A DNA stretch of 64,000 nt from Bacilli bacterium. Its GTDB lineage: Bacteria; Bacillota_I; Bacilli_A; RF39; UBA660. A program made the position numbers and the translations under genes. The notes below the pieces were generated by a model. The model was given only the letters and a program-made list of their open reading frames with translations. It had not been told where the DNA came from and did no database searches. The stretch covers positions 77 through 64,076 of the forward strand of contig JBJEEA010000005.1 in NCBI GenBank assembly GCA_051872635.1, in the 5' to 3' direction. This document shows, one piece after another, positions 1 to 64,000 of this stretch (positions are counted from its first letter, which is position 1; each line of letters opens with the position of its first letter).

Positions 1-243
1 TACGAGAGGACCGGGATGGACCTACCTCTGGTGTATCTGTTGTCACGCCAGTGGCAGTGCAGAGTAGCTATGTAGGGAAGGGATAAACGCTGAAAGCATC
101 TAAGCGTGAAGCCCTCTCCAAGATGAGTTTTCCCATTGGAATAACCAAGTAAAATCCCAGATAGACTAACTGGTTGATAGGCTAGAAGTGGAAGTGTAGC
201 GATACATTGAGCGGACTAGTACTAATAGATTGAGGATTTAATC
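1..243 (+). rRNA. rrl: 23S rRNA, 3'-terminal ~240 nt (partial; gene continues upstream of window)
   Basis: Conserved 23S 3'-domain strings read directly: TACGAGAGGACCGGGATGGAC, GCTGAAAGCATCTAAGCGTGAAG, GGTTGATAGGC, GTACTAATAG. 3' end approximate. Confidence 0.9.
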
Positions 244-318
244 CCTAAATTATTCAATTTGATTTAACCACATTATCATGTTTTCAGAGAACTATTAAAA
301 TAAATTTATTAAATTATA

Positions 319-423
319 TTGGTGATTATTGCGAAGTGGTTCACCTGTTCCCATCCCGAACACAGAAGTTAAACACTTCAGCGCCGAAGATAGTGGATTC
401 TGCTAAAATAGGTCGTTGCCAAT
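319..423 (+). rRNA. rrf: 5S rRNA (short, ~105 nt)
   Basis: Core CCTGTTCCCATCCCGAACACAGAAGTTAAAC...CAGCGCCGAAGATAGT...GTCGTTGCCAAT. Lies ~75 nt after the 23S end and is followed by a terminator hairpin. Confidence 0.85.
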
Positions 424-445
424 ATTTTTTTTATTTTTAATTATT

Positions 446-478
446 AAGAGAAAGTCATTTAACTTTTCTCTTTTTTTT
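446..478 (+). terminator. Rho-independent terminator of the rrn operon
   Basis: AAGAGAAAGT / ACTTTTCTCTT inverted repeat followed by a T-run. Confidence 0.6.
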
Positions 479-504
479 GCTATAATATCGGTATTGGTGA
501 TAAT

Positions 505-2040
505 ATGGGAATAAATATACGAAGTAAATTTAGAGATCGTGAAAGATCATATAAGTTAAATATTAAAAGAAAAAAGTTAAACCAAGAAGAAAAAGAAAAA
601 AAGCATGAAGAAAGTTTTATTAAAATACTTATCTTCTCACCATTAATTTTTGGTGACTTTATTAAAAAAATTATTGATTATTATAAAATATCCCAGCAAA
701 AAGACATAAATTTAGATAAAAAAAATGAAAATAAAAATATTTTATTGTACCAGAATGATAAAAAAACACTAGTATCAAAGATAAATAAGCAATTTATTTC
801 AAATATTGATCAATTAAAAGAACAATCCTATATACCAAATAGTAGTATTGAAAATACTAGTCAAATTAAAATAAGTAATAAAAATATTAAATTTAGAAAA
901 AAAGCCTCAAAAGACATTTTTATGACTAATATTGAAAAATTTAATAATTATAATTATGAATTTAAAAGTAATGAAGATATTAATTTAGAAATTAAAATAT
1001 TTTCAAAGCTTAAAAGAAAAATATTAACATTAAAAAATAATACAGACATTATAGAAAGTGAATTATATCTAATAAGTAAGTACACTAACGATCATCAAAA
1101 TTTTAAAGAGTCTAAAAAAATAGCTAGAGAAATTTCTGCTTTATATGATAGACTAGAAGAAATAAATGAAAAATTTCTTCTAACAAGTAATAATAGTTTT
1201 ATTGAAAATTCATTACTTTTAGATGATAATCTTCTAATAGATGACATAATTAGATATCGTGAAAAATTAAAAAATTTTGAATTAAGAGAAATACCAGATA
1301 AGTTAAAATTATTTGATGAATATCAAGATTTATACATAAAATTAGAAGAGTTAGAAAATAGTGTTTCAGAATTAAAACAAAAAAGTGAAAAAAGAAGTGA
1401 AGAACTAGCTAGTAGGGATAAAAATTATAAAACTGCTAAAGAAAAAATAATAAATTTAGATGAAGTAAATAAAACATGTAATGAGATTATCAATAAGTAT
1501 AATAAATATTTAAATGAAATATTGAGTAAGAGCGGTAAAATTGAAGAAACAAAATTTGTAGAATATAAATTAAAAGGATTAAATGATTTACTTACATCAT
1601 CACTTAAATATATAGGACTTTTATCATTAACACCACTTCGTGGATTAATTCCCGGAATAGCAGCAAGAACTTTTGCTACAAGAAAACTAGTAGGAAATAT
1701 GATTCATAATATTCATTATGAAAAAGAAGAGAAAATAGTATATTCATTAAAAAACTATCAATCAGAAATAAATAATAAAATTTTCGATATAAATTCTTTA
1801 GATAAAAATATTGATTCTGCTTTATCTGAAATAACCATATTAAAAGAAGAATTTGAAGATTACTTTTTCAAATATAATTTAGAAGAATATGATGTTACAT
1901 ATAAAAAAATAGAAAAGATGGAAGAAGATATTATAAGAAACAAAGAAAAAATGAAAATTATTAAAGAAAGATTAATAAACAGTAGAGAAATAAATAAAAA
2001 GAATTTGTTAAAAGTCCGTAAGTTAAAAATTGACACTTAA
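505..2040 (+). CDS. Hypothetical Lys/Glu/Asn-rich coiled-coil protein with one internal hydrophobic segment
   Basis: 511-aa ORF with heptad-like charged sequence and a hydrophobic stretch LKYIGLLSLTPLRGLIPGIAA. No recognisable catalytic motif. Confidence 0.55.
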   Translation: MGINIRSKFRDRERSYKLNIKRKKLNQEEKEKKHEESFIKILIFSPLIFGDFIKKIIDYYKISQQKDINLDKKNENKNILLYQNDKKTLVSKINKQFISNIDQLKEQSYIPNSSIENTSQIKISNKNIKFRKKASKDIFMTNIEKFNNYNYEFKSNEDINLEIKIFSKLKRKILTLKNNTDIIESELYLISKYTNDHQNFKESKKIAREISALYDRLEEINEKFLLTSNNSFIENSLLLDDNLLIDDIIRYREKLKNFELREIPDKLKLFDEYQDLYIKLEELENSVSELKQKSEKRSEELASRDKNYKTAKEKIINLDEVNKTCNEIINKYNKYLNEILSKSGKIEETKFVEYKLKGLNDLLTSSLKYIGLLSLTPLRGLIPGIAARTFATRKLVGNMIHNIHYEKEEKIVYSLKNYQSEINNKIFDINSLDKNIDSALSEITILKEEFEDYFFKYNLEEYDVTYKKIEKMEEDIIRNKEKMKIIKERLINSREINKKNLLKVRKLKIDT

Positions 2041-2150
2041 AATTTACAAATTAATTTTTTTTAAAATATATCTTGTATAGGTAAAAAAAATGTGATATAC
2101 TAACTTCAGAATAGATGATAATAACTATATCATATACGGGAGGATTTATT

Positions 2151-3068
2151 ATGAATACAAGTTTTAATGTATTGGATAAAAAAAATAATGTACAAAAGAC
2201 AGCTGATGTAATAGTAAAATTTAATTATGAAAATAAAGAATATTTAATTTATAGTATTGATGAGAACGATCAAAATAAGCAAATATTTATATCTAGACTT
2301 ATCTCAAACTTGGAAGGAGAATACTTTGTTGAAAATATATTACCAGAAGAAAAAGGAAAATTAAGTAATATTGTTTACAATATTGTTATAGTTCTCCCTT
2401 CTTACTATCAAAAAGGCAAAGATGCTAAAGAATTGATTGATGAATTTTCAACTAAAAATTTAGTTAACCTTTCTAAAGATATACCAGAATTAAAAAATCA
2501 AGAATACTATAATAGTTGTTCAGTAGCAATAACAAGTAATGTATTAGTAAATAATGCTATTTCATTTTATTTAGAACATTTAGTAGGTGAAGAATCTTTA
2601 CCAAGTAAAGATATTCCAACATGGACTATCCCTATTGAAGAATCATCACAAACTATAACACCTACTACCCCTAACATAGATACTAATCAGAATCTTAATC
2701 ATGCTAATGCTATTTCTGATTTAAATATAACTACTGACAATAGTTTAAATAGTATGGTTGATCAAAATATAAATTTGGAACCTAACAGTATAAGTGAAGT
2801 ATCTAATGATATGTTAAATACAGCTCAAAATTTTAGTAGTGAAGAAAATCTTCCTAATCCTCAAGCCGAAATATTAACTGCTGTTAATAATGACCCTAAT
2901 TTGTCTAAAGCTACAGGTATTAGAACAGAGGTAACTATGCAACCAAATTTAGGTAAGGCCAAAAAAGCTGGTTTTGCTAATAGCAAATACATAATAATAG
3001 GAACAGTAAGCTTATTATTAGCAATAGTCGTTGTAATAGTAGCTTATATCCTTATAAAAAATAAATAA
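2151..3068 (+). CDS. C-terminally membrane-anchored protein with a DUF1292-like N-terminal domain
   Basis: Start moved to the ATG after RBS GGGAGGA. N-terminus (VIVKFNYENKEYLIYSIDEN...IFISRL) resembles DUF1292. C-terminal TM IIIGTVSLLLAIVVVIVAYILI. Confidence 0.45.
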   Translation: MNTSFNVLDKKNNVQKTADVIVKFNYENKEYLIYSIDENDQNKQIFISRLISNLEGEYFVENILPEEKGKLSNIVYNIVIVLPSYYQKGKDAKELIDEFSTKNLVNLSKDIPELKNQEYYNSCSVAITSNVLVNNAISFYLEHLVGEESLPSKDIPTWTIPIEESSQTITPTTPNIDTNQNLNHANAISDLNITTDNSLNSMVDQNINLEPNSISEVSNDMLNTAQNFSSEENLPNPQAEILTAVNNDPNLSKATGIRTEVTMQPNLGKAKKAGFANSKYIIIGTVSLLLAIVVVIVAYILIKNK

Positions 3069-3668
3069 TTACTGTGGTTTGGAATATATACATCCACAGT
3101 AATTTTGCCTATATAAATTATATTTTTGTGATAATAAGATGGACTTTTTATAGCCATCTTTCTTTTTAAAGTCAGAATATAACCACCTAATATTATAACT
3201 ATTTTCTAATTCTTCACCTATTTTATTAATAAGTTCAGCATTTTTATATGGGCTAACAGAAAGAGTTGTACAAAAAAAATCATAATTATTAGCTTTTGCT
3301 ATCATAGCTGTTTTTTCCATTCTCATTTTGTAGCAGATCTTACATCTACTTCCTCTTTCTGGTTCATTCTCTAAACCCCTCACTAATTCATTATATAAAT
3401 TATTGTCATAATCACAATCCATTATATCAATTTTATTTACTGTATCCATTTCCTTTATAAGTCTTATTTGTTCTTCTTTTCTTTTTAAATACTCATTATA
3501 AGGATAAATATTAGGATTATAGTATAAAATAGTTATATCAAAATAATTAGTTAAATAACTTATTACATAACTACTACATGGTCCACAACAACTGTGGAGA
3601 AGTAGTTTTTTCTTATCTTTTATTTCATTTAAGATATTTTCACACATTAAGCTATAGTTTTCTTTCAT
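3069..3668 (-). CDS. queH: Epoxyqueuosine reductase QueH (DUF208)
   Basis: LLLHSCCGPCSSYV, GSRCKICYKMRMEKTA and C-terminal NYCGCIYS motifs, typical of QueH; ~200 aa. Confidence 0.85.
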   Translation of the reverse strand: MKENYSLMCENILNEIKDKKKLLLHSCCGPCSSYVISYLTNYFDITILYYNPNIYPYNEYLKRKEEQIRLIKEMDTVNKIDIMDCDYDNNLYNELVRGLENEPERGSRCKICYKMRMEKTAMIAKANNYDFFCTTLSVSPYKNAELINKIGEELENSYNIRWLYSDFKKKDGYKKSILLSQKYNLYRQNYCGCIYSKPQ

Positions 3669-3786
3669 TTACATTATCCTTCTTTCAAAAAACATCTATA
3701 TTATATCATAATAAAAATAAATTTTCATATAATTTTCTTGAAAAAATATTTGTAAACTGATACAATGTTAATGGAGGTTATTTACT

Positions 3787-4305
3787 GTGGAAAAAGAAAA
3801 AAACATTCCTTTAAAAAATTACATTATTTTAGCAGCCATATTAATTTTAACAATTATCTTGGTTATTTATTTTTATATGTGGTATGAAAATTATGAAAGT
3901 ACGAAATTAACTAGTCCAATAATGGATGAATATATGCAAGTTATAAACTATAATGAATTAAATGATTACTTAGTAGAAAATAAAAATTCAGTAATATATG
4001 TTTCAGTATTAGATAGTAAAGAAATAAGAAACTTTGAATTAAAATTCAAAAAATTTATAAGAGATAATTCATTAGATAATAGTATTTTATATCTAAATTT
4101 AACGGAAGAATTAAAAGATAATAAAATAGTTAAAGAATTAAAAAATAAATATAAATTAGATGATCTTGATATTACTAATGTACCAGCAATAATCATCTTC
4201 AAGGATGGCAATATCACTAGTATATATAATATTAAAGATGACGACTACAATATTGATAAATTAAAATCATACTTAGAAAAAGAGAGAGTAATAGAAGATG
4301 ATTAA
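3787..4305 (+). CDS. Membrane-anchored thioredoxin-fold-like protein lacking CXXC
   Basis: GTG start 9 nt after GGAGG. N-terminal TM, then a ~130-aa domain with thioredoxin-like layout (VIYVSV...VPAIIIFKDG) but no cysteines. Confidence 0.4.
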   Translation: MEKEKNIPLKNYIILAAILILTIILVIYFYMWYENYESTKLTSPIMDEYMQVINYNELNDYLVENKNSVIYVSVLDSKEIRNFELKFKKFIRDNSLDNSILYLNLTEELKDNKIVKELKNKYKLDDLDITNVPAIIIFKDGNITSIYNIKDDDYNIDKLKSYLEKERVIEDD

Positions 4306-4807
4306 TATTGTATTATATGAACCAGAGATACCAGAAAATACTGGGAATATTATGCGTACTTGTGCTGCTACAAATAGTAAACTTCATTTAATAGAACCAC
4401 TAGGATTTATTTTAGATGAAAAAAGAATCAGAAGAAGTGGAGTCAATTACATTGATAAAGTCGATTATCAAACATATCTTGATTATGATGACTTTCTTTC
4501 AAAGAATAAGGGAGAATTTTACTATTTTACTAGATATGGAAAAAAAACACATAGTGATATTGATTTTACTGATAAAGATAAAAATATATATTTAATATTT
4601 GGTAAAGAGAGTACTGGAATTCCTAAAGAAATATTATCAAAAAATCTTGATAAATGTTATCGCATTCCAACTAGTGACAATGTTAGAGCACTAAATTTAT
4701 CTAATTGTGTTGCTTTAGTTACTTATGAAGCTTTGAGACAACAAAATTATCCTAATTTACTTAGAAGTGATCCATTTAAAGGTGAAGATTATTTAGAAAA
4801 AGAATAG
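4298..4807 (+). CDS. trmL: tRNA (cytidine/uridine-34 2'-O)-methyltransferase TrmL (SpoU family)
   Basis: MINIVLYEPEIPENTGNIMRTCAAT...LHLIEPLGF, LIFGKESTGIP, ALNLSNCVA; ~169 aa. Confidence 0.85.
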   Translation: MINIVLYEPEIPENTGNIMRTCAATNSKLHLIEPLGFILDEKRIRRSGVNYIDKVDYQTYLDYDDFLSKNKGEFYYFTRYGKKTHSDIDFTDKDKNIYLIFGKESTGIPKEILSKNLDKCYRIPTSDNVRALNLSNCVALVTYEALRQQNYPNLLRSDPFKGEDYLEKE

Positions 4808-4809
4808 TT

Positions 4810-5253
4810 TTATTCATTGATAAAACCATTCTTTTTTAATTTATTAATAACTTTATCTGAAGATACATCTCCCTCAATTCTCGTAGCAGTTGTCTCTTCT
4901 TTACCTTCTTTAAAAAATATAGTAACAGGAGTAGCTCCATCAAAGCTAATATCATCTTTAAATTTATTATACTCATTTTCATCAAAAGTATTAACATCTG
5001 TATAATAAATCTTAACATCATATTCATTAGCGATCTTTTTTAATTTTGGTTTATAGTTTTGACAATGTGTACAGTCTGTTGCCGATACGCAAAGTATAAA
5101 TGTATCGTTATTATTTACTTTTTCCATAACTTCATCATAACTAAGACTTATAAAATTATTTTTATAAAAAAATATGAAATATATAATACATAATATAATA
5201 ATACATATTATAGTGGCCAATAAAATTATTTTTTTACTTATCTTCTTTTTCAT
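4810..5253 (-). CDS. Membrane-anchored thioredoxin-family protein (CTHC active site)
   Basis: Start set at MKKKISKK (RBS GGTGA 5 nt upstream). N-terminal TM. Thioredoxin motif SATDCTHCQNYKPKL. Faces away from the Tad/T4SS locus. Confidence 0.65.
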   Translation of the reverse strand: MKKKISKKIILLATIICIIILCIIYFIFFYKNNFISLSYDEVMEKVNNNDTFILCVSATDCTHCQNYKPKLKKIANEYDVKIYYTDVNTFDENEYNKFKDDISFDGATPVTIFFKEGKEETTATRIEGDVSSDKVINKLKKNGFINE

Positions 5254-5367
5254 TAATATCACCAATATAATGATACCATTTTTTATATAAAATTGCAAAA
5301 ATGACTTTTAATTTATTAAAAAAAATGATATCATTATATATAGAATAGACTAGTGAAAGGAGTACAT

Positions 5368-6054
5368 ATGAAAAATATTAAATATTTAATAATATCTCTA
5401 TTTCTCCTATGTTTAAATTTTACTTATGTAAAAGCTTCTTGCACTAGTGAAGAGTTATCTAGTTTAAAAGAAGAAATCAAAAAAATAAAAATAACCTATA
5501 AGCATTTAGGAGAAATAATTAATGATGATGGAAGTAAATCATATGATAAATTTTTAGTTACTGCTAAAAATATACCAGAAGGCGTTTACGTTCATTTAAG
5601 TCCAATGACAGAAGAAAATTTTGATGAAAGCACCGATGATTTAAAAATAAAATTAACCACAGGTACATGGTACTATAATATGTATTCATCAAAATGTGAA
5701 ACAGTAGTAGATATCATTACTGTAAAATTACCGCGATTTAATATCTATTCCTTAGACCCACTATGCGAAGGTATTGACAGTGATGATTTCCAATTATGTA
5801 GTAAATACTATGAATATGAATTCAGTCGTGAAACATTTGAAAAAAAAGTTAATGCTTATCGAGAAGAAAATAACATAGGTAAAACTGATAATGATAATAA
5901 TGAAGAAACAGAAAACAATAATATTTTAGAAGTAGTACTAGATTTTATAGAAACTTACAATTTATTCATAGTGGGAGGACTAACTATTGTCTTAATAATA
6001 TTAATAGTTATAATAGTAATTTCTAAGAAAAAGAAAAGAAAAATTTTAGAGTAA
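5368..6054 (+). CDS. Exported type-I membrane protein, first gene of the Tad/T4SS locus
   Basis: RBS GAAAGGAG. Signal peptide MKNIKYLIISLFLLCLNFTYVKA. Four Cys in the mature part. C-terminal TM plus KKKKRK stop-transfer. Confidence 0.6.
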   Translation: MKNIKYLIISLFLLCLNFTYVKASCTSEELSSLKEEIKKIKITYKHLGEIINDDGSKSYDKFLVTAKNIPEGVYVHLSPMTEENFDESTDDLKIKLTTGTWYYNMYSSKCETVVDIITVKLPRFNIYSLDPLCEGIDSDDFQLCSKYYEYEFSRETFEKKVNAYREENNIGKTDNDNNEETENNNILEVVLDFIETYNLFIVGGLTIVLIILIVIIVISKKKKRKILE

Positions 6055-6074
6055 TAAAGAAGGAGGAACTAAAT

Positions 6075-7874
6075 ATGAAAAAAGTAAATCAATATAAATA
6101 TATTTTAATTTTATTTATTTCACTTTTCATATTAATTCCTCAAATAAAAGCTGAAACAATAACTACAACGTATAATAATTATTATTTCTTTCTAGAACCA
6201 TATAAAGTATGTTTTGGAAGCGGTGACGATTGTGATACCATTGTAAATGGGACCACTGCAAATTTAAATGGGAGCCAAAATGAAACTGGCTTTATTAGAT
6301 TAATGTTAACTGCATTTGGAGGTAGTTATGAAAGAATAAATTTACTTGACAATAATCCAAATTCAGAGTGGAGCTTTGAAGATTTTTATATAAAACTAAA
6401 AGAAATTGAAGGTACAAATAAGCAAAACTATAGTTTTTCAGGATTATCATGTTCAACAAAATATATCGTAGAAAATAAAAGTGAAACAGAAGTAAATAGT
6501 TACTTTAGTCATGGCTGTTATAGAAGTGTTGGAGAAAATGATTGGAAAAATCAAATTGAAAATTGGAGTTATTCAAATTCAAATATATTAGCATGTGCTA
6601 GTGTAAATATCGATGTTAATGAAGCAGAAAGCAAATTTGAATATAAAAATTTTGATAATTCAAACGCCTATCTTTATAGCAAAATAGTAAGAAATCCAAC
6701 TACAGTAAATAATATTCAGAATGCTGAATTCAATAATAATATAAATTCTAGCAATTGTGAAGGGAAAATATACCCTATTAAAAGTGAAGACGGAAAGTAT
6801 AGAATATTTTCACCAGTATTATATAAATACACTTATACAACCACTTCTGAAGTATGTAAACCTAACTTAACAAAGCCAAATACTGGAAAATGTAATTCTA
6901 GTGAAAACACACTATCTAGTACTTGTGAAAAGGAAACAATAGAAACAAGTAATTCAAGAGCAGATGTCAAAATTGATCAGAATGGTACAGTATCTAATAT
7001 TCTAACACCAGATAGTGTATATCAAGGTGGTGGATTTAAATTTGGTTTTGTCTACTATAATGAAATAAGCTGGGATTTCGCTGGAGATATATATACAACG
7101 CTTGGTAGTACAGATGCTGCAAAAGAAGAAATAACAGCAGCAATGAAGGAAAAAATACAAAATATTGAAGCCTTTAAAGAAAGTATAATATTAGATAATA
7201 TAACCTTTGGAAATGAAACCATAGATAGTAGCCTTATTCAAAAAAGCTGCCAAAGGAGTGGTGAATTTAATCCAGGAGAAACCGTCACTACAATATGTAC
7301 TTTCTATTTACCAAATTCCGTAGTAGAACCTTATACAGGAAAGATAACTTACAGTACATCAATAGGAACAAACTATGGTATAAATAATAAATATTATACT
7401 CCTTTAACCTATGAAGGAAAATATAATCTAAAAGCTACATTAAAAAACTTAAATGTCTTAATAAATGATGAAAACTGGGTTGGGAATTGGAGCCTAACAT
7501 TTGATGGAAGTAAAGACAGTAGTTGCCAAATAGATGTAGTCAAACGTCTTTATGATAAAGTAGATGATAAATCCTATTCATTTGCCTTTATTTATAGGCC
7601 GATAGATTTAAATGACCCATTTCCAAATAGGAATGCAGGAGTAAATTGGTATGTTTGGTACAACCAAACTAGCAATAAAGAAAGACTAAAAGAAAGCTAT
7701 TCAAATTTACAATATCAAGTTAAATTAGATAATAAAAAAACGTATGCTATTAAAAATTATAATAGTAAGAATGATTACTTAAATTGGGACAGTATAGACG
7801 AAAGTGAAGAAAGTTCATTTATTGATGAATATTTCGATATTTATCGAAAGAACATTGAAGGTGATAATCCATGA
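6075..7874 (+). CDS. Secreted Cys-rich 599-aa protein (candidate adhesin or pilus-associated protein)
   Basis: RBS AGGAGG. Signal peptide ending IKAE. About a dozen Cys spread through the sequence. Stop overlaps the next start (ATGA). Confidence 0.6.
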   Translation: MKKVNQYKYILILFISLFILIPQIKAETITTTYNNYYFFLEPYKVCFGSGDDCDTIVNGTTANLNGSQNETGFIRLMLTAFGGSYERINLLDNNPNSEWSFEDFYIKLKEIEGTNKQNYSFSGLSCSTKYIVENKSETEVNSYFSHGCYRSVGENDWKNQIENWSYSNSNILACASVNIDVNEAESKFEYKNFDNSNAYLYSKIVRNPTTVNNIQNAEFNNNINSSNCEGKIYPIKSEDGKYRIFSPVLYKYTYTTTSEVCKPNLTKPNTGKCNSSENTLSSTCEKETIETSNSRADVKIDQNGTVSNILTPDSVYQGGGFKFGFVYYNEISWDFAGDIYTTLGSTDAAKEEITAAMKEKIQNIEAFKESIILDNITFGNETIDSSLIQKSCQRSGEFNPGETVTTICTFYLPNSVVEPYTGKITYSTSIGTNYGINNKYYTPLTYEGKYNLKATLKNLNVLINDENWVGNWSLTFDGSKDSSCQIDVVKRLYDKVDDKSYSFAFIYRPIDLNDPFPNRNAGVNWYVWYNQTSNKERLKESYSNLQYQVKLDNKKTYAIKNYNSKNDYLNWDSIDESEESSFIDEYFDIYRKNIEGDNP

Positions 7875-8803
7875 AATGGTCATTTGCCTCAGTAGGTTTA
7901 ATCGTCTTTGGATTAATAGGTGTAACAATTATCATGTTGTTTGAAGAACTTACAACAACTAATGAAAATGATTACTATTTATTAAAAGAAGTAACTGAAG
8001 CTGCTATGATTGATTCTGTTGATATAAGTTACTACCGTGAAACAGGAGAACTTAAAATAGTTAGAGAAAAATTTGTTGAAAATTTCACAAGAAGATTTGC
8101 TGAATCAACACTTTTAACAGGAAGTGGTTATACTATTAGTTTCTTTGATATTATTGAAACACCACCCAAAGTATCCGTTACTATAAATACAGGGATAGGT
8201 GAATATACAATTTATGAAGATACAAGTAGCTATAATGTCAATAATCGTCTTGATGCTATCTTAGAGTATATAGGTGAAAATACTTATGAGTCCTCTAATA
8301 GTATCAGAGATCCATATACAGAAAAAACCTATAAGAAGACATATTATAATTTAGTAAGAGTTAAAGACAATAGGGCTACTGTTACTGAACCTGTAAATAT
8401 TCCAGAAAAATTAAATCAAGGACATATTAAAAATGTCAAGATTAGGTCTATTTTAGGTGCTACTGTTGTTGAAGAAGAAAAAGATTTAATGCTTGGTATG
8501 CTTCAAAGAGAAATTGATTGGGCTAAAAGTACTGAAGATGATAATCGCACAGATTTTAATCCAGCATCAGCCAGTACAAGTATTAAAAATTATGCTTCGG
8601 AAATTGAGGTTAACATCTCATCTCCAGAGTGGTATAATTGTAGTGACAACTATAAAAGTAAAGAATGGATGAAAGGTACAGAAGTAGATTGTGGAAAATA
8701 TGATTATTTCATTCATTGGACCGGAGATTTAAATAGTAGTAAAAGTTTTATAGCAGTTAAATATGAAGTAACATGGTCATATGAAGAATATGAATATAAA
8801 TAA
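7871..8803 (+). CDS. N-terminally anchored 310-aa protein, possibly a pseudopilin-like or assembly component
   Basis: Translationally coupled (ATGA). Single N-terminal hydrophobic helix SFASVGLIVFGLIGVTIIMLF followed by E-E. No family recognised. Confidence 0.5.
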   Translation: MKWSFASVGLIVFGLIGVTIIMLFEELTTTNENDYYLLKEVTEAAMIDSVDISYYRETGELKIVREKFVENFTRRFAESTLLTGSGYTISFFDIIETPPKVSVTINTGIGEYTIYEDTSSYNVNNRLDAILEYIGENTYESSNSIRDPYTEKTYKKTYYNLVRVKDNRATVTEPVNIPEKLNQGHIKNVKIRSILGATVVEEEKDLMLGMLQREIDWAKSTEDDNRTDFNPASASTSIKNYASEIEVNISSPEWYNCSDNYKSKEWMKGTEVDCGKYDYFIHWTGDLNSSKSFIAVKYEVTWSYEEYEYK

Positions 8804-8816
8804 AAAGGAGGAAAAT

Positions 8817-9665
8817 ATGAATAATTTAAAAGCTTCGATGAAAAAGTTCTTTGGTAACAAAAATACTGTTACCATATTGGGGGTAATATTATGTTTAGTA
8901 ATATTATATATTGGTTATAATTATCGTATCAACAAAGAAGTTGAATTAGTACAAATACCATATGCTAAAGAGACAATTCAGCCAAGAACATATATAACAA
9001 AAGACATGATTGGTACAATGGAAGTGCCTAAAGCGTTCTTAGAGGGAAATTACTATACGAGTGTAAACAGTATTGTTGGTAAGTATTCTAATTATAATAC
9101 TGTTATAGCTAAAGGAAGTATTTTCTATACTGATTTAGTAGTATCAGAGGCAGATCTTCCTGATTCAGCTTTTCAAGATGTACCCGAAGGATATACAGTA
9201 ATTAACTATCCAGTAAATATATCTAGTACTTATGCTAATTCAATGGCTCCAGGTAGCTATATAAATATTTATTATAAGTCACTTAATGATGCTGGTGAAG
9301 TAATGTTTGGCAAATTTATAAGCAATGTCAAAGTATTAGATGTCAAGGATTCTTCAGGAAGACATGTCTTTGAAAATAGTGAAGAGTCTAGAACTCCTGC
9401 TTATATGTTATTTGCTGTCCCAGAAGAGACGCACTTACTTTTAAGAAAAGCATTGTACTTAGATAAATATGATGTTGAATTATTATTAATACCAAATACA
9501 GCAACTTTAAGTGAAAAAGATAAAGTAACCGTAAGCAGTACCCAAATTGAAGAATTTATAAATTCTAAAACCGTATTTGTATCAGTAGATGATTTACCTA
9601 ACATAGAAGATCAAGTAACTGAAGAAGAAAATAATACAAATGAAAATACAAATACCAATCAGTAA
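8817..9665 (+). CDS. CpaB/RcpC-like Flp pilus assembly protein (SAF-domain type)
   Basis: Start at ATG after AAAGGAGG. N-terminal TM, then a SAF-like stretch (ITKDMIGTMEVPKAFLEGNYYTS...IVGKY..TVIAKGSIFYTDLV). Sits immediately upstream of the Tad ATPase. Confidence 0.55.
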   Translation: MNNLKASMKKFFGNKNTVTILGVILCLVILYIGYNYRINKEVELVQIPYAKETIQPRTYITKDMIGTMEVPKAFLEGNYYTSVNSIVGKYSNYNTVIAKGSIFYTDLVVSEADLPDSAFQDVPEGYTVINYPVNISSTYANSMAPGSYINIYYKSLNDAGEVMFGKFISNVKVLDVKDSSGRHVFENSEESRTPAYMLFAVPEETHLLLRKALYLDKYDVELLLIPNTATLSEKDKVTVSSTQIEEFINSKTVFVSVDDLPNIEDQVTEEENNTNENTNTNQ

Positions 9666-9695
9666 TAAAAATAAGAAATAAAAAGGAGGTAAAAA

Positions 9696-11048
9696 ATGGA
9701 AGCCGAATTTACTCAGGTCGATTTTGGCCCTCTAAAAGCCTTTTTAGATAATGATGATGTCACCGATATATCATATAGCAATGGTGGACAAGTCTGGTTA
9801 AAGACATTGTCTCAAGGCGTATACAGAGTAGAAAATACCGGTATTGATAATGCCCTAATGGAAAAAATAGCTTTTCAGTGTGCCAATTCAATGGGAAAAT
9901 CTTTCAATATGGCTAATCCCTTCCTAGATGCCGAATCAGCAGAACTTCGTATGAATTTTGTTCATGACTCTATTGCTAAAAATGGAATAGCAGTCCTTAT
10001 AAGAAAAACACCGGCTAAAATAAGATTACAAAAAGATAAAATAATTGCCGAAGATTATATTAGATTAAATATTCATGACTTTCTCTTAAAATGTGTTGAA
10101 GGACACTGTAATATTATTGTCAGTGGAGAAACTGGTTCAGGTAAAACAGAGTTCATAAAATATTTAGCAGCTCATACCAAAGAAAATGAAAAACTAATAA
10201 CCATTGAAGACACACTAGAATTACACCTTGATAAAATATTTCCTCATCGTGATATCGTTGCTATGAAAACCAATAACATTGCTTCGTATTCTGATGTTTT
10301 GGTAACTTGTATGCGACAAAATCCTAGATGGATATTACTTTCCGAAGTAAGAAGTGCCGAAGCCGTAATGGCTGTTCGAAATTCTATTTCATCAGGTCAT
10401 AATATTTTATCAACAATACACGCTGATAAAGCTGAATCAATTCCAAACAGAATGTATAGCCTACTTGAAACTAATCAAGATATAGGTCAGTTTCTAACTA
10501 CTATCCATAGATATGTTCAACTAGGAGTTCATATTAAAGCTTACTATAGTCAAAAATATAAAAGATTCCATAGAGAAGTAGCTGAAGTTGTGGAATTCTA
10601 CGTAACAGAAGATAATAAAGCCGAGTACAAAATATTATATAAGAAAACACCAGATGGTAAAGAAACAGTAGCTAATCCTTCTAAATACTTACTTAGTTAT
10701 CTAGAAAGTCAAGGCGTGATAATGCCAAAAGATATTTTAGTAAAAGAAGAATTTACTGATGCTAGTAGCATATCTTTAGAAGAAAGTAAAATAGATGAAA
10801 ATTCTTTTGTTATAGATAACAGTACTATAACTCAAAATATTCCAAATAACTATAGTACAAATAATACCATGAATAATAATATTCCAAATAATTATGCTTC
10901 AAGTAATATTGAGGAGAATCAAGCTCCAATTAATGTAGGAGCAAATATGTCTGTAAATGGTCTAAATAGCAACAATATTCCAAATCCATATGCTAGTGCA
11001 GTAATTCCAAATGCTGTTAATATTACTAGTATAAATAATAATGTCTAA
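9696..11048 (+). CDS. cpaF: CpaF/TadA-type secretion ATPase (VirB11/PulE superfamily) with an Asn-rich C-terminal extension
   Basis: Walker A SGETGSGKT, ITIEDTLEL, RQNPRWILLSEVR, His box LSTIHA. Followed by two T2SS-F-like polytopic proteins. Confidence 0.85.
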   Translation: MEAEFTQVDFGPLKAFLDNDDVTDISYSNGGQVWLKTLSQGVYRVENTGIDNALMEKIAFQCANSMGKSFNMANPFLDAESAELRMNFVHDSIAKNGIAVLIRKTPAKIRLQKDKIIAEDYIRLNIHDFLLKCVEGHCNIIVSGETGSGKTEFIKYLAAHTKENEKLITIEDTLELHLDKIFPHRDIVAMKTNNIASYSDVLVTCMRQNPRWILLSEVRSAEAVMAVRNSISSGHNILSTIHADKAESIPNRMYSLLETNQDIGQFLTTIHRYVQLGVHIKAYYSQKYKRFHREVAEVVEFYVTEDNKAEYKILYKKTPDGKETVANPSKYLLSYLESQGVIMPKDILVKEEFTDASSISLEESKIDENSFVIDNSTITQNIPNNYSTNNTMNNNIPNNYASSNIEENQAPINVGANMSVNGLNSNNIPNPYASAVIPNAVNITSINNNV

Positions 11049-11057
11049 ATAAGGTAG

Positions 11058-11960
11058 GTGATAAAATTGGAAATACTTATAATAGGTCTAATAATAATAT
11101 TTATTGTTTCATATAGAACTAAAAGAGGAGAGTCTATATATAAATTTATCTCTACTGAAGCAATAAATACCTATAAAAAAATAGAGCCTTACTCTTTTAA
11201 AGTAATGCGTGAAAAAGTAAAAGAATTAGGCCTTGAATATACTACAAGACAATACTTATTTCAAATAATTGCTTTTGCTGGGTTAGCCGGTGTTATAAGT
11301 TATTTATACTTTTACAATTTATTTATATCTGCTATATACATAATAGTAGCAGTATCATTTATTCCATATATAACCTACCTAAGATGTAAAAGACAGTATA
11401 GTGAATATATCTTCGAACAAGTTCAAGTATACTGTACTAATACCATTATGGAGTTTGCTACTACTCAAGCTTTTGTCAAATCATTAGAGGGAGTAGCAGA
11501 GTCAGGAGTACTAGAAGAACCACTTCTATCAGATGTTAAGACAATGATAGCCTTATCTTATGAAAAAGGCGATGTCTACGACTCTATTAAGTACATGGAT
11601 ACCAAATATCCTTATTATATGGTAAAAAATATGCACCAATTATTTTTACAAGTAACAAAGGAAGGTGCCAAAGATACTAGTGAGACATTTGAAAATATGC
11701 TATCAGATATAGATATTCTAGTAGAAGGTGTATATAGAGATAGAACAGATAGAGCAACCTTCCATAAACAGTTTTTAACTTTTGGTATAGCATTATATGG
11801 AATGGTAGCCTTAATTCAACTACTGATAGGTAAAGAAACTTATATATCTATGATTGATAATATCTTTATTAGAATAATAGTTCATGCTATCGTTATTATA
11901 AATAGTTGGTTTCTCCTTTCTGGAGAAAAATATTACAACGAGAATGTAGGTGCTGAATAA
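11058..11960 (+). CDS. TadB-like platform protein (T2SS-F-like topology)
   Basis: 300 aa. N-terminal TM, TM pair at ~aa 65-105, ~130-aa cytoplasmic domain, C-terminal TMs. Position right after the ATPase. Start could be TTG at 11067. Confidence 0.55.
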   Translation: MIKLEILIIGLIIIFIVSYRTKRGESIYKFISTEAINTYKKIEPYSFKVMREKVKELGLEYTTRQYLFQIIAFAGLAGVISYLYFYNLFISAIYIIVAVSFIPYITYLRCKRQYSEYIFEQVQVYCTNTIMEFATTQAFVKSLEGVAESGVLEEPLLSDVKTMIALSYEKGDVYDSIKYMDTKYPYYMVKNMHQLFLQVTKEGAKDTSETFENMLSDIDILVEGVYRDRTDRATFHKQFLTFGIALYGMVALIQLLIGKETYISMIDNIFIRIIVHAIVIINSWFLLSGEKYYNENVGAE

Positions 11961-12754
11961 TGATTGAAATGTTAATAGTAGCTATCATAGTAATATACAT
12001 TTTTGTTGTAAATGGAAAAATAGATAAAGATAATATTTTTACTAATAACAACAAATTATGTAATTTATTAAAAGAAAAAGATTACGATTTTCTTCTAATA
12101 GCACGATATGGTGATAAAGTTTATAATCCTAATGAAGTATTCATGAAAAGAATAAAAAATGGTATACTAGTAGCAGCAGCGCTTATCTTCTTATTTCTAT
12201 CACAAATGAGCTATATAACTGTAATAGCAGCATTAGTAGTAGGATATTTTGTGTCAAAAATTCAATATATAAGTTTAAAATTATGGTATAAAAGACATCT
12301 TAATTATATTGAATCATTATTACCATATTATTTAAAAAGTTTAGAAGTACTAGTTCATCATTATACAGTACCAGTAGCATTAGCTAAAAGTATCGACGAT
12401 GCTCCTGAAGTATTCAAACCAGGACTAAAAAGATTAATAGACAAAATAGAAGCAGGTGACTCATCAATTGATCCATATATGGATTTTGCTAATGAATATC
12501 CAGTTAGAGATTCAATGCGTATGATGAGATTATTATATAGATTAGGACTTGGAGAACAAGAAAAAAAGCACCAACAGTTAGTTTCCTTCTCTAAGTCAGT
12601 ATCTTCTCTTCAAGCAAAAGCCAGAGAACAAAAATATCAGGCCAGACTTGATACTATGGAGAGAAAGACCATGATTATGATGTGTGTAACCGGATTTGGT
12701 TCACTCGGATTACTATTGATTTCAATATTTATGTTAATGGGAACAGCAATGTAA
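11960..12754 (+). CDS. TadC-like platform protein (T2SS-F-like topology)
   Basis: Start overlaps the previous stop (TAATG). 264 aa with the same TM / cytoplasmic domain / TM layout as the preceding gene. Confidence 0.55.
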   Translation: MIEMLIVAIIVIYIFVVNGKIDKDNIFTNNNKLCNLLKEKDYDFLLIARYGDKVYNPNEVFMKRIKNGILVAAALIFLFLSQMSYITVIAALVVGYFVSKIQYISLKLWYKRHLNYIESLLPYYLKSLEVLVHHYTVPVALAKSIDDAPEVFKPGLKRLIDKIEAGDSSIDPYMDFANEYPVRDSMRMMRLLYRLGLGEQEKKHQQLVSFSKSVSSLQAKAREQKYQARLDTMERKTMIMMCVTGFGSLGLLLISIFMLMGTAM

Positions 12755-12813
12755 ATATTTGAAATATATAAGAAAAGAATAAAAAAAACATATATGAAAG
12801 AAGGTGAGAAATA

Positions 12814-13035
12814 ATGAAAGAAGCAACAGGTGAAGTATCAATGACAGTAATTGTAATCCTTGCAATAGCAGTAATTGGTGGAATAGTAGTAGCACTTGGA
12901 CCGACTCTGAAAGACACAATAATGACAAGATGGGGAAATTCAGATGCAGCAGCATGTAGCTCAGGTGGTGGTACATGGAACGAAACTGATTCTAAAACGG
13001 GCGAAGGATATTGTTCAATGCCAAAAAATAATTAA
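12814..13035 (+). CDS. Flp-like (type IVc) prepilin candidate, 73 aa
   Basis: RBS AAGGTGAG. Short charged leader MKEATG, then a ~25-aa hydrophobic helix VSMTVIVILAIAVIGGIVVALG. Small C-terminal part with 2 Cys. Deviates from the classical G/xxxxEY motif. Confidence 0.45.
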   Translation: MKEATGEVSMTVIVILAIAVIGGIVVALGPTLKDTIMTRWGNSDAAACSSGGGTWNETDSKTGEGYCSMPKNN

Positions 13036-13056
13036 TTAGAGAGTAGGTGATTAATA

Positions 13057-13497
13057 ATGCGAGAAGCCTTTGGTGGAACATTTATGATAAAATTAATGTT
13101 AATCTTTATAGCCATATATATAGCCTTCATAGCGGTAGCTCTAAATTATGCTAAGGCATTTAGAGTAAAGAATGGTATTATTGATATCATTGAGCAAAAT
13201 GAAGGAATAGATGACTATACTGATACTAGTGGTACATTAGGTGAAATAAATGAATATCTAAATAAAGTAAGTTATTATGTATCATTAGATAAAATAGATT
13301 CTTTAAATACAGATGGCAATTATTGTTCTGCAAGAGGCTATTGTATTAAAAGGATAGATGCAACATCGAAAGTAGATAATATTAATAGTTCATATTATAA
13401 AGTAACAACTTATATAAACATTAATTTTCCATTCTTTGGATTAAATTTTAGAATTCCAATAACTGGAGAAACACGTAAAATAGAAAGGATAAGTTAA
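13057..13497 (+). CDS. TadE-like minor (pseudo)pilin candidate
   Basis: Leader MREAFG resembles that of the preceding gene. Followed by the hydrophobic helix FMIKLMLIFIAIYIAFIAVAL and a ~100-aa globular part. Confidence 0.4.
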   Translation: MREAFGGTFMIKLMLIFIAIYIAFIAVALNYAKAFRVKNGIIDIIEQNEGIDDYTDTSGTLGEINEYLNKVSYYVSLDKIDSLNTDGNYCSARGYCIKRIDATSKVDNINSSYYKVTTYININFPFFGLNFRIPITGETRKIERIS

Positions 13498-13498
13498 C

Positions 13499-14521
13499 AT
13501 GGATACTGTAATAGCAAACAAATATAATGACATATTAAGCTCTTTAGATATTGAAGTATCAAAGAAACTAGAAGGAGAGTACGATGTTGAAGAGATAATT
13601 TCAACTTTTGGTAATTACTTTTTCAATAAAATGTTTTTAGATATTACCGCTATTAAAGATTATAAAGATTTTACCAATCTTAAAAAATTATCTATGAGTA
13701 TAAATATGGATAAAGTAATATTACTTTTAGATAAAGATGATGCTATTAGTGATTCTAATGTCTTTTTATCAAAGCTTGTCGATATGGGAATATATAATTT
13801 TACTAAAGATGAAAATAGTCTTATGTATTTATATAATAATCCTAATATTTATCGTGATGTTGCTTATCTTCAAAATAGTACTCCTAGTGAAGAAGAAACT
13901 CCTAATGTAGCACCATTAGAAGTATCTAATAAGAAAATTATTGGAATAAAAAATATAACTGACTCTGCCGGATCCACTACTTTTACTTATTTATTAAAAA
14001 AAGTATTAAGCGATTACTATAGTGTCATGGCTCTTGAAATAGATAAAAGAGAGTTAACTTATTTCAAAGATAAAGACTGTCTTACAATTAAAGAAGATAA
14101 TATTGATGATACTATAAATAAATATAATGGTGTAGATATATTTTTAATAGATTTAGGTAATTCAAAAAAAGAACATTTATGTGATGATGTTATATATTTA
14201 ATTGAACCTAGTACTATTAAATTAAATAAATTAGTCTTAGTAAATCCAGGTATATTTAAAGAATTAGAAGGTAAAAAAGTTATTTTAAATAAGAGTTTAT
14301 TAAGTGAAAATGATATAGCTAACTTTGAAGTAGAATCAGGTATAAGAATATTTTATAATATGCCTCCTATTAACGATAAAGAAGATAAGGATATAAATGA
14401 TAAAATACTTCCTCTATTAGCAAAACTTGGCTATGTAAAAGAGTCTCCAGAAGAAGAAATACCTACCAAAAAATCAATATTTGACTTTTTAAAAAAAATA
14501 AACAATGAAAAAGGCAAATAA
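13499..14521 (+). CDS. TadZ/CpaE-like protein (N-terminal receiver-like region plus degenerate MinD/ParA-like domain)
   Basis: C-terminal half IIGIKNITDSAGSTTFTYLL...ALEIDK...IFLIDLGNS looks like a MinD/ParA fold with a deviant P-loop lacking Lys, as reported for TadZ. Assigned from position and layout only. Confidence 0.35.
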   Translation: MDTVIANKYNDILSSLDIEVSKKLEGEYDVEEIISTFGNYFFNKMFLDITAIKDYKDFTNLKKLSMSINMDKVILLLDKDDAISDSNVFLSKLVDMGIYNFTKDENSLMYLYNNPNIYRDVAYLQNSTPSEEETPNVAPLEVSNKKIIGIKNITDSAGSTTFTYLLKKVLSDYYSVMALEIDKRELTYFKDKDCLTIKEDNIDDTINKYNGVDIFLIDLGNSKKEHLCDDVIYLIEPSTIKLNKLVLVNPGIFKELEGKKVILNKSLLSENDIANFEVESGIRIFYNMPPINDKEDKDINDKILPLLAKLGYVKESPEEEIPTKKSIFDFLKKINNEKGK

Positions 14522-14526
14522 AATAA

Positions 14527-14555
14527 TTGACTTTTGTGAATTTTTAGTGTAATAT
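14527..14555 (+). promoter_or_regulatory. Candidate sigma-A promoter for the VirB2-like gene
   Basis: TTGACT, 17-nt spacer, TAATAT; ~30 nt upstream of the RBS GAGGAGG. Confidence 0.45.
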
Positions 14556-14583
14556 ATAAGTATAATTTGAGGAGGAATAAAAT

Positions 14584-14913
14584 ATGTATTTTTTAGATGG
14601 ATGTCCTGCTGGGTTGGAACCAATTTTAGGAATTGTTAATTATGTTATAAATGCTATTATGATAGGAGTTCCAATATTATTAATAATATTTGGTATGATT
14701 GATATAGGTAAAGCTGTTATTTCAAGTAAAGATGATGAAGTAAAAAAAGCTACTAAAGCATTTGGAAGAAGATTCCTTGCTGCCGTTGGAGTATTCGCAA
14801 TAGTATGGCTTGTAACATTTGTATTTACTACAATAGCATCTGCTACAAATGATGCCGTTAATCCAGATGAAGCAAATTGGCAATCATGTTGGGCACAAAT
14901 AAGAAAATCGTAA
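14584..14913 (+). CDS. VirB2/TrbC-like pilin-type conjugal transfer protein (109 aa, two TM helices)
   Basis: Two hydrophobic helices joined by a charged loop (VPILLIIFGMIDIGKAVISSKDDEVKKATKAFGRRFLAAVGVFAIVW). Same motif recurs at the C-terminus of the 15451 ORF. Confidence 0.5.
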   Translation: MYFLDGCPAGLEPILGIVNYVINAIMIGVPILLIIFGMIDIGKAVISSKDDEVKKATKAFGRRFLAAVGVFAIVWLVTFVFTTIASATNDAVNPDEANWQSCWAQIRKS

Positions 14914-14918
14914 TCTAA

Positions 14919-14953
14919 AAAATTCAGTTAAAAAACATGACTGAATTTTTTTA
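14919..14953 (+). terminator. Rho-independent terminator after the VirB2-like gene
   Basis: AATTCAGT / ACTGAATT stem followed by TTTTTTT. Confidence 0.65.
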
Positions 14954-15350
14954 TAGTAGGATTAGACAAAAATATAAATTAATAAAAAATAATTCTTTTA
15001 TATATTTTGAAGTGTATAAAAGCCAAATCAAAATAGTGGAAGAGTATTTTATTGTGTCTAAGAGGAGTCGGATAAGCATATAGCCTATTAAGTCATGAAA
15101 CAAAAGAAAATTTTTCTATTACAAAATAAACAAAACAATAGTTGAAAAAAATAGTTTGTTAAATACCCCGTTAAATACATTATATAGTAATATAGATATA
15201 TTTTTGAAAGCCTTTTCAAATAAAATAAATAACAAATATAATAGTATTTTAAAATATTTAGAATAAAACAAAAAATTTCTCAAATTATTTTCTAAAATTG
15301 AAGAAAGTAACTTAAGACAAATGAGCAAAACTACCAAAAAAAAATAAAAT

Positions 15351-15392
15351 TGAAAAAGGAATCATTTTTATTCAAAAAATGATTCCTTTTTT
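15351..15392. terminator. Strong hairpin, possibly a bidirectional terminator, with no upstream ORF
   Basis: AAAAGGAATCATTTT / AAAATGATTCCTTTT perfect stem flanked by an A-run and a T-run. Nothing convincing is encoded between 14954 and 15350. Confidence 0.5.
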
Positions 15393-15402
15393 CTTACTAG
15401 TA

Positions 15403-15411
15403 TGTTATAAT
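15403..15411 (+). promoter_or_regulatory. Extended -10 element (TGtTATAAT) upstream of the T4SS module
   Basis: TGTTATAAT read directly, ~40 nt upstream of the ATG at 15451. No good -35. Confidence 0.35.
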
Positions 15412-15450
15412 TTAAATGTGATAGATTAACTTCCAAGGAGTAGATTATAT

Positions 15451-17286
15451 ATGAAAAAAAATAAAAAGCAAATATTATTGACAATTATAGTATTATCAAT
15501 ATCAACAATATTATTTACAAGTAGAGTAGATGCAGTAGTCATGTGGATGCAGTGTGTTCCCAGTCCTGAAGATGAAATGGATTGTGGAGGAGATTGCGAT
15601 GATTATGGATTATATAACACTTTTGCATTGATACATTATGCGAGCGATGGCGTAAGAAATTTGGCATATAATCCAAACAATTTTTATAGTGGCCAATATC
15701 CAGTTTATATTATGGCAGAAAAAACTAATGGTAAACTTGTGGGTAATAGTTGTTGGTATGAAGAATATTTTGATGATATAGAGGAATGTGAAGATGAAAA
15801 AGAAAAAATGGTTCCTATTTCAAAGATGCTTGAAGGTGTTTGCCCAACAGGAGTGAGAAAAAATGATCACTACACTGCTGGTTTTATGAATGCTATTGGA
15901 GCTGGTTGGATATATAAAAAAGTAGTAAAAGATTTTATTGTAGTGTATGGTACTACTCCTGCTTATGAACGCGAAGTTTTAAATGAAAATATTTTTGTTA
16001 TTTATGGTTTTCAAAAAAATAACGAAAAAGCAACTGACTATATAATTGAGGGATATAATTCTTCAGGCGAATATGGTTATGCAACAACATGGGAAGATGA
16101 AGAATCATTTAAGGATAATTTAAATTTGAAAGAAAATGATTCAGATTATGATTTAATAAACGAAGAAGAATATGCTACTAATCATATGACTTGGGCAGGT
16201 ATGACACAAGCACGTAGAGTAGCCAATTTAGGTAGAAATTATTTTAAATTATTGGATACTGAGGACGCTTGGCTGATTAATACACAAGAAGATTCCAAAT
16301 TCGTAAAGAAAGAATATGATGATAATAACAATTTAACAATATATCGCAGTGATGATAGCAATAAGAACTTTTATAGTTGGGTTTCTTCTTGGTATGAAAA
16401 ATATGACGAGGTACTATCTAGCCAAATAAAAATAATAAAAGATTTAAAAGAAAAATCAAAATATGTAAAAGCACTAGAGGTAGCTAAAGAGATAAGTAAT
16501 GCTGTTGATGAAGGAAAAGAATATCGATTTGATGAAGATTATGCTTCTGAAATGGTCCTTGTTATGGAAGAGGCTTATGATTTGTTAGTTCCTATTTTAG
16601 GTGATAATGATCCTATATATGATTCTTATGGAGAAGATTGCAAGGTAACTGGGAAAAAGGTCAATGATCCATCGGCGTCAATACTAACACAGTTTAATTG
16701 TGAAACATTTGGAAAGTCTTCAATAAGTAAACTTCCAAATAAAGTAAATGATGGAATGCTAAATTCAATGATTTCTTCAGCACTAAGTAATGCTGTTAAT
16801 GAGTATAATAATTCTAGTGTTTCAATTGATAAAATACGTAGTACCGCTGAAGAATATGCTAAATATTATGCTATTGCTATTAAATATATTAAAAAATATA
16901 ATTTGGCTACTGGTGATGCAGCAGCGATTATTGATGATCTTACTGACAATTATAATGAAATGACAAGAAGCTTTGGCGTTGAAACAATCGTTAGTTGTGA
17001 TGACTTATTTAGTGATGACCTAAGAAACAAAATAGGTAGTTATCTTAATATAGTTAAAATAGCAGTACCGATAATATTAATTGGTTTTGGAATAATTGAT
17101 TTTACAAAAGCAATTTTTGCCGGAGATGAAGAAAAAATGAAAAAGGCTCAAAAAGATTTTATTATGAGACTAGGAATTGCAATGTTGTTTTTCTTAGTTC
17201 CAACTATAGTAGATCTTTTGCTAAGATTAGCTAATAAGGTTTGGTATTTTATTGAGCCTGGATCTTGTGGTATATTTGATGCATAG
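15451..17286 (+). CDS. Secreted Cys-rich 611-aa protein with a C-terminal VirB2/TrbC-like two-helix domain
   Basis: RBS AAGGAG. Signal peptide ending RVDAV. ~10 Cys. Last ~80 aa (VPIILIGFGIIDFTKAIFAGDEEKMKKAQKDFIMRLGIAMLFFLVP) align with the 109-aa ORF at 14584. Confidence 0.6.
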   Translation: MKKNKKQILLTIIVLSISTILFTSRVDAVVMWMQCVPSPEDEMDCGGDCDDYGLYNTFALIHYASDGVRNLAYNPNNFYSGQYPVYIMAEKTNGKLVGNSCWYEEYFDDIEECEDEKEKMVPISKMLEGVCPTGVRKNDHYTAGFMNAIGAGWIYKKVVKDFIVVYGTTPAYEREVLNENIFVIYGFQKNNEKATDYIIEGYNSSGEYGYATTWEDEESFKDNLNLKENDSDYDLINEEEYATNHMTWAGMTQARRVANLGRNYFKLLDTEDAWLINTQEDSKFVKKEYDDNNNLTIYRSDDSNKNFYSWVSSWYEKYDEVLSSQIKIIKDLKEKSKYVKALEVAKEISNAVDEGKEYRFDEDYASEMVLVMEEAYDLLVPILGDNDPIYDSYGEDCKVTGKKVNDPSASILTQFNCETFGKSSISKLPNKVNDGMLNSMISSALSNAVNEYNNSSVSIDKIRSTAEEYAKYYAIAIKYIKKYNLATGDAAAIIDDLTDNYNEMTRSFGVETIVSCDDLFSDDLRNKIGSYLNIVKIAVPIILIGFGIIDFTKAIFAGDEEKMKKAQKDFIMRLGIAMLFFLVPTIVDLLLRLANKVWYFIEPGSCGIFDA

Positions 17287-17310
17287 AAACTTTAATTAAG
17301 GAGGTATATT

Positions 17311-19410
17311 ATGATTTATTTCTTGTCTTTTTGGTCAGATGTTGGCTTTTCTATAAAACAAGCACTTAGAACTTTTTCTTGTAAAATTGCTTGTGTATTA
17401 TATGATTTTATTGTTGACTTATATAATGTTTTTATGTATACTGCTAGAGCTGAAATATTAAGTAGTAGTTTTGTTCAGCAAATATATAATAAAGTGGGAA
17501 TGCTTTTGGGTATCTTTATGGTTTTTAAATTATCCTTTTCTCTAATACAATCACTAGTTGATCCTAATAAATTTACAGATGAAAAAACTGGCTTTGGTGG
17601 AATTATAAAGAGAAGTGTTATTTCAATAGTACTTTTGGGAATCACGCCTTCACTTTTTCGTATGGCTTTTGATTTTCAAAACTTAATTATTGGTTCGGCA
17701 AATAATACTGATAATATTATTTATAAGATTATTGTTGGCTCAGCACCATATAATGATGCTGCGAGTTTTGGCAACATAATTGCTTCAGAGTTGTATTTTG
17801 GCTTTTATACTGAAAACTCTCCTTATAAATTAGATGAGGGAATCGATATTGAGTATCCTGATGGTGAAGCAAAAATAGTTACTAAAAACTATGCCAATCT
17901 GAAAAGTGAAATAGAAAATGGTGCTTCTTTTAATACCACTATTGATTATCTGTCTGTTACAAATAGTGGGCAGTATGTTATTAATTGGAATGGATTGTTT
18001 GCAATAGCAATGGCTGCTTTCATGATTTACATATTGGTTACATACTGTATACAGGTAGCAACACGTGTAATACAACTAGCTTATTTGCAATTAGTTGCTC
18101 CAGTTCCTATTTTATCATATATTTCAGATCCAGATGGAGCCTTTAAAAATTGGACAAGGCAATGTTTGACTACTTATTTAGATTTATTTATAAGATTAGC
18201 AATAATATACTTTATAATAACAGTTAGTACTCAAATATTACAAGCACTAAAAGATGCAGAAAGCATATTATATCAAAGCACCGGACTTGATCAGTTAAAT
18301 GATGCCGATACAATGTGGTGGGTAGTAATATTTTTAATTATTGGTTTATTAATGTTTGGAAAAAGAGTACCAGATTTATTAAAAGATTTATTCCCTAATA
18401 TGGGTGGTGGTGCCGCTACTATTGGATTTGGAATAAAAAGTCCAAAAAAAACACTTGCAGATATTCCTATAGTAGGAGGTCCTACAAATAAGGCATTAGG
18501 ATATGCAGGAAACCTTGGGAAAAAAGCAGGAAAATTCGCATGGAGCCACACCGGCGGAGCAGCAGGCAAATTTGTTTGGGGCCATACCGGAGGTAAGATT
18601 AAGAATAACTATAACAGATGGAAAGACGATAGAACAGGATATAAAGAAGGATACAAAAAAGATAAAGAATCAGAAGATGCATGGAAAGAATATGGAAATG
18701 ACTTTAATGTTGATCCTTCAGCATCTCCAGAAGAAAAATTGGTTGCATATAAAAAGGCATTTCATAGCAGCCGAGATAAAAATGGTGAATATGCAGCATC
18801 TTATGCACAATTAGAAAGAACTGGTGAGGCTTTGAAAAAATATAGAGGTGACACTAACTCAGCAGAGTATAGAAAACTTCTTGCAGACAAAGAAAAAGCA
18901 CAAAAGAATCATGATGTAAATAGAGAAAAATATAAAGATCTTGCTAGAAGAGAAGATCAACTTAAAAGATATGCTAATAGGCATCCAGAAGTTAAAAAGA
19001 ATACTTCTTCCGCATCAACTACCTCATCATCTTCTTCATCATCACCTTCAGCAACTTCTAATTCTTATCAAAGATCAAATTATAAAGGAACAAATCAACC
19101 AATTAATGAGCAAAACTCTATGTTTGCAAACATGAGTGATGAAGAATGGAAAGCTAGACGTAGTCAAAACGAGCAAGAAATAAGAGAAGAAAACTTAAGA
19201 TTAAGAGAAGCCAATCGAAATGATCCTAATCAATATTTTGATAAAATGGATCAACAGTATGCAGATGAATATTTAAAGAATAATGGTGTATCCGATGATT
19301 TTGATATGCAGTATGAAACCAAAAGAGGCCAAATGGAAGATGCATATAAAAAATTAGGATGGAGTCAAGACAATGATGGAAAATGGACCAAAAATGGCAA
19401 TGGTTCTTAA
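17311..19410 (+). CDS. VirB6/TrbL/TcpH-like polytopic channel protein with a ~325-aa hydrophilic C-terminal extension
   Basis: RBS AAGGAGG. At least 6 predicted TM helices in aa 1-360. Position between pilin-like and VirB3/VirB4 genes. C-terminal half is charged, with a poly-Ser tract. Confidence 0.55.
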   Translation: MIYFLSFWSDVGFSIKQALRTFSCKIACVLYDFIVDLYNVFMYTARAEILSSSFVQQIYNKVGMLLGIFMVFKLSFSLIQSLVDPNKFTDEKTGFGGIIKRSVISIVLLGITPSLFRMAFDFQNLIIGSANNTDNIIYKIIVGSAPYNDAASFGNIIASELYFGFYTENSPYKLDEGIDIEYPDGEAKIVTKNYANLKSEIENGASFNTTIDYLSVTNSGQYVINWNGLFAIAMAAFMIYILVTYCIQVATRVIQLAYLQLVAPVPILSYISDPDGAFKNWTRQCLTTYLDLFIRLAIIYFIITVSTQILQALKDAESILYQSTGLDQLNDADTMWWVVIFLIIGLLMFGKRVPDLLKDLFPNMGGGAATIGFGIKSPKKTLADIPIVGGPTNKALGYAGNLGKKAGKFAWSHTGGAAGKFVWGHTGGKIKNNYNRWKDDRTGYKEGYKKDKESEDAWKEYGNDFNVDPSASPEEKLVAYKKAFHSSRDKNGEYAASYAQLERTGEALKKYRGDTNSAEYRKLLADKEKAQKNHDVNREKYKDLARREDQLKRYANRHPEVKKNTSSASTTSSSSSSSPSATSNSYQRSNYKGTNQPINEQNSMFANMSDEEWKARRSQNEQEIREENLRLREANRNDPNQYFDKMDQQYADEYLKNNGVSDDFDMQYETKRGQMEDAYKKLGWSQDNDGKWTKNGNGS
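18525..18597 (+). repeat. In-frame tandem peptide repeat GKFAWSHTGGAA / GKFVWGHTGGK within the VirB6-like protein
   Basis: Read directly in translation and DNA (aaattcgcatggagccacaccggcgga / aaatttgtttggggccataccggaggt). Confidence 0.8.
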
Positions 19411-19433
19411 TGCTATAAGGAGTGTGATACATA

Positions 19434-19760
19434 GTGAATGGATTTTTAGTACCAGCAAATGCTAAAAGAGGTACTCTTATATTAAATATATTTAGACCAT
19501 TTGATTTAATTATGTTTGGAACAGGAGCACTAGTTACTTTATTATTACTTGTAATTGTTAATTCAAATGATACAGTAATGATATTACTATCCTGTCTTCC
19601 TGTTGCAATAACTGGGTTCCTAGTTGTTCCGGTACCTAACTATCATAATGTTCTATGTGCTATACAAAGTATATTTAAATTTTATTCAGAAAGAAGAAAT
19701 TATATTTGGAAGGGTTGGTGTTTCTATGAAAAATTCGGAAGCGAAGAAGAAAAAAAGTAA
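19434..19760 (+). CDS. VirB3/TcpE/PrgI-like small membrane protein
   Basis: GTG start after AAGGAGTG. 108 aa, two TM helices. Lies immediately upstream of and overlapping VirB4, as in Gram-positive T4SS loci. Confidence 0.45.
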   Translation: MNGFLVPANAKRGTLILNIFRPFDLIMFGTGALVTLLLLVIVNSNDTVMILLSCLPVAITGFLVVPVPNYHNVLCAIQSIFKFYSERRNYIWKGWCFYEKFGSEEEKK

Positions 19761-20289
19761 TTCAAAATATACAGAAGATTGGCTACCAATAAAAGCCATA
19801 TCTAATGGATGTATTCTTTTGGATAATAAAATGAAAGTAACTGGTGTTAAGATAAGACCTAGAAATATTTTTATCTTAGATCAGATAACTCAAGACAATG
19901 TTATTATTGCTCTAAAGAATTTTTACAATACCATTGATTTTGAGTTTTGGCTAATATCTGCAGACCGTCCAGTTGATTTAAATAGTTATTTAGCAAGATT
20001 ACAACTATTATATAATCAAACTCCAAATCCTGCAATTAGGAAACTTATAAATCAAGATATTGATAAAGCCAATAATTTTATGAATAATAATGTTACCGAT
20101 ACAGAGTATTATATATTATTCAAAGAAAAGAATGATGATTTAATCCAAAAAAATCTTCGTACATTAATAACAGGACTTGCTAATTCTGGACTTGAATCTA
20201 CTCAAGTATCAAATGATGATTTAAGAATAATATTAGATAATTTCTTAAATAGTGGAATGACAACTAATTTTGGGACGGTGATTTCGTAA
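19726..20289 (+). CDS. VirB4-family N-terminal domain encoded as a separate 187-aa ORF
   Basis: DWLPIKAISNGCILLDNKMKVTGVKIRPRNIFIL...NFYNTIDFEFWLIS matches the N-terminal region of Gram-positive VirB4 (TcpF/Orf16-like). Start chosen at the internal ATG of the track ORF. Confidence 0.6.
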   Translation: MKNSEAKKKKSNSKYTEDWLPIKAISNGCILLDNKMKVTGVKIRPRNIFILDQITQDNVIIALKNFYNTIDFEFWLISADRPVDLNSYLARLQLLYNQTPNPAIRKLINQDIDKANNFMNNNVTDTEYYILFKEKNDDLIQKNLRTLITGLANSGLESTQVSNDDLRIILDNFLNSGMTTNFGTVIS

Positions 20290-22073
20290 TGAATTTAAAA
20301 AGTGAACTAGCTCCTAAGGGGTTACAATTTAATCCAGCTGATTTTGTTATTAGTGATAGATATGCTACCATTTTAACAGTAATATCATATCCTAGATTTA
20401 TCGGAGCTGGATACCTGGCTAATTTAACTAATATGTCTGGTGTAAAATTAGTAATTAAACATATTCCTCTTCCGTTTTCAGTACTTGCTAAAATGTTAAA
20501 TAAAGAAATAGCCGACTTAAAAAGTAAATATCAACAAGAAAGAGATAGAACTATTCAAGAAAGAATTAGGCAAGATGTAGATTCATTAGAGTACTTTATT
20601 CAGCAGTTTACTGCTTCCCAAGCTAAAACTTTTGATTTTCAAATGCATATTATGGTAACTGCTGATACTAAAGAAGAACTTGAAATGAAGAAAGTTAATC
20701 TTAAGAACTATTTAGATGCTATGGAACTTAGAGCTATACCATTAAGGTTTGAACAAGAAAGAGTTCTAAAATCGATTCTTCCTATTTTTGATAAGCAACC
20801 AATTGAAAGTAGAATAGGTACTCCTATGCCTTCTCCTACTATGGCAGCAATGTATCCATTTATTTTTGATAGTATTAAAGATGATGGCTTATCAACATTA
20901 CTTGGCGTTGATTTTTCTGGTGGTGTAGTATTATTTAATCAATTCTTATATCAGTTAAAGAAAGAAAGCAATAGAAACAATGCTAATATGATTATTTTAG
21001 GTACATCTGGTAGTGGTAAATCCACAGCAGCTAAACTAATATTAAGAAGTCATATTCGAAATGGTTATCAAATAGTAGCAGTTGATCCCGAAGGCGAAAT
21101 AAGTGAAATGACAAGAATGTATGGAGGAGATGTCATAGATCTTGGTAAAGGTGGAGAATATGGTATGGTAAATCCACTTGAAGTAGTAATGGATGCTGAT
21201 GAAAATGAAATTAAAAATGGACTAGGATATACTGTATTAAATAAAACATTGCAGTCATTAAAAGCATTTATGAAATATTATTCACCTGATATTGAAGAGG
21301 ATGTTCTTGCACTATTTAGTGAAGTAGTCCAAGATACATATGCCAGGTTTGGAATAACATTTACTTCAGATTTTTCAAAATTCACTTCAAATGATTATCC
21401 AACTTTTGGAGATGTATATATAACAGTAACTAGTAAGTTAACATCTATGACAGTAAAAACACATGAAAGAGATGTTATGGAAAGACTAGAATTAAAACTA
21501 AGACCATTAGTTAGAGAACTTAAATATTATTTTAATGGTCATACTTCAATTAATACAGAAAGTGATTTCCTCGTGTTCAATATAAAAGAACTTATGAATT
21601 CAGATGTAAATATAAGAAATGCTTTATTATTTAATGTTCTTAAGTTTGCTTGGGGATTATGCTTAAACCCCAATGTTAATACTGTTCTATCAGTTGATGA
21701 AGCACATGTTTTACTTGGCGCAAAAAATGAATTAGGTGCTGAATTTTTAGCCCAAGTTCAAAGAAGAGCAAGAAAATATAACACAGGTACAATAATAATT
21801 ACTCAACAGCCATCAGACTTTGTCGCAGATGGAATATTAATGCATGGTAAAGCCATATTTGATAACTCTTCATATTATTTAGTTATGGGATTAAAGAAAC
21901 AATCTGTAGAAGATTTATCAATGTTAATAGACTTAAACGATAATGAGAAAGAAGGAATAAAAAGATTTAGTCAAGGTGAAGCATTATTTGTATGTGGAAA
22001 TAGAAGAATGCAAATTAATGTAGTTGTAACTGAAGATGAATTAGAGTCATTTGGCTCAGGTGGTGGATTATAG
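20289..22073 (+). CDS. virB4: VirB4-family T4SS ATPase (middle and ATPase domains, 594 aa)
   Basis: ISDRYATILTVISYPRF, Walker A GTSGSGKST, Walker B LSVDEAH, IIITQQPSD. ATG overlaps the previous stop (TAATG) and has its own GGTGA RBS. Confidence 0.85.
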   Translation: MNLKSELAPKGLQFNPADFVISDRYATILTVISYPRFIGAGYLANLTNMSGVKLVIKHIPLPFSVLAKMLNKEIADLKSKYQQERDRTIQERIRQDVDSLEYFIQQFTASQAKTFDFQMHIMVTADTKEELEMKKVNLKNYLDAMELRAIPLRFEQERVLKSILPIFDKQPIESRIGTPMPSPTMAAMYPFIFDSIKDDGLSTLLGVDFSGGVVLFNQFLYQLKKESNRNNANMIILGTSGSGKSTAAKLILRSHIRNGYQIVAVDPEGEISEMTRMYGGDVIDLGKGGEYGMVNPLEVVMDADENEIKNGLGYTVLNKTLQSLKAFMKYYSPDIEEDVLALFSEVVQDTYARFGITFTSDFSKFTSNDYPTFGDVYITVTSKLTSMTVKTHERDVMERLELKLRPLVRELKYYFNGHTSINTESDFLVFNIKELMNSDVNIRNALLFNVLKFAWGLCLNPNVNTVLSVDEAHVLLGAKNELGAEFLAQVQRRARKYNTGTIIITQQPSDFVADGILMHGKAIFDNSSYYLVMGLKKQSVEDLSMLIDLNDNEKEGIKRFSQGEALFVCGNRRMQINVVVTEDELESFGSGGGL

Positions 22074-22097
22074 ACCACAATTAGGTGGTGAGTTAAA

Positions 22098-23690
22098 ATG
22101 AATGAAAAACAACAAGATAGTGAGAACAAGTTATCTAAAAAAGAAAAAGCTGAATCTGCTGGTAAAGATATAGCAGAAATTGGAGCAAAAGCATTAGGAA
22201 CATATTATGGAGGAGAGGCAGGAGGAGCAATAGTAGATGAAGCTCTAAATACTAAAGCCGGTCAAAAAGCAGCAACTAAAGCAGGTAAACGACTAGCTAA
22301 AAATCCAATAGCCAAAAGAGCCCTTGTTAAAGCCGAACCGACGATTTCTCAAAACAAAGAAAATATAAATAGAGCTTTAGGAATGTCATTAGCTAGCAGC
22401 ACCAGTAGTAGTAGTTCAGCAACCAATAGTACAGTAACAACTAGTGATGGGAATGCAGAAGAAAATTCCTCAAGTAATTTGATGACTTCAAACAATTTAT
22501 CTAGTAATGACAATACAGATACTAAAGAAAAAAATAATAAAATAAGTGGTAGTGTAAAGGGAATCTTTAAAAATAAAAGTATAAAATTTAAGTTAATTAC
22601 TATAGGTATTATAGCTGGATTAGTATTTACTATGATTTTTATAGTTGTTTTAATATCACCACTAATGTCTTTAGGAATAATCGATATTGGTGGTGCAAGT
22701 TATGGAAATGGTTCACTATCATATGCAGATTATTCAAGCATTGGATCAAGTACTAGTTATTGGTGGCCGATTGGCGGAAGCAATATATCTATAGTAGATG
22801 GTAAAGAGTTTGCTACTGATTCGCCAACTTGTACTACTATTACCTCTAATTTTGGCTTAAGACAATTAGATGGTAGTAATAATGATCATACCGGTATAGA
22901 TATAGCTTGTCAACATCCAAGCAATCAAGACATTGTTATAGCAGCACTTGATGGAACAGTAATCAATGTAGTTAATGGATACGCTGATGGTAGAAATAAA
23001 TCTGCTGGTTATGGTAATTATGTAAAAATTCAGCATAATAATGGTGATATAACAATATATGGTCACATGTACATTAATAGTATAACCGTAAGTATTGGAG
23101 ATCATGTAAGTCAAGGACAAGTTATTGGTAAGATGGGAAGCAGTGGTAACAGTAAAGGGACTCATTTACATTTTGAAATTAGAGAAAATGGTACAGCAAT
23201 TGATCCAGCTAATCTTATATCATCTAGTAATCCAAGACCTACATCAAGTACAGGTAATTATATTAATGCTAACTCTAATAAAGAATCTATTTGCTTGAGT
23301 TTAAAAGCAAATGGCTTTACAGAAAATGCTACAATTGCTTCACTAACTAATATATACCACGAAAGTGGATTCAAAACAGATGCAGTAGGAGATGGTGGGG
23401 CAAGCTATGGAATATGTCAGTGGTATAACAGTAGAAATATGAATTTAAGAAACGCTTTTCCAAATAATTATGATACTCTAGAAGCACAAATTCAATTTTT
23501 AATATATGAACTTGAAAATAATTATAATAATCTTTACAACAATCTTACTACTAGTAGTTTAAGTGCTAATGAGTTAACTTATAAATTTTGTATAATTTTT
23601 GAAAGCCCAGCTGACACTGAAAATACATGCCGCAAAAGAGCGAGCAATTCTGTTAATTTTACAGATTATGTAAAAAATGGTTGCAAATAA
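22098..23690 (+). CDS. Membrane-anchored bifunctional cell-wall hydrolase (M23 peptidase plus lysozyme-like domain), VirB1 analogue
   Basis: HTGIDIA...GNYVKIQH...GSSGNSKGTHLHFEIR (M23). C-terminal ESGF...SYGICQW...EAQIQFLIYEL (phage-tail-lysozyme-like). One TM at ~aa 165-190. Confidence 0.8.
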   Translation: MNEKQQDSENKLSKKEKAESAGKDIAEIGAKALGTYYGGEAGGAIVDEALNTKAGQKAATKAGKRLAKNPIAKRALVKAEPTISQNKENINRALGMSLASSTSSSSSATNSTVTTSDGNAEENSSSNLMTSNNLSSNDNTDTKEKNNKISGSVKGIFKNKSIKFKLITIGIIAGLVFTMIFIVVLISPLMSLGIIDIGGASYGNGSLSYADYSSIGSSTSYWWPIGGSNISIVDGKEFATDSPTCTTITSNFGLRQLDGSNNDHTGIDIACQHPSNQDIVIAALDGTVINVVNGYADGRNKSAGYGNYVKIQHNNGDITIYGHMYINSITVSIGDHVSQGQVIGKMGSSGNSKGTHLHFEIRENGTAIDPANLISSSNPRPTSSTGNYINANSNKESICLSLKANGFTENATIASLTNIYHESGFKTDAVGDGGASYGICQWYNSRNMNLRNAFPNNYDTLEAQIQFLIYELENNYNNLYNNLTTSSLSANELTYKFCIIFESPADTENTCRKRASNSVNFTDYVKNGCK

Positions 23691-23701
23691 AGGAGATATT
23701 T

Positions 23702-24577
23702 ATGAATAGATTTACTAAAGATGATTTAAAAACTTTAATCGTAGTAATATTAGTATGTACTATATTTGCATCAATAGTTTTAGTAGTTAATATAAAAAGT
23801 AATAGCGAAAAGTTAGAAGCAGTAAATGAATACAACACTTTTTTTTCAACAACTAAATATGTAAATTCCTATTTAAATTATCTATCGAATGGAGATAGCC
23901 AAGCTGTTTATAATTTACTTTTTGATAAATATATAGAAAAATATAACATTACTGAAGATAATGTCTTATCTAAATTAAATAAATATCCTAAAGATATTTC
24001 TATTAGAGTAAAACAAATGGAATATGTTAAAGTAAAAGATAATTATATATACTATATAAATGGAAAAATTATCGAAAATGGCTATGATTATGAAAAAGTA
24101 ATAGATGAAAATTTTGAAATAATTGTAATTAATGATTTTAATAATTTATCAGTAGCTTTATATCCTATAAATGATACCAATTATAAAAAGATAATAGATA
24201 ATATAAAGGAAATAAACATAGTTCAAAATAATACCAATCATATTGTTAAATCAGACCTTATAACTAAAGAACAGATTTGTATTATGTATTTATCTGATTA
24301 CTTAAATGAAATTAAAACTAACATTGACTATTCATATGAAATTCTTAGTCAAAGTATGAAAAAGAAATATACCACTCTAGATTCTTACAAGAAATATATT
24401 AATAGTCAAATTAATAATCTTACCACAGTTGCAGATAAATGCAAAGAGGAAGAAATTGATAAAAAGAGAGTCTATACAGTTGTAGATAAAAATGAAAATG
24501 TTTATTCTTTTACTGAAGAATCTATAATGAATTATAAAGTTGATTTATATTTTAAAGAAGATAAAAATGAACAATAA
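23702..24577 (+). CDS. N-terminally anchored protein in the VirB8/TcpC/ConB position
   Basis: Start at ATG after AAGGAGA. Single N-terminal TM plus a ~250-aa extracytoplasmic part. Assigned from gene order and topology only. Confidence 0.35.
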   Translation: MNRFTKDDLKTLIVVILVCTIFASIVLVVNIKSNSEKLEAVNEYNTFFSTTKYVNSYLNYLSNGDSQAVYNLLFDKYIEKYNITEDNVLSKLNKYPKDISIRVKQMEYVKVKDNYIYYINGKIIENGYDYEKVIDENFEIIVINDFNNLSVALYPINDTNYKKIIDNIKEINIVQNNTNHIVKSDLITKEQICIMYLSDYLNEIKTNIDYSYEILSQSMKKKYTTLDSYKKYINSQINNLTTVADKCKEEEIDKKRVYTVVDKNENVYSFTEESIMNYKVDLYFKEDKNEQ

Positions 24578-24614
24578 ATATAGATGTTAAGTATTGTAAT
24601 ATCTATATTTTTTC
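24577..24614 (+). terminator. Hairpin plus T-run between the VirB8-position gene and the coupling-protein gene
   Basis: AAATATAGAT / ATCTATATTT stem followed by TTTT. Confidence 0.5.
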
Positions 24615-24650
24615 TTTTCCAATTCATATTTCAATTCAAAAATTTATATG

Positions 24651-24679
24651 TTTACAATTCAAGGTATTAATGCTATAAT
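24651..24679 (+). promoter_or_regulatory. Near-consensus promoter for the coupling-protein gene
   Basis: TTTACA, 17-nt spacer, TGcTATAAT (extended -10). Confidence 0.55.
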
Positions 24680-24705
24680 ATTGTTAGTTATTCGGAGGAA
24701 AATAT

Positions 24706-26883
24706 ATGAAAATAAAAGTAGAAAAAAAAGATTTAATAATATTTATAGCTTTTTGCGTTTTCCTATTATATTTATGCGCTATTGGAGTTTTAAATGCCTC
24801 AAGCATAGCAAGTGAAGGTAAATTTTATGGATTTTTACCATTTAAAGCTTTTACTTCTAAATATATTGGTATGACACTATTACTTTTTTTAGCATCAATT
24901 ATTGGTATTTTTTTAGCAGTAAAGTCTTATATTTTCGATCATGAAAAGGGATTTGGACTTTCAATTGGCTCTAAAAAAGAAAAAGGATATTCTAGATGGG
25001 CCACTGATAACGAATTTAAAAAAGGATTAGATATAGTTAATATTAAAGATGAAAAAATTCCAGCAGCAGGTATTGCTTTATATAGTAAAAAAGGAAAAAT
25101 GTGGGTTGATAATGGTGAAGACCACTATTTAGTCATGGGTGCTACTGGTTCTGGTAAAACTGTTATTGTAGCAAAGCCAATGATAAAATTACTTGCCAAA
25201 CATGACGAATCAATGATTTTAACAGATCCTAAGGGTGAATTATATGAAGAAACCGCCGAAATGTTAAAAGCAGAAGGATATAATATAATTACCTTAAATT
25301 TTAGAGATCCAGGTCATGGTAATGCTTGGAACCCTATGAGCTTACCTTATCAATTATATAAAGATGGAAATCAAGATAAAGCAATTGAACTCTTAGATGA
25401 CTTAGCATTAAATATACTATATGATGAAAAAACAACTGGTGATCCCTTTTGGGAAAAAACCGCGGCAGATTATTTTACTGGTTTGGCTTTAGGACTATTT
25501 GAAGATGGTACAGAAGCTCAAATAAACTTAAATAGTTTAAATTTAATGTGTAGCTTAGGTGAAGAAAGATTTGGTGGACCAAATAATAATTATATAAAAG
25601 AGTACTTTAATAGCAAAGATCCATCAAAACCAGCATATATAAATGCATCTGGTACCGTATTTACTGCCGATGAAACAAAGCAAGGTATTATTGCAACTTT
25701 TAAACAAAAAATAAAGCTATTTTCATCACGTGAAAACTTATCAGAAATGCTTGCTTATAGTGACTTTGATATGCGTGAGATAGGACGAAAGAAAACAGCG
25801 GTATTTTTAATCGTTCAAGATGAAAAGAAAACACTTCATCCACTTGCCACTATTTTCATTAAACAGTGTTATGAAACACTTATAGATGTGGCACAGGAAT
25901 GTGGTGGAAAACTGCCGTTTAGAACTAACTTTATTCTAGATGAATTTGCCAATATGCCACCACTTAAAGATGTAACAACAATGGTAACTGCTGCTAGAAG
26001 TAGATTAATTAGGTTCACTTTTATAATACAGAATTTTGCCCAACTTACTAAAGTTTATGGAAAAGAAGATGGGGATACCATACGAGGAAACTGTAATTTA
26101 TTATATTTAATAAGTAGTGAAATAGCAGCCTTGGAAGAAATAAGCAAAATGTGTGGGGAAGTAAAGTCAAAAGAAAAAGAAAAAACCGCTTCAACCCCAC
26201 TAGTTACAGTAAGTGATTTACAGAGATTAAATAAATTTGAAATAATCGTTTTAAGAAGAAGAATGTTCCCATTCAAAACTAGATTTCAGACAGATTTTGA
26301 AGTTGACTGGGGTAGAACTTATCCAAAAGCCACACCACCATCTAGAGAAAGAAGAGAACTAGAACTATTTGATATAAGAGAATTTGTAAAAGCTAAAAAG
26401 CAAGAGAAAATGCAACAAATGACAAATAATATGGGTAGTAGTCCTTTTATGAATAGTCCTTTTGGAGGATCTGTATCTCCATTTGGAGTTTCAAATCCAT
26501 TTATTCAACCTAGTCCATTTAGTTCTTCTTCTCCAGAGTTTATGGGAGGTCCTAAATCTTCTAACAATAGTGAAAATGAAACTTTTAATATTGATGAATT
26601 AGTCAAGAAAATAGATGCTAAAATAGCAGAAATAGAAAAAGAAGAAGCCGAAGAAAATCAGAAAAACAGTCTTTCATTTAATGAATTAATAAAACCACAA
26701 AACAATGAAAAAGAAAACATTGCTTTTGATGAAAAATCAAATGATAATACTGTTGTGATTAATAATCAAGTCGAAGAAACTTTATCTAATAAAGAAAATG
26801 AAGAAGATAAAAATAGTAGCTCTTTATATGAAGATGATACTGATGATGACGCCTTCTTTGATGATTTCTTTAGTGATGATTAA
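24706..26883 (+). CDS. virD4: VirD4/TraG-family type IV coupling protein (T4CP)
   Basis: Two N-terminal TMs, Walker A MGATGSGKT, Walker B FILDEFANMPP, IQNFAQL. Long low-complexity C-terminal tail. Confidence 0.85.
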   Translation: MKIKVEKKDLIIFIAFCVFLLYLCAIGVLNASSIASEGKFYGFLPFKAFTSKYIGMTLLLFLASIIGIFLAVKSYIFDHEKGFGLSIGSKKEKGYSRWATDNEFKKGLDIVNIKDEKIPAAGIALYSKKGKMWVDNGEDHYLVMGATGSGKTVIVAKPMIKLLAKHDESMILTDPKGELYEETAEMLKAEGYNIITLNFRDPGHGNAWNPMSLPYQLYKDGNQDKAIELLDDLALNILYDEKTTGDPFWEKTAADYFTGLALGLFEDGTEAQINLNSLNLMCSLGEERFGGPNNNYIKEYFNSKDPSKPAYINASGTVFTADETKQGIIATFKQKIKLFSSRENLSEMLAYSDFDMREIGRKKTAVFLIVQDEKKTLHPLATIFIKQCYETLIDVAQECGGKLPFRTNFILDEFANMPPLKDVTTMVTAARSRLIRFTFIIQNFAQLTKVYGKEDGDTIRGNCNLLYLISSEIAALEEISKMCGEVKSKEKEKTASTPLVTVSDLQRLNKFEIIVLRRRMFPFKTRFQTDFEVDWGRTYPKATPPSRERRELELFDIREFVKAKKQEKMQQMTNNMGSSPFMNSPFGGSVSPFGVSNPFIQPSPFSSSSPEFMGGPKSSNNSENETFNIDELVKKIDAKIAEIEKEEAEENQKNSLSFNELIKPQNNEKENIAFDEKSNDNTVVINNQVEETLSNKENEEDKNSSSLYEDDTDDDAFFDDFFSDD

Positions 26884-26890
26884 TAAATAT

Positions 26891-26924
26891 AAAGATATAG
26901 TAAAAAAATTTTACTATATCTTTT
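26891..26924 (+). terminator. Rho-independent terminator closing the T4SS module
   Basis: AAAGATATAGTAAAA / TTTTACTATATCTTT stem. Confidence 0.6.
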
Positions 26925-27134
26925 ACTTTATATTATTTGATAAAAAAACAAAACATATAAATTAAAAAATATTATAATCAATTATACAATATAAACTAAA
27001 TGTAGTACTTCCTTTAAATATAACATTTTTATTATAGGACAATAGTTTAAAATATTATTAAAATATAAAGACTTATTGTGTTTATTAACTTTTCACATTT
27101 AAAATAAATGTATATATTATAGTGAGGTGTAATT

Positions 27135-27410
27135 ATGAATACAATTAGTTTTGAAAGTTTAAAAAAAATAACTAATCCTATTATAATTGATATTAGAGAT
27201 AATTATTCATACAATATTTCTCATGTCAAAGGTTCAATAAATATACCTTACTATAATCTATTAAATAATTATTCACATTATCTAAATAAAAATAATGTTT
27301 ATTATCTATATTGTGAAGAAGGAAAACAATCTTATGAAATAAGTAAAAGACTTAATTCATTTGGATATAAAACTAAATCAATTGAAGGTGGATATTTAGC
27401 TATTAAATAA
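27135..27410 (+). CDS. Single-domain rhodanese-like sulfurtransferase
   Basis: IIIDIRDNYSYNISHVKGSINIP and active-site loop YCEEGKQS; 91 aa. Confidence 0.75.
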   Translation: MNTISFESLKKITNPIIIDIRDNYSYNISHVKGSINIPYYNLLNNYSHYLNKNNVYYLYCEEGKQSYEISKRLNSFGYKTKSIEGGYLAIK

Positions 27411-27445
27411 TTCAACTAAATCATTTATTAAACATATATTTTAAT

Positions 27446-28195
27446 ATGAAGATGAACTTGAGACCTCGAAAAAGGAAAACAAATAAAATATTTAAAATCA
27501 TCATTATAATAACTACCTTATTGATTATTATGATTATGGTGTTTATAAATTATTATTCTAAGAAATCATTACCCGTTCTTGTTTCTTATGCCGAATCTGA
27601 AGCAAAGAAATTAACAATATTGATAATTAATAAAGCTGTTACTAAACAAATATCTAGCATGGAAACCGATGATCTATTTGACATTATCTATAGCAGTGAT
27701 GGTGAAATTCAAATGATAGATTTTAATTCTAAAAATGCAACTAAAATTTTAAGCACTATGACAAGTTTGGTAGAATTAAATTTAAGAGCTGTCGAAGAAG
27801 GCAAAATTGATATGTTAGAACTTCCTGAAAATAGTTTAAGCGATTATGATATGGATTTATTAGAAAAAGGTATAATATTTGAAATACCACTAGGAATTAC
27901 TACTGGATCTAATCTTTTGTATAATATTGGCCCTAAAATTCCAGTAAGACTATCTTTAGTAGGAGATGTATCGACATGCTTTAAAACCGAAATAGAAGAG
28001 TATGGTATAAATAGTGCACTTTTGAAATTAATGATTAATATTAAAGTAACTACAAAAGTAATTCTTCCTATTGTAACAGATGAAGTAATTATTGATTGCA
28101 ATATACCAATAGCAATGAAGATAATCCAAGGAAAAATACCCGATTATTATATGAACGGATTCACAACTAAATCAAATATAGTAGAGGGAAATTAA
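27446..28195 (+). CDS. yunB: Sporulation protein YunB
   Basis: IPLGITTGSNLLYNIGPKIPVRLSLVGD...YGINSAL closely parallels B. subtilis YunB (IPLGQVTGNSLLGNLGPKIPVRFNLIGD...YGINNAL). N-terminal TM. Confidence 0.8.
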   Translation: MKMNLRPRKRKTNKIFKIIIIITTLLIIMIMVFINYYSKKSLPVLVSYAESEAKKLTILIINKAVTKQISSMETDDLFDIIYSSDGEIQMIDFNSKNATKILSTMTSLVELNLRAVEEGKIDMLELPENSLSDYDMDLLEKGIIFEIPLGITTGSNLLYNIGPKIPVRLSLVGDVSTCFKTEIEEYGINSALLKLMINIKVTTKVILPIVTDEVIIDCNIPIAMKIIQGKIPDYYMNGFTTKSNIVEGN

Positions 28196-28279
28196 CTGTC
28201 TAGCATTTTGTAAATAGATAGTTTTTTTCTTTACATCTAAAGCCTTTTCATATATAATATGATTATAAAAGGTGATAAC

Positions 28280-29593
28280 ATGAAGCTAACAAAAGAAGTA
28301 GTAAGAAGAATATCAACTATTAAAAAAGAACCAAAATGGATGTTAGATTTTAGATTAACATCTTTAGATGCTTTTAATAAAAGTAGTAATCCAAATTTTG
28401 GACCAAAACTAGATATAGATTATGATAGTATAAACTATTATAAAGAAAGAGAAAATAATTTAACAGATAATTGGAATAATATATCTTGTAACGTAAGAAA
28501 TTTATTTGATGATTTAGGAGTCATTTCCGCTGAAAAAAAATACCTAGATGGTATGGGAGCACAGTATGATAGTGAAGTAATATACCATAATATGAATAAA
28601 GAATTAAAAGAAAAAAATATTATTTTCCTAGATACTGATACGGCTTTAAAAGAGCATCCTGAAATATTTAAAAAATATTTTAATAAATTAGTAAAATATA
28701 ATGAAAATAAATTTACAGCTTTAAATGGTGCAGTTTGGTCGGGTGGAACATTTATATATATACCACCCAATACTAAATTAGATCGTCCTTTACAAAGCTA
28801 TTTTCGTATAAACAGTAAAAATATGGGACAATTTGAAAGAACTCTAATTATTGTTGATGATAACAGCAGTCTTCACTATATTGAAGGATGCACTGCTCCA
28901 ACATATACCGAAGATTCACTACATGCAGCAGTAGTAGAAATATTTGTTGGTAAAAATGCTACTTGCAGATATACTACAATCCAAAATTGGTCTACTGATG
29001 TTTATAATTTAGTTACCAAAAGAGCCATTGTTGAAGAAAACGGTTTAATGGAATGGATAGATGGTAATATTGGATCTAAAACTAATATGAAATATCCTTG
29101 CTGTATATTAAAAGGAGATGGTGCTAGAGGAAGTTGCATAACCGTCGCAGCAGCTGGTAAAGATCAAATTCAAGATAGCGGCGCTAAAATGATTCATATT
29201 GGAAAAAATACTAAAAGTAATATAGTATCAAAATCAATTGCTTCAAATGGTGGCAATGCCACATATCGTGGAGAAGTAAAAATAACAAGAAATGCTACTG
29301 GATCAAAAGCCTCAGTCAAATGTGACACTTTAATATTAGATTCTATTTCTAAAAGTGATACAATACCCACTAATAGTGTAAATAACTTATCATCATTTCT
29401 AGAACACGAAGCAACTGTATCAAAAATATCCGAAGATAAATTATTTTATCTTATGTCAAAAGGAATAAGTGAAGAAAAAGCCAAAGAATTAATAATAATG
29501 GGATTTATTGGCGCTTTTAGAGAAGAATTACCAATGGAATATGCAGTTGAATTAAATAGACTATTAGCATTAAATATAGGAGAAAATAAATGA
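28280..29593 (+). CDS. sufB: Fe-S cluster assembly scaffold SufB
   Basis: Start after [30 protein letters not shown] and the beta-helix repeat region typical of SufB. Confidence 0.85.
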
Positions 29594-30873
29594 AAAAAAT
29601 AATTATAACATTTATATTATTACTTATAATTACATTATTAGGATATTTTACCTATGTTAATTATATAAAAGATAAAATTTCTAAAATAAAACCTGAAGAT
29701 GAAGTAGTAGATATTACAGAATATTATATTTATGGCAATCATCTGAATATTAAAGGAAACATTAAACTTTCAAATAAAAATTATCAGAGCATTGTCCTTA
29801 ATATGCATGGTATAGAAGATAAAGATATTGAACTAAAAATAGAAGAAGAAAGTTCCAAAATAAATTTCTATGTTTCTGAAACTTTAAATGAAGGAATTTA
29901 TTTGGACGATTTGCCAAGAGGCATATATTATCTCTTTCTAAAAATTACATATGAAAATAGTGAAAACCCCGAAAAAGAATTAGTAAAGTACTATACTTTA
30001 AAAAATAATACAGACTACAAAGAAACTAGTTATTATACTTTGTCTAAATATAATAATAAAATAATAATAAATTCAGACAATGAATATAATACAATGGCAT
30101 TAAATATCAAAGAAAATAAAGATTCAAAAGAGATTGCTGATATAACTCTAGATCCAGGTCATGGAGGTATGGATGGCGGAGGAACCGCAAATAATTATAA
30201 AGAAACTGACTTTACTTTAGACATATGTGAAAAAATTAAAGATAATTTAGAAAAGTCTGGATTAAAAGTAAAACTTACACACAAAAAGGAAGATTTAAGT
30301 AGTGGTGAAGTACTTGATGAATATAATACCAATGGCAGAGCTGTAATTCCAAATGAAGTAATGTCAAAATACACTTTTTCTATTCATATAAATACAAATA
30401 ATTCTAGCTCAGTAAATGGATTAGAAATATATACCGCGAGTGATATAAATTATGATTTAGCTAAGTCATTAGCAGATAGTATTACTTCTTATACGGGCAT
30501 AAATTATTCAACTAATAAATTATATAAAATGTATGATGGAGTATATACCCATAATTTTACTGAGAGTGAAGTAACATCAGCTCTAGAAAAGTATAAACAA
30601 AAAAATTATAAACCATATAATGTTACAACAAAATCAAATTTTTTATATATGATAAGAGAAACAGGTGGCTTTATGACAGGAGCTTATATTGATGATAGTA
30701 ATCCTGAAAAAGTAGGAGTAAACCCTTATTATAATAGCAATATTGGTAATGAATCTTATTTATTAGAAATAGCATATCTATCAAACAAGAATGATCTAAA
30801 TATACTAATAGATAAACAAGATAAATTTGCCGAAGCAATTGCAGACTCAATAAAAAAAGAATTAGGTATATAA
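29590..30873 (+). CDS. N-acetylmuramoyl-L-alanine amidase (Amidase_3) with an N-terminal anchor and ~190-aa extra domain
   Basis: [43 protein letters not shown]. Confidence 0.8.
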
Positions 30874-30942
30874 TAAATGTGTCAAATTTGTGTCAACTAA
30901 AAAAAATATTAAAAATAGATTTTTAATTAAATAAAATGAGGA

Positions 30943-30977
30943 AAAAGAATTTTTTGATATTTAAAAATTCTTTTTTT
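30943..30977 (+). terminator. Rho-independent terminator after the amidase gene
   Basis: AAGAATTTTT / AAAAATTCTT stem followed by TTTTT. Confidence 0.5.
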
Positions 30978-31063
30978 ATATAAAATAACAATCAAATAAA
31001 CAATTTTGACTATTTGTCATAGTACTTTAAACTATGATATATTTCATAGCGAAAGGAGGTATT

Positions 31064-31435
31064 ATGGTTAATCAAATAGTTTTAGTTGGAAGAATAGCTA
31101 GAGCTCCAGAAACAAAGGTAACAGAGAATGGTAAGAAATATGCTACGCTTACTTTAGCCGTACCTAGAAATTACAAAAATAGTAATGGTGAATATGAAAC
31201 CGATTTCTTAGAATGTACACTTTGGGCCGCTGTTGCCGAATCAACTAGTGAGTATTGTCAAGCTGGAGATATGATCGGTGTAAAGGGACGTGTTCAATCG
31301 AGAATTATTGAATCACCAGAAGGTATAAGAAAAAAGAAAACCGAAATAATCGCTGAAAAAGTAACGTTTTTAACATCAAATTCTTCTCATAAAAGAAAAG
31401 ATGAAGTAGTTAAAGAAACAGAAGCAGGTAATTAA
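31064..31435 (+). CDS. ssb: Single-stranded DNA-binding protein, SsbB-like (no acidic C-terminal tail)
   Basis: RBS GAAAGGAGG. MVNQIVLVGRIARAPE...TDFLECTLWAAVAE OB-fold. Ends ...VVKETEAGN rather than a D-D-x-P-F tail. Confidence 0.8.
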   Translation: MVNQIVLVGRIARAPETKVTENGKKYATLTLAVPRNYKNSNGEYETDFLECTLWAAVAESTSEYCQAGDMIGVKGRVQSRIIESPEGIRKKKTEIIAEKVTFLTSNSSHKRKDEVVKETEAGN

Positions 31436-31683
31436 AACTGCTTCTTTATTTATCTTTTTAATAAAAATATATTTAATTATCATATATATAGTTTAAAACT
31501 ATGTACATAAATTATCTTATTTAAAGTAATACTAATTAATAAATAACTAATAAACTATTCACAGCATAAATTTTGTTTAAAAAAAATAGTTAACAAATAG
31601 TTAATTATCTATACATTTTTAAATTTTTGTTATACAATAACATTAACAAGGAGATAACTAAATCTATAAGGCAGGTATATATT

Positions 31684-32037
31684 ATGATAGGAAAACGTGT
31701 AAGAGAATTGAGAATAGAAAAGGGCTTTTCACAGCAAGAACTTGGCTCTGCTATAGGAGTTACTAAAGTATCAATTTGTGGATATGAAAATGGTACGAGA
31801 ATTCCAAGTCTAGAAAATTTAGTTAAGATTGCAGAAGCATTAGAGACAACTACAGATTATTTACTAGGAAGAGAAGTGCCAATTATAAATGAAGAAAATC
31901 GTTCATACATAGCTTCTATTTCATATGAAGATGTCTGTTTAATATTAGAATTAAGACATTATCCCAATTTATATAACAAATTACTTAAAGATACTAAGAG
32001 ATCTGCAAGTATAATTAATAAAAGATTACTAAAGTGA
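31684..32037 (+). CDS. XRE-family helix-turn-helix transcriptional regulator
   Basis: IGKRVRELRIEKGFSQQELGSAIGVTKVSICGYENGTRIPSLENLVKIAEAL. Stop lies 15 nt before the asnS start. Confidence 0.75.
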   Translation: MIGKRVRELRIEKGFSQQELGSAIGVTKVSICGYENGTRIPSLENLVKIAEALETTTDYLLGREVPIINEENRSYIASISYEDVCLILELRHYPNLYNKLLKDTKRSASIINKRLLK

Positions 32038-32051
32038 AAGAAGGAAATATA

Positions 32052-33425
32052 ATGCTAGATGTAAAAGATTTATATGAAAAAAATTTTGAAGGAAAAGAAA
32101 TAACAATAAGTGGCTGGATTAAAAGTCATAGGAAGCAAGCCCATTTTGGCTTTATTGATTTATCAGATGGTACATATTTTAAACCTCTGCAAGTAGTTTA
32201 TGATGATAATCTTAAAAATTTTGATGAAATAACTAAATTAAAATTAGGATCTGCTATTACTGTAACAGGTACATTAGTTAGTTCTCCTAAAGAAGGCCAA
32301 AAATTTGAACTTAATTTAAAATCGTATGTTTTAGAAGGAGATTGCCTTGATGATTATCCCCTTCAAGCAAAAGGAAGACCAACACGAGAATTTTTAAGAG
32401 AAATAGCATATTTAAGACCTAGAACAAATTTATTTAATGCCGTATTTAGAGTTAGAAGTGTAGCGGCTTATGCTATTCATAAATACTTTCAAGAAAGAGG
32501 TTATGTTTATTTTCACGCTCCGCTAATAACTGCTTCTGACTGTGAAGGCGCAGGACAAATGTTCGGAGTTACAACTTTAGACTTAAATAAAATAGCTCAA
32601 GATGGTAAAGTAGATTATAGTAAAGACTTTTTTGGCAAACAGACATCACTTACTGTATCAGGACAGTTAGAAGCAGAAACTTTTGCTATGGCTTATAAAA
32701 AAGTATATACTTTTGGTCCAACCTTTAGAGCAGAAAACTCAAATACTAAAACACATGCTTCTGAATTTTGGATGATTGAACCTGAAATTGCGTTTTGTGA
32801 TTTAGAAGGTGATATGGATATCATGGAAGATATGCTAAAGTATATAGTTAAATATGTTTTAGATAATTGCCCAGATGAAATAGCATTCTTTGATAAATTT
32901 GTTGAAAAAGGTTTAATTAATAAATTAACTAAATTAATAAATAGTACTTTCGTTAGAATCGATCATGAAGAAGTAATAAGAATTTTAAAAGAAGCAAAAA
33001 TAAAATGGGAATTTGAACCGGAATATGGTCAAGATATAGCTAAAGAACACGAAAAATATATAACCGAATATTTTGATGGACCTGTTTTTATAAAAAATTG
33101 GCCTAAAGATATTAAAGCTTTCTATATGAAGCAGAATCCTGATGGTAAAACAGTAGCAGCAGTAGATCTAGAAGTCCCAGGAGCAGGAGAACTTATCGGT
33201 GGAAGTCAAAGAGAAGAAAATTATGATAAATTAGTTACTAGAATGAAAGAAATAGGAATTGATCCTAAATCAATGGAATGGTATTTAAATTTAAGACGTT
33301 TTGGAGGTTGCACACATTCAGGATTTGGTATGGGCTTTGAAAGACTCTTGATATATTTAACTGGCGTAGATAATATTAGAGATGTTATTCCATATCCTAG
33401 AACACCAGGCAATTGTGATTATTAA
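32052..33425 (+). CDS. asnS: Asparagine--tRNA ligase
   Basis: FRAENSNTKTHASEFWMIEPE, GGSQRE, HSGFGMGFERL; length ~457 aa. Confidence 0.9.
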   Translation: MLDVKDLYEKNFEGKEITISGWIKSHRKQAHFGFIDLSDGTYFKPLQVVYDDNLKNFDEITKLKLGSAITVTGTLVSSPKEGQKFELNLKSYVLEGDCLDDYPLQAKGRPTREFLREIAYLRPRTNLFNAVFRVRSVAAYAIHKYFQERGYVYFHAPLITASDCEGAGQMFGVTTLDLNKIAQDGKVDYSKDFFGKQTSLTVSGQLEAETFAMAYKKVYTFGPTFRAENSNTKTHASEFWMIEPEIAFCDLEGDMDIMEDMLKYIVKYVLDNCPDEIAFFDKFVEKGLINKLTKLINSTFVRIDHEEVIRILKEAKIKWEFEPEYGQDIAKEHEKYITEYFDGPVFIKNWPKDIKAFYMKQNPDGKTVAAVDLEVPGAGELIGGSQREENYDKLVTRMKEIGIDPKSMEWYLNLRRFGGCTHSGFGMGFERLLIYLTGVDNIRDVIPYPRTPGNCDY

Positions 33426-33434
33426 AAAATTACT

Positions 33435-33467
33435 AAATAAATAGTGTAAAAACTATTTATTTTTTTC
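33435..33467 (+). terminator. Rho-independent terminator after asnS
   Basis: AAATAAATAGT / ACTATTTATTT stem followed by a T-run. Confidence 0.6.
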
Positions 33468-33531
33468 TAAAAATTACCATGTTAATATTATGCATAATTG
33501 GTAATACTATAACTGGAAAGGAGTAATTTTT

Positions 33532-34155
33532 ATGAAAAAAGCTTTATTATTAATTGCTATAATTATTATTCTATCAGGTTGTGGAAGCAATGAAACATTA
33601 ACATGTACTACTAGTAATAAGCTTGGTACTTTATCATCAAATTCCACTTATAAAATAGATTATCGAGATAATGATGTAAAAAAACTAACTATTACTTACG
33701 AATATAAAGATAATCATACTGATGGAGTAGGAACAGGAACCGATGGTACAACAAATGATAATGATAACAACAATAATAATACAACTAATGCTAACAATAA
33801 TGATAACAACAATAATAATACAACTAATAATAATACAACAAATAATGTAGAAGATAATGATGGTATTATAGATGGTGTTGTTGGTGAAGCATTAGATGAT
33901 GTTGTAACTGGAGTAACTGATGGAATTCTTGATATTGCTGGTATCAAAGCAAGGCATAACAATAGATTTGGAACATATACTAATACAGAAGGATTTACAA
34001 CTAATATAGACACTGATAATGATAATGATTATAAAGTAACTTATACTTATGATTTGTCAAAATTATCAGATGCTGATTTAGCAAAATTTGGTATCAGTAG
34101 AGATTTCAACACTCAAAAGAATACATATACAAATCAAGGCTTAACTTGTAAATAG
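33532..34155 (+). CDS. Lipoprotein with an Asn/Thr/Asp low-complexity insert
   Basis: Lipobox LSGC at aa 14-17. Central NDNDNNNNNTTNANNNDNNNNNTTNNNTTNN tract. Confidence 0.65.
   Translation: MKKALLLIAIIIILSGCGSNETLTCTTSNKLGTLSSNSTYKIDYRDNDVKKLTITYEYKDNHTDGVGTGTDGTTNDNDNNNNNTTNANNNDNNNNNTTNNNTTNNVEDNDGIIDGVVGEALDDVVTGVTDGILDIAGIKARHNNRFGTYTNTEGFTTNIDTDNDNDYKVTYTYDLSKLSDADLAKFGISRDFNTQKNTYTNQGLTCK
33763..33828 (+). repeat. Perfect 27-nt direct repeat with 39-nt period inside the lipoprotein gene
   Basis: GATAACAACAATAATAATACAACTAAT at 33763-33789 and 33802-33828. The period is in frame (13 codons). Confidence 0.85.
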
Positions 34156-34271
34156 TTAAGTTTTTTCATTATATCTATTTGTAAGTATAATAAAAAATCT
34201 TCATAAATACTATTGAAAATATTTTATGGAAATGTTATCATTAAAATGAGAGGAGAAATTGAGAATATAAG

Positions 34272-35024
34272 ATGAAAAATAATAAAAAAATTATAGTTGT
34301 TACAATTGTATTAAGTATATTGGTTATTATAATGGGAAGTTTCATAATTTATGATAAGTTTATAAAAGATAACGACAATACACAAATCAATAACAGTAAT
34401 GAAAATGATAATAATAATGACGTTAGCTTAACAGTAGAAGATAGTTATGTAAATATAAATATTAACTATTCTGGAGAATATATCGATTTAAACAAATATA
34501 TTAAAGAATTTAATGATAATGAAGATTATAAAAATAAATTATTAAATATTGTTGTTTCGAAAATAAATATTGGAGAAAAATATTATACATTTAAATTAAA
34601 TAATCATCCTCAAGATTGCTTAAAAGTATTGGCAGAAGAAGAAACATATAATGATAATTATAATTTATTTTACATTAATGATAAAAAAATTTATCAGTGG
34701 AATAACCAATCCTGTTATTTAGAAATGGTAAAATTTATAACTGTCATTGACAATAAATATATTGGCATATATTTTGAAGGACAAGGCGGTAACTATATGA
34801 AAGTATATGATGAAAATATTGAATTAGTTGATGAATTAGAAGCTAAATCCATATCGATAGTCGATGGGGAAATAAATTTTACTGATTATGAAAAAGACGA
34901 TAAAGAGTGCAAACTTAACACTTATCTATATGAAATTTCTGATGGAAAACCTACTAAAACATTAAAAGAAAGGGGAACTGAATCATATTGCAATCAAATG
35001 ACAGGAGAAGGTTGCTGTAAATAA
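34272..35024 (+). CDS. N-terminally anchored hypothetical protein
   Basis: TM IIVVTIVLSILVIIMGSFIIY, 250 aa, C-terminal Cys cluster (CNQMTGEGCC). No family recognised. Confidence 0.5.
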   Translation: MKNNKKIIVVTIVLSILVIIMGSFIIYDKFIKDNDNTQINNSNENDNNNDVSLTVEDSYVNININYSGEYIDLNKYIKEFNDNEDYKNKLLNIVVSKINIGEKYYTFKLNNHPQDCLKVLAEEETYNDNYNLFYINDKKIYQWNNQSCYLEMVKFITVIDNKYIGIYFEGQGGNYMKVYDENIELVDELEAKSISIVDGEINFTDYEKDDKECKLNTYLYEISDGKPTKTLKERGTESYCNQMTGEGCCK

Positions 35025-35040
35025 AATATATTTAACTAAA

Positions 35041-35081
35041 AAAGATAATATAGAATTTAGAAATCTATATTATCTTTTTTT
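35041..35081 (+). terminator. Rho-independent terminator
   Basis: AGATAATATAG / CTATATTATCT stem followed by TTTTTT. Confidence 0.65.
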
Positions 35082-35157
35082 CTATATAATATTTATTAAT
35101 TGTTATTTTCTCTAATTTATGATAAAATTATATTATATAAGAATAAGGAGGATATAT

Positions 35158-38100
35158 ATGACGAGTTATAAGACAATGGATGGTAATGAGGCCGTAGCAA
35201 GAGTAGCATATAAATTCACCGAAGTGGCAGGAATTTATCCTATTACCCCAGCTTCTCCTATGGCCGAAAAAATAGATGTATTAAGTAGTAACAATGAAAT
35301 AAATTTTTGGGGAAATAAAGTTAAAGTAGTTGAAATGCAATCCGAGGCAGGAGCCATAGCTCTAGTACATGGATCTCTTCAAAGTGGCGTGCTTGCCAGT
35401 TCTTTTACTGCAAGTCAAGGGCTTCTTTTAATGATTCCCACTCTTTATAAATTAGCAGGCGAAATGCTTCCTGGCGTTATTCACGTTGCCGCTAGAAGCT
35501 TATCTACTCATGCTCTTAGTATCTTTGGCGATCATCAAGACATTTATGCCGTAAGGCAAACTGGTGTATGTATGTTATCATCTTCTTCTGTTGAAGAAGC
35601 ATACCATATGGCTATGGTAGCCCATTTATCTAGTATTAAATCATCTCTTCCTTTTATTCATTTTTTTGATGGCTTTCGTACTAGCCATGAGATAGATAAA
35701 ATAAAAGAAATCGACTTATCTAAAGTGGAAACATTAATTGATAAGAAAGCCTTAAAAGAATTCCGTGAAAGAGGTATGCAAAATAGTAAACCAAATATCA
35801 GGGGAACTGCACAAAATGACGATATTTACTTTCAGAATACCGAAGCCAGAAATAGATCTTATGAAGAAACAATCGATATTGTTGAGTCTTACATGAATAA
35901 AATAAATAAATTAACTAAAAAAAATTATAGCTTATTTGACTATTACGGCAGTGAAAAAGCAACTAGTATAATTATCGCGATGGGATCAGTATCTAGTACC
36001 ATTGAAGAAACTGTTGATAGATTAAATAAAGAAGGATATAAAGTAGGATTTGTTAAAGTTCATTTATATCGTCCCTTTAGTATAAAACATTTACTTAATG
36101 TAATACCTAAGACAGTAAAAGAAGTAGCTGTATTAGATAGAACTAAAGAAGCTGGCTCTAGTGGAGAACCACTATACTTAGATGTTGTAAATGCTTTAAA
36201 AGATACCAATATTAATGTAATCGGAGGAAGATATGGTTTATCATCTAAAAATACAACTCCTGCTATGATAAAAGCTGTTTTTGATAACTTACAAAATGAG
36301 AAAAAAAATCATTTTACAATTGGTATTAATGATGATGTCACAAATCTAAGCTTAGATTTTGATAATAGTTTTAAATTCGATAATAATAATTATCAAATGT
36401 TAATATATGGCTATGGATCTGATGGCATGGTATCAACATCAAAAGATATTCTAAAGATAATAGGGGATAATACTGATAAATATGTCCAAGGTTATTTTCA
36501 GTATGATTCCAAAAAATCCGGTGGTGTAACAAGAAGTCATCTAAGAATATCTCCTTCTGAAATAAAGAGTACTTATTACATAGATAATCCAGATTTTATT
36601 ATAGTATCTAAAGATACTTATATGTATAAATATGATATCTTAGATAAGCTAAAAGATAACGGAATCCTTTTTTTAAATACTAATCTTGATGAAGAAAAAC
36701 TAATTAAATCACTTCCTAATAAAGTAAAAAAATTACTTGCTACTAAAAAAGCTAAATTTTATATAATAGATGCTTATAAACTAGCAAATGATTTAGGTTT
36801 AAAAAATAAAATAAATACCTGTATGGAAACCTGTATTTTTAAAATAATGAATTTATATGATATGAAGAAAATAATAGCCATTATGAAGAGTAATAACGAA
36901 AATAGATTTTCTTCTAAAGGTCAGAATATTATTGATATCAATAACAAAATAATTGATAATTCATTAACTTATCTAAAAGAAATAAAAGTCGATGAGTCAT
37001 GGCGAGAATTGGAGTATAAGGATAATAAGAAATTAAACTTTATGGATACAGTAAACCTCTTAAAAGGAGATACACTTCCAGTAAGTAGTTTTCTAGATAA
37101 AAAGTCTGGTATATTCCCTTCTGGTACCACTAAGGAAGAAAAGAGAAACATCGCCGAAAATATTCCTAATTGGATACCAGAAAATTGTATACAGTGTAAT
37201 CAATGTGTATTTTCTTGTCCACATGCTGTTATAAGGCCTTTCCTATTAAATAATAAAGATGATAAAGTAAAATCAATACCATCTATTATGCCTAAAGATA
37301 AAGAATTTGCTATTGGAATTAATTACGAACAGTGTACTGGTTGTGGTGTTTGTGCTGTAACTTGTCCTGGTCGTCAAGGACAAAAAGCTCTCGAAATGAT
37401 TCCAAATAATAGAAAAGATAGGGATTTCGATTATCTATTAAATAATAATACCAATAATTCATATGATTCAAAACTATTAAATGTTAAAAGTATTGGCTTC
37501 AAAGAACCAAAATTTGAGTATTCTGGAGCTTGTGCCGGATGTGGTGAAACACCATATCTAACTAATTTAACTAGAGTATTTAATGACAATCTAATAATAG
37601 CTAATGCCACAGGTTGTTCTTCCATATATGGCTCTTCTGTTCCTAGCATGCCATATAGCGTACCTTGGGCTAGTTCTCTATTTGAAGATAACTCTGAATA
37701 TGGCTATGGCATACTAACCGGTATTAATATAAAAAGAGATAAAATAAGAAAATATATGAAAGAATATCCTAAAAATAAGACTTTCAAAAAGTGGCTTGAA
37801 AATAGTGAAAATTACGAAATATGCAAAGAAGTATCTGATAGTATAGATTACAGAAAGCATCCATATCTTTTAGATATGCAAGATTATATTATTCCTAAAA
37901 GCGTATGGATTGTGGGTGGAGATGGTTTTGCCTATGATATAGGTTATGGCGGACTTGATCATATCTTATCAAAAAATGAAAACATCAACATCTTAGTACT
38001 AGATACTGAAGTATATTCAAATACTGGTGGACAATCATCTAAATCATCTAATTTAGGTTCTATCGCTTCCTTTACATCGCATGGAAAAGATAACTATAAA

Positions 38101-38532
38101 AAAGATCTAGCCCGAATTGCTATGTGCTATCCTAATTGCTATGTAGCATGCACCAATATCGGTTATAATAAAGAACAGTATCTCAAAGTATTAAAAGAAG
38201 CTTCAGAACATAATGGACCATCTCTAGTAATAGCATACTCTCCTTGTATTGAGCATGGAATAAAAACTGGTATGGAGCATTCGCAATCTAATGGCTATTT
38301 AGCTACTAAATGTGGTTATTTCTTGACATTTAGGTATAACCCAAATACATCAAAACTAATTTTAGATTCTAAAGAACCTGATTTTACTAAATATGAAGAT
38401 TATTTAATGACTGAGAATAGATTCGCTAATTTGAAGAGAGTAAATAAAGATAATGCTAGTAACATTTTAGAAAGCCAAAAGAAATGGGCTATAGATAGAT
38501 ATAATTATTATAAAAAACTAAGTGAGGAATGA
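35158..38532 (+). CDS. nifJ: Pyruvate:ferredoxin (flavodoxin) oxidoreductase, single-polypeptide PFOR
   Basis: RBS AAGGAGG. MDGNEAVARVAYKFTEVAGIYPITPASPM, two 4Fe-4S motifs (CIQCNQCVFSCP, CTGCGVCAVTCP), TPP region GGDGFAYDIGYGGLDH. Confidence 0.9.
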   Translation: MTSYKTMDGNEAVARVAYKFTEVAGIYPITPASPMAEKIDVLSSNNEINFWGNKVKVVEMQSEAGAIALVHGSLQSGVLASSFTASQGLLLMIPTLYKLAGEMLPGVIHVAARSLSTHALSIFGDHQDIYAVRQTGVCMLSSSSVEEAYHMAMVAHLSSIKSSLPFIHFFDGFRTSHEIDKIKEIDLSKVETLIDKKALKEFRERGMQNSKPNIRGTAQNDDIYFQNTEARNRSYEETIDIVESYMNKINKLTKKNYSLFDYYGSEKATSIIIAMGSVSSTIEETVDRLNKEGYKVGFVKVHLYRPFSIKHLLNVIPKTVKEVAVLDRTKEAGSSGEPLYLDVVNALKDTNINVIGGRYGLSSKNTTPAMIKAVFDNLQNEKKNHFTIGINDDVTNLSLDFDNSFKFDNNNYQMLIYGYGSDGMVSTSKDILKIIGDNTDKYVQGYFQYDSKKSGGVTRSHLRISPSEIKSTYYIDNPDFIIVSKDTYMYKYDILDKLKDNGILFLNTNLDEEKLIKSLPNKVKKLLATKKAKFYIIDAYKLANDLGLKNKINTCMETCIFKIMNLYDMKKIIAIMKSNNENRFSSKGQNIIDINNKIIDNSLTYLKEIKVDESWRELEYKDNKKLNFMDTVNLLKGDTLPVSSFLDKKSGIFPSGTTKEEKRNIAENIPNWIPENCIQCNQCVFSCPHAVIRPFLLNNKDDKVKSIPSIMPKDKEFAIGINYEQCTGCGVCAVTCPGRQGQKALEMIPNNRKDRDFDYLLNNNTNNSYDSKLLNVKSIGFKEPKFEYSGACAGCGETPYLTNLTRVFNDNLIIANATGCSSIYGSSVPSMPYSVPWASSLFEDNSEYGYGILTGINIKRDKIRKYMKEYPKNKTFKKWLENSENYEICKEVSDSIDYRKHPYLLDMQDYIIPKSVWIVGGDGFAYDIGYGGLDHILSKNENINILVLDTEVYSNTGGQSSKSSNLGSIASFTSHGKDNYKKDLARIAMCYPNCYVACTNIGYNKEQYLKVLKEASEHNGPSLVIAYSPCIEHGIKTGMEHSQSNGYLATKCGYFLTFRYNPNTSKLILDSKEPDFTKYEDYLMTENRFANLKRVNKDNASNILESQKKWAIDRYNYYKKLSEE

Positions 38533-38587
38533 GGAATAAGTATGAGCAAAGTAGAAAAAAGAAAAAAGTTAAAGGAAATAAGTGCTA

Positions 38588-39934
38588 ATGGAAAGAAGTA
38601 GAGAAAGAGAAGAGTTACTTAAAAATATAGCTTTGCTATATCAAGATGCTCCTGAACCTGATGATAGATTAATTAGTAATTATATAAACTTATCCAACAG
38701 TACTAGTGAAAATCTCCTTGGTACACAAACTAAAATAAGAAATAATTACATAAAAGAGGAGAAAAAAAACAAATTAAAAATTGCTCCTTATCCTAACTTT
38801 CTTGTTATAGATACGCCAAATAGTGAAGGACGTTATACCAACACTTTCACTATGGACGACGGTATTAAAATATATATTCCAGTTGATTCCTCAAAGATGT
38901 ATAAAGTAGCTACGAGTATATTAGACTTTATTATTAAGAAAAAAATACCTGCTCAATTTAAAATGAGAAATATTCTTGCTAATGATGCTTTAACAATAAG
39001 ATGTTCAAGTAAAGAAGATATAGATCAAATAATAGAATATATAAATAAAAAGATTATAAAAGATATAAATACCAGTAAAATTAATCCGTTTATACCAGTA
39101 GTAGAAGGAATAAATGCTTGCGTTGACGGTCAAGTATCTTATAATAGAGTACTTGCTAGACTTTTAGATAGTTATTTATATGATAAAAAATTATCTGGTA
39201 CTATAACAAATGTCTCAGTAAAAGAATTTTCTGATTTTGTTGGAAAAGAAATAAACAATCTTCAGAGTAGAAATTGGCATTATTACTTTTTACTATATAA
39301 AATTAACAATATGCGAATGTATCAAGATTTTATTTTGGTAGCGAGTATGATAAAAGATAATATAAATACCAAAGTGTCACTCGATGATATTGAGAATTAT
39401 CAAAAAGCAAAAAAATTCAAGCCTGGTGATAAATTTGAATATAGCTCTAAAGAAATGGAAGAAATAAAGAAGAAAGCATTGCGAGAAATATTAATATATC
39501 TAAAAAATTTCTATGATGCTGATGACAGCATTAATAATAGTATAGAATATTTACATAGAGTAATGATGGAATATATAAGTATGAATAACCTCAAAGGGTT
39601 TACTAGAAATAATAAAGTAAGAAATGTAATAAATAGATATTATCCCAATGATATTTTTAAAAAGTACGTTACTGAAATGGGATATGATACCTTGATTAAT
39701 GTCGCATTAGAGACTAAATTAAAATATGGTAATGACCAGTTAAAAGGAGCACTATGTAAATTAATGAAGGAAGGAAAATTATCTGGATTTACTAACGAAA
39801 AAGGTCTTCGAAGTGAACTAGGGTTTATTATTCCTTCAGATCTTTTAGTTGAAACATTAAAAATAAGTACTATAAATGGGAGAAATTTATTTGAAGATAT
39901 AATAGTAGAAGAACCAAAGAGAGGTAGAAAATGA
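38588..39934 (+). CDS. Hypothetical 448-aa cytoplasmic protein
   Basis: Long ORF with no TM or catalytic motif that I recognise. Start placed at the ATG (MERSRE); the track uses the GTG at 38582. Confidence 0.5.
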   Translation: MERSREREELLKNIALLYQDAPEPDDRLISNYINLSNSTSENLLGTQTKIRNNYIKEEKKNKLKIAPYPNFLVIDTPNSEGRYTNTFTMDDGIKIYIPVDSSKMYKVATSILDFIIKKKIPAQFKMRNILANDALTIRCSSKEDIDQIIEYINKKIIKDINTSKINPFIPVVEGINACVDGQVSYNRVLARLLDSYLYDKKLSGTITNVSVKEFSDFVGKEINNLQSRNWHYYFLLYKINNMRMYQDFILVASMIKDNINTKVSLDDIENYQKAKKFKPGDKFEYSSKEMEEIKKKALREILIYLKNFYDADDSINNSIEYLHRVMMEYISMNNLKGFTRNNKVRNVINRYYPNDIFKKYVTEMGYDTLINVALETKLKYGNDQLKGALCKLMKEGKLSGFTNEKGLRSELGFIIPSDLLVETLKISTINGRNLFEDIIVEEPKRGRK

Positions 39935-40067
39935 CAAATATTTTCTACTCTCTTTTTTTGACAAATTTATCTATTTGTGATAAAATTATATTGCTTGAAA
40001 AGAAATTCATTTTAAATTGACAAAGTATTCTTTTTTTGAGATAATTTTATTATAGAGGTGATATCAA

Positions 40068-40394
40068 ATGTATAAAGACAGAATTACATTGACAATGCAA
40101 GATATTTTAGAGAAAGAATTTAAAATAGATGCTAGAGGTTATAGACCACAAGAAGTCGACAAATTTCTTGATATAATTATTAAGGACTATAATGAATATA
40201 ATAATATTATTAGAGGCTTAGAAAAAGATAAAAAAGTTCTACTGGAAGAAAATAGTAATCTAAGAAATGAAGTTAGAAATCTAAAATCAAGTATTGAAGC
40301 CGCTAAAATAGGCGAAAAAGAAATAACAAATGTTGACTTATTAAGAAGAATTTCACAGCTAGAAAAAATAATTTTAGGAAAAGAACAACAATAA
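40068..40394 (+). CDS. gpsB: Cell-cycle protein GpsB (DivIVA-domain)
   Basis: DILEKEFKIDARGYRPQEVDKFLDIIIKDYNEY parallels B. subtilis GpsB. ~108 aa. Followed by rnpB, as in B. subtilis. Confidence 0.85.
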   Translation: MYKDRITLTMQDILEKEFKIDARGYRPQEVDKFLDIIIKDYNEYNNIIRGLEKDKKVLLEENSNLRNEVRNLKSSIEAAKIGEKEITNVDLLRRISQLEKIILGKEQQ

Positions 40395-40740
40395 TTTAAT
40401 CTGGGTAAATGCTGCATTAACATGTAGAGGAAAGTCCATGCTCGCACTATCTGCGATGATAGTAGTGTTTGTGCTTAGGAAAAAAATAACCTAAGGCAGG
40501 AAACTGACGGCTCTTTTTTACCTAAAGAATTCCATGGTAAAAAAGTATAAAAGTGCCACAGAGACGATTTATTTAGAAATAAATAAAGTGAAACGAGGTA
40601 AACCCCACAAGCGAGAAACCCAAATTATGGTAGGGGAATTTCTTAAAGAGAATTTGAATCCGAGAGAAAATGATATTAATCATAGATAAATATTTACCGC
40701 CTAGCGATAGGTACAGAACATGGCTTATAAGATTAATTTA
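40393..40740 (+). ncRNA. rnpB: RNase P RNA (type B, Bacillus-like, ~350 nt)
   Basis: GGGTAAATGCTGCA...GTAGAGGAAAGTCCATGCTCGCAC, GTGCCACAGAGACGA, GGTAAACCCCACAAGCGAGAAACCCAAAT, ACAGAACATGGCTTA. Ends approximate. Confidence 0.85.
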
Positions 40741-40755
40741 TTATTAAGGAGATTT

Positions 40756-41226
40756 ATGAAAAATATTGGATTGAAATTAAAAAATAAAAGGGAAGAAAAC
40801 GGTCTTACAATTGAAGAAGTAGCAGAAGACCTTAAAATGCGACCTATACAAATATCTAGTATTGAAGAAGGTAAAATAGAAGACTTTAAAGATGTTTTTT
40901 ATTTAAAGTATTTTATTCGTGATTATGCCAAATATTTAGGATTAGATAGTGAAAAAATATTAGATGAATTTAACGAATATTTATTTGATAAAACTTCAAA
41001 AATACCGGTAGATTTAATTGAAGAAGCAAAAAAAGAAAAAAAAGATGAAGAGAGAGAAACCACTTCACCATATACTAAAGATACTAAGAAAAAAGTAAAA
41101 GTTCCTAAGATGTTAATAGGCATTTTAGTTATTATTGTTCTAATAGTGATAGGATACATAATAGTAAGCAACTATAAAGGCAATGATTTTAGTAGTAATA
41201 ATATAACATACAGTATAAGGAGATAA
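40756..41226 (+). CDS. RodZ-like HTH membrane protein
   Basis: RBS AAGGAGA. N-terminal HTH (IGLKLKNKREENGLTIEEVAEDLKMRP), a charged linker and one TM. Lies upstream of pgsA as ymfM/rodZ does in B. subtilis. Confidence 0.6.
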   Translation: MKNIGLKLKNKREENGLTIEEVAEDLKMRPIQISSIEEGKIEDFKDVFYLKYFIRDYAKYLGLDSEKILDEFNEYLFDKTSKIPVDLIEEAKKEKKDEERETTSPYTKDTKKKVKVPKMLIGILVIIVLIVIGYIIVSNYKGNDFSSNNITYSIRR

Positions 41227-41228
41227 AA

Positions 41229-41822
41229 ATGAATAAAGCCAATAAAATAACAATTTCTAGGATAATATTATCTATAATAATAATTGCATTAATGCTTTTT
41301 CCATTTGATGAAGTAGGAGTAGATTTTCCAACTTTTTTGCTTCAAGGAAAAATATTAATAGATGTAAAATACATAATTGTCGGAGTATTATTTGTAATTG
41401 CTTCACTTACAGATTTCCTAGATGGATATGTTGCTAGAAAATATAATATGGTAACAGATTTTGGTAAGATGGTCGATGCCATATCCGACAAACTTCTTAC
41501 TAATTCTGTTTTAATAATATTAGCTTGTAATGGAAGAATATCCACTTTTGTTACTGTAGTAATAGTAATGCGCGATATCGTTGTTGACTCAATTAAAATG
41601 ATTATTGGAAACAAAGGTGCTGCTGTTGCTGCTATAAAAATAGCTAAGGTAAAAACAGCAACTCTTATGATCGGCTTAACACTGACACTATTTTATAACT
41701 TACCATTTGAATTAATACCACTACGTGTATCAGACTTCTTACTTGCACTTTCTGCTATTTTATCAGTAATATCTGGGGTAAAATACTATATAATGGCAAA
41801 ACCATACTTACAAGATAGATAA
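41229..41822 (+). CDS. pgsA: CDP-diacylglycerol--glycerol-3-phosphate 3-phosphatidyltransferase
   Basis: NKITISRIIL..., CDP-alcohol motif DFLDGYVARKYNMVTDFGKMVDAISDKL. Confidence 0.85.
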   Translation: MNKANKITISRIILSIIIIALMLFPFDEVGVDFPTFLLQGKILIDVKYIIVGVLFVIASLTDFLDGYVARKYNMVTDFGKMVDAISDKLLTNSVLIILACNGRISTFVTVVIVMRDIVVDSIKMIIGNKGAAVAAIKIAKVKTATLMIGLTLTLFYNLPFELIPLRVSDFLLALSAILSVISGVKYYIMAKPYLQDR

Positions 41823-41878
41823 TACTATATGTATTATTTATTTTTACAAAAAAACACGAACAAATGTATCAAAAAGTA

Positions 41879-41907
41879 TTGACACAATAAAAAAAATATT
41901 GTAAAAT
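41879..41907 (+). promoter_or_regulatory. Consensus-like sigma-A promoter of recA
   Basis: TTGACA, 17-nt spacer, TAAAAT; ~40 nt upstream of the recA ATG. Confidence 0.5.
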
Positions 41908-41947
41908 AATATTGTAATTAAGGAAAGCATAAGAAAGAGAGGAAATT

Positions 41948-43006
41948 ATGGCAAAAATAGTAGAAAAAGATGCTGCTCTTGCCCAAGTATTAGCAGATAT
42001 TGAAAAGCAATTCGGTAAAGGAGCAATAATGAAATTAGGAGAACAGGAACATAAGGAAGTTGAAGTATCCCCAAGTGGATCACTTAGCTTAGATATAGCT
42101 TTAGGTGTAGGTGGCTATCCTAAAGGAAGAATAATAGAAATATATGGGCCAGAATCTTCAGGAAAAACAACTTTTGCTCTTCATGCTATAGCAGAAGTTC
42201 AAAAAGAAGGTGGTAGAGCCGCTTTTATTGACGCCGAGCATTCATTAGATCCTATATACGCTCATAACTTAGGTGTAAATACAGATGAATTATTATTATC
42301 CCAGCCAGATACTGGAGAGCAAGCTTTAGAAATATGTGATGCTTTAGTTAAAAGTGAAGCCGTTTCAATAATTGTCATCGATTCAGTAGCAGCTCTAGTG
42401 CCACAAGCTGAAATAGATGGTGAAATGGGTGATTCTCACGTTGGTCTTCAAGCTAGACTTATGAGTCAGGCTTTAAGAAAATTATCTGGATCAATAAATA
42501 AGACCAAGACAATAGTTATATTCATAAATCAGTTAAGAGAAAAAGTAGGTGTTATGTTTGGTAATCCCGAAACTACTCCAGGAGGGAAGGCTTTAAAATA
42601 TTATTCTTCAGTTAGATTAGATATCAGAAGAGGAGAACAATTAAAACAAGGATCTGATGTAATTGGAAACAAAACTACTATTAAAGTTGTAAAAAACAAA
42701 GTAGCACCACCATTTAAAACAGCTATCGTTGATATCATGTATGGTGAAGGTGTTTCTAAAGAAGGTGAATTATTAGACTTAGCTTCAGAAATAGGAATAG
42801 TAGAAAAAAGCGGTGCATGGTATGCATATAAAGGTGATAAAATTGGTCAAGGAAAAGAAAATGCTAAAATTTTCTTAAAAGATAATAAGCTAATAGAGGA
42901 TGAAATAGAAGAAAAAGTTCGTGAGCACTATAATATATCCAAAAATAAAAAAACTAAAAAAGAAGAAAAACAAACTAAAAAACAAAAAAGCGAAGAAGAG
43001 GAATAA
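41948..43006 (+). CDS. recA: Recombinase RecA
   Basis: [11 protein letters not shown], Walker [54 protein letters not shown]. Confidence 0.97.
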
Positions 43007-43063
43007 AAAAATATAATATTCCTTTTTTGATGTTAATATGTTAAAATATATATGGGTGAAAAT

Positions 43064-43993
43064 ATGAAAAAAGCATTAGTAATATATAATCCTAATTCTG
43101 GAAAATATAACAAAGAAGAAACACTTCCTAAAATAAAAAATGTTTTAGAAGAATGCAATTATGAAGTAGAAATAAAAAAGACAGAATATAAAGGGCATGC
43201 CAGTCTAATTGCAGAGACTTGTGCTGACTGTGATTTACTAATATCAATAGGAGGGGATGGAACTTTTAATGAAGTAATGACCGGTAACTTTAAAAGGAAA
43301 AAAAGATTAATTCTATGCCATCTTCCTTCTGGGACCACTAACGATATTGGAGCTATGTGGGGATATAGCAAAAATATAATAAACAATTTAAAATCAGCTT
43401 TAAATGGTGAAATAAAAAGAATAGATGTATGTACTATTAATGGTAGACCATTTGTCTATTCTGCTGGTTTTGGTAAATTTATGAATATTCCGTATGAAAC
43501 ACCACGAAAATTAAAGAAACACTTAGGTCATTTAGCTTACATAAAAGAGGGAGCTATTGATTTCTTTCGAAAAGTAAAACTATATGATATCGATTACGAA
43601 ATAAACGGAGAAAAGTACCGTGGTTTATTTTCCTTTGCTTTAATAACAAATGCTAATAGAGTAGCGGGTATAAATAATTTTTATAAAGACATTAAACTAA
43701 ATGATAATAAGTTTGAAGTTCTTATGTGTAATATTACTAAATTAAAAGATATTGTAAAAACATTATATTTCTTTACAAAATATGATGCTAGTAAAATACC
43801 TGGCTTTTACTTCTATAAGACCGACAATATGAAAATAAAATTTAATACCGAAGTTAAAAAACCGCTTTGCATTGACGGTGAATCACTAGATGATTTAAGC
43901 GGGGAATATAATATAAAAATAGACCATGATGTTTATGTTTTGATGCCATCTAAAAATATTGATAGTCTCTTTATAAAAGAAGAAGATAATTAA
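43064..43993 (+). CDS. Diacylglycerol kinase-family lipid kinase (YegS/DagK type)
   Basis: ALVIYNPNSG, ISIGGDGTFNEV, LPSGTTNDI. Confidence 0.8.
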   Translation: MKKALVIYNPNSGKYNKEETLPKIKNVLEECNYEVEIKKTEYKGHASLIAETCADCDLLISIGGDGTFNEVMTGNFKRKKRLILCHLPSGTTNDIGAMWGYSKNIINNLKSALNGEIKRIDVCTINGRPFVYSAGFGKFMNIPYETPRKLKKHLGHLAYIKEGAIDFFRKVKLYDIDYEINGEKYRGLFSFALITNANRVAGINNFYKDIKLNDNKFEVLMCNITKLKDIVKTLYFFTKYDASKIPGFYFYKTDNMKIKFNTEVKKPLCIDGESLDDLSGEYNIKIDHDVYVLMPSKNIDSLFIKEEDN

Positions 43994-44589
43994 TTAGTTA
44001 TCTTCTTTTCATAAACATTATTTCTTATCATCTGTCTTTTCCAGTTAATATTTGCAAGAAAAATATAAAGTCTCTTTCCCATTGGTCTAATAGTAGTCCT
44101 AAGACTAACATAAGAATTACTATCTATACATTTTTTAAATTTTCTAATTTTAAATAAAAATGGGATAGATACAAGTTTATAAATTTTCTTTTTATCACAT
44201 TTACCAATAATTTCGCCCGCTCCAATTTCTAAGTATCCTTTAAAATTAGCTTTATTATTGTCACAGAAACACTTAATTATTAAAATAGCAGTATCGTTTT
44301 GGAAACTTTCCCAAAATCCACTATTACATATGACATAAATATTTTTATCACTAATATCTATATTATTATCTTTAATATATTCCATAAATTTAATAACCAT
44401 ACTAGGTGGACTATCTACATATAGTGGGAACGCAAATACTATCGTATTGCATTTCACTACACTATCAATAATTTGATCAAAACTATCTTTATATAAATAA
44501 TTTATCCTATTATTATCACTTATCCTTTTTAAAAAATATTCAGAGTTACTTTTTTTTAATTTAGGACTACCATTTACATACATAATCAT
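43990..44589 (-). CDS. Flavodoxin-fold (NADPH-dependent FMN reductase-like) protein
   Basis: YVNGSPK..., VFAFPLYVDSPP pattern typical of FMN-reductase-like proteins. Weak call. Confidence 0.4.
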   Translation of the reverse strand: MIMYVNGSPKLKKSNSEYFLKRISDNNRINYLYKDSFDQIIDSVVKCNTIVFAFPLYVDSPPSMVIKFMEYIKDNNIDISDKNIYVICNSGFWESFQNDTAILIIKCFCDNNKANFKGYLEIGAGEIIGKCDKKKIYKLVSIPFLFKIRKFKKCIDSNSYVSLRTTIRPMGKRLYIFLANINWKRQMIRNNVYEKKITN

Positions 44590-45068
44590 TATATTTTAAT
44601 CTCCTTTATATTATTAATAAAATATATTTCTGGATCTTTTGTATTTAAATTCTTTTGATTAGCTAAAACTAATTTAGTTACAGTCTTTTTGTCTATATCA
44701 CTAATATCATCACCATAGAAAAATACTTTAAAGTTAAGCTTTTTATCAGTTCTTGCCTTATGATGTATTTCATTATTTCTAATTGTAAAAAAAGGTTCAA
44801 CATAAGAAATACTTCTTTCTAGAATTGCTTTAACTTTATAGCTATAGGAGCCATTAATACATTTACTTATAATAATGAGTTCATCACTGTCTAGTATTGT
44901 TTTGCCATTATTTTTTATACTGTCTTTAATTGTACATTCAAAAGGTGTCCTAACCCAACAGTTAAAGCATCCCATGCAATTCCCATTAGATTTATTGCAA
45001 ATAGCTACATCATCTTTATTTAATTCTAAAAAATCATTATTCTCCAAATCATGTATAATTGTTCTCAT
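44589..45068 (-). CDS. Flavodoxin-family or iron-sulfur flavoprotein-like protein (divergent)
   Basis: CMGCFNCWVRTPFEC motif and DELIIISKCINGSY layout. Overlaps the downstream gene by 1 nt. Weak call. Confidence 0.35.
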   Translation of the reverse strand: MRTIIHDLENNDFLELNKDDVAICNKSNGNCMGCFNCWVRTPFECTIKDSIKNNGKTILDSDELIIISKCINGSYSYKVKAILERSISYVEPFFTIRNNEIHHKARTDKKLNFKVFFYGDDISDIDKKTVTKLVLANQKNLNTKDPEIYFINNIKEIKI

Positions 45069-45164
45069 AATACAAGATATGTAATAAATTATTATTTATG
45101 ATTATGTATATAAAGTATTTAAAATATTTTAAAATGCATTTCATCATACTTTAAGTTAAAACTA

Positions 45165-45190
45165 AAACTCGGACTATAAAAGTTCGAGTT
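45165..45190 (-). terminator. Hairpin downstream of tRNA-Leu on the minus strand
   Basis: AAACTCGGAC / GTTCGAGTTT stem with one G-U pair. T-rich on the minus strand after the stem. Confidence 0.45.
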
Positions 45191-45200
45191 TCCTATCAAT

Positions 45201-45286
45201 CTGGTGTGAGAAAGGAGACTTGAACTCCCACGATCTAAGATCACTACCCCCTCAAAGTAGCGCGTCTACCGATTCCGCCATCCTCA
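45201..45286 (-). tRNA. tRNA-Leu (anticodon GAG), class II with long variable arm, CCA encoded
   Basis: Reverse complement GTGAGGATGGCGGAATCGGTAGACGCGCTACTTTGAGGGGGTAG...GGGAGTTCAAGTCTCCTTTCTCACACCA folds as a cloverleaf. Anticodon loop TTGAGGG. Confidence 0.85.
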
Positions 45287-45291
45287 CAAAA

Positions 45292-45648
45292 TTGGTGGAG
45301 CTGAGGGGATTCGAACCCCTGTCCGCAAATAAAGTTATTTAACCTTCTACAAGATTATTAAGCTATCAATTTCGTAAAGTGAATAGTCAGCTTACGAACA
45401 TAATCACTTACTAGTTTATTATAGTTCGTTATGAAGTCTAAACAAAAATCATAATATAGTCTGCTTTATAAGTCCTTACTAAATCTCACAGACAAAGAAT
45501 TAGAAGAACCTGTTGCTACCTTAAATTAGGCAAATGCAACAGCATTTTTATAGCTGTTTCCAGTTATATTTAATTTATCTTCTTTACGCGAAGAAGCACG
45601 TCTTGCTAATTAAATACTTATATTTCCGTCGAAGCCAAAGACAGCCCC
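45292..45648 (-). ncRNA. ssrA: tmRNA (SsrA), ~357 nt
   Basis: 5' GGGGCTGTCTTTGGCTTCGACGG, 3' GGACAGGGGTTCGAATCCCCTCAGCTCCACCA, with a G3-U70 pair in the acceptor stem. Tag frame ends ...GNSYKNAVAFA-TAA at ~45526-45561. Confidence 0.9.
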
Positions 45649-45765
45649 ATTACAAACATAATTTTATCAAACAATTGTTCCTTTGTCAATTTTTTGCTTA
45701 AATTTTATTGTAATATTCAAGAAAATTTGATACAATTACTTTAGAATAAAAATAGGAGTGTAAAT

Positions 45766-46437
45766 ATGAATAACAATCATGAAGATAATAAAAATTATTT
45801 TGGCGTAAGGCATTACAAAGTAAGCATTGTAAGAGAAAAAATAAAACCATTAAAGTTTATTTCTAGCGTGATATCATATGCTGTATTTATATGGCTATTA
45901 TTAATAGGTTTTACACTACTAGTCTATATTGCAGATATTAAAATAAGAGCAGCTAAAGGAGATACAACACCTCCTAAATATAATGCTTATGTTGTTTTAA
46001 CTGGATCGATGCTTCCCGAAATACAAGTAAAAGACGTTGTTATTACTAAGAAAAGAGATCCTAAGGACTTAGAGCCAGGAGACATTATAACATTTTTATC
46101 ATCAGACTCTAGAATGTCTGGAATCATAGTTACACATAGAATAAAAAACGTCTATTATGATGCCACTACTGGTAGATATAGTTTTCAAACTAAAGGAGAT
46201 AACAACAATGTTGAAGATTTTGCTTTAGCCCAAGATTACAATGTCATTGGTGAAGTAATTTTTAAAATACCTAAATTGGGATATATTCAAGATTTACTTG
46301 CTTCAAAAGGTATTTTAATAATTGTTGTATTAATACCATGTCTAGCAGTATTATCATATGATATCGTAAAACTAGGAAGAAATATTAATAAAAAGCATAA
46401 ACAGAAGCAAAGTAAGATGACAGTTGTAAGAAGGTGA
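45766..46437 (+). CDS. sipW: Signal peptidase I, SipW (archaeal/ER, S26B) type
   Basis: VLTGSMLPEIQVKDVVI, GDIITF, VTHRI, TKGDNNN; plus a C-terminal TM, as in SipW. Confidence 0.8.
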   Translation: MNNNHEDNKNYFGVRHYKVSIVREKIKPLKFISSVISYAVFIWLLLIGFTLLVYIADIKIRAAKGDTTPPKYNAYVVLTGSMLPEIQVKDVVITKKRDPKDLEPGDIITFLSSDSRMSGIIVTHRIKNVYYDATTGRYSFQTKGDNNNVEDFALAQDYNVIGEVIFKIPKLGYIQDLLASKGILIIVVLIPCLAVLSYDIVKLGRNINKKHKQKQSKMTVVRR

Positions 46438-46442
46438 CAAAG

Positions 46443-47783
46443 GTGAAAAAAACTGACAACTTTCGTATAAAAAAATATGAAGATAAAGAAAGCAGGATAA
46501 CTGTTGAAGAGGAAAGAAAACAGCATTCTTCTTTTGCCCTATTTTTCAAAAATAATGGAAAATTAATCTTTATCATAACATTTCTTTTATCATTTAGTAT
46601 AACCTTAATAGCGGCCTATCTTACTATCACCAATCTCAAAGATTCAGAAATAGTTTATTATGAATCAGATGGGGTAATAGTTACTTTTGATGAAACAGAT
46701 GAAAGCATTTTAAATGGACTTCCTATAACTAAAGAATATGCTGGCAAGCTTTTTGATAGTAGTCTTTCTGAAGAAGATAAACTAGAAGGAGTAGTCATAA
46801 AGATTAAAGAATCAACTTTTTCAAATGGTAAGATAATTTTTTATTCTGACAAAACTGCTCTTATTAAATATAATGATAATACATTTATGCGCATTTTCCC
46901 TGTAGAAAAAGAATATGGCGTAAGTGAAAAAGGCGTTATAAATAATACTGCTATAACAAAAAAAGTAACCGGCAAATATGATTATAACAATAATTTAGGT
47001 ATTGAAATTCTTTATTTATCCGATGGTACTGCTGAAATAAATAAAGGAAAAGTTACGATTTTTATTAGAAACACTGATTTCACAAATAACGAAAATACTT
47101 TTTATACTAATTTAAGTATTATATCTATTCCCGTTACAGAAGAAAACAATAAAGTATACTATTCAAATGGAATCACTAAAGAAGGAACTAACATTATTGT
47201 AGATAATAAAGTTATTAGAATAAAAGAAGAAAAAAATATTCATAATAATATTAAAATAATTTATTATGAAAATGGTTATGCCGAAATAATTAAAGATAAT
47301 TTGAGTATTATCGTTGAAAAAAAAGACCATATTATTTATGATAATGATATTCTTGAAATTATTGATAATAATAAAACAAATGAAAATTTAAATACTAAAG
47401 ATGTTATGGATATCAAAAATATAACTTTAAAAAACACTAATACTACAAAAGCCAATTATATAATTGCATTAGAAGAAACAAACAATTATCAAAAGTATAA
47501 TATTGATAATATATTGGATAGTAAATATATAAATTTTAACATTTATGTCAATAAAAAAACTATTAGTAATAATATTCTAGGAGAAAACTTAAAAGAAAAA
47601 GATAGTCTTGGCAGTATAAATGTTAAAGGTAATACTTATGTATTATATCAAGGAGAGTTAAACCCTAATGAAGAGGTTTCAGTAAAAGTAGGTATGTGGA
47701 TAGATTATGAGACCATAACAAATGAATATATGAATTCCGCTTTTATTGGAACAATGAGAGTATATGTTGAATCATTAGATTAG
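46443..47783 (+). CDS. Membrane-anchored protein with a C-terminal TasA/camelysin-like beta-sandwich signature
   Basis: GTG after AAGGTGA. TM LIFIITFLLSFSITLIAAYLTI. C-terminal ITLKNTNTTKANYIIALEE...EVSVKVGMWIDYE...FIGTMRVYVE parallels the next gene's N-terminal domain. Confidence 0.5.
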   Translation: MKKTDNFRIKKYEDKESRITVEEERKQHSSFALFFKNNGKLIFIITFLLSFSITLIAAYLTITNLKDSEIVYYESDGVIVTFDETDESILNGLPITKEYAGKLFDSSLSEEDKLEGVVIKIKESTFSNGKIIFYSDKTALIKYNDNTFMRIFPVEKEYGVSEKGVINNTAITKKVTGKYDYNNNLGIEILYLSDGTAEINKGKVTIFIRNTDFTNNENTFYTNLSIISIPVTEENNKVYYSNGITKEGTNIIVDNKVIRIKEEKNIHNNIKIIYYENGYAEIIKDNLSIIVEKKDHIIYDNDILEIIDNNKTNENLNTKDVMDIKNITLKNTNTTKANYIIALEETNNYQKYNIDNILDSKYINFNIYVNKKTISNNILGENLKEKDSLGSINVKGNTYVLYQGELNPNEEVSVKVGMWIDYETITNEYMNSAFIGTMRVYVESLD

Positions 47784-47844
47784 ACATATATAAAAAAATA
47801 TGCTAAAATATAATCATAATTAAAATCTAAGAAGGTGATTAAAG

Positions 47845-49440
47845 ATGAAGAAAAAAACAACTGGGAAAATAGTTTTAATAATTTTATCTATAATTTTAGT
47901 TGTGATAGCTATATTTACAGCAACATACGCTGTATTCTTTAGTGAACAAACTGCACCCAATCCCAATGACTATTCAACGGGATTATTGTCAATAACAGCT
48001 TCATCTAAATCAGAAACCATAAGTCTTTCTTCAGCTATACCTAAGACCGATGAAGAAGGGCTAATCACTAGTCCATATGTTTTTACTATTAAAAATATTG
48101 GAAATCTAGATTACAATTTTAACATTAAATTATTATCTACAAGTAGCAATACCATATCACCACAATATATCAAATTACAAATTGATGATGGGGATGTAAC
48201 TACTTTATCTGCTTTATCAAATAGTATTATTAAAGAAGATATAACCTTAAAAGCACAAGAAAGCATCGATATAAAAATAAGAATATGGTTAAGCATAGAT
48301 ACTCCTAATAGTGAAATAGGAAAGACGTTTAATTCACAAATAGTTGCTGATGGTAAAGCAATTTATACTACTACTAATTCTACTATATCTGGTGCAATAT
48401 ATATTATGAATCTCTATAATAATGCCACAAAAACACAAATTACGAATAATAGTATTAAATATAATTACGCAACATCACTAGGCATTATGAATGATCGTAA
48501 AGGTGGTGTAACTCCAGACTTAGATGGGGGGAATTTAAGGTATTATGGGGCAAACCCTAATAACTATATCTATTTTAATTGTACAGATTATCAAAATCAA
48601 GATGCTAGTAGTTGTGAACTCTGGAGAATTATTGGTATTTTCGATGGTAAAATAAAAATAATAAGAAATGAAGCCCTAGATGCTTATGCTTGGGATACTT
48701 CAGCTTCTACTATCAATAGTGGTTACGGGGTAAGTGATTGGACAGAGGCAGATTTAATGAAATTATTAAATCCTGGCTATGAAGCAAATACTGATCTTGA
48801 TAGTGATGGCAACGAAATAACAGTAAATAATAGTCTTTATTGGAACAGTCAAAGTGGCTCTTGTTATATTGGCTCTTCAAATGAATACATTAATGCAGAG
48901 GATAGTTCTGACAATTGGTGTGACTTCACAAGTACAGGTATAAAAAATGAGTCTACAAAGAATTTGATTTCTTTAGCTAATTGGCCACTCTATAGTCCTA
49001 GTGGTGTAAAAAAGTATTCCGATGTTGTATATAATGAAGATACAAGTAGCAGTAGCACATGGACTGGTAAAATAGGGTTATTATCTTTATCTGATTATGC
49101 CTATTCTACTAATTTATCATCATGTACGAGTAAACTAAGTGGTTATTCATCTAGTGATTGTAAAAGTAATAGTTGGCTTGTTCCACCAGAAGAGCAAAGT
49201 GGTAGTTGGACTATCAATGGTGATAGTTCAAGTTCAAATAATGCTTACGTAATTAAAAAAGACGGACAACCTTCTTCTGTAAGAACTTCCTACGGAAGAT
49301 TAATATCGGTAAACTCTTCTACTGGAGAAGAAACAGTAACTAAGTACTATGTAAGACCAGTATTATATCTAAATGAATCGGTAGTTATCTCTTCTGGGGA
49401 AGGCACAGAAAGTAGCCCTTATCAAATTATTTCAAGTTAA
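47845..49440 (+). CDS. Secreted protein with a SipW-type signal peptide, TasA/camelysin-like N-domain and C-terminal domain ending YVRPVLYL
   Basis: KKKTTGKIVLIILSIILVVIAIFTATYAVFFSE (like the TasA-class ...AYFSD signal). FTIKNIGNLDYNFNIKL...IDIKIRIWLSID. C-terminal ELWRIIG...DWTEADLMKLLN...YVRPVLYL. Confidence 0.6.
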   Translation: MKKKTTGKIVLIILSIILVVIAIFTATYAVFFSEQTAPNPNDYSTGLLSITASSKSETISLSSAIPKTDEEGLITSPYVFTIKNIGNLDYNFNIKLLSTSSNTISPQYIKLQIDDGDVTTLSALSNSIIKEDITLKAQESIDIKIRIWLSIDTPNSEIGKTFNSQIVADGKAIYTTTNSTISGAIYIMNLYNNATKTQITNNSIKYNYATSLGIMNDRKGGVTPDLDGGNLRYYGANPNNYIYFNCTDYQNQDASSCELWRIIGIFDGKIKIIRNEALDAYAWDTSASTINSGYGVSDWTEADLMKLLNPGYEANTDLDSDGNEITVNNSLYWNSQSGSCYIGSSNEYINAEDSSDNWCDFTSTGIKNESTKNLISLANWPLYSPSGVKKYSDVVYNEDTSSSSTWTGKIGLLSLSDYAYSTNLSSCTSKLSGYSSSDCKSNSWLVPPEEQSGSWTINGDSSSSNNAYVIKKDGQPSSVRTSYGRLISVNSSTGEETVTKYYVRPVLYLNESVVISSGEGTESSPYQIISS

Positions 49441-49469
49441 AAGCATAAATTCAAAATTATGCTTTTTTT
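49439..49469 (+). terminator. Rho-independent terminator
   Basis: AAGCATAA / TTATGCTT stem followed by TTTTT. Confidence 0.55.
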
Positions 49470-49513
49470 GAATATAAAATAAAGTAAAGTTCATACTAAT
49501 ACTGGTGAATCAT

Positions 49514-50005
49514 ATGAATAAAAAAAATGTTTTAATAGTAAGCATGTTATCAGTAATATTAATAATTATTTGCACTATTGCAGGCACTTATGCTGTTGTA
49601 ATTAATGTAATAAATGAAAATGGAATAGACAAAATAGTAAATGAAATAACTGTTAGAGATTTACTTACCACTGATGACGGAGCATATAATGGCACATACT
49701 ATAATGTAAAAAAAACACTAGATATAACAGATGAAGAAGCAGAGTTATTGATGGAATCAGTACCACTAAATAGTGCTTTAACAAGTGTTTTAAACTCCAT
49801 AGTTAAGTATAGACTCCATAATGATGAAAGTGCTAAGTATAGTAATGAAGAATTATATAATATAATAGAAGACTCCATAAACAAAACAGATAATATAAGT
49901 AATGAATTAAAAGAAAAAGTAATAACTAAAGCATACTATTATCGGCAAGATGTAAGTGATTTTATCTATGATATTCCCGTAACTTTATTAGGAGAAAATT
50001 CGTGA
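49514..50005 (+). CDS. Small secreted protein with a SipW-type signal peptide
   Basis: RBS GGTGA. MNKKNVLIVSMLSVILIIICTIAGTYAVVINV shares the (A/G)TYAV motif with the preceding protein. Confidence 0.5.
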   Translation: MNKKNVLIVSMLSVILIIICTIAGTYAVVINVINENGIDKIVNEITVRDLLTTDDGAYNGTYYNVKKTLDITDEEAELLMESVPLNSALTSVLNSIVKYRLHNDESAKYSNEELYNIIEDSINKTDNISNELKEKVITKAYYYRQDVSDFIYDIPVTLLGENS

Positions 50006-50313
50006 GTATTTTATATCTAGTAATATTAGTTTTAATTATATTATTATTTATTACTATTCGTAACAAATTACTAGTTTTAAAAACAATTAGTATTATTTCT
50101 CTTATTTCATCATTAATAATATTAATAATAGGATATATAACAAAAATAATAATTAAATCAAAAATAAATTTTATTAATACCAATAAAATAACTAATAATA
50201 TTTTTAAATTATTTTTGAATAATAGTATTATTTTCTTTATAGTAGGTATTGTGTTATATATCATTTATTATCTAGTCAAGAAAAACATAAAAAAAGTGTA
50301 TAATAAAATTTAA
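50002..50313 (+). CDS. Small polytopic membrane protein (3 predicted TMs)
   Basis: GTG start overlapping the previous stop. Ile/Leu-rich 103-aa ORF. Composition-driven, so uncertain. Confidence 0.35.
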   Translation: MSILYLVILVLIILLFITIRNKLLVLKTISIISLISSLIILIIGYITKIIIKSKINFINTNKITNNIFKLFLNNSIIFFIVGIVLYIIYYLVKKNIKKVYNKI

Positions 50314-50362
50314 ATTATATATTTTTTTTACTATTTGTGATAGAATTATTATGGGTGGTATA

Positions 50363-51628
50363 ATGGCTAGGAAGAAAGAAAAAATGCAAAAAGAGAAAAA
50401 AAGCAAATTAAAAGAAAAAATATCTAATATAAAGATTTTACATGCAAATAAACATGATACATTTACTACTAAAGAAATGATAGTTATAATGTTTTTCTCT
50501 TTGGGAATAGGTTTTTTAATGTGTTTAGGTTCTATTAGTCTATTTACAGGTAAAAATTATTTAGCTGTATATCATGATTTAGATAAAGTAGTGGATACAT
50601 ATTATGCCATAGTAGACAATTATTATGGCCAGCTTGATAAAGAAGCATTAATTGATGGTGCTGTAGAAGGAATGATTTCTTCAGTAGGGGACTCTTATAC
50701 AAGCTATACCAATAGTGACGATACCGTATCTTTCGATGAAACTATAAACGGTAGCTATGAAGGAATAGGTTGCAGTATCGCAACTTATGCCGATGGCAAA
50801 ATAGTCGTAATAGAAGTATTTGATAATTCACCTGCTAACAAAGCTGGTTTAAAAGTTGGCGACATTATAATCAAAGTAGATGGTAAAGATTGTAATGGTA
50901 AAACAGGCACGGATATTTCATCATATATTAAAGACAGTGGTAAAGAAAAGGTTGTATTAACTATTGAACGAGAAAATATGGAAAAAGATATTACAATAAA
51001 TTTAAGTAAAGTTGAAATACCATATGTAAATGGAAAAGTTTTTGAAAAAAACGATAAAAAAGTTGGATATATACAAGTGGCACTTTTTTCCAGCACATCA
51101 TATAAACAATTTAAAGAAGAACTTGAAAAATTAGAAGAAGAAAAAATAGATAGTCTAATAATAGATGTTCGGGACAACAGTGGTGGTTACCTAACATCAG
51201 TAACTGATATTTGCAATTTATTTCTTGCCAAAGGAAAAATAATATACCAGTTAGAAGATGAAAATGGAATCATAGTTAAGAAGGATACCACTAAAGAAAG
51301 GAGAAGCTATGAAATTGCCGTTTTAATAAATAGAGGATCTGCATCTGCTTCGGAAATTTTAGCTTCTGCGATTAAAGAAAGCTATGATGGCTTAGTCGTA
51401 GGAACAAATAGCTATGGTAAAGGTACAGTTCAGCAGACAAAAAAATTATTAGATGGTAGTATGATAAAATATACAACACAAAAATGGTTGACTCCTGAAG
51501 GAAACTTTATAAACGAAGTAGGTGTAACTCCCACTAATACTGTTGAATTATCTGAAGATTATTATAAAAATCCAACTGTTGACAACGATAATCAGTTGAA
51601 TGAAGCTCTAAACTTACTAACAAAGTAG
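50363..51628 (+). CDS. S41 carboxy-terminal processing peptidase (CtpA/CtpB-like) with a PDZ domain
   Basis: GIGCSI...VIEVFDNSPANKAGLKVGDIIIKVDG (PDZ), IIDVRDNSGGYL, NRGSASASEILA, GTNSYGKGTVQ. Confidence 0.85.
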   Translation: MARKKEKMQKEKKSKLKEKISNIKILHANKHDTFTTKEMIVIMFFSLGIGFLMCLGSISLFTGKNYLAVYHDLDKVVDTYYAIVDNYYGQLDKEALIDGAVEGMISSVGDSYTSYTNSDDTVSFDETINGSYEGIGCSIATYADGKIVVIEVFDNSPANKAGLKVGDIIIKVDGKDCNGKTGTDISSYIKDSGKEKVVLTIERENMEKDITINLSKVEIPYVNGKVFEKNDKKVGYIQVALFSSTSYKQFKEELEKLEEEKIDSLIIDVRDNSGGYLTSVTDICNLFLAKGKIIYQLEDENGIIVKKDTTKERRSYEIAVLINRGSASASEILASAIKESYDGLVVGTNSYGKGTVQQTKKLLDGSMIKYTTQKWLTPEGNFINEVGVTPTNTVELSEDYYKNPTVDNDNQLNEALNLLTK

Positions 51629-51671
51629 CATAAATGAGCTTCTTTTTTTATATACTATATTGGTGATATAT

Positions 51672-52097
51672 ATGATTGTGAAATACACAGATAAGGAAAA
51701 AGAACTTCTTGCTAGACTTATGAGAGCTGAGGCTGTAGGAGAGGGTAATCTTGGCATGTTAATGGTTGGAAATGTAGGTATAAATAGAGTATTAGCTGAT
51801 TGTTTAACTTTTAAGGATATTCATTCTATATCCGAAATGATTTATCAGTCGCCAGGAGGTTTTAGCGGGACCAGTAGTTCACTGTTTTATGGAAATCCTA
51901 CTGAATTAGAAAAGTCCCTTGCTGAAAGGGTAATAAGAGGAGAATACTATTATCCTGCAACTAATGCTCTATGGTTTTATGCTCCAAAATCCGGAACTTC
52001 ATGCACAAGTACTTGGTGGGATCAAGACTTAGCTGGAAGATATAAAAATCATTGCTTTTATGAACCCAATCCTGGAGTTTGTAAAGAATTACACTAA
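51672..52097 (+). CDS. SleB-family cell wall hydrolase (Hydrolase_2 domain only)
   Basis: ELLARLMRAEAVGEGNLGMLMVGNVGINRV, ALWFYAP. Confidence 0.75.
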   Translation: MIVKYTDKEKELLARLMRAEAVGEGNLGMLMVGNVGINRVLADCLTFKDIHSISEMIYQSPGGFSGTSSSLFYGNPTELEKSLAERVIRGEYYYPATNALWFYAPKSGTSCTSTWWDQDLAGRYKNHCFYEPNPGVCKELH

Positions 52098-52900
52098 TGA
52101 AAAATTTCCTTAAAGGATTTATCATTGGCATTGGAAAAATAATTCCCGGAGTATCAGGAGCTATGCTTGCAATAATAATGGGCATATATGACAAAAGCTT
52201 ATATTATTTAAATAACTTTAAACAAAACAAAAAAGAAAGCTTAAAGTACCTATTACCTATAGGACTTGGTGTTCTTTTATCAATTATCATATTTAGTAAA
52301 ATTATAGATTATGTTCTAAAAAAATATTATTTAATAACAATGCTTTTTTTCATTGGTCTTATAATAGGGGGACTCCCCTTTGTAGCAAAAAAAGTAGAAA
52401 AAAATAGTTATCTTTTTGTTGCTATAACTTTCTTAATCTTTTTTATCATATCAATTAGCAATATAAGTAGCAATTATATTGTAAAAAACAATTTCATAGA
52501 TCAATTAGTTTTTCTTATATCTGGTTTTGTTGAGGCAATAGGAACAGTTGTTCCTGGAATAAGCAGTACTGCCCTTCTACTAATAGTTGGAACTTATAAT
52601 ATTATTATTTCATCAATAGGAAATATAACTAATTTGAGTTTAATAGTAACAAATTTAAAAGTATTAATTCCATTTACAATTGGCCTTATAATTGGTATAA
52701 TTATAGTAGTAAAGATTGTAAATATTCTATTTAAAAAGTATGAGAAAAAGACCTATAGTTTTATTTTGGGAATTCTACTTTCCAGTATAACTTTGTTAAT
52801 CTTTCAAGCTTTTAGTAAGCCTTTTAAATTAGTAGAATTAATTATTGGCGTCTTTCTCTTAATTATTGGAATATTTATATCTAATTTAATGGAGGAATAA
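52097..52900 (+). CDS. DUF368-family membrane protein (family recently linked to undecaprenyl-phosphate translocation)
   Basis: Duplicated motif GFIIGIGKIIPGVSGAMLAIIMGIYD / GFVEAIGTVVPGISSTALLLIVGTYN; ~8 TMs. Confidence 0.75.
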   Translation: MKNFLKGFIIGIGKIIPGVSGAMLAIIMGIYDKSLYYLNNFKQNKKESLKYLLPIGLGVLLSIIIFSKIIDYVLKKYYLITMLFFIGLIIGGLPFVAKKVEKNSYLFVAITFLIFFIISISNISSNYIVKNNFIDQLVFLISGFVEAIGTVVPGISSTALLLIVGTYNIIISSIGNITNLSLIVTNLKVLIPFTIGLIIGIIIVVKIVNILFKKYEKKTYSFILGILLSSITLLIFQAFSKPFKLVELIIGVFLLIIGIFISNLMEE

Positions 52901-53382
52901 TGAAACATATAAGTATTAGTATAAATGGAAAAGAAGATTTAAGTGAAAAATATAATAGTAGTGTATTATCAAATGAGATAAATTCATACATCTTAAATGA
53001 ATGCTTACCAGTAAGAAAAAATGAAAAAATTGTAATTGACATATTATCTTCTAATGAATTAGAAGAAGAAGATAAATTAGAGATAGAAAAATTAATAAAA
53101 AACAACTATAAAAATCTTCGTGATGAAAAAAATATAATTAAAGAGTATCAATATAAACAAAGCATTGTAATTACTATTATAGGTATTATCTTTATTGTCA
53201 TGTCAAATATTTTAAAAAATGAAAGTATCTTATCAGAATTATTCTTAATAGCAGGATGGGTATCACTTTGGGAAGTTATTTATAAAGTACTATTTGGCAG
53301 AGTAAAAGATAAAATAGAAATAGAAAGATATAAAAAATTATCCAAATGTAAAATAAATTTTACTATGAAAAAAAAGCCCTAA
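52900..53382 (+). CDS. Hypothetical membrane protein (two C-terminal TMs)
   Basis: Start overlaps the previous stop. 160 aa. No family recognised. Confidence 0.45.
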   Translation: MKHISISINGKEDLSEKYNSSVLSNEINSYILNECLPVRKNEKIVIDILSSNELEEEDKLEIEKLIKNNYKNLRDEKNIIKEYQYKQSIVITIIGIIFIVMSNILKNESILSELFLIAGWVSLWEVIYKVLFGRVKDKIEIERYKKLSKCKINFTMKKKP

Positions 53383-53391
53383 GGCTTTTTT
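53369..53391. terminator. Short bidirectional hairpin between the + operon and the - tRNA cluster
   Basis: AAAAAGCC CTAA GGCTTTTT. Confidence 0.4.
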
Positions 53392-53401
53392 AAATTTTAA
53401 T

Positions 53402-53478
53402 TGGTGACCAGTATGGAATTCGAATCCATGAATGCTGCCGTGAAAGGGCAGTGTGTTAAGCCACTTCACCAACTGGCC
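53402..53478 (-). tRNA. tRNA-Glu (anticodon TTC), CCA encoded
   Basis: Reverse complement GGCCAGTTGGTGAAGTGGCTTAACACACTGCCCTTTCACGGCAGCATTCATGGATTCGAATTCCATACTGGTCACCA. Confidence 0.88.
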
Positions 53479-53482
53479 AAAA

Positions 53483-53559
<77 letters not shown>

Positions 53560-53631
53560 ATTTTTCATTGCTTTTACATTATACCATACAAGAAAAAACT
53601 TGACAAGCATTTTCGCAAAAAAATATAAAAA

Positions 53632-53707
53632 TGGTGTCCCCTTAGGGATTCGAACCCTAGACCCACTGATTAAGAGTCAGTTGCTCTACCAACTGAGCTA
53701 AGGAGAC
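53632..53707 (-). tRNA. tRNA-Lys (anticodon CTT), CCA encoded
   Basis: Reverse complement GTCTCCTTAGCTCAGTTGGTAGAGCAACTGACTCTTAATCAGTGGGTCTAGGGTTCGAATCCCTAAGGGGACACCA. Confidence 0.88.
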
Positions 53708-53827
53708 ATAAGTAAATACAGTTAATATTATATCATATTTTTTTTATTTGTGAACCCCTAAATTAAAAAAACATTGCAAAAAAAATAAAAATATGATATA
53801 TTTGATTTATAATGAAAGGAATAAGAT

Positions 53828-53983
53828 ATGAGTAAGACCGACGATAAAAAAGTGAAAAGTAAAAAAAATACAAATAAAAAAGAAGAAAACAAATTAAATA
53901 TGCCATTTGCATGTATATATTTTGGAATTATACTTTTTTTAGTATTGATATTGGTATTCTTTTTAACAAAACATGCACTTTAA
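53828..53983 (+). CDS. Candidate 51-aa tail-anchored small membrane protein (below the ORF-track length cutoff)
   Basis: ATG 5 nt after AAAGGAATAAG. MSKTDDKKVKSKKNTNKKEENKLNMPFACIYFGIILFLVLILVFFLTKHAL: Lys-rich N-terminus plus one TM. Confidence 0.35.
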   Translation: MSKTDDKKVKSKKNTNKKEENKLNMPFACIYFGIILFLVLILVFFLTKHAL

Positions 53984-54182
53984 TAATCAAAAAATTATAA
54001 TTTTTATATTGAGATAAAAAAATCAATAATATGCTTTTATAAAATTAACAATAACAAGTAAAAACTTAAAAAATATAAACACATAAAAAACAAAAAGGAA
54101 ATAAACTTTTTAAATAGTTCATTTCCTTTTTCTATAATATTTATTTTATTCCAAAGTTTTAAATAAACCTATTAAAGGTTAA

Positions 54183-54211
54183 TTGACTTTTATACCTCAT
54201 TTTGATATAAT
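54183..54211 (+). promoter_or_regulatory. Near-consensus promoter of the giant surface-protein operon
   Basis: TTGACT, 17-nt spacer, TGaTATAAT (extended -10); ~27 nt before the ATG. Confidence 0.6.
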
Positions 54212-54237
54212 CAAAATGATAGGTATCGGTGATAAAA

Positions 54238-57200
54238 ATGAAAAAAATAGGTGGTAAAAGTTTTTGGATAATATTAGTTCTTAGCATTACTTCTTTATTT
54301 TTATTAATAGTTGGAGTTATCTTTTTAACAAAAAAGTCAGAAACTGAATTTTATTCATCTGGTTATATCATAAGTAGTGGTGCTACTAAAACAGATAGAT
54401 ACTACTTTAATGATAATACTACTTATAAAGAAAATGTCTTTGAAGAATATATCTTTAAAGATATGCAAAATAACGAAGTACATATAAGTAAAGATAATTT
54501 TATTCATTACTTAGATAATTCAATGTCATTCATGCAAAATGGAGTAATTTTAGATTTAGATAATTTAGATACATCATTAGTACCATATTATAATATCACT
54601 GATAAATCACTATTAAAATATAATAATGGTAGTTATTATATTGAAAATAGTGATAAAACTTTAATATTTACTAATTTTTTGGGAAGAATTTCTGAAAACA
54701 AATATATCGTTGTAGGAAGTAATATCAAAGTTAAATTAGCAGGAAATGATAATCCTGTAAGTGGCGATTATTTTGAAGTGCTCTTTGTTGAAAATGGAAT
54801 TGTTAAAATTGAAAATCAAGAAGGCAGTTATCAAACAGTAAGTGATGGCACAATAATTTACATTGGCGATAATATTAAAATTGATCTTGGAACGCAAAAA
54901 GTAATATCTAATAATACTGAAAAATTATCATTGCAAGAAATGACTATTAATGGAGACGATAATATTGATATCAAAGATGAAACTGGAAAGATAGACAAAG
55001 ATAATACTAGTGAAACTGGAGAAAGTGCTGAAAAAGATGCGAATATTAGTGATACCGAAAATAACAATACTACCGGAAACGATACTGAAGAAGAAACAAC
55101 TTCCGTTCTAAAAAAAGAAGTGTCAATAAATTTAATAACAGCAGAGGCTAAAATAAATAGCTTATCAGCTAGTTTTCAAATAATAGATACTGCTAATTTT
55201 ATTAAAGGAAACTTAATTTTTAATTTAGTAAATACCACTACTGGAAAGACAGTATATACCAAAACACTAGCCAATGTTCCAGATATTCAAAATGTAAGTG
55301 TAAGCTCTCTTTCTCCAGATTGTAACTATGTAATGACAATTACCGAAGAAAATAATAGCACCAGTACTGAATATTTTAAAAAAGTATTTCAAACAGAGAG
55401 TTTAGACTTAAAATTAATAAGAGATTTAGCCACTACCAATTCATTATCATACACATTAAATTTTGGCGAAAGTAGTGAAGTAAAGTCTGCAAATGTATCA
55501 CTATATGATGAAAATGGTCAAGTAGGAGCAACTCATACCATTATAAATGGTGAAGATAATACTATTAATTTCTCATCCCTTGAAAAAAATAAAAAATACA
55601 ATGTAGTAGTAGATTCGGTTATCTTTAACAATACAAACTATGCTGAAACTTATACAATAAATAGAAGCGATATGACATTAAAAGAAAAACCAATACTAAA
55701 TGAAATATCTGTATCAACAGATACTGAAAATCAAAACTTCACTTTAAAAATGGAATTGCCTGAAGATGTTGACAAAAGTATCACTAGATACACATACGAA
55801 ATATATAAAGCTGAAGATTTAACTGAAGAAAATATAAATAGTGCTAAACCAGTATATACATATAGTCAAAATGATTTAAAAGATGTAACTCTTAGTCTTG
55901 GAATAGATGGCTTAGAAGAGAAAACTGATTATCGTTTTAAAGTAATTGTAGAATACTATGACAATTATAAATACGGAACACTTGAAACAAACTTTAGTGA
56001 CTACTTCCAAGTAGTAGGTAAGCCTACTATAACTTTTGAAGAAGAAACTGTCGACTTTAATCTAATTAAAGGTAAAATTATCTTAAAAGATGAAGGTTGC
56101 TTAGTACCGTTTGAAGGCCGCGAATGTAATGATAATTCAAATGATATTATCGTTCGCTATCGTAGTGCCCTTGAAACCTCTACTAAGGCAATAAAATCTG
56201 CATTCATTCAGAATAGTAAAAATAAAAATGAGTATTATATGTCTTTAGAATTAAATAATTTAATAGAAAATACTAATTATATATTTGAAGTATACTCTGA
56301 TATTGATTTAAAAAATGGATCTGGTCTTAAAGAGTCACAATATATCGGTGGCTTTACCGTAAAAACTAAAGGAATAGAATCATTAAAGATGCAAAATTGG
56401 CATCAAAATACATCTACCTATAATACTCCTATTTCTGTGAATACTGAACTAGTTTCTACTGTTCCAGAAAGCAATTATGGTGATAAGCTTGCTAGTTTAA
56501 CTTTTAAATTATATCGAGGAGATATAACAAATGGTATTAAAGCAGAACCAATAATAGTCTTTAAAGATACCGAAGACATAAAAGGAAAATATTACAATAA
56601 AGAATTTTCTGTGACTTCAAATATGCTTGGCATAAATAACTTAGATGAATTAAGGGAATTATCAGGTGGAAAATTAAGTAGGTACTATACCATTGAAGTA
56701 ACTGATGCATATGATGCTTCAGAAACTAATAAATTTAATATTATAGATAACTTATTCGTCTTTGAGACACCTGCAATTTTACTTCTTGAAGATGAAGTGG
56801 AATCTCCAAGTATTATTGTCGAAGAACTTACTAATATTCAGATGAAATCAGGAGAATATACGAAAAAATATGACCCAAATCTAAGTGATTCCATTATTGT
56901 TGGCTATCAAGTAATAGCTTCATTTAATAAAGAAAAAATTGAAACATATTTTCAAGGAGAAAATCCTATAAAAACAATTAACTTTCATATAAGTAAAGAT
57001 GGAAAAGAAGTAGCATTAAGTGAAGGTGCTAAAACTATTAATTTAGCAAATGATAACACTTATACTAAGTACTTTTTCTTAGATTATGGAAGCGATTATA
57101 ATACGGAAGATGACACCCTTAGAAGAGGCAATACCTATGTATTTAGCTATGACATAAGTATTGATACTAATAATGATGGTAAATCTGATACTGTTTTTCC

Positions 57201-59805
57201 ATCAAATAGACCAGTTAGTGGTAAAATGACCTCTATTAAACAAGATCCAACATTTAAAATGTATATTGATAATAGTACTGCATCTTCGGTTACATATAAA
57301 TATCAAATTACTGATTACGATAATGCCCTTTACAAGAGCAATGAAGAAGATAACTACTACATATACTATACTATAGATGGAGATGATAATGAGTATCAAA
57401 GTATTATAACTAAAAGAGAAGACTATAATATTGTTGAAATATCAAATTTAGTACCTTCAGCGTTATACAGTCTTAATTACTATCGTGCTAGTAGTAAAAG
57501 AGAAAGTGATATAAGTAAAGTAAATATTGGAAAATATCTATTTGATGGCATTCATGAGTCTCCGTTATTAGAATACAAATTAGATTATGGAAATTTTGAC
57601 AATCGCTTAAAAGTAATTATTGAAGACAACGACTTTTTAAATCGTGTGTCAGCTTACAGACTTGTTTTAAGTTCAGATGATACAAATGACAAAGACTATG
57701 AGCTAATACTTTCCAGTATTAATGAGTCTTCTGAATGTGATGATAAAAAATGTATTATTATTGATTACAGTAATATCCAACAGTTTAAAGGAAATAATGT
57801 TAAAGTTAGTTTAGAAGCTTTTTACGATACAGGACTTATTGGCTTTAGTCAAGAATCAAAATTAGGAAATTATTTTAAAAGTTTAGGGTATGTAGATGAT
57901 AAGAATTTATCAAAAGTAGGTTATGTCCTTCAAAATACAAGTACTACTGAAATAGGAAAATATGTTTACTTAAATAGTAATGGAGGTCTTGAAACTTCTA
58001 ATACCCCTAAAGGTATTTTAGGATATAGTTTAACTCCTGGTGAAGGAACTAATCTTTGGAAACTTAAAGTTGTAAATTTAGTTAATATAAATGAAAATAA
58101 ATTTGTATCTTTTGATACAATAGCTAAAGAAATAAGTGTATATCCTGTTACCAAAGGTATTTTTGAAACATCAACATCTACTACAAGAAACACATTCAAT
58201 CCAAAAGTATTAGATAAAGTAAATCTTAATGCAGGTGATAATAATTTTAAATTTACTAGTATTACTCCAAAAGTTAAATCAGAAGTAACACCATTAATAA
58301 ATGGTGGAGTAGTAGACATAGACTTATCGATAGATTCAAGTACATTAGAATCAGATTTTGTTAAAACCGATGATGATAAATATAAATTTTATATTGACAT
58401 TTATACAAAAAATGAGTGCTCTATAAAAGATCAAAATTGTAGTAGTGAGCTTGTATATCTAAAAAGTATTGAAACAGATTATGATAATTTAACAGGAATT
58501 ACTTTTGAAGGTCTAGATCCAGATACAACTTATTACTATAAAATATCAGCAGATATGAATAAAAATGGTACTTCAGTAAAAACACCTCTATTTGACTATA
58601 ATCGTTCTGGATATATTGAATATCAAAATAGTTTTAAAACATTAGGTAAGGATGAAATATTTACAAGAGTAACTTATAATTATGATTCTAAAATAACAGA
58701 GGAAACTTATAGTAAGAGAACTTTAAATATTATTAGTTACTTAAATACTAATAAAAATTTTAATATCAAATATGAACTATATGATAATTTAGGTAATTTA
58801 GAATATGAAAGCACTATAAATAATAATGATATAACTACAAGCGGTAGTAAATATCTTGCTAAATATAGTGAAGATATAACTGGAAATACCTTTGTTTTTG
58901 GTGAAAACTATCATACATTAAAAATATATGCTGTAACTACTGACCTAGGTAAAGAGTTAGAATTATATAATAAAGTTCTTACAAATGGTGGTCTAGGAGA
59001 ACAGCAAGATATAGGTGAACTTATCAATCCTTCATTTAATATTAGCCAAACATCAATTATAAATAACGATGAAGGAAGTAACAATTATGGTATAAAATAT
59101 GAAATTAATGTTAAGGATGAAGATAAGGTTATAAATAATGGAATATATAATATTGAACTTCAAAATGCCAGCTATGAAAACGCATGTACTGGTCATGAGG
59201 AAGATTGTAAAGCTACAGTAGATATAAAAAATAGTACTTGTACTATAAATGGAAGTAGTAAAAATTGTACTATTGTAAGTCAAGATCAAAATGGTAACCA
59301 AGTTCTTAATATAACATTTAATGATTTAAAGCCAAATACTAACTATATAATATACGTTTATGCAAATACTTATCGCAATAATCTTTCCCTTGATGAAAAA
59401 GAAGGATTAGTATATGTAAGAAAAAGTCAGTATACTAAAAGCGAGCTAGGTTTTTCACTTGGAGCGGTAACCCCTACAGCAGTATCCAAAAACAAATTAG
59501 TTATTACTTTTACTGGTGCATCTAATCTCGAAAACAAATTAAAGAAAATTGATTATAATATTACTGTTATAGGAGCAGAAAAAATAGCAGAAGGCACTCT
59601 AGAAATTGGAAAAAATATCAATTTCGGTAGAGATAAAGATAACTATCCAACTCTCGAAATACCAATAGCAAATGGAAATGAGTTAGGATTAAATAACTAT
59701 ATTATACTTACTTATTACTATGAGACAGATGATGGAAGCATTGAAGTACTAATGTTTGGGGAAGATACCAACATGCAATATCCAGTTAAAAGCGAAAATA
59801 AATAA
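54238..59805 (+). CDS. Giant (~1855 aa) N-terminally anchored surface protein with many FN3/Ig-like repeats
   Basis: RBS GGTGA. TM FWIILVLSITSLFLLIVGVIFL. Recurrent FN3-style strand-end motifs (TDYRFKVIVEYY, NTNYIFEVYSD, DTTYYYKISAD, NTNYIIYVYAN). No LPXTG. Confidence 0.75.
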   Translation: MKKIGGKSFWIILVLSITSLFLLIVGVIFLTKKSETEFYSSGYIISSGATKTDRYYFNDNTTYKENVFEEYIFKDMQNNEVHISKDNFIHYLDNSMSFMQNGVILDLDNLDTSLVPYYNITDKSLLKYNNGSYYIENSDKTLIFTNFLGRISENKYIVVGSNIKVKLAGNDNPVSGDYFEVLFVENGIVKIENQEGSYQTVSDGTIIYIGDNIKIDLGTQKVISNNTEKLSLQEMTINGDDNIDIKDETGKIDKDNTSETGESAEKDANISDTENNNTTGNDTEEETTSVLKKEVSINLITAEAKINSLSASFQIIDTANFIKGNLIFNLVNTTTGKTVYTKTLANVPDIQNVSVSSLSPDCNYVMTITEENNSTSTEYFKKVFQTESLDLKLIRDLATTNSLSYTLNFGESSEVKSANVSLYDENGQVGATHTIINGEDNTINFSSLEKNKKYNVVVDSVIFNNTNYAETYTINRSDMTLKEKPILNEISVSTDTENQNFTLKMELPEDVDKSITRYTYEIYKAEDLTEENINSAKPVYTYSQNDLKDVTLSLGIDGLEEKTDYRFKVIVEYYDNYKYGTLETNFSDYFQVVGKPTITFEEETVDFNLIKGKIILKDEGCLVPFEGRECNDNSNDIIVRYRSALETSTKAIKSAFIQNSKNKNEYYMSLELNNLIENTNYIFEVYSDIDLKNGSGLKESQYIGGFTVKTKGIESLKMQNWHQNTSTYNTPISVNTELVSTVPESNYGDKLASLTFKLYRGDITNGIKAEPIIVFKDTEDIKGKYYNKEFSVTSNMLGINNLDELRELSGGKLSRYYTIEVTDAYDASETNKFNIIDNLFVFETPAILLLEDEVESPSIIVEELTNIQMKSGEYTKKYDPNLSDSIIVGYQVIASFNKEKIETYFQGENPIKTINFHISKDGKEVALSEGAKTINLANDNTYTKYFFLDYGSDYNTEDDTLRRGNTYVFSYDISIDTNNDGKSDTVFPSNRPVSGKMTSIKQDPTFKMYIDNSTASSVTYKYQITDYDNALYKSNEEDNYYIYYTIDGDDNEYQSIITKREDYNIVEISNLVPSALYSLNYYRASSKRESDISKVNIGKYLFDGIHESPLLEYKLDYGNFDNRLKVIIEDNDFLNRVSAYRLVLSSDDTNDKDYELILSSINESSECDDKKCIIIDYSNIQQFKGNNVKVSLEAFYDTGLIGFSQESKLGNYFKSLGYVDDKNLSKVGYVLQNTSTTEIGKYVYLNSNGGLETSNTPKGILGYSLTPGEGTNLWKLKVVNLVNINENKFVSFDTIAKEISVYPVTKGIFETSTSTTRNTFNPKVLDKVNLNAGDNNFKFTSITPKVKSEVTPLINGGVVDIDLSIDSSTLESDFVKTDDDKYKFYIDIYTKNECSIKDQNCSSELVYLKSIETDYDNLTGITFEGLDPDTTYYYKISADMNKNGTSVKTPLFDYNRSGYIEYQNSFKTLGKDEIFTRVTYNYDSKITEETYSKRTLNIISYLNTNKNFNIKYELYDNLGNLEYESTINNNDITTSGSKYLAKYSEDITGNTFVFGENYHTLKIYAVTTDLGKELELYNKVLTNGGLGEQQDIGELINPSFNISQTSIINNDEGSNNYGIKYEINVKDEDKVINNGIYNIELQNASYENACTGHEEDCKATVDIKNSTCTINGSSKNCTIVSQDQNGNQVLNITFNDLKPNTNYIIYVYANTYRNNLSLDEKEGLVYVRKSQYTKSELGFSLGAVTPTAVSKNKLVITFTGASNLENKLKKIDYNITVIGAEKIAEGTLEIGKNINFGRDKDNYPTLEIPIANGNELGLNNYIILTYYYETDDGSIEVLMFGEDTNMQYPVKSENK

Positions 59806-59823
59806 AGAAAGGTAGCAAAACAT

Positions 59824-61203
59824 ATGAGAAAATATGATATAAAAAATAAGAGAAATATTGGAATAATTATTGGAATATCAATTATAATTATTATCATGTT
59901 TTCTCTATGTATAAAATTATTTTTATCGAGTGATAAAAAAGAGTATCTCATTTCTGAAGGAACCCTTGTTTTTGATAAAGATAAAAGCATTATCAAGGTA
60001 GAAAATGACTCTATAATAAAAACTAAATGGAATAACGATTACTACTTAATTTATGGTAATTCTTCATCTGATTTAGGAAAGACCGCTATTACGTATAACG
60101 AGTCATCAGGAGAAATTCATCTTTACGGAAAGTATTACGAAATAAATAGTGGTGATGAGATCAATATAACTTCTGATGAAACAATAATAAAAAGTTCTGC
60201 TTTAACCAAATTTTATAAATTAGCGGACCGCAAATATCTAGTTATTGACAAAAACATCAAATCTGCCGATGGTCTTCTATCAACTAGTGATTTTCTATTA
60301 GTAGATATCGATAAAGTAGGAAATGCTACCCTTACTAATCATAAAATTAGTTTAAAAGTATTTTCAGCATCTACTATTGTAACTTCTAATTATACTTTTG
60401 ATATAGCTAATGAAATATTAACTTATGGAAGTGATAAGATAGATTTAAAGAAAATAATAGGGTCTTCTAATACTTATACTAAAGAAGATTTAGTTCCTGA
60501 AGAAAATATTCAAAACAACAGTGGAGTAAACAATTCTGATATAACCACTATTCACGATAATAATAACAATGAAAATAATAATGGAAGTAGTGGAACTAAA
60601 AATAATAACATTCAGTTGGAAGAAATAAAGAAAGAAACCAAAAGAACATCTGTAATAGCAGTTACAACTAAAGTAAATAAAATTGTTGTCGATTATGTAA
60701 TTTATGATCCTAAAAAAGAATATTCTTCAGTTTATATGGAAGTAAAAGATAGTAGTTCTAATAAAGTAAGTACATATTATTTGAGTAGTTCATCTACAAC
60801 ATATGAATTAAATGAAAATATTTTCCCTAAAACATCTTATGAATTAACATTTAAATATTCGTATTTAGATGAAAGCAATACATTAAAAGTTGAGACATTT
60901 GATAAAATAACAGTTACTACAAAAGAACCAATAATATCATTAAAAATAACAAGGATAGATAAAGATATAATTAATTATCTTATTACCAATGATAACAGTT
61001 TTCCTCTTTCTAATGGTATTTTAGTAACATATCTGAATGGTAATGAATATCAAAGAGAAAAAATAAATTTAGATGAAAAAGTAGGATCAGTATCTATATC
61101 TAATTTAAACAATAATGACATTGTTGAACTTAAATTAGTAAATTTAGAAAAAGATAATAGGATAGTAAATGGACTTACTGTCAGCGATAAGTTTAAGTAT
61201 TAA
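59824..61203 (+). CDS. N-terminally anchored 459-aa protein with FN3-like C-terminal repeats
   Basis: TM IGIIIGISIIIIIMFSLCI, Asn-rich linker, then KTSYELTFKYSY-type motifs. 18 nt after the giant gene. Confidence 0.6.
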   Translation: MRKYDIKNKRNIGIIIGISIIIIIMFSLCIKLFLSSDKKEYLISEGTLVFDKDKSIIKVENDSIIKTKWNNDYYLIYGNSSSDLGKTAITYNESSGEIHLYGKYYEINSGDEINITSDETIIKSSALTKFYKLADRKYLVIDKNIKSADGLLSTSDFLLVDIDKVGNATLTNHKISLKVFSASTIVTSNYTFDIANEILTYGSDKIDLKKIIGSSNTYTKEDLVPEENIQNNSGVNNSDITTIHDNNNNENNNGSSGTKNNNIQLEEIKKETKRTSVIAVTTKVNKIVVDYVIYDPKKEYSSVYMEVKDSSSNKVSTYYLSSSSTTYELNENIFPKTSYELTFKYSYLDESNTLKVETFDKITVTTKEPIISLKITRIDKDIINYLITNDNSFPLSNGILVTYLNGNEYQREKINLDEKVGSVSISNLNNNDIVELKLVNLEKDNRIVNGLTVSDKFKY

Positions 61204-61213
61204 GGAGGTACCA

Positions 61214-61936
61214 ATGAAAGAATTTTTAAAGAAAAAATATAATATACTAATACCAATATTTTTACTTATTGTAATTCTAATAGCAGTCCTTCTTTATACT
61301 CATGAATATAAAACTAATCGTTATGTTAATCTTAAAGAAGTAGAAGTATATCAATATTTTGCTTCTTCTAAAATAGAATATACCGCTATTATTGGAAGAA
61401 ATAAAAAAAATGTTATTCTAAGTTATAGTAACAAAGACTTTGATGTTAGCTTAGATAGTACACCAGTTTATATAAAAGATAAAAATGCAATCATTTTGTC
61501 TAAAGAAATGATGATAGTCTTTCCTCTAGAAGATAAAATATATAAATTGGGGGCCTTGTCAGAAATATATGAGGAAAATAATCTATACTATTTAAATATT
61601 AAAAATTTAAATAAGCCATATGATCATGCTTTTCTATATGATGGCAAAAATACTTATCTTTTTATTGATGAAGTTAATGTAACAGTAGACGATTTAAATA
61701 TTACCTTGAGTCCAATGTCATATTTAACTTGTTCTCATCTTAATTTACTTGAATACTATAATAAAGAAAATGATACTTATAATCAAGTTGAAATAAAACA
61801 AGGAAGTGTAATAGTATCAAATGATTATATGAAAGTAGATGTTTCACTAGATAAAGTATTATATGAAAAATCATTTACACTTCTTCCAAATGATTTTAGT
61901 GTTCTAAGCAAAATTTCAGATATTGAAAAAGAGTAG
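61214..61936 (+). CDS. N-terminally anchored 240-aa protein, third gene of the operon
   Basis: RBS AAGGAGG. TM ILIPIFLLIVILIAVLLY. Confidence 0.55.
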   Translation: MKEFLKKKYNILIPIFLLIVILIAVLLYTHEYKTNRYVNLKEVEVYQYFASSKIEYTAIIGRNKKNVILSYSNKDFDVSLDSTPVYIKDKNAIILSKEMMIVFPLEDKIYKLGALSEIYEENNLYYLNIKNLNKPYDHAFLYDGKNTYLFIDEVNVTVDDLNITLSPMSYLTCSHLNLLEYYNKENDTYNQVEIKQGSVIVSNDYMKVDVSLDKVLYEKSFTLLPNDFSVLSKISDIEKE

Positions 61937-61964
61937 AACATATACTTAAATGGGTGACCATATT

Positions 61965-62627
61965 ATGATAAACAAAATATCAAAAATAATTAAAGTGATA
62001 GTAATGCTTTTAATACCATTAAATTTAATAATGGGGAAATCATTTATCACTTTTATTTTATTATTAGTTTTAATTTTATTATTAATAACTGATTATTTAA
62101 AAAATAAGCTTGGCTTTTCAGATTTAACATACATGCTTATTTATATATTTGTTATAAGTTCAGAAATTTTGGGTGAAGTTTTTTCATTTTATAATAAAAT
62201 TTCTTACTTTGATATTATTATGCATACATTAAGTGGCTTTGTTGCCGCTACAATATCTGTTTATCTTTTAAAAAAGCTAAATAAAAGTTCATCTAGAAAT
62301 TTAATTCTTATCTTCTCATTTTTATTTGCTATGACTTCCGCAGCAATATGGGAAATTACGGAGTTTACTATTGATCGCGTTTTTCACCAAGATATGCAAA
62401 AAGATACTATTATTCAAAGTATTACCTCTAATATATTTTCTCCAAATAATGATGAACCAATAACAAAAAATATCGAACATGCCACTATTAATAATATAGA
62501 CTTGACGAAAATGTATGGCGGTTATATTGATATTGGTCTATATGATACAATCGAAGATATTATAGCAGCTTCTTTTGGATCAATAGTATTTATTTTTATA
62601 ACGTTAAAAAGAAAGACTATCATTTAA
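61965..62627 (+). CDS. Polytopic membrane protein, possibly YjdF/DUF2238-like
   Basis: RBS GGGTGA. ~6 TMs. HTLSGFVAA...AAIWEITEFTIDRVF...DTIEDIIAASFG. Family assignment tentative. Confidence 0.45.
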   Translation: MINKISKIIKVIVMLLIPLNLIMGKSFITFILLLVLILLLITDYLKNKLGFSDLTYMLIYIFVISSEILGEVFSFYNKISYFDIIMHTLSGFVAATISVYLLKKLNKSSSRNLILIFSFLFAMTSAAIWEITEFTIDRVFHQDMQKDTIIQSITSNIFSPNNDEPITKNIEHATINNIDLTKMYGGYIDIGLYDTIEDIIAASFGSIVFIFITLKRKTII

Positions 62628-62656
62628 AAAAAACTGATATTTATATCTCAGTCTTT

Positions 62657-63616
62657 TTAACGGGCTTCACTATAAACATTTTTATCAAAGCTATGAGTAC
62701 CATCATTGATTTTTTCAAGTTTATCAGTTGTTATTAAAAAATACGTATCTCTATTTACATTAGTGTCACTTATTGGGTCATCCCAAGTAAGGTCTAAGTG
62801 ATACCAATTACCATCTAGATAAACAAGATTCCAAATATGTTCATCATTACTTATCTTATAATTAATAACATTTAATCTATTTAAGAATATTGCCATTGCA
62901 TCAGCATATCCATTACATGTACCATATCCTTGTATTAAAACACCATATGCTGTATTAGATTTATATGTTGTATCATTTTTATTTTCATATTTTAACTTGT
63001 CATATTCAGCATTGTCAATAATATAATCATGTATAACTTTAATTTTTTCTTTAGTGGGCATATTATTTGTAATTTTTTCATTTATAATTTTATCTACAAC
63101 AGTATTTATTTTTTCTATTTCGTCATCAGAATAAGCTTTGTTTATAGTAATACCAATTTTATAATCTCCACCATAATTAAGTTTTATATTATTAGAACTA
63201 TTAAAAGGATGGACAAAATTATTAAGAGTAGAAATAATTCCTTTAAATCCTTCACCATTGTTTAAATTAAGATTGTTTAAATCACTTTGGTAAGATAAAT
63301 ACGATTTATCGATATACCTTTCTGTATAGTTATTTCCACTATTAATGGCATAATATATAAAGTTTATAAGATCATTTTTATTTTTAATTCCCATCTTGGT
63401 ATAATTATCAACATATTCAAAATTATCTTCTAAATAATAATCATTAACTTCTTGATTAGAATATTTTTTATTAATACTATATTTATAATAGCCGTGGATA
63501 ATGTCATCTTTTTTTATCGCACAAATGATAACTATGACAACCGCAAGTATACCAGTTACTAAGATTAAAATACTACTTTTACTTTTCTTTATCACACTTA
63601 CCACCTCTAAAATCAT
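62657..63616 (-). CDS. Membrane-anchored transglutaminase-like cysteine protease-fold protein
   Basis: GYGTCNGYADAMAIFLN (Cys), HIWNLVYLDGNWYHLDLTWDD (His/Asp). N-terminal TM. True start may be the GTG at 63595 after GAGGTGG. Confidence 0.75.
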   Translation of the reverse strand: MILEVVSVIKKSKSSILILVTGILAVVIVIICAIKKDDIIHGYYKYSINKKYSNQEVNDYYLEDNFEYVDNYTKMGIKNKNDLINFIYYAINSGNNYTERYIDKSYLSYQSDLNNLNLNNGEGFKGIISTLNNFVHPFNSSNNIKLNYGGDYKIGITINKAYSDDEIEKINTVVDKIINEKITNNMPTKEKIKVIHDYIIDNAEYDKLKYENKNDTTYKSNTAYGVLIQGYGTCNGYADAMAIFLNRLNVINYKISNDEHIWNLVYLDGNWYHLDLTWDDPISDTNVNRDTYFLITTDKLEKINDGTHSFDKNVYSEAR

Positions 63617-63917
63617 TATATCATTTAAGTATAAGCTCGTAAAGTGAAAATATTAACTTTTAATAAAAAATAGATGTTTATAAAAGTAAAATAAGTATTA
63701 AAAAATGTAAAGTGTAAAGTAATAATTAGACCATAATATTTTTAAATTATTACGAATAAAAAAAGAATAAGAAAAAACAATTAATTCCATATTTATATAT
63801 ATTATATTTAATAAAGAAAAATAAGCTTAGTTAATTTTATAATAATAAAAATGTACTTAAAATAATTTACTTCCTTTCAATAATTTGATATAATTATAAA
63901 GGAATATTGGAGGATTT

Positions 63918-64000: not shown

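What the first reader, a model, noticed from the sequence alone, without database searches (positions are those of the whole stretch)
14527..14953. VirB2/TrbC-like pilin gene as its own promoter-to-terminator unit between the Tad genes and the T4SS genes
Seen in sequence: the 109-aa two-helix protein (…VPILLIIFGMIDIGKAVISSKDDEVKKATKAFGRRF…) has three strong expression signals.

- A candidate TTGACT-17-TAATAT promoter.
- A strong GAGGAGG RBS.
- A clean terminator right after it.

It lies on the Tad side of a ~500-bp non-coding gap (14954-15450) that precedes the rest of the T4SS genes.

Established knowledge: major pilin and VirB2 genes are often separately and highly expressed. Gram-positive T4SSs are generally not thought to build VirB2 pili, although small pilin-like TM proteins are annotated in some Firmicute and Mollicute ICEs.

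Inference: two filament-type subunits, Flp-like and VirB2-like, are encoded 1.5 kb apart. This raises the question of which filament is made and whether the systems interact.
Basis: partly seen in the sequence, partly recalled or inferred. Interest (0 to 1): 0.6.

Follow-up and report, generated by a model that had tools for sequence, protein, structure and literature searches.

The report
Pilin-like hairpin gene of a T4SS
A small, separately transcribed two-helix membrane protein sits at the junction of a Tad pilus cluster and a Gram-positive-type DNA-transfer (type IV secretion) cluster in an uncultured small-genome gut bacterium (order RF39). It is best read as the pilin-like (VirB2-type) subunit of that machine, which nearly the whole bacterial family carries.

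Summary
**Observation: confirmed.** ORF 14584-14913 (109 aa) is a real gene.
- It has a TTGACT-17-TAATAT promoter, a GAGGAGG ribosome-binding site and a hairpin terminator.
- The promoter box is conserved in 74 of 87 orthologous loci, against 4.7% of random windows. A downstream hairpin is present in 79 of 87.

**Interpretation: partly supported.**
- The window protein is below threshold for Pfam PF18895 T4SS_pilin (12.6 bits; cut-off 26.6). However, 27 of 46 orthologues hit that family (best E 1.6e-7).
- No match was found to TrbC/VirB2 (PF04956), to solved pilins, or to PrgF. Foldseek returns only generic hairpins.
- It meets the published operational criteria for Gram-positive VirB2-like proteins: size, two transmembrane helices, a charged cytoplasmic loop, and a position near virB6. 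The locus is collinear with pCF10 prgF-prgL.

**New here.**
- The family is near-universal in the order (145 of 151 genomes), as is the single-copy split VirB4 (59 of 61).
- The Tad-hairpin-T4SS order recurs in 46 of 80 species loci.
- An invariant Cys pair flanks the hairpin.
- The same module anchors CHAP, C39-like, GDSL and beta-lactamase-fold exo-enzymes.
- The ~500-bp "gap" is a decayed gene.
- No relaxase was found.

The scan met this family before on other DNA (e1-3680280), with the same reading.

The parts
14527..14555 (+). sigma-70-type promoter TTGACT-17-TAATAT (TG directly before the -10 box)
   Evidence: Conserved in 74 of 87 orthologous loci, against 4.7% of random windows.
14569..14575 (+). 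Shine-Dalgarno GAGGAGG, 8 nt before the ATG
   Evidence: AAGGAGG/GGAGG is conserved in close relatives.
14584..14913 (+). 109-aa leaderless two-TM hairpin protein: N-tail with Cys7, TM1 13-39, basic loop 40-63, TM2 64-88, C-tail with Cys102. Pilin-like (PF18895-type) T4SS subunit.
14917..14951 (+). terminator-like hairpin (14-bp stem, 7-nt loop) running into a U tract
   Evidence: dG -11.9, z -4.2. A homologous TTCAGT...ACTGAA hairpin follows the gene in L006.
14954..15350 (+). decayed remnant of a 148-aa gene (P0121 family) that is intact between the pilin-like gene and the next gene in L006/L007/L018; has an in-frame TAA
   Evidence: Not repeated elsewhere in the genome. No Rfam family.
15352..15392 (+). 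18-bp hairpin terminator, conserved. In close relatives it follows the pilin-like gene directly.
   Evidence: dG -18.7, z -6.2.
15403..15411 (+). extended -10 box TGtTATAAT of the 611-aa gene
   Evidence: conserved almost base for base in relatives.
15451..17286 (+). 611-aa secreted protein whose last ~90 aa are a paralogue of the 109-aa hairpin
   Evidence: PF18895 E 5.4e-4; E 7.6e-8 to the 109-aa protein; 24.4 bits.
17311..19410 (+). VirB6/TrbL-like polytopic membrane protein
   Evidence: (PF19597 E 2.2e-7, above cut-off).
19434..19760 (+). VirB3/TcpE/PrgI-position small membrane protein
   Evidence: TcpE, weak, E 0.009. Position as in pCF10.
19624..22073 (+). VirB4 ATPase encoded as two ORFs (N piece ends at 20289; C piece 20289-22073)
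   Evidence: NF045975: 1.2e-14 and 2e-105. The split is conserved across the order.
22098..23690 (+). membrane-anchored cell-wall hydrolase (Peptidase_M23 + Phage_lysozyme2), the PrgK/VirB1 analogue
24706..26883 (+). type IV coupling protein (VirD4/TraG)
8781..14521 (+). Tad-type pilus cluster (CpaB-like, TadA ATPase, TadB, TadC, Flp-like 12814-13035, pseudopilin-like, 340-aa TadZ-position protein) directly upstream
   Evidence: Synteny.

Best explanation
The 109-aa protein is the stand-alone, probably major, pilin-like subunit of a chromosomal Gram-positive-type (MPF-FATA-like) T4SS. This is the VirB2 role, equivalent in position to PrgF.

**Shown**
- It is a leaderless helical hairpin. Both short tails are predicted to lie outside the membrane. 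The basic, very conserved loop is predicted to lie in the cytoplasm.
- An invariant Cys flanks each end of the hairpin.
- The gene is transcribed from its own conserved promoter and ends at its own terminator.
- It is a core gene of the lineage and is lost together with the T4SS.

**Inferred**
- The protein accumulates in the membrane and is extracted and stacked on the VirB6-like pentamer, powered by the split VirB4. This would form a short conduit or pilus through the wall, with the loop lining the lumen.
- Cys7-Cys102 would form an extracellular disulfide tying the two ends together. This would be a functional analogue of the head-to-tail cyclisation of T-pilin and TrbC.
- Paralogues carrying the same hairpin plus an ectodomain or an exo-enzyme would co-assemble as minor, decorating subunits.
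- The adjacent Tad pilus would provide cell-cell contact.
For: **Family link**
- PF18895 T4SS_pilin is hit by 27 of 46 orthologues (best E 1.6e-7). CagC (PF16943) is hit by 5 of 46.
- The paralogous C-terminus of the neighbouring 611-aa protein scores 24.4 bits against PF18895 and E 7.6e-8 against the 109-aa protein.

**Gene order**
- The order 109 / 611 / VirB6 / VirB3-like / VirB4 / hydrolase / 298 aa / T4CP is collinear with pCF10 prgF-G-H-I-J-K-L...pcfC.
- A second, ICE-type T4SS in the same genome has the order small PF18895-like protein / VirB6 / VirB3 / VirB4.

**Published criteria**
- The criteria for Gram-positive VirB2-like proteins are met: 50-150 aa, two TM helices, a charged cytoplasmic loop, and proximity to virB6 (bioRxiv 10.64898/2025.12.18.695078).

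**Distribution and synteny**
- 145 of 151 genomes of the order carry the family. 59 of 61 carry the single-copy VirB4.
- 4 of 5 hairpin-less genomes also lack VirB4.
- Of 80 species loci, 46 have Tad and T4SS on either side, 6 have the T4SS only and 10 have Tad only. None of the loci with adequate flanks on both sides lacks both.
- In L009-L011 the chromosomal flank QueH/PedC-like/SpoU is the same as in the window, the Tad cluster is missing, and the small gene directly precedes the T4SS.

**Expression unit**
- The promoter, ribosome-binding site and terminator are conserved. This is the arrangement expected for an abundant structural subunit.

**Protein features**
- The loop is the best-conserved segment (63% identity, against 40-54% for the TM helices and 18-35% for the tails).
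- Among 150 cluster representatives, Cys7 is found in 136 of 137 aligned and Cys102 in 146 of 146 aligned.
Against: - The window protein itself is below the Pfam and NCBIfam cut-offs (12.6 and 18.3 bits). Weak PF18895 hits also 'ring' in 11 of 14 control genomes.
- No similarity was found to PF04956, to solved VirB2/TraA/TrbC pilins, or to PrgF.
- The fold search finds only generic hairpins such as HtrII and ATP synthase subunit c.
- There is no cleavable leader, unlike classical VirB2 proteins.
- The same module anchors exo-enzymes encoded far from any T4SS. The domain family is very large, with 9653 clusters, so a generic anchor role is possible.
- In 10 species loci the best orthologue stays beside Tad while the T4SS lies elsewhere.
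- No pilus, polymer or transcript has been observed.
Confidence: 0.6

Rival explanations
1. The hairpin is a generic membrane-anchor or export module of this lineage for surface enzymes and ectodomains. The stand-alone 109-aa form is then a non-polymerising membrane protein, for example a scaffold or chaperone that pairs with the anchored enzymes. Its place next to the T4SS reflects co-regulation rather than a pilin role.
For: - The domain is fused N-terminally to CHAP, Peptidase_C39_2 and GDSL-like enzymes in housekeeping contexts of the same genome.
- Elsewhere it is fused to beta-lactamase-fold, C39_2 and GDSL domains.
- There are 1-16 copies per genome and 9653 clusters.
- The fold is indistinguishable from other two-TM hairpins.
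Against: - The stand-alone orthologue always lies at the Tad/T4SS junction and is lost together with the T4SS.
- PF18895 and CagC hits point to T4SS pilins.
- The cytoplasmic loop, rather than the membrane-spanning part, is the most conserved segment. That is unexpected for a mere anchor.
Confidence: 0.22
2. The protein is an accessory inner-membrane component of the Tad pilus machine rather than of the T4SS.
For: - In 10 of 80 species loci the best orthologue remains directly downstream of the Tad genes while the T4SS is elsewhere in the genome.
- All 5 hairpin-less genomes also lack an orthologous TadA.
Against: - Six loci, plus L009-L011, keep the gene with the T4SS and have no Tad cluster upstream.
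- In the split genomes the T4SS still keeps its own hairpin-domain gene next to VirB6.
- No known Tad component has this architecture, and the protein has no class III (prepilin) leader.
- The family hits T4SS pilin models.
Confidence: 0.1
3. The protein is a holin-like or other small lytic or regulatory membrane protein unrelated to either secretion system.
For: Small size and two TM helices only.
Against: - No PHROG family matches at E <= 0.01 for 8 family members.
- There is no phage context.
- It is a core gene of the lineage.
Confidence: 0.03

Closest known systems
Pfam PF18895 T4SS_pilin (VirB2-like pilins of Patescibacteria and monoderm T4SS loci; Microb Genom 2025, PMC12102498)
   Same: - A two-TM hairpin of about 70 core residues, encoded near virB4/virB6.
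- It occurs as arrays of 2-11 divergent copies. In RF39 loci up to 6 hairpin-domain genes lie in tandem.
- It belongs to a chromosomal T4SS of small-genome bacteria with no relaxase found.
   Different: - The window protein scores only 12.6 bits (cut-off 26.6). Only some orthologues reach significance.
- The RF39 family adds an invariant Cys pair and a strongly conserved motif, P-x6-G-M-x-D-L-G-K-A-V...K...R.
- It is fused to exo-enzymes and is tied to a Tad cluster.
PrgF (PrgF_B2) of Enterococcus faecalis pCF10 and the VirB2-like proteins of Gram-positive conjugative plasmids (bioRxiv 10.64898/2025.12.18.695078)
   Same: - A small protein with two TM helices joined by a charged cytoplasmic loop, with no recognisable homology to classical VirB2.
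- It is encoded one gene upstream of the VirB6-like gene, in a collinear prgF-to-prgL-like operon.
   Different: - No sequence similarity (hhalign probability 0.5%).
- 109 aa against 75 aa, with longer helices and a longer loop.
- It forms its own monocistronic unit.
- It is a chromosomal core gene rather than a plasmid gene.
- The AlphaFold pilus model on VirB6 that defines PrgF_B2-like candidates could not be run here.
Classical conjugative pilins VirB2/TrbC/TraA (Pfam PF04956; T-pilus, RP4, F, R388)
   Same: Hairpin topology with both ends outside and a charged loop inside. Encoded in a T4SS locus. The two ends are possibly tied together, here by a disulfide and there by cyclisation in T-pilin and TrbC (inference).
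   Different: - No long cleaved leader.
- No HMM or structural match.
- Monoderm host.
NCBIfam NF045849 Mbov_0395/MMCAP2_0565 pilin-like conjugal transfer protein of Mycoplasma ICEs
   Same: - The gene order pilin-like / VirB6-like (Mbov_0396) / VirB4 (Mbov_0397) is the same.
- The window's VirB6-like and VirB4 proteins have their best NCBIfam hits in that ICE family.
   Different: - The small protein scores 18.3 bits against a cut-off of 40.
- Only 10 of 46 orthologues hit the family (best E 1.3e-3). That is no better than spurious membrane-protein hits such as MamI.

Membership tests
Pfam PF18895 T4SS_pilin | HMM score at or above the gathering threshold (26.6 bits) | tested here: inconclusive
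   - The window protein scores 12.6-13.2 bits, which does not meet the threshold.
- 27 of 46 orthologues hit at E <= 0.1, best 1.6e-7.
- The paralogous domain of the 611-aa neighbour scores 24.4 bits.
- Membership therefore holds for the family by transitivity, not for this sequence on its own.
Classical VirB2/TrbC/TraA pilins (PF04956) | Sequence-profile or structural similarity to known pilins | tested here: not met
   - PF04956 is not among the families shown for the 46 orthologues.
- No pilin appears in the PDB profile searches.
- Foldseek's top hits are HtrII and ATP synthase subunit c, all with E >= 2.
Classical VirB2/TrbC/TraA pilins (PF04956) | Long N-terminal leader removed by signal peptidase | tested here: not met
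   TM1 starts at residue 13. The N-terminus MYFL..C is conserved from Met1, with a conserved ribosome-binding site.
Classical VirB2/TrbC/TraA pilins (PF04956) | Two TM helices, both termini outside, charged loop in the cytoplasm | tested here: met
   - The AF2 model has helices 9-46 and 50-87.
- The loop has 7 K/R and 4 D/E; neither TM helix nor the N-tail has any K/R.
- Fusions place extracellular enzymes or ectodomains at either end.
PrgF_B2-type VirB2-like proteins of Gram-positive T4SS (preprint criteria) | 50-150 aa, two TM helices with PrgF-like topology, encoded close to virB6 | tested here: met
   The protein is 109 aa. Its gene ends 2.4 kb upstream of the VirB6-like gene with one gene between, as prgG lies between prgF and prgH.
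PrgF_B2-type VirB2-like proteins of Gram-positive T4SS (preprint criteria) | Confident AlphaFold model (ipTM > 0.65) of about 10 copies assembled on a VirB6 pentamer | not testable with these tools
   Structure prediction folds single chains only.
PrgF_B2-type VirB2-like proteins of Gram-positive T4SS (preprint criteria) | Essential for T4SS function; loop lines the pilus lumen | not testable with these tools
   This needs genetics or labelling, and the organism is uncultured.
NCBIfam NF045849 Mbov_0395 pilin-like conjugal transfer protein | HMM score at or above the cut-off (40 bits) | tested here: not met
   The score is 18.3 bits. 10 of 46 orthologues hit the family, best E 1.3e-3.
Flp/Tad pilin | Class III signal peptide (G/xxxxEY-type) followed by a single hydrophobic helix | tested here: not met
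   The sequence has no such leader and has two TM helices. The Flp-like gene is a different ORF, at 12814-13035.
Phage holin | Match to a holin family; lysis-cassette context | tested here: not met
   No PHROG hit. No phage match. The neighbours are Tad and T4SS genes.

The most novel reading that the evidence does not exclude
The small-genome gut bacteria of order RF39 carry, as a vertically inherited core trait, a composite Tad-pilus plus T4SS machine with no relaxase found. Its subunit is a disulfide-clamped, leaderless VirB2-like hairpin.
- The hairpin doubles as a modular 'plug' that mounts ectodomains and cell-wall or lipid hydrolases (CHAP, C39-like, GDSL, beta-lactamase fold) onto the same structure.
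- The machine would then serve contact-dependent interaction with other cells (DNA or nutrient acquisition, or an epibiotic lifestyle), parallel to the essential T4SS and pilin arrays of Patescibacteria, rather than plasmid conjugation.
- It would also show that PF18895-type pilins are native to MPF-FATA-like systems of Bacillota.
Probability: 0.2. Interest if true: 0.8.

Novelty: new variant of a known kind. Interest (0 to 1): 0.5.

Why it matters
**For the field**
- VirB2-like subunits of monoderm T4SSs have only just been recognised, and their sequences are almost unalignable.
- This family offers a large, well-conserved and easily recognised branch: 9653 clusters at 50% identity, with a sharp signature motif and a Cys pair.

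**For the biology of RF39**
- The family sits in a core chromosomal system of an abundant but uncultured gut lineage.
- Near-universal conservation of the Tad / hairpin / T4SS arrangement in genomes of 0.6-1.6 Mb suggests that the machine is central to how these bacteria live.
- The hairpin-enzyme fusions suggest a testable way in which a Gram-positive T4SS could carry its own wall-breaching enzymes.

**For annotation**
- The analysis explains two odd features of the window: the 500-bp "gap" and the "orphan" hairpin.

Tried and rejected
- **Plasmid and phage collections.** No DNA or protein match, so this is not a known plasmid or phage gene.
- **PDB by profile.** Both A1 and A2 returned only chance GPCR or ATP-synthase hairpins.
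- **hhalign.** The family against PrgF of pCF10, and against the PF18895-like protein of the genome's second T4SS, gave probability <= 0.5%.
- **NCBIfam Mbov_0395.** The hit is weak and no better than spurious membrane-protein hits, so it was rejected as evidence.
- **PHROGs (holin idea).** No hit.
- **Rfam on the gap.** Nothing near a gathering score. The insert is not a repeat in the genome. The small-RNA or mobile-element idea was dropped in favour of a decayed gene.
- **R388 record for a TrwL yardstick.** Not in the collection.
- **Relaxase search.** Six Pfam families gave no hit. The power is limited: the genome is 90.7% complete, and its ICE-type element on contig C14 gave no hit either.
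Full report
**1. What is there**

The window is contig C5 of a 1.25-Mb assembly in 55 contigs, about 27% GC and 90.7% complete.

Upstream and downstream signals:
- TTGACT (14527-14532), a 17-nt spacer, then TAATAT (14550-14555).
- GAGGAGG at 14569-14575, 8 nt before the ATG.
- Three bases after the stop codon, a 14-bp hairpin at 14917-14951 that runs into a U tract (dG -11.9 kcal/mol, z -4.2).

In this AT-rich DNA the promoter match alone is not special. The scan found 44 promoter-like sites against 35.9 +/- 7.2 expected. The simple terminator scanner missed the hairpin. Comparative data decide the matter (section 4).

**2. The protein**

- *Fold.* AlphaFold2 with a 46-sequence alignment gives a helical hairpin (helices 9-46 and 50-87) plus a short C-terminal helix (99-108). 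Mean pLDDT is 75.6.
- *Hydropathy.* There are two hydrophobic spans, 13-39 and 64-88. The connecting loop (40-63) holds 7 K/R and 4 D/E. Neither TM helix nor the N-terminal tail has any K/R. By the positive-inside rule both ends lie outside and the loop lies in the cytoplasm.
- *No leader.* The N-terminus MYFL..C is conserved from Met1.
- *Conservation.* The loop is the most conserved segment (63% mean identity, against 40-54% for the TM helices and 18-35% for the tails).
- *Signature.* Among 150 representatives of 50%-identity clusters the signature is nearly invariant:
  - Cys7 in 136 of 137 aligned
  - Pro30 in 150 of 150
  - Gly37 in 142
  - Asp40 in 144
  - Lys43 in 141
  - Arg63 in 139, plus 11 Lys
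  - Phe71 in 149
  - Cys102 in 146 of 146 aligned

One Cys therefore lies just outside each end of the hairpin. I infer, but have not shown, an extracellular disulfide that ties the two tails together. A membrane-anchored thioredoxin with a CTHC motif is encoded at 4810-5298 (-), next to the cluster.

**3. Family and taxon**

- The protein has 193 close homologues with no name and no Pfam domain on record.
- Relatives occur in 178 GTDB species genomes, all uncultured gut "Bacilli/Tenericutes". They include Clostridium sp. CAG:302 (77% identity) and Candidatus Coprovivens.
- The literature places CAG-302 and Coprovivens (family CAG-1000) in order RF39 (PMC7676259; PMC8035907).
- A profile of the family hits 145 of 151 genomes sampled from the order (82 of 86 genera), with 1-16 copies per genome.
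- In a library of 1.84 billion cluster representatives it hits 9653 proteins at E <= 1e-3 and 5371 at E <= 1e-10.

**4. The expression unit is conserved**

- In orthologous loci the -35/-10 pair, the AGGAGG site and a downstream hairpin recur. This holds even where the upstream gene differs, for example L009, where the gene follows a SpoU methylase.
- 74 of 87 loci have at most 2 mismatches to TTGACA-N16-18-TAATAT, 22-36 nt upstream of the start. Only 4.7% of 2000 random 95-nt windows from the same loci do.
- 79 of 87 have a hairpin of dG <= -6 within 90 nt after the stop.

**5. The "gap"**

In the closest relatives (L012-L016, L020) the small gene is followed, after about 30 nt, by three elements that correspond base for base to window 15352-15450:
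- the hairpin that corresponds to window 15352-15392;
- the TGtTATAAT box;
- the ribosome-binding site of the next gene.

The extra 14954-15350 aligns with a 148-aa gene (P0121). That gene is intact between the two genes in L006, L007 and L018.
- Nucleotide identity is 71% over the 3' half.
- The window frame reads LNTLYSNIDIFLKAFSNK...YLE*NKKFLKLFSKIEE, against P0121 LNNLYNRINIFLYNAFSNK...YLENSRKILKLFSQIEN. It has an in-frame TAA.

The gap is a pseudogene remnant, not a regulatory spacer. The "orphan" hairpin is the ancestral terminator. No Rfam family reaches its gathering score, and the insert is not repeated in the genome.

**6. Is it VirB2-like?**

Direct tests are negative or weak.
- The window protein scores 12.6 bits on PF18895 T4SS_pilin (cut-off 26.6) and 18.3 bits on NF045849 (cut-off 40).
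- Weak PF18895 matches also appear in 11 of 14 control genomes.
- No solved pilin is found by profile.
- Foldseek returns only generic hairpins, all with E >= 2.
- hhalign to PrgF gives 0.5% probability.

Indirect tests are positive.
- 27 of 46 orthologues hit PF18895 (best E 1.6e-7). 5 of 46 hit CagC, the Helicobacter VirB2 family.
- The C-terminus of the neighbouring 611-aa protein is a clear paralogue (E 7.6e-8). It scores 24.4 bits on PF18895.
- NF045849 is hit by only 10 of 46 (best E 1.3e-3), no better than spurious membrane-protein hits. I do not count it as evidence.

**7. Context**

Genes downstream of the 109-aa gene:

| Gene | Identity |
|---|---|
| 611 aa | ectodomain-hairpin fusion |
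| 699 aa | VirB6/TrbL-like (PF19597, above cut-off) |
| 108 aa | VirB3/TcpE-position protein |
| two ORFs | split VirB4 |
| 530 aa | M23 + lysozyme hydrolase |
| 298 aa | membrane protein |
| 725 aa | VirD4-type coupling protein |

- This order is collinear with pCF10 prgF-prgG-prgH(B6)-prgI(B3)-prgJ(B4)-prgK-prgL...pcfC.
- A December 2025 preprint shows that PrgF is an essential VirB2-like protein. It also reports that small two-TM proteins next to virB6 exist in about 95% of Gram-positive conjugative plasmid classes.
- The 109-aa protein meets those operational criteria.
- A second, ICE-type T4SS on contig C14 of the same genome has the order: 114-aa PF18895-like protein / VirB6-like / VirB3-like / unsplit VirB4.

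**8. Tad or T4SS?**

Species loci, classified by their flanks:

| Flanking clusters | Loci (of 80) |
|---|---|
| Tad upstream and T4SS downstream | 46 |
| Tad only | 10 |
| T4SS only | 6 |
| undetermined (short contigs) | 18 |

None of the loci with adequate flanks on both sides lacks both clusters.

- *Tad-only genomes.* Five were checked. The T4SS lies elsewhere in each, with its own hairpin-domain gene next to VirB6 in all four where the contig extended that far.
- *L009-L011.* The left flank (QueH, PedC-like, SpoU) is the same as in the window. The whole Tad cluster is missing, and the small gene directly precedes the T4SS.
- *Breakpoints* thus fall on either side of the gene. That fits a separate transcription unit at the junction of two modules that are usually kept together.
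- *VirB4.* The C piece is single-copy, at 65-95% identity, in 59 of 61 genomes of the order. It always lies in a frame of about 600 aa, so the split is ancestral.
- *Hairpin-less genomes.* Of five in the family, four lack VirB4 and all five lack an orthologous TadA. The fifth has VirB4 at a contig end.
- *Flanks and relaxases.* The cluster is flanked by housekeeping genes (SufB, a class II aminoacyl-tRNA synthetase, PFOR, RecA). Six relaxase Pfam families give no hit in the genome. The power of that negative is limited by 90.7% completeness.
- *Conclusion.* This looks like a vertically inherited core system rather than a mobile element.

**9. The module is reused**

In this genome the same hairpin, with both Cys, forms the N-terminus of three chromosomal exo-enzymes, encoded next to housekeeping genes such as a topoisomerase I-like gene and rpoZ (judged from their sequences only):
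- a CHAP enzyme (E 2.5e-9);
- a Peptidase_C39_2 enzyme (E 1.6e-9);
- a GDSL-like enzyme (below threshold).

Elsewhere it is fused to beta-lactamase-fold, C39_2 and GDSL domains. Many loci carry two small copies plus up to five or six larger proteins with a C-terminal hairpin. This recalls the PF18895 "pilin arrays" of Patescibacteria (PMC12102498). In every architecture the enzyme or ectodomain ends up outside the cell, which supports the predicted topology.

**10. Reading**

- *Best explanation (about 0.6).* The protein is the stand-alone, abundantly expressed VirB2-type subunit of a chromosomal MPF-FATA-like T4SS. The hairpin fusions act as minor or decorating subunits, and the Tad pilus serves as the contact device.
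- *Main rival (about 0.22).* The hairpin is a generic membrane anchor, and its stand-alone form is not a polymer.
- *Minor rivals.* A Tad-specific role (about 0.1) and a holin-like role (about 0.03).
- *Novelty.* The pilin-like nature is not new in kind: PF18895 exists, there is the PrgF preprint, and an earlier follow-up in this scan (e1-3680280) reached the same reading on another genome. The new points are the leaderless, Cys-clamped variant, its modular fusions, the lineage-wide Tad-hairpin-T4SS supercluster with a split VirB4, and the explanation of the gap.

Noticed in passing
window 14954-15350: The 'non-coding gap' is a decayed copy, with an in-frame TAA, of a 148-aa cytoplasmic-protein gene. 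That gene is intact between the pilin-like gene and the ectodomain-hairpin gene in L006, L007 and L018. The close relatives L012-L016 lack it altogether.
   Followed up: yes
window 19624-22073; relatives G007-G065: VirB4 is encoded as two ORFs (about 185 aa plus 594 aa). This split is conserved across the order: 59 of 61 genomes have one C piece in a 594-621-aa open frame. It is therefore an ancestral split gene, not a frameshift error.
   Followed up: partly
window 4810-5298 (-) and 3787-4305 (+): A membrane-anchored thioredoxin with a CTHC motif and a PedC-like (DUF6568) protein without CxxC flank the Tad cluster. They are candidates for oxidising the invariant Cys pair of the hairpin domain and the Cys-rich ectodomains.
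   Followed up: no
G000 contig C14 (L102 522-10495): The same genome holds a second, ICE-type T4SS. It comprises a 910-aa surface protein with a C-terminal membrane anchor (adhesin-like by sequence, no family search run), a 219-aa sortase-like protein (not scanned), a resolvase, a 137-aa SSB-like protein (not scanned), a 114-aa PF18895-like protein (21 bits), a VirB6-like protein, a VirB3-like protein and an unsplit 836-aa VirB4.
   Followed up: partly
L012-L016, L020, about 40-75 nt upstream of the small gene: A perfect 13-bp inverted repeat, AAGTAATTGTCAA/TTGACAATTACTT, overlaps the -35 box in several relatives and looks like an operator. The window lacks it. A similar palindrome was noted by the scan in another genome (e1-4711958).
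   Followed up: no
G000 C42:76647-76883, C22:6110-6334, C3:80378-80587 (L002, L003, L005): Three chromosomal exo-enzymes (GDSL-like, CHAP, Peptidase_C39_2) use the same Cys-flanked hairpin as their membrane module, far from any T4SS genes.
   Followed up: partly
window 3069-4807 versus L009-L011: The left flank QueH / PedC-like / SpoU methylase is shared with genomes in which the whole Tad cluster is missing at this site and the pilin-like gene follows SpoU directly. This marks a clean module boundary just upstream of the pilin promoter.
   Followed up: partly
whole genome G000: Six relaxase Pfam families (PF03432, PF02486, PF01076, PF03389, PF08751, PF07514) give no hit in the genome, although it has two T4SS loci and a coupling protein. 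The genome is 90.7% complete.
   Followed up: partly

Follow-up and report, generated by a model that had tools for sequence, protein, structure and literature searches.

The 611-aa protein described here is best read, at about even probability, as a modular VirB2-type minor or tip pilin that docks on VirB6 and presents a variable recognition domain. Because its ectodomain and the adjoining VirB6-like gene have been swapped between near-identical strains, the ectodomain of this fusion is probably the part that makes contact in a chromosomal type IV secretion system (T4SS). The gene lies in the window, the whole 64,000-nucleotide stretch of Bacilli bacterium DNA that was analysed, and the features of its locus are collected in Table 1.

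Table 1. Features of the fusion-protein locus (positions are those of the window)
Feature	Position	Strand	Basis
Stand-alone pilin-like hairpin protein, 109 aa, candidate major subunit	14584..14913	+	ORF call and paralogy
Hairpin with 17-bp stem, terminator-like	15353..15391	.	Located in the otherwise ORF-free gap 5' of the 611-aa gene
611-aa fusion protein ORF	15451..17286	+	ORF call
Signal peptide, aa 1-27, MKKNKKQILLTIIVLSISTILFTSRVDA	15451..15531	+	Sequence features and homologue alignment
Beta-rich 'head' of ectodomain, aa 28-212	15532..16086	+	AF2 model, alignment
Helical part of ectodomain, aa 248-510, seven long helices	16192..16980	+	AF2 model
C-terminal pilin-like module, aa 511-611	16981..17283	+	BLASTP, PF18895, AF2 hairpin model
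VirB6/TrbL-like polytopic membrane protein, 699 aa	17311..19410	+	PF19597 TrbL_4, NF045848/NF045889
Hypervariable cassette (mature fusion protein and whole VirB6-like gene)	15556..19420	+	blastn/MAFFT versus L033

The stop of the fusion gene is followed after 24 nt by the start of the VirB6-like gene, whose product has ~6 TM segments and is a putative docking platform for the fusion hairpin. Upstream, the 109-aa gene has a strong GGAGG ribosome-binding site; its product has no signal peptide, carries C7 and C101 on the flanks of its two helices and has more than 190 homologues in which both Cys are kept. The ORF-free gap 5' of the fusion gene is 99-100% identical in a strain-level relative represented by the metagenome contig L033, and an Rfam scan of these 500 bp finds nothing significant. 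The hairpin within the gap looks like a terminator and sets the T4SS operon apart from the small pilin gene.

Judged by sequence, the 611-aa protein ends in a genuine paralogue of the 109-aa hairpin protein. In a BLASTP comparison with composition-based statistics, residues 532-591 of the former and 22-81 of the latter align without gaps (22/60 identities, 37%; 36/60 positives; 43.5 bits; E = 2e-10), a result that sets aside mere hydrophobic composition bias, the objection that the first-pass annotation had raised against its own alignment. The similarity is also longer than the ~80 aa claimed there. The unit common to both proteins spans ~95 aa and runs Cys, helix, basic loop, helix, Cys, with the first Cys (C516, C7) ~22 residues ahead of the helix 1 'VPI' motif, the second (C606, C101) past helix 2 and a shared loop motif, E-x-x-(M/V)-KKA-x-K-x-F-x-x-R. 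The Cys pair that brackets the hairpin is kept in 128 of 129 relatives (representatives <=50% identical to each other). In the fusion module, helix 1 (~528-552, hydrophobic at 531-549) and helix 2 (~573-600, hydrophobic at 576-594) are joined by a basic loop with five K/R (553-572), and AF2 models the module as a helical hairpin (helix-turn-helix). Since the signal peptide and the exported N-terminal domain force the N-terminus outside, the predicted topology is that of a VirB2-type pilin, with two TM helices, a charged (here basic) cytoplasmic loop and both termini outside; the conserved Cys sit on both outer flanks of the hairpin.

The setting is also that of a VirB2-type pilin, namely a T4SS cluster adjoining virB6, virB3 and virB4. 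The size departs from the ~50-150 aa of such pilins, as the mature fusion protein has ~584 aa, of which only the last ~95-100 aa are pilin-equivalent. The single Pfam family matched is PF18895 (T4SS_pilin), which scores the 611-aa protein at 20.4 bits with hmmscan and 24.4 bits in a genome search, against a cut-off of 26.6. The fusion protein is the top match to this family within the host genome and 29 of its 32 homologues match at E <= 0.05 (best E 4.7e-6), while weak matches (E <= 1) occur in 11 of 14 control genomes. The family NF045849, 'pilin-like conjugal transfer protein', gives 15.3 bits for the 611-aa protein and 18.3 bits for the 109-aa protein (cut-off 40), and matches 6 of 33 module sequences at E <= 0.05. 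TrbC (PF04956) does not match the 611-aa protein, the module alignment compared with pCF10 PrgF by hhalign reaches a probability of 0.3%, and a PDB-sequence profile search with the same alignment returns SecY noise only and no solved pilin. With the hairpin model, Foldseek retrieves generic helical hairpins (ESCRT-III, ATP synthase c, HtrII) at E ~1 or worse, with no T4SS pilin among the top 50; the fold is too simple to discriminate. Membership of the VirB2/T4SS_pilin family is thus suggested by sub-threshold matches only. The earlier proposal of a pilin-like anchor with a surface domain is strengthened by paralogy, topology, the T4SS slot and hypervariability, and falls short at the pilin family match.

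Two other identities were weighed for the pilin-like part. In type IV pilins the signal peptide is of class III (prepilin type) and the alpha-1 helix is N-terminal, whereas the 611-aa protein has a Sec-type signal and carries its pilin-like part at the C-terminus. A VirB3-like identity of the hairpin is ruled out: the termini of VirB3 are cytoplasmic, and here a separate VirB3-like gene precedes VirB4 and the signal peptide and outer Cys pair indicate an out/out topology.

A profile search with the module finds 9,546 protein clusters in metagenomic data, many of which combine a signal peptide, a Cys-rich ectodomain and the C-terminal hairpin. The fusion had first been thought unusual; it is almost universal in the host order and very common in metagenomic data. 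Elsewhere in the host genome the module anchors cell-wall hydrolases, and CHAP, C39-like and SGNH domains carry it at loci adjoining housekeeping genes. The hairpin may therefore serve for anchoring or docking in general and not as a unit that polymerises. Taken further, these fusions and the below-threshold Pfam match would make the 611-aa protein an ordinary surface protein, adhesin or enzyme that has a generic two-helix anchor and merely lies beside T4SS genes. This explanation is highly improbable given that the gene invariably occupies the same slot, flanked by the pilin-like gene and VirB6, in dozens of genera, that it is swapped together with VirB6, that a hydrolase-module fusion in a congener also sits inside the T4SS locus, and that the loop motif and Cys pair are conserved beyond the needs of a simple anchor.

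Comparative gene order supports the fusion gene as a fixed part of the T4SS locus, placed between the small pilin-like and VirB6-like genes. The order small pilin, fusion, VirB6-like, VirB3-like and split VirB4 is also found in L006, L008, L009 and L010, the order of the T4SS cluster is kept in L029-L033 and L011 has the fusion-VirB6 pair. Across ~20 genera, the top module match and VirB4C share a strand, the match lying 2.6-3.7 kb upstream. A link to the Tad pilus genes upstream is ruled out, as L006 and L008 keep the order without Tad genes; the link is therefore to the T4SS. A membrane-anchored CxxC thioredoxin is encoded upstream in conserved synteny. The locus is chromosomal. Of the 151 genomes sampled from the host order, which comprises genome-reduced, uncultured gut Bacilli (genome size 0.6-1.6 Mb), 142 contain VirB4. 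No pilus has been observed in the host lineage. Searches of the host genome for the relaxases PF03432, PF03389, PF02486 and PF01076 found none; this genome is 90.7% complete, so absence is not proven. No match to the 611-aa protein turned up in a tblastn search of 72,556 PLSDB plasmids, and the family is thus not a known plasmid gene. With a chromosomal locus, no relaxase found and VirB4 at this frequency, the contact mediated by the T4SS is probably not classical plasmid conjugation.

The N-terminal features first described for the 611-aa protein hold up. Its N-terminus is signal-peptide-like, with a hydrophobic core at 8-26 and then VDA|VV, and the invariant motif VMWMQC comes after the signal peptide. 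The protein has 10 Cys (35, 45, 49, 101, 113, 131, 397, 417, 516 and 606), eight of them invariant among 32 homologues; the invariant set includes C35, C101, C113 and C131 in the beta-rich head and C397 and C417 in the helical part. The ectodomain is acidic (85 D+E versus 48 K+R in residues 28-510). The AF2 full-length model has a pLDDT of 80.5, with values mostly of 85-95 in the helical part of the ectodomain, and Foldseek finds no match to it in PDB and BFVD at E <= 0.001. The ectodomain is therefore not assignable to an enzyme, lectin, VirB5 or phage receptor-binding fold. A role like that of VirB5 or PrgB had been suggested, and this likeness is not borne out by homology or fold: the Foldseek list of the full-length model has no VirB5/TraC entries, a PDB-sequence profile search with the family alignment returns noise only and no VirB5, and LPXTG is absent from the protein, which ends in ...EPGSCGIFDA. 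Pfam detects no adhesin domain in the ectodomain.

Comparison with L033 by blastn and MAFFT shows 99.3-99.5% identity on the flanks of the hypervariable cassette. The stretch of lower identity (27-87%, against 99% outside) begins exactly at codon 36 of the fusion gene and ends exactly at the VirB6 stop; the fusion gene is 100% identical through codon 35. The beta-rich head, the most variable part of the ectodomain, is 38% identical to the L033 allele despite its 99% identical flanks. Relative to the window, VirB4C is 82-96% identical, the module 40-92% and the TM part of VirB6 31-79%; the ectodomain is 24-77% identical or undetectable. In congeners with 95% identical VirB4, the same slot holds a different, shorter ectodomain, and the ectodomain classes are discrete, all occupying this slot. 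These observations support the view that the ectodomain, being hypervariable and swapped between strains, behaves as an exposed recognition surface. Divergence of the module follows that of VirB6 (Spearman 0.87) and not that of VirB4 (0.19), both values being drawn across related genomes and hence from non-independent data points. The 109-aa protein is 99% identical across the strain-level swap while VirB6 changes, and therefore either tolerates different VirB6 alleles or is not the main partner of VirB6. Within VirB6, the most variable part is the tail at 357-699, which is Cys-free, lysine-rich and probably cytoplasmic.

Such a pattern could also arise if the variable ectodomain and the VirB6 allele were a cognate pair that chooses neighbour cells, acting as a self/non-self or entry-exclusion determinant. 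The allele pairs TraG/TraS and TraG/Eex of F-like plasmids and SXT/R391 elements are the analogue for exclusion, and the joint exchange of the fusion gene and VirB6, as a single cassette, among strains that are nearly identical, their correlated divergence independent of VirB4 and the discrete ectodomain classes in one slot would all fit. We nevertheless give it only a small probability, as the most variable part of VirB6 is probably on the cytoplasmic side, known exclusion proteins are normally small and act in the recipient, and DNA-entry exclusion has no obvious purpose where no conjugative relaxase was found in the host genome.

A static part of the T4SS envelope must be weighed as well, in the form of a membrane-anchored pentameric cap, stalk or wall-spanning collar on VirB6 for which the hairpin serves as anchor and no polymer forms. 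Monoderm T4SSs are without VirB7, VirB9 and VirB10, and some component is needed for crossing the wall; the long helical domain of the AF2 model could make such a conduit, the slot by VirB6 is fixed with both genes swapped together, and the same hairpin anchors enzymes that have no need to polymerise. This arrangement is somewhat unlikely, since neither the fastest evolution in the system nor replacement by an unrelated, shorter ectodomain within a genus is expected of a purely structural part, and a small paralogue that is highly conserved and has expression signals of its own points to a pair of major and minor subunits.

In the preferred reading as a modular minor or tip pilin, the first part follows from the sequence itself: the Sec signal peptide exports an acidic, disulfide-rich ectodomain of ~480 aa, in which a beta-rich head is combined with a helical stalk, and the C-terminal VirB2-type hairpin holds the protein in the membrane, with its ends predicted to point outward and its lysine-rich loop to lie in the cytoplasm. 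A disulfide joining the two conserved Cys that bracket the hairpin may clasp it, and would then replace the head-to-tail cyclisation of Agrobacterium and RP4 pilins. The hairpin would dock on the VirB6-like platform encoded directly downstream, with which its alleles are exchanged. Because each subunit bears a 55-kDa domain, the fusion may form a low-copy first layer, beneath which the abundant 109-aa paralogue would polymerise. With this order of assembly, a short conduit would cross the cell wall with the variable ectodomain at its far end, in a position to recognise or bind a target cell or surface. We infer that the protein would serve as tip, cap or nucleator at this assembly step.

No published description of an ectodomain-pilin fusion was found, and VirB2-like pilins in Gram-positive T4SSs, long said to be absent, were proposed only in a December 2025 preprint (bioRxiv 10.64898/2025.12.18.695078). 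A pilin hairpin with a covalently attached large domain offers a concrete candidate for the element that recognises partner cells across a thick wall, because the domain is hypervariable and co-swapped with VirB6 and the gene slot is fixed by VirB6. The swapped cassette predicts contacts, with the hairpin touching VirB6 and the ectodomain facing outward. The T4SS may explain how an auxotrophic, prevalent order of gut Bacilli interacts with other cells, and the variable ectodomains could act as strain markers in metagenomes. A broader reading, which we consider unlikely, is that this order keeps a chromosomal T4SS, for which no relaxase was found in the host genome, as a core trait, with a modular pilin and VirB6 as its swappable recognition part. 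If true, the system would be a Firmicute counterpart of the Patescibacteria T4SS, and these gut bacteria would live by exchange with other cells on contact or by parasitising them, the ectodomain setting partner specificity.

Among known systems, Streptococcus sanguinis PilB and PilC carry an adhesion module on a pilin moiety, with a bulk that fits the filament tip only (PMC9934059). The analogy is one of design principle, a functional module grafted onto a pilin; PilB and PilC come from an unrelated superfamily of filaments, whose pilins have one N-terminal helix and a class III signal peptide, and their module is C-terminal where that of the fusion protein is N-terminal. VirB5/TraC of Gram-negative T4SSs is, like the fusion protein, partly helical and resembles the proposed minor subunit that would sit on VirB6 before growth and then make contact at the tip, but VirB5 is soluble, has no pilin hairpin and shows no sequence or Foldseek similarity to the fusion protein.

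The closest NCBIfam matches come from Mycoplasma ICEs, namely Mbov_0395 (CDS15, NF045849) for the module (weak), Mbov_0396 (NF045889) for VirB6 and Mbov_0397 (NF045975) for VirB4, the last at E 2e-105 and all with scores below the family cut-offs. Gene order is the same; Mbov_0395 differs in having ~80 aa and no ectodomain, and its elements are mobile. PrgF, a small VirB2-like protein of pCF10, is essential, and in its AlphaFold model a pilus stands on a VirB6 pentamer with the lumen lined by the charged loop (ter Beek et al., bioRxiv 10.64898/2025.12.18.695078). The survey of VirB2-like proteins predicted in Gram-positive conjugative plasmids in that preprint took only proteins of 50-150 aa, so ectodomain fusions lay outside its search. 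The fusion shares with these proteins a two-helix hairpin, a charged loop and a gene close to a VirB6-like gene, and with PrgF the proposed assembly on a VirB6 pentamer. It has no detectable sequence similarity to PrgF, however, and PrgF-type systems are plasmid-borne and conjugative, with relaxases.

In Patescibacteria (CPR), arrays of VirB2-like pilins of a chromosomal T4SS were found with PF18895, and this T4SS is reported to be essential for epibiotic growth (Quinonero-Coronel et al. 2025, PMC12102498; FEMS review PMC12857230). The system described here is similar in its PF18895 family (a weak match here), in being monoderm, of the MPF-FATA type and chromosomal with no relaxase nearby in a small host genome, and in having several divergent pilin paralogues that adjoin VirB6, VirB3 and VirB4. 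It differs in its gut Bacilli host, in the Cys pair around the hairpin and in a VirB4 split into two genes. The Patescibacteria arrays are described as small pilins, whereas one paralogue here bears the ~480-aa ectodomain.

The C-terminal hairpin of the 611-aa fusion protein and the stand-alone 109-aa protein are paralogues. Residues 532-591 of the former align without gaps to residues 22-81 of the latter (22/60 identities; E = 2e-10, BLASTP with composition-based statistics), so the similarity claimed in the first-pass annotation is real and is not an artefact of hydrophobic composition. The common unit extends beyond the 53 residues recognized there and takes in flanking Cys residues. The module consists, in order, of a Cys ~22 residues ahead of the 'VPI' motif (C516 in the 611-aa protein, C7 in the 109-aa protein), helix 1, a lysine-rich loop (E-x-x-(M/V)-KKA-x-K-x-F-x-x-R), helix 2 and a second Cys (C606 and C101, respectively). 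This Cys pair flanks the hairpin in 128 of 129 representatives sharing at most 50% mutual identity, where one Cys precedes the proline of helix 1 by 12-32 residues and the other follows helix 2. A disulfide formed between them on the outer side would clasp the hairpin.

The N-terminal features read from the sequence at the outset are present: the signal peptide is of the Sec type, the ectodomain is acidic and 10 Cys are counted in the 611-aa protein, eight of which are invariant among 32 homologues. An AlphaFold2 model based on an alignment of 32 homologues (mean pLDDT 80.5, pTM 0.74) divides the protein into the segments listed in the table. Because the N-terminal domain is exported, helix 1 must span the membrane from outside to inside, which places the basic loop in the cytoplasm and the short C-tail outside again. 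This out/out topology is predicted from sequence features and the AlphaFold2 models and, like the genomic context, is considered solid. It agrees with that of mature VirB2 pilins, which also have a cytoplasmic loop. The termini of VirB3 are cytoplasmic, unlike the predicted outside termini of the fusion hairpin. Two membrane-anchored proteins encoded just upstream of the cluster, one DUF6568/PedC-like and one a thioredoxin with a CTHC motif, are also paired upstream in the distant locus L008. Both are candidates for forming disulfides, outside the cytoplasm, in the numerous Cys-rich proteins that the locus exports.

Features of the window, the fusion protein and the compared loci
Feature	Location	Strand	Remarks
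Upstream flank	window 3069-5298		housekeeping: queH, spoU, thioredoxin
DUF6568/PedC-like protein	window 3787-4305	+	
CTHC thioredoxin	window 4810-5298	-	
Tad + T4SS cluster	window 5353-26883		
109-aa ORF (small hairpin)	window 14584-14913	+	
ORF-free gap	window 14954-15450		500 bp
611-aa ORF (fusion)	window 15451-17286	+	
Island in VirB6 gene	window 18062-18211		150 bp
VirB6 tail	window 18381-19410		residues 357-699
Split VirB4	window 19726-22073		
Downstream flank	window 27446-43006		housekeeping: yunB, sufB, amidase, ssb, class II (Asp/Asn/Lys-type) tRNA synthetase, PFOR, recA
Signal peptide	aa 1-27 of 611		AlphaFold2 model
Beta-rich head	aa 28-212 of 611		AlphaFold2 model
Bundle of seven long helices	aa 248-507 of 611		AlphaFold2 model
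C-terminal helix-turn-helix	aa 522-601 of 611		AlphaFold2 model
Module fusion, own genome	L002 775-2040	-	contig C42
Module fusion, own genome	L004 1420-2373	+	contig C3
Module fusion, own genome	L005 703-1749	-	contig C22
T7SS-like module	L006 903-9136		
Metallo-beta-lactamase-fold gene	L010 3114-3884		
Second T4SS fragment	L036 2448-4504		own-genome contig C14, ~11950-14000

The fusion gene is followed, in this order, by genes for a TrbL/VirB6-like protein (699 aa), a VirB3/TcpE-like protein (108 aa), the two parts of a split VirB4 (an N-terminal one of ~187 aa, which appears in the ORF list with 221 aa, and one of 594 aa), an M23 peptidase plus lysozyme-type hydrolase, a 298-aa protein and a VirD4 coupling protein. 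The order small hairpin, fusion, VirB6, VirB3, VirB4N, VirB4C is repeated in four metagenome loci (L006, L008, L009 and L010), and the fusion-VirB6 pair is present in a further locus, L011; the slot of the fusion gene beside VirB6 is fixed. Assignment of the fusion to the Tad pilus, whose genes lie upstream of the T4SS genes in the window, is ruled out by L006 and L008, which lack Tad genes yet have the same T4SS order; the fusion thus belongs to the T4SS. Distant relatives share the housekeeping flanks of the cluster (the upstream flank in L008, yunB downstream in L006). The T4SS is chromosomal, and the Tad + T4SS cluster looks like a core chromosomal system rather than a mobile element. Four relaxase families were searched for in the source genome (90.7% complete) without a match, and no fusion homologue was found on PLSDB plasmids.

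Several further features of these loci were recorded. The VirB4 split separates a TraC-like part of ~185 aa from the 594-aa ATPase with a TAATG overlap at the junction. It is kept in every related locus examined (L006, L008, L009, L010 and L029-L033) and VirB4C is present, always in a frame of ~600 aa, in 142 of 151 sampled genomes of the order (81 of 86 genera, genome sizes 0.6-1.6 Mb, 63-95% identity, the exceptions being a few second, more divergent matches), so the split is a fixed feature and not a frameshift error. In L006, the region upstream of the small pilin holds, in place of Tad genes, a T7SS-like module adjoining the T4SS; it comprises a WXG100-like protein, several small ORFs and an FHA-domain-containing, EssC-like double FtsK/SpoIIIE ATPase. 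In L010 the position between the small pilin and fusion genes, which in the window is the ORF-free gap, is taken by a gene of the metallo-beta-lactamase fold that matches the Pfam family Anti-Pycsar Apyc1. Besides a second VirB4 match, the source genome contains a second, more conventional T4SS fragment (L036), which may be an integrated conjugative element. It encodes a hairpin protein of 114 aa (22 bits to PF18895, lacking the Cys pair), a polytopic VirB6-like protein of 461 aa and a VirB3-like protein of 100 aa.

With the window as reference, identities across 14 related loci are 82-96% for VirB4C, 72-100% for VirB4N, 60-98% for the VirB3-like protein, 32-99% for the 109-aa protein, 40-92% for the fusion module, 31-79% for the transmembrane part of VirB6 and 24-77%, or undetectable, for the fusion ectodomain. 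In two congeners with 95% identical VirB4C, the fusion slot is occupied by a 464-aa or 404-aa protein that aligns to the fusion only over its last 92-96 residues (40-48% identity), and VirB6 is just 35% identical. Comparison with L033, a metagenome contig from a strain-level relative, locates the boundaries of this variation: identity is 99.3% over window 14342-15555, 27-87% from 15556 to ~19420 and 99.5% over 19422-20283. The left breakpoint is codon 35/36 of the fusion, directly past the signal peptide and VMWMQC, and the right one is the VirB6 stop; thus the mature fusion protein and VirB6 have been swapped between strains as a single cassette. The only exception within it is the 99% identical island in the VirB6 gene, a small secondary recombination patch with surroundings at 68-87%. 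Divergence of the module follows that of VirB6 (Spearman 0.87) and not that of VirB4 (0.19), values that describe a pattern among related loci and are no statistical test. The ectodomain and VirB6 show extreme, cassette-like variability, and a rival reading takes the fusion as an allele-specific self/non-self determinant. The ~340-aa VirB6 tail past the last transmembrane helix, Cys-free and lysine-rich, is more variable than the ectodomain (10-29% identity between strains over residues 381-699); it is probably cytoplasmic, so surface exposure does not explain its variability.

PF18895 (T4SS_pilin) is the only Pfam family matching the module. The 611-aa protein scores 20.4-24.4 bits against a cut-off of 26.6 bits, and 29 of 32 homologues match (best E 4.7e-6), as do, weakly (E <= 1), 11 of 14 control genomes. 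NCBIfam NF045849, a Mycoplasma ICE 'pilin-like' family, also gives weak module matches. PF04956 (TrbC) does not match the 611-aa protein, no profile similarity was found between the module and PrgF of pCF10, and neither sequence search nor Foldseek retrieved a solved pilin with the module. Set against these negatives, the sub-threshold matches make membership of the T4SS pilin family suggestive rather than demonstrated.

The fusion had initially been regarded as unusual, a view that the distribution of the module does not bear out. The module was found in 144 of the 151 genomes, and its profile, searched against 1.84 billion representative proteins, matches 9,546 at E <= 0.001, of which 4,582 reach E <= 1e-10. 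In most proteins of 236-710 aa within the best 150 matches, it lies at the extreme C-terminus, and nearly all the full-length proteins combine a signal peptide with many Cys. About 45 of these clusters form a 'long' class with the window-type ectodomain, in which the signal peptide is followed by VMWMQC or MYLEC. The ectodomain of a 'short' class (~250-450 aa, ELTCxY after the signal peptide) has no detectable similarity to that of the 'long' class. Elsewhere in the source genome the module is fused to an SGNH/GDSL-like domain, a C39-like peptidase and a CHAP amidase, beside topA, an AbgT-like transporter and uvrB; a rival reading would make it a generic anchor. A C39-like fusion sits within the T4SS locus of a congener. 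After two of the three other fusions comes a lipoprotein of ~216 aa with a transmembrane helix at its C-terminus; these lipoproteins are paralogues, and fusion and lipoprotein may form a conserved two-gene cassette.

In the proposed mechanism, the fusion hairpin would dock on VirB6 and the fusion protein would form a low-copy first layer that is pushed outward by the abundant 109-aa paralogue, and the ectodomain would therefore be displayed distally as a partner-recognition element. The 109-aa gene lies outside the cassette swapped between L033 and the window, which counts against simple co-assembly; the fusion might alternatively be a static cap or collar. The proposed first-layer scheme is modelled by analogy on Gram-negative VirB5/VirB2, on the published model of PrgF on PrgH in pCF10 (bioRxiv 10.64898/2025.12.18.695078) and on that of the modular minor pilins in type IV pili (PMC9934059).

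Full-text literature searches turned up neither a report of such a fusion nor one of this T4SS in RF39-type Bacilli. The closest published systems are the chromosomal T4SS of Patescibacteria (PMC12102498, PMC12857230), with VirB2-like pilin arrays and, in most clusters, no relaxase, and the small VirB2-like proteins of Gram-positive plasmids, from a survey that screened 50-150-aa proteins only (bioRxiv 10.64898/2025.12.18.695078). A pilin hairpin fused to a large ectodomain is described for neither. Next to these systems, the fusion protein is classified as a modular VirB2-type pilin; for the window, the analysis adds the precise limits of the cassette, the statistic on the Cys pair and the counts across the order.
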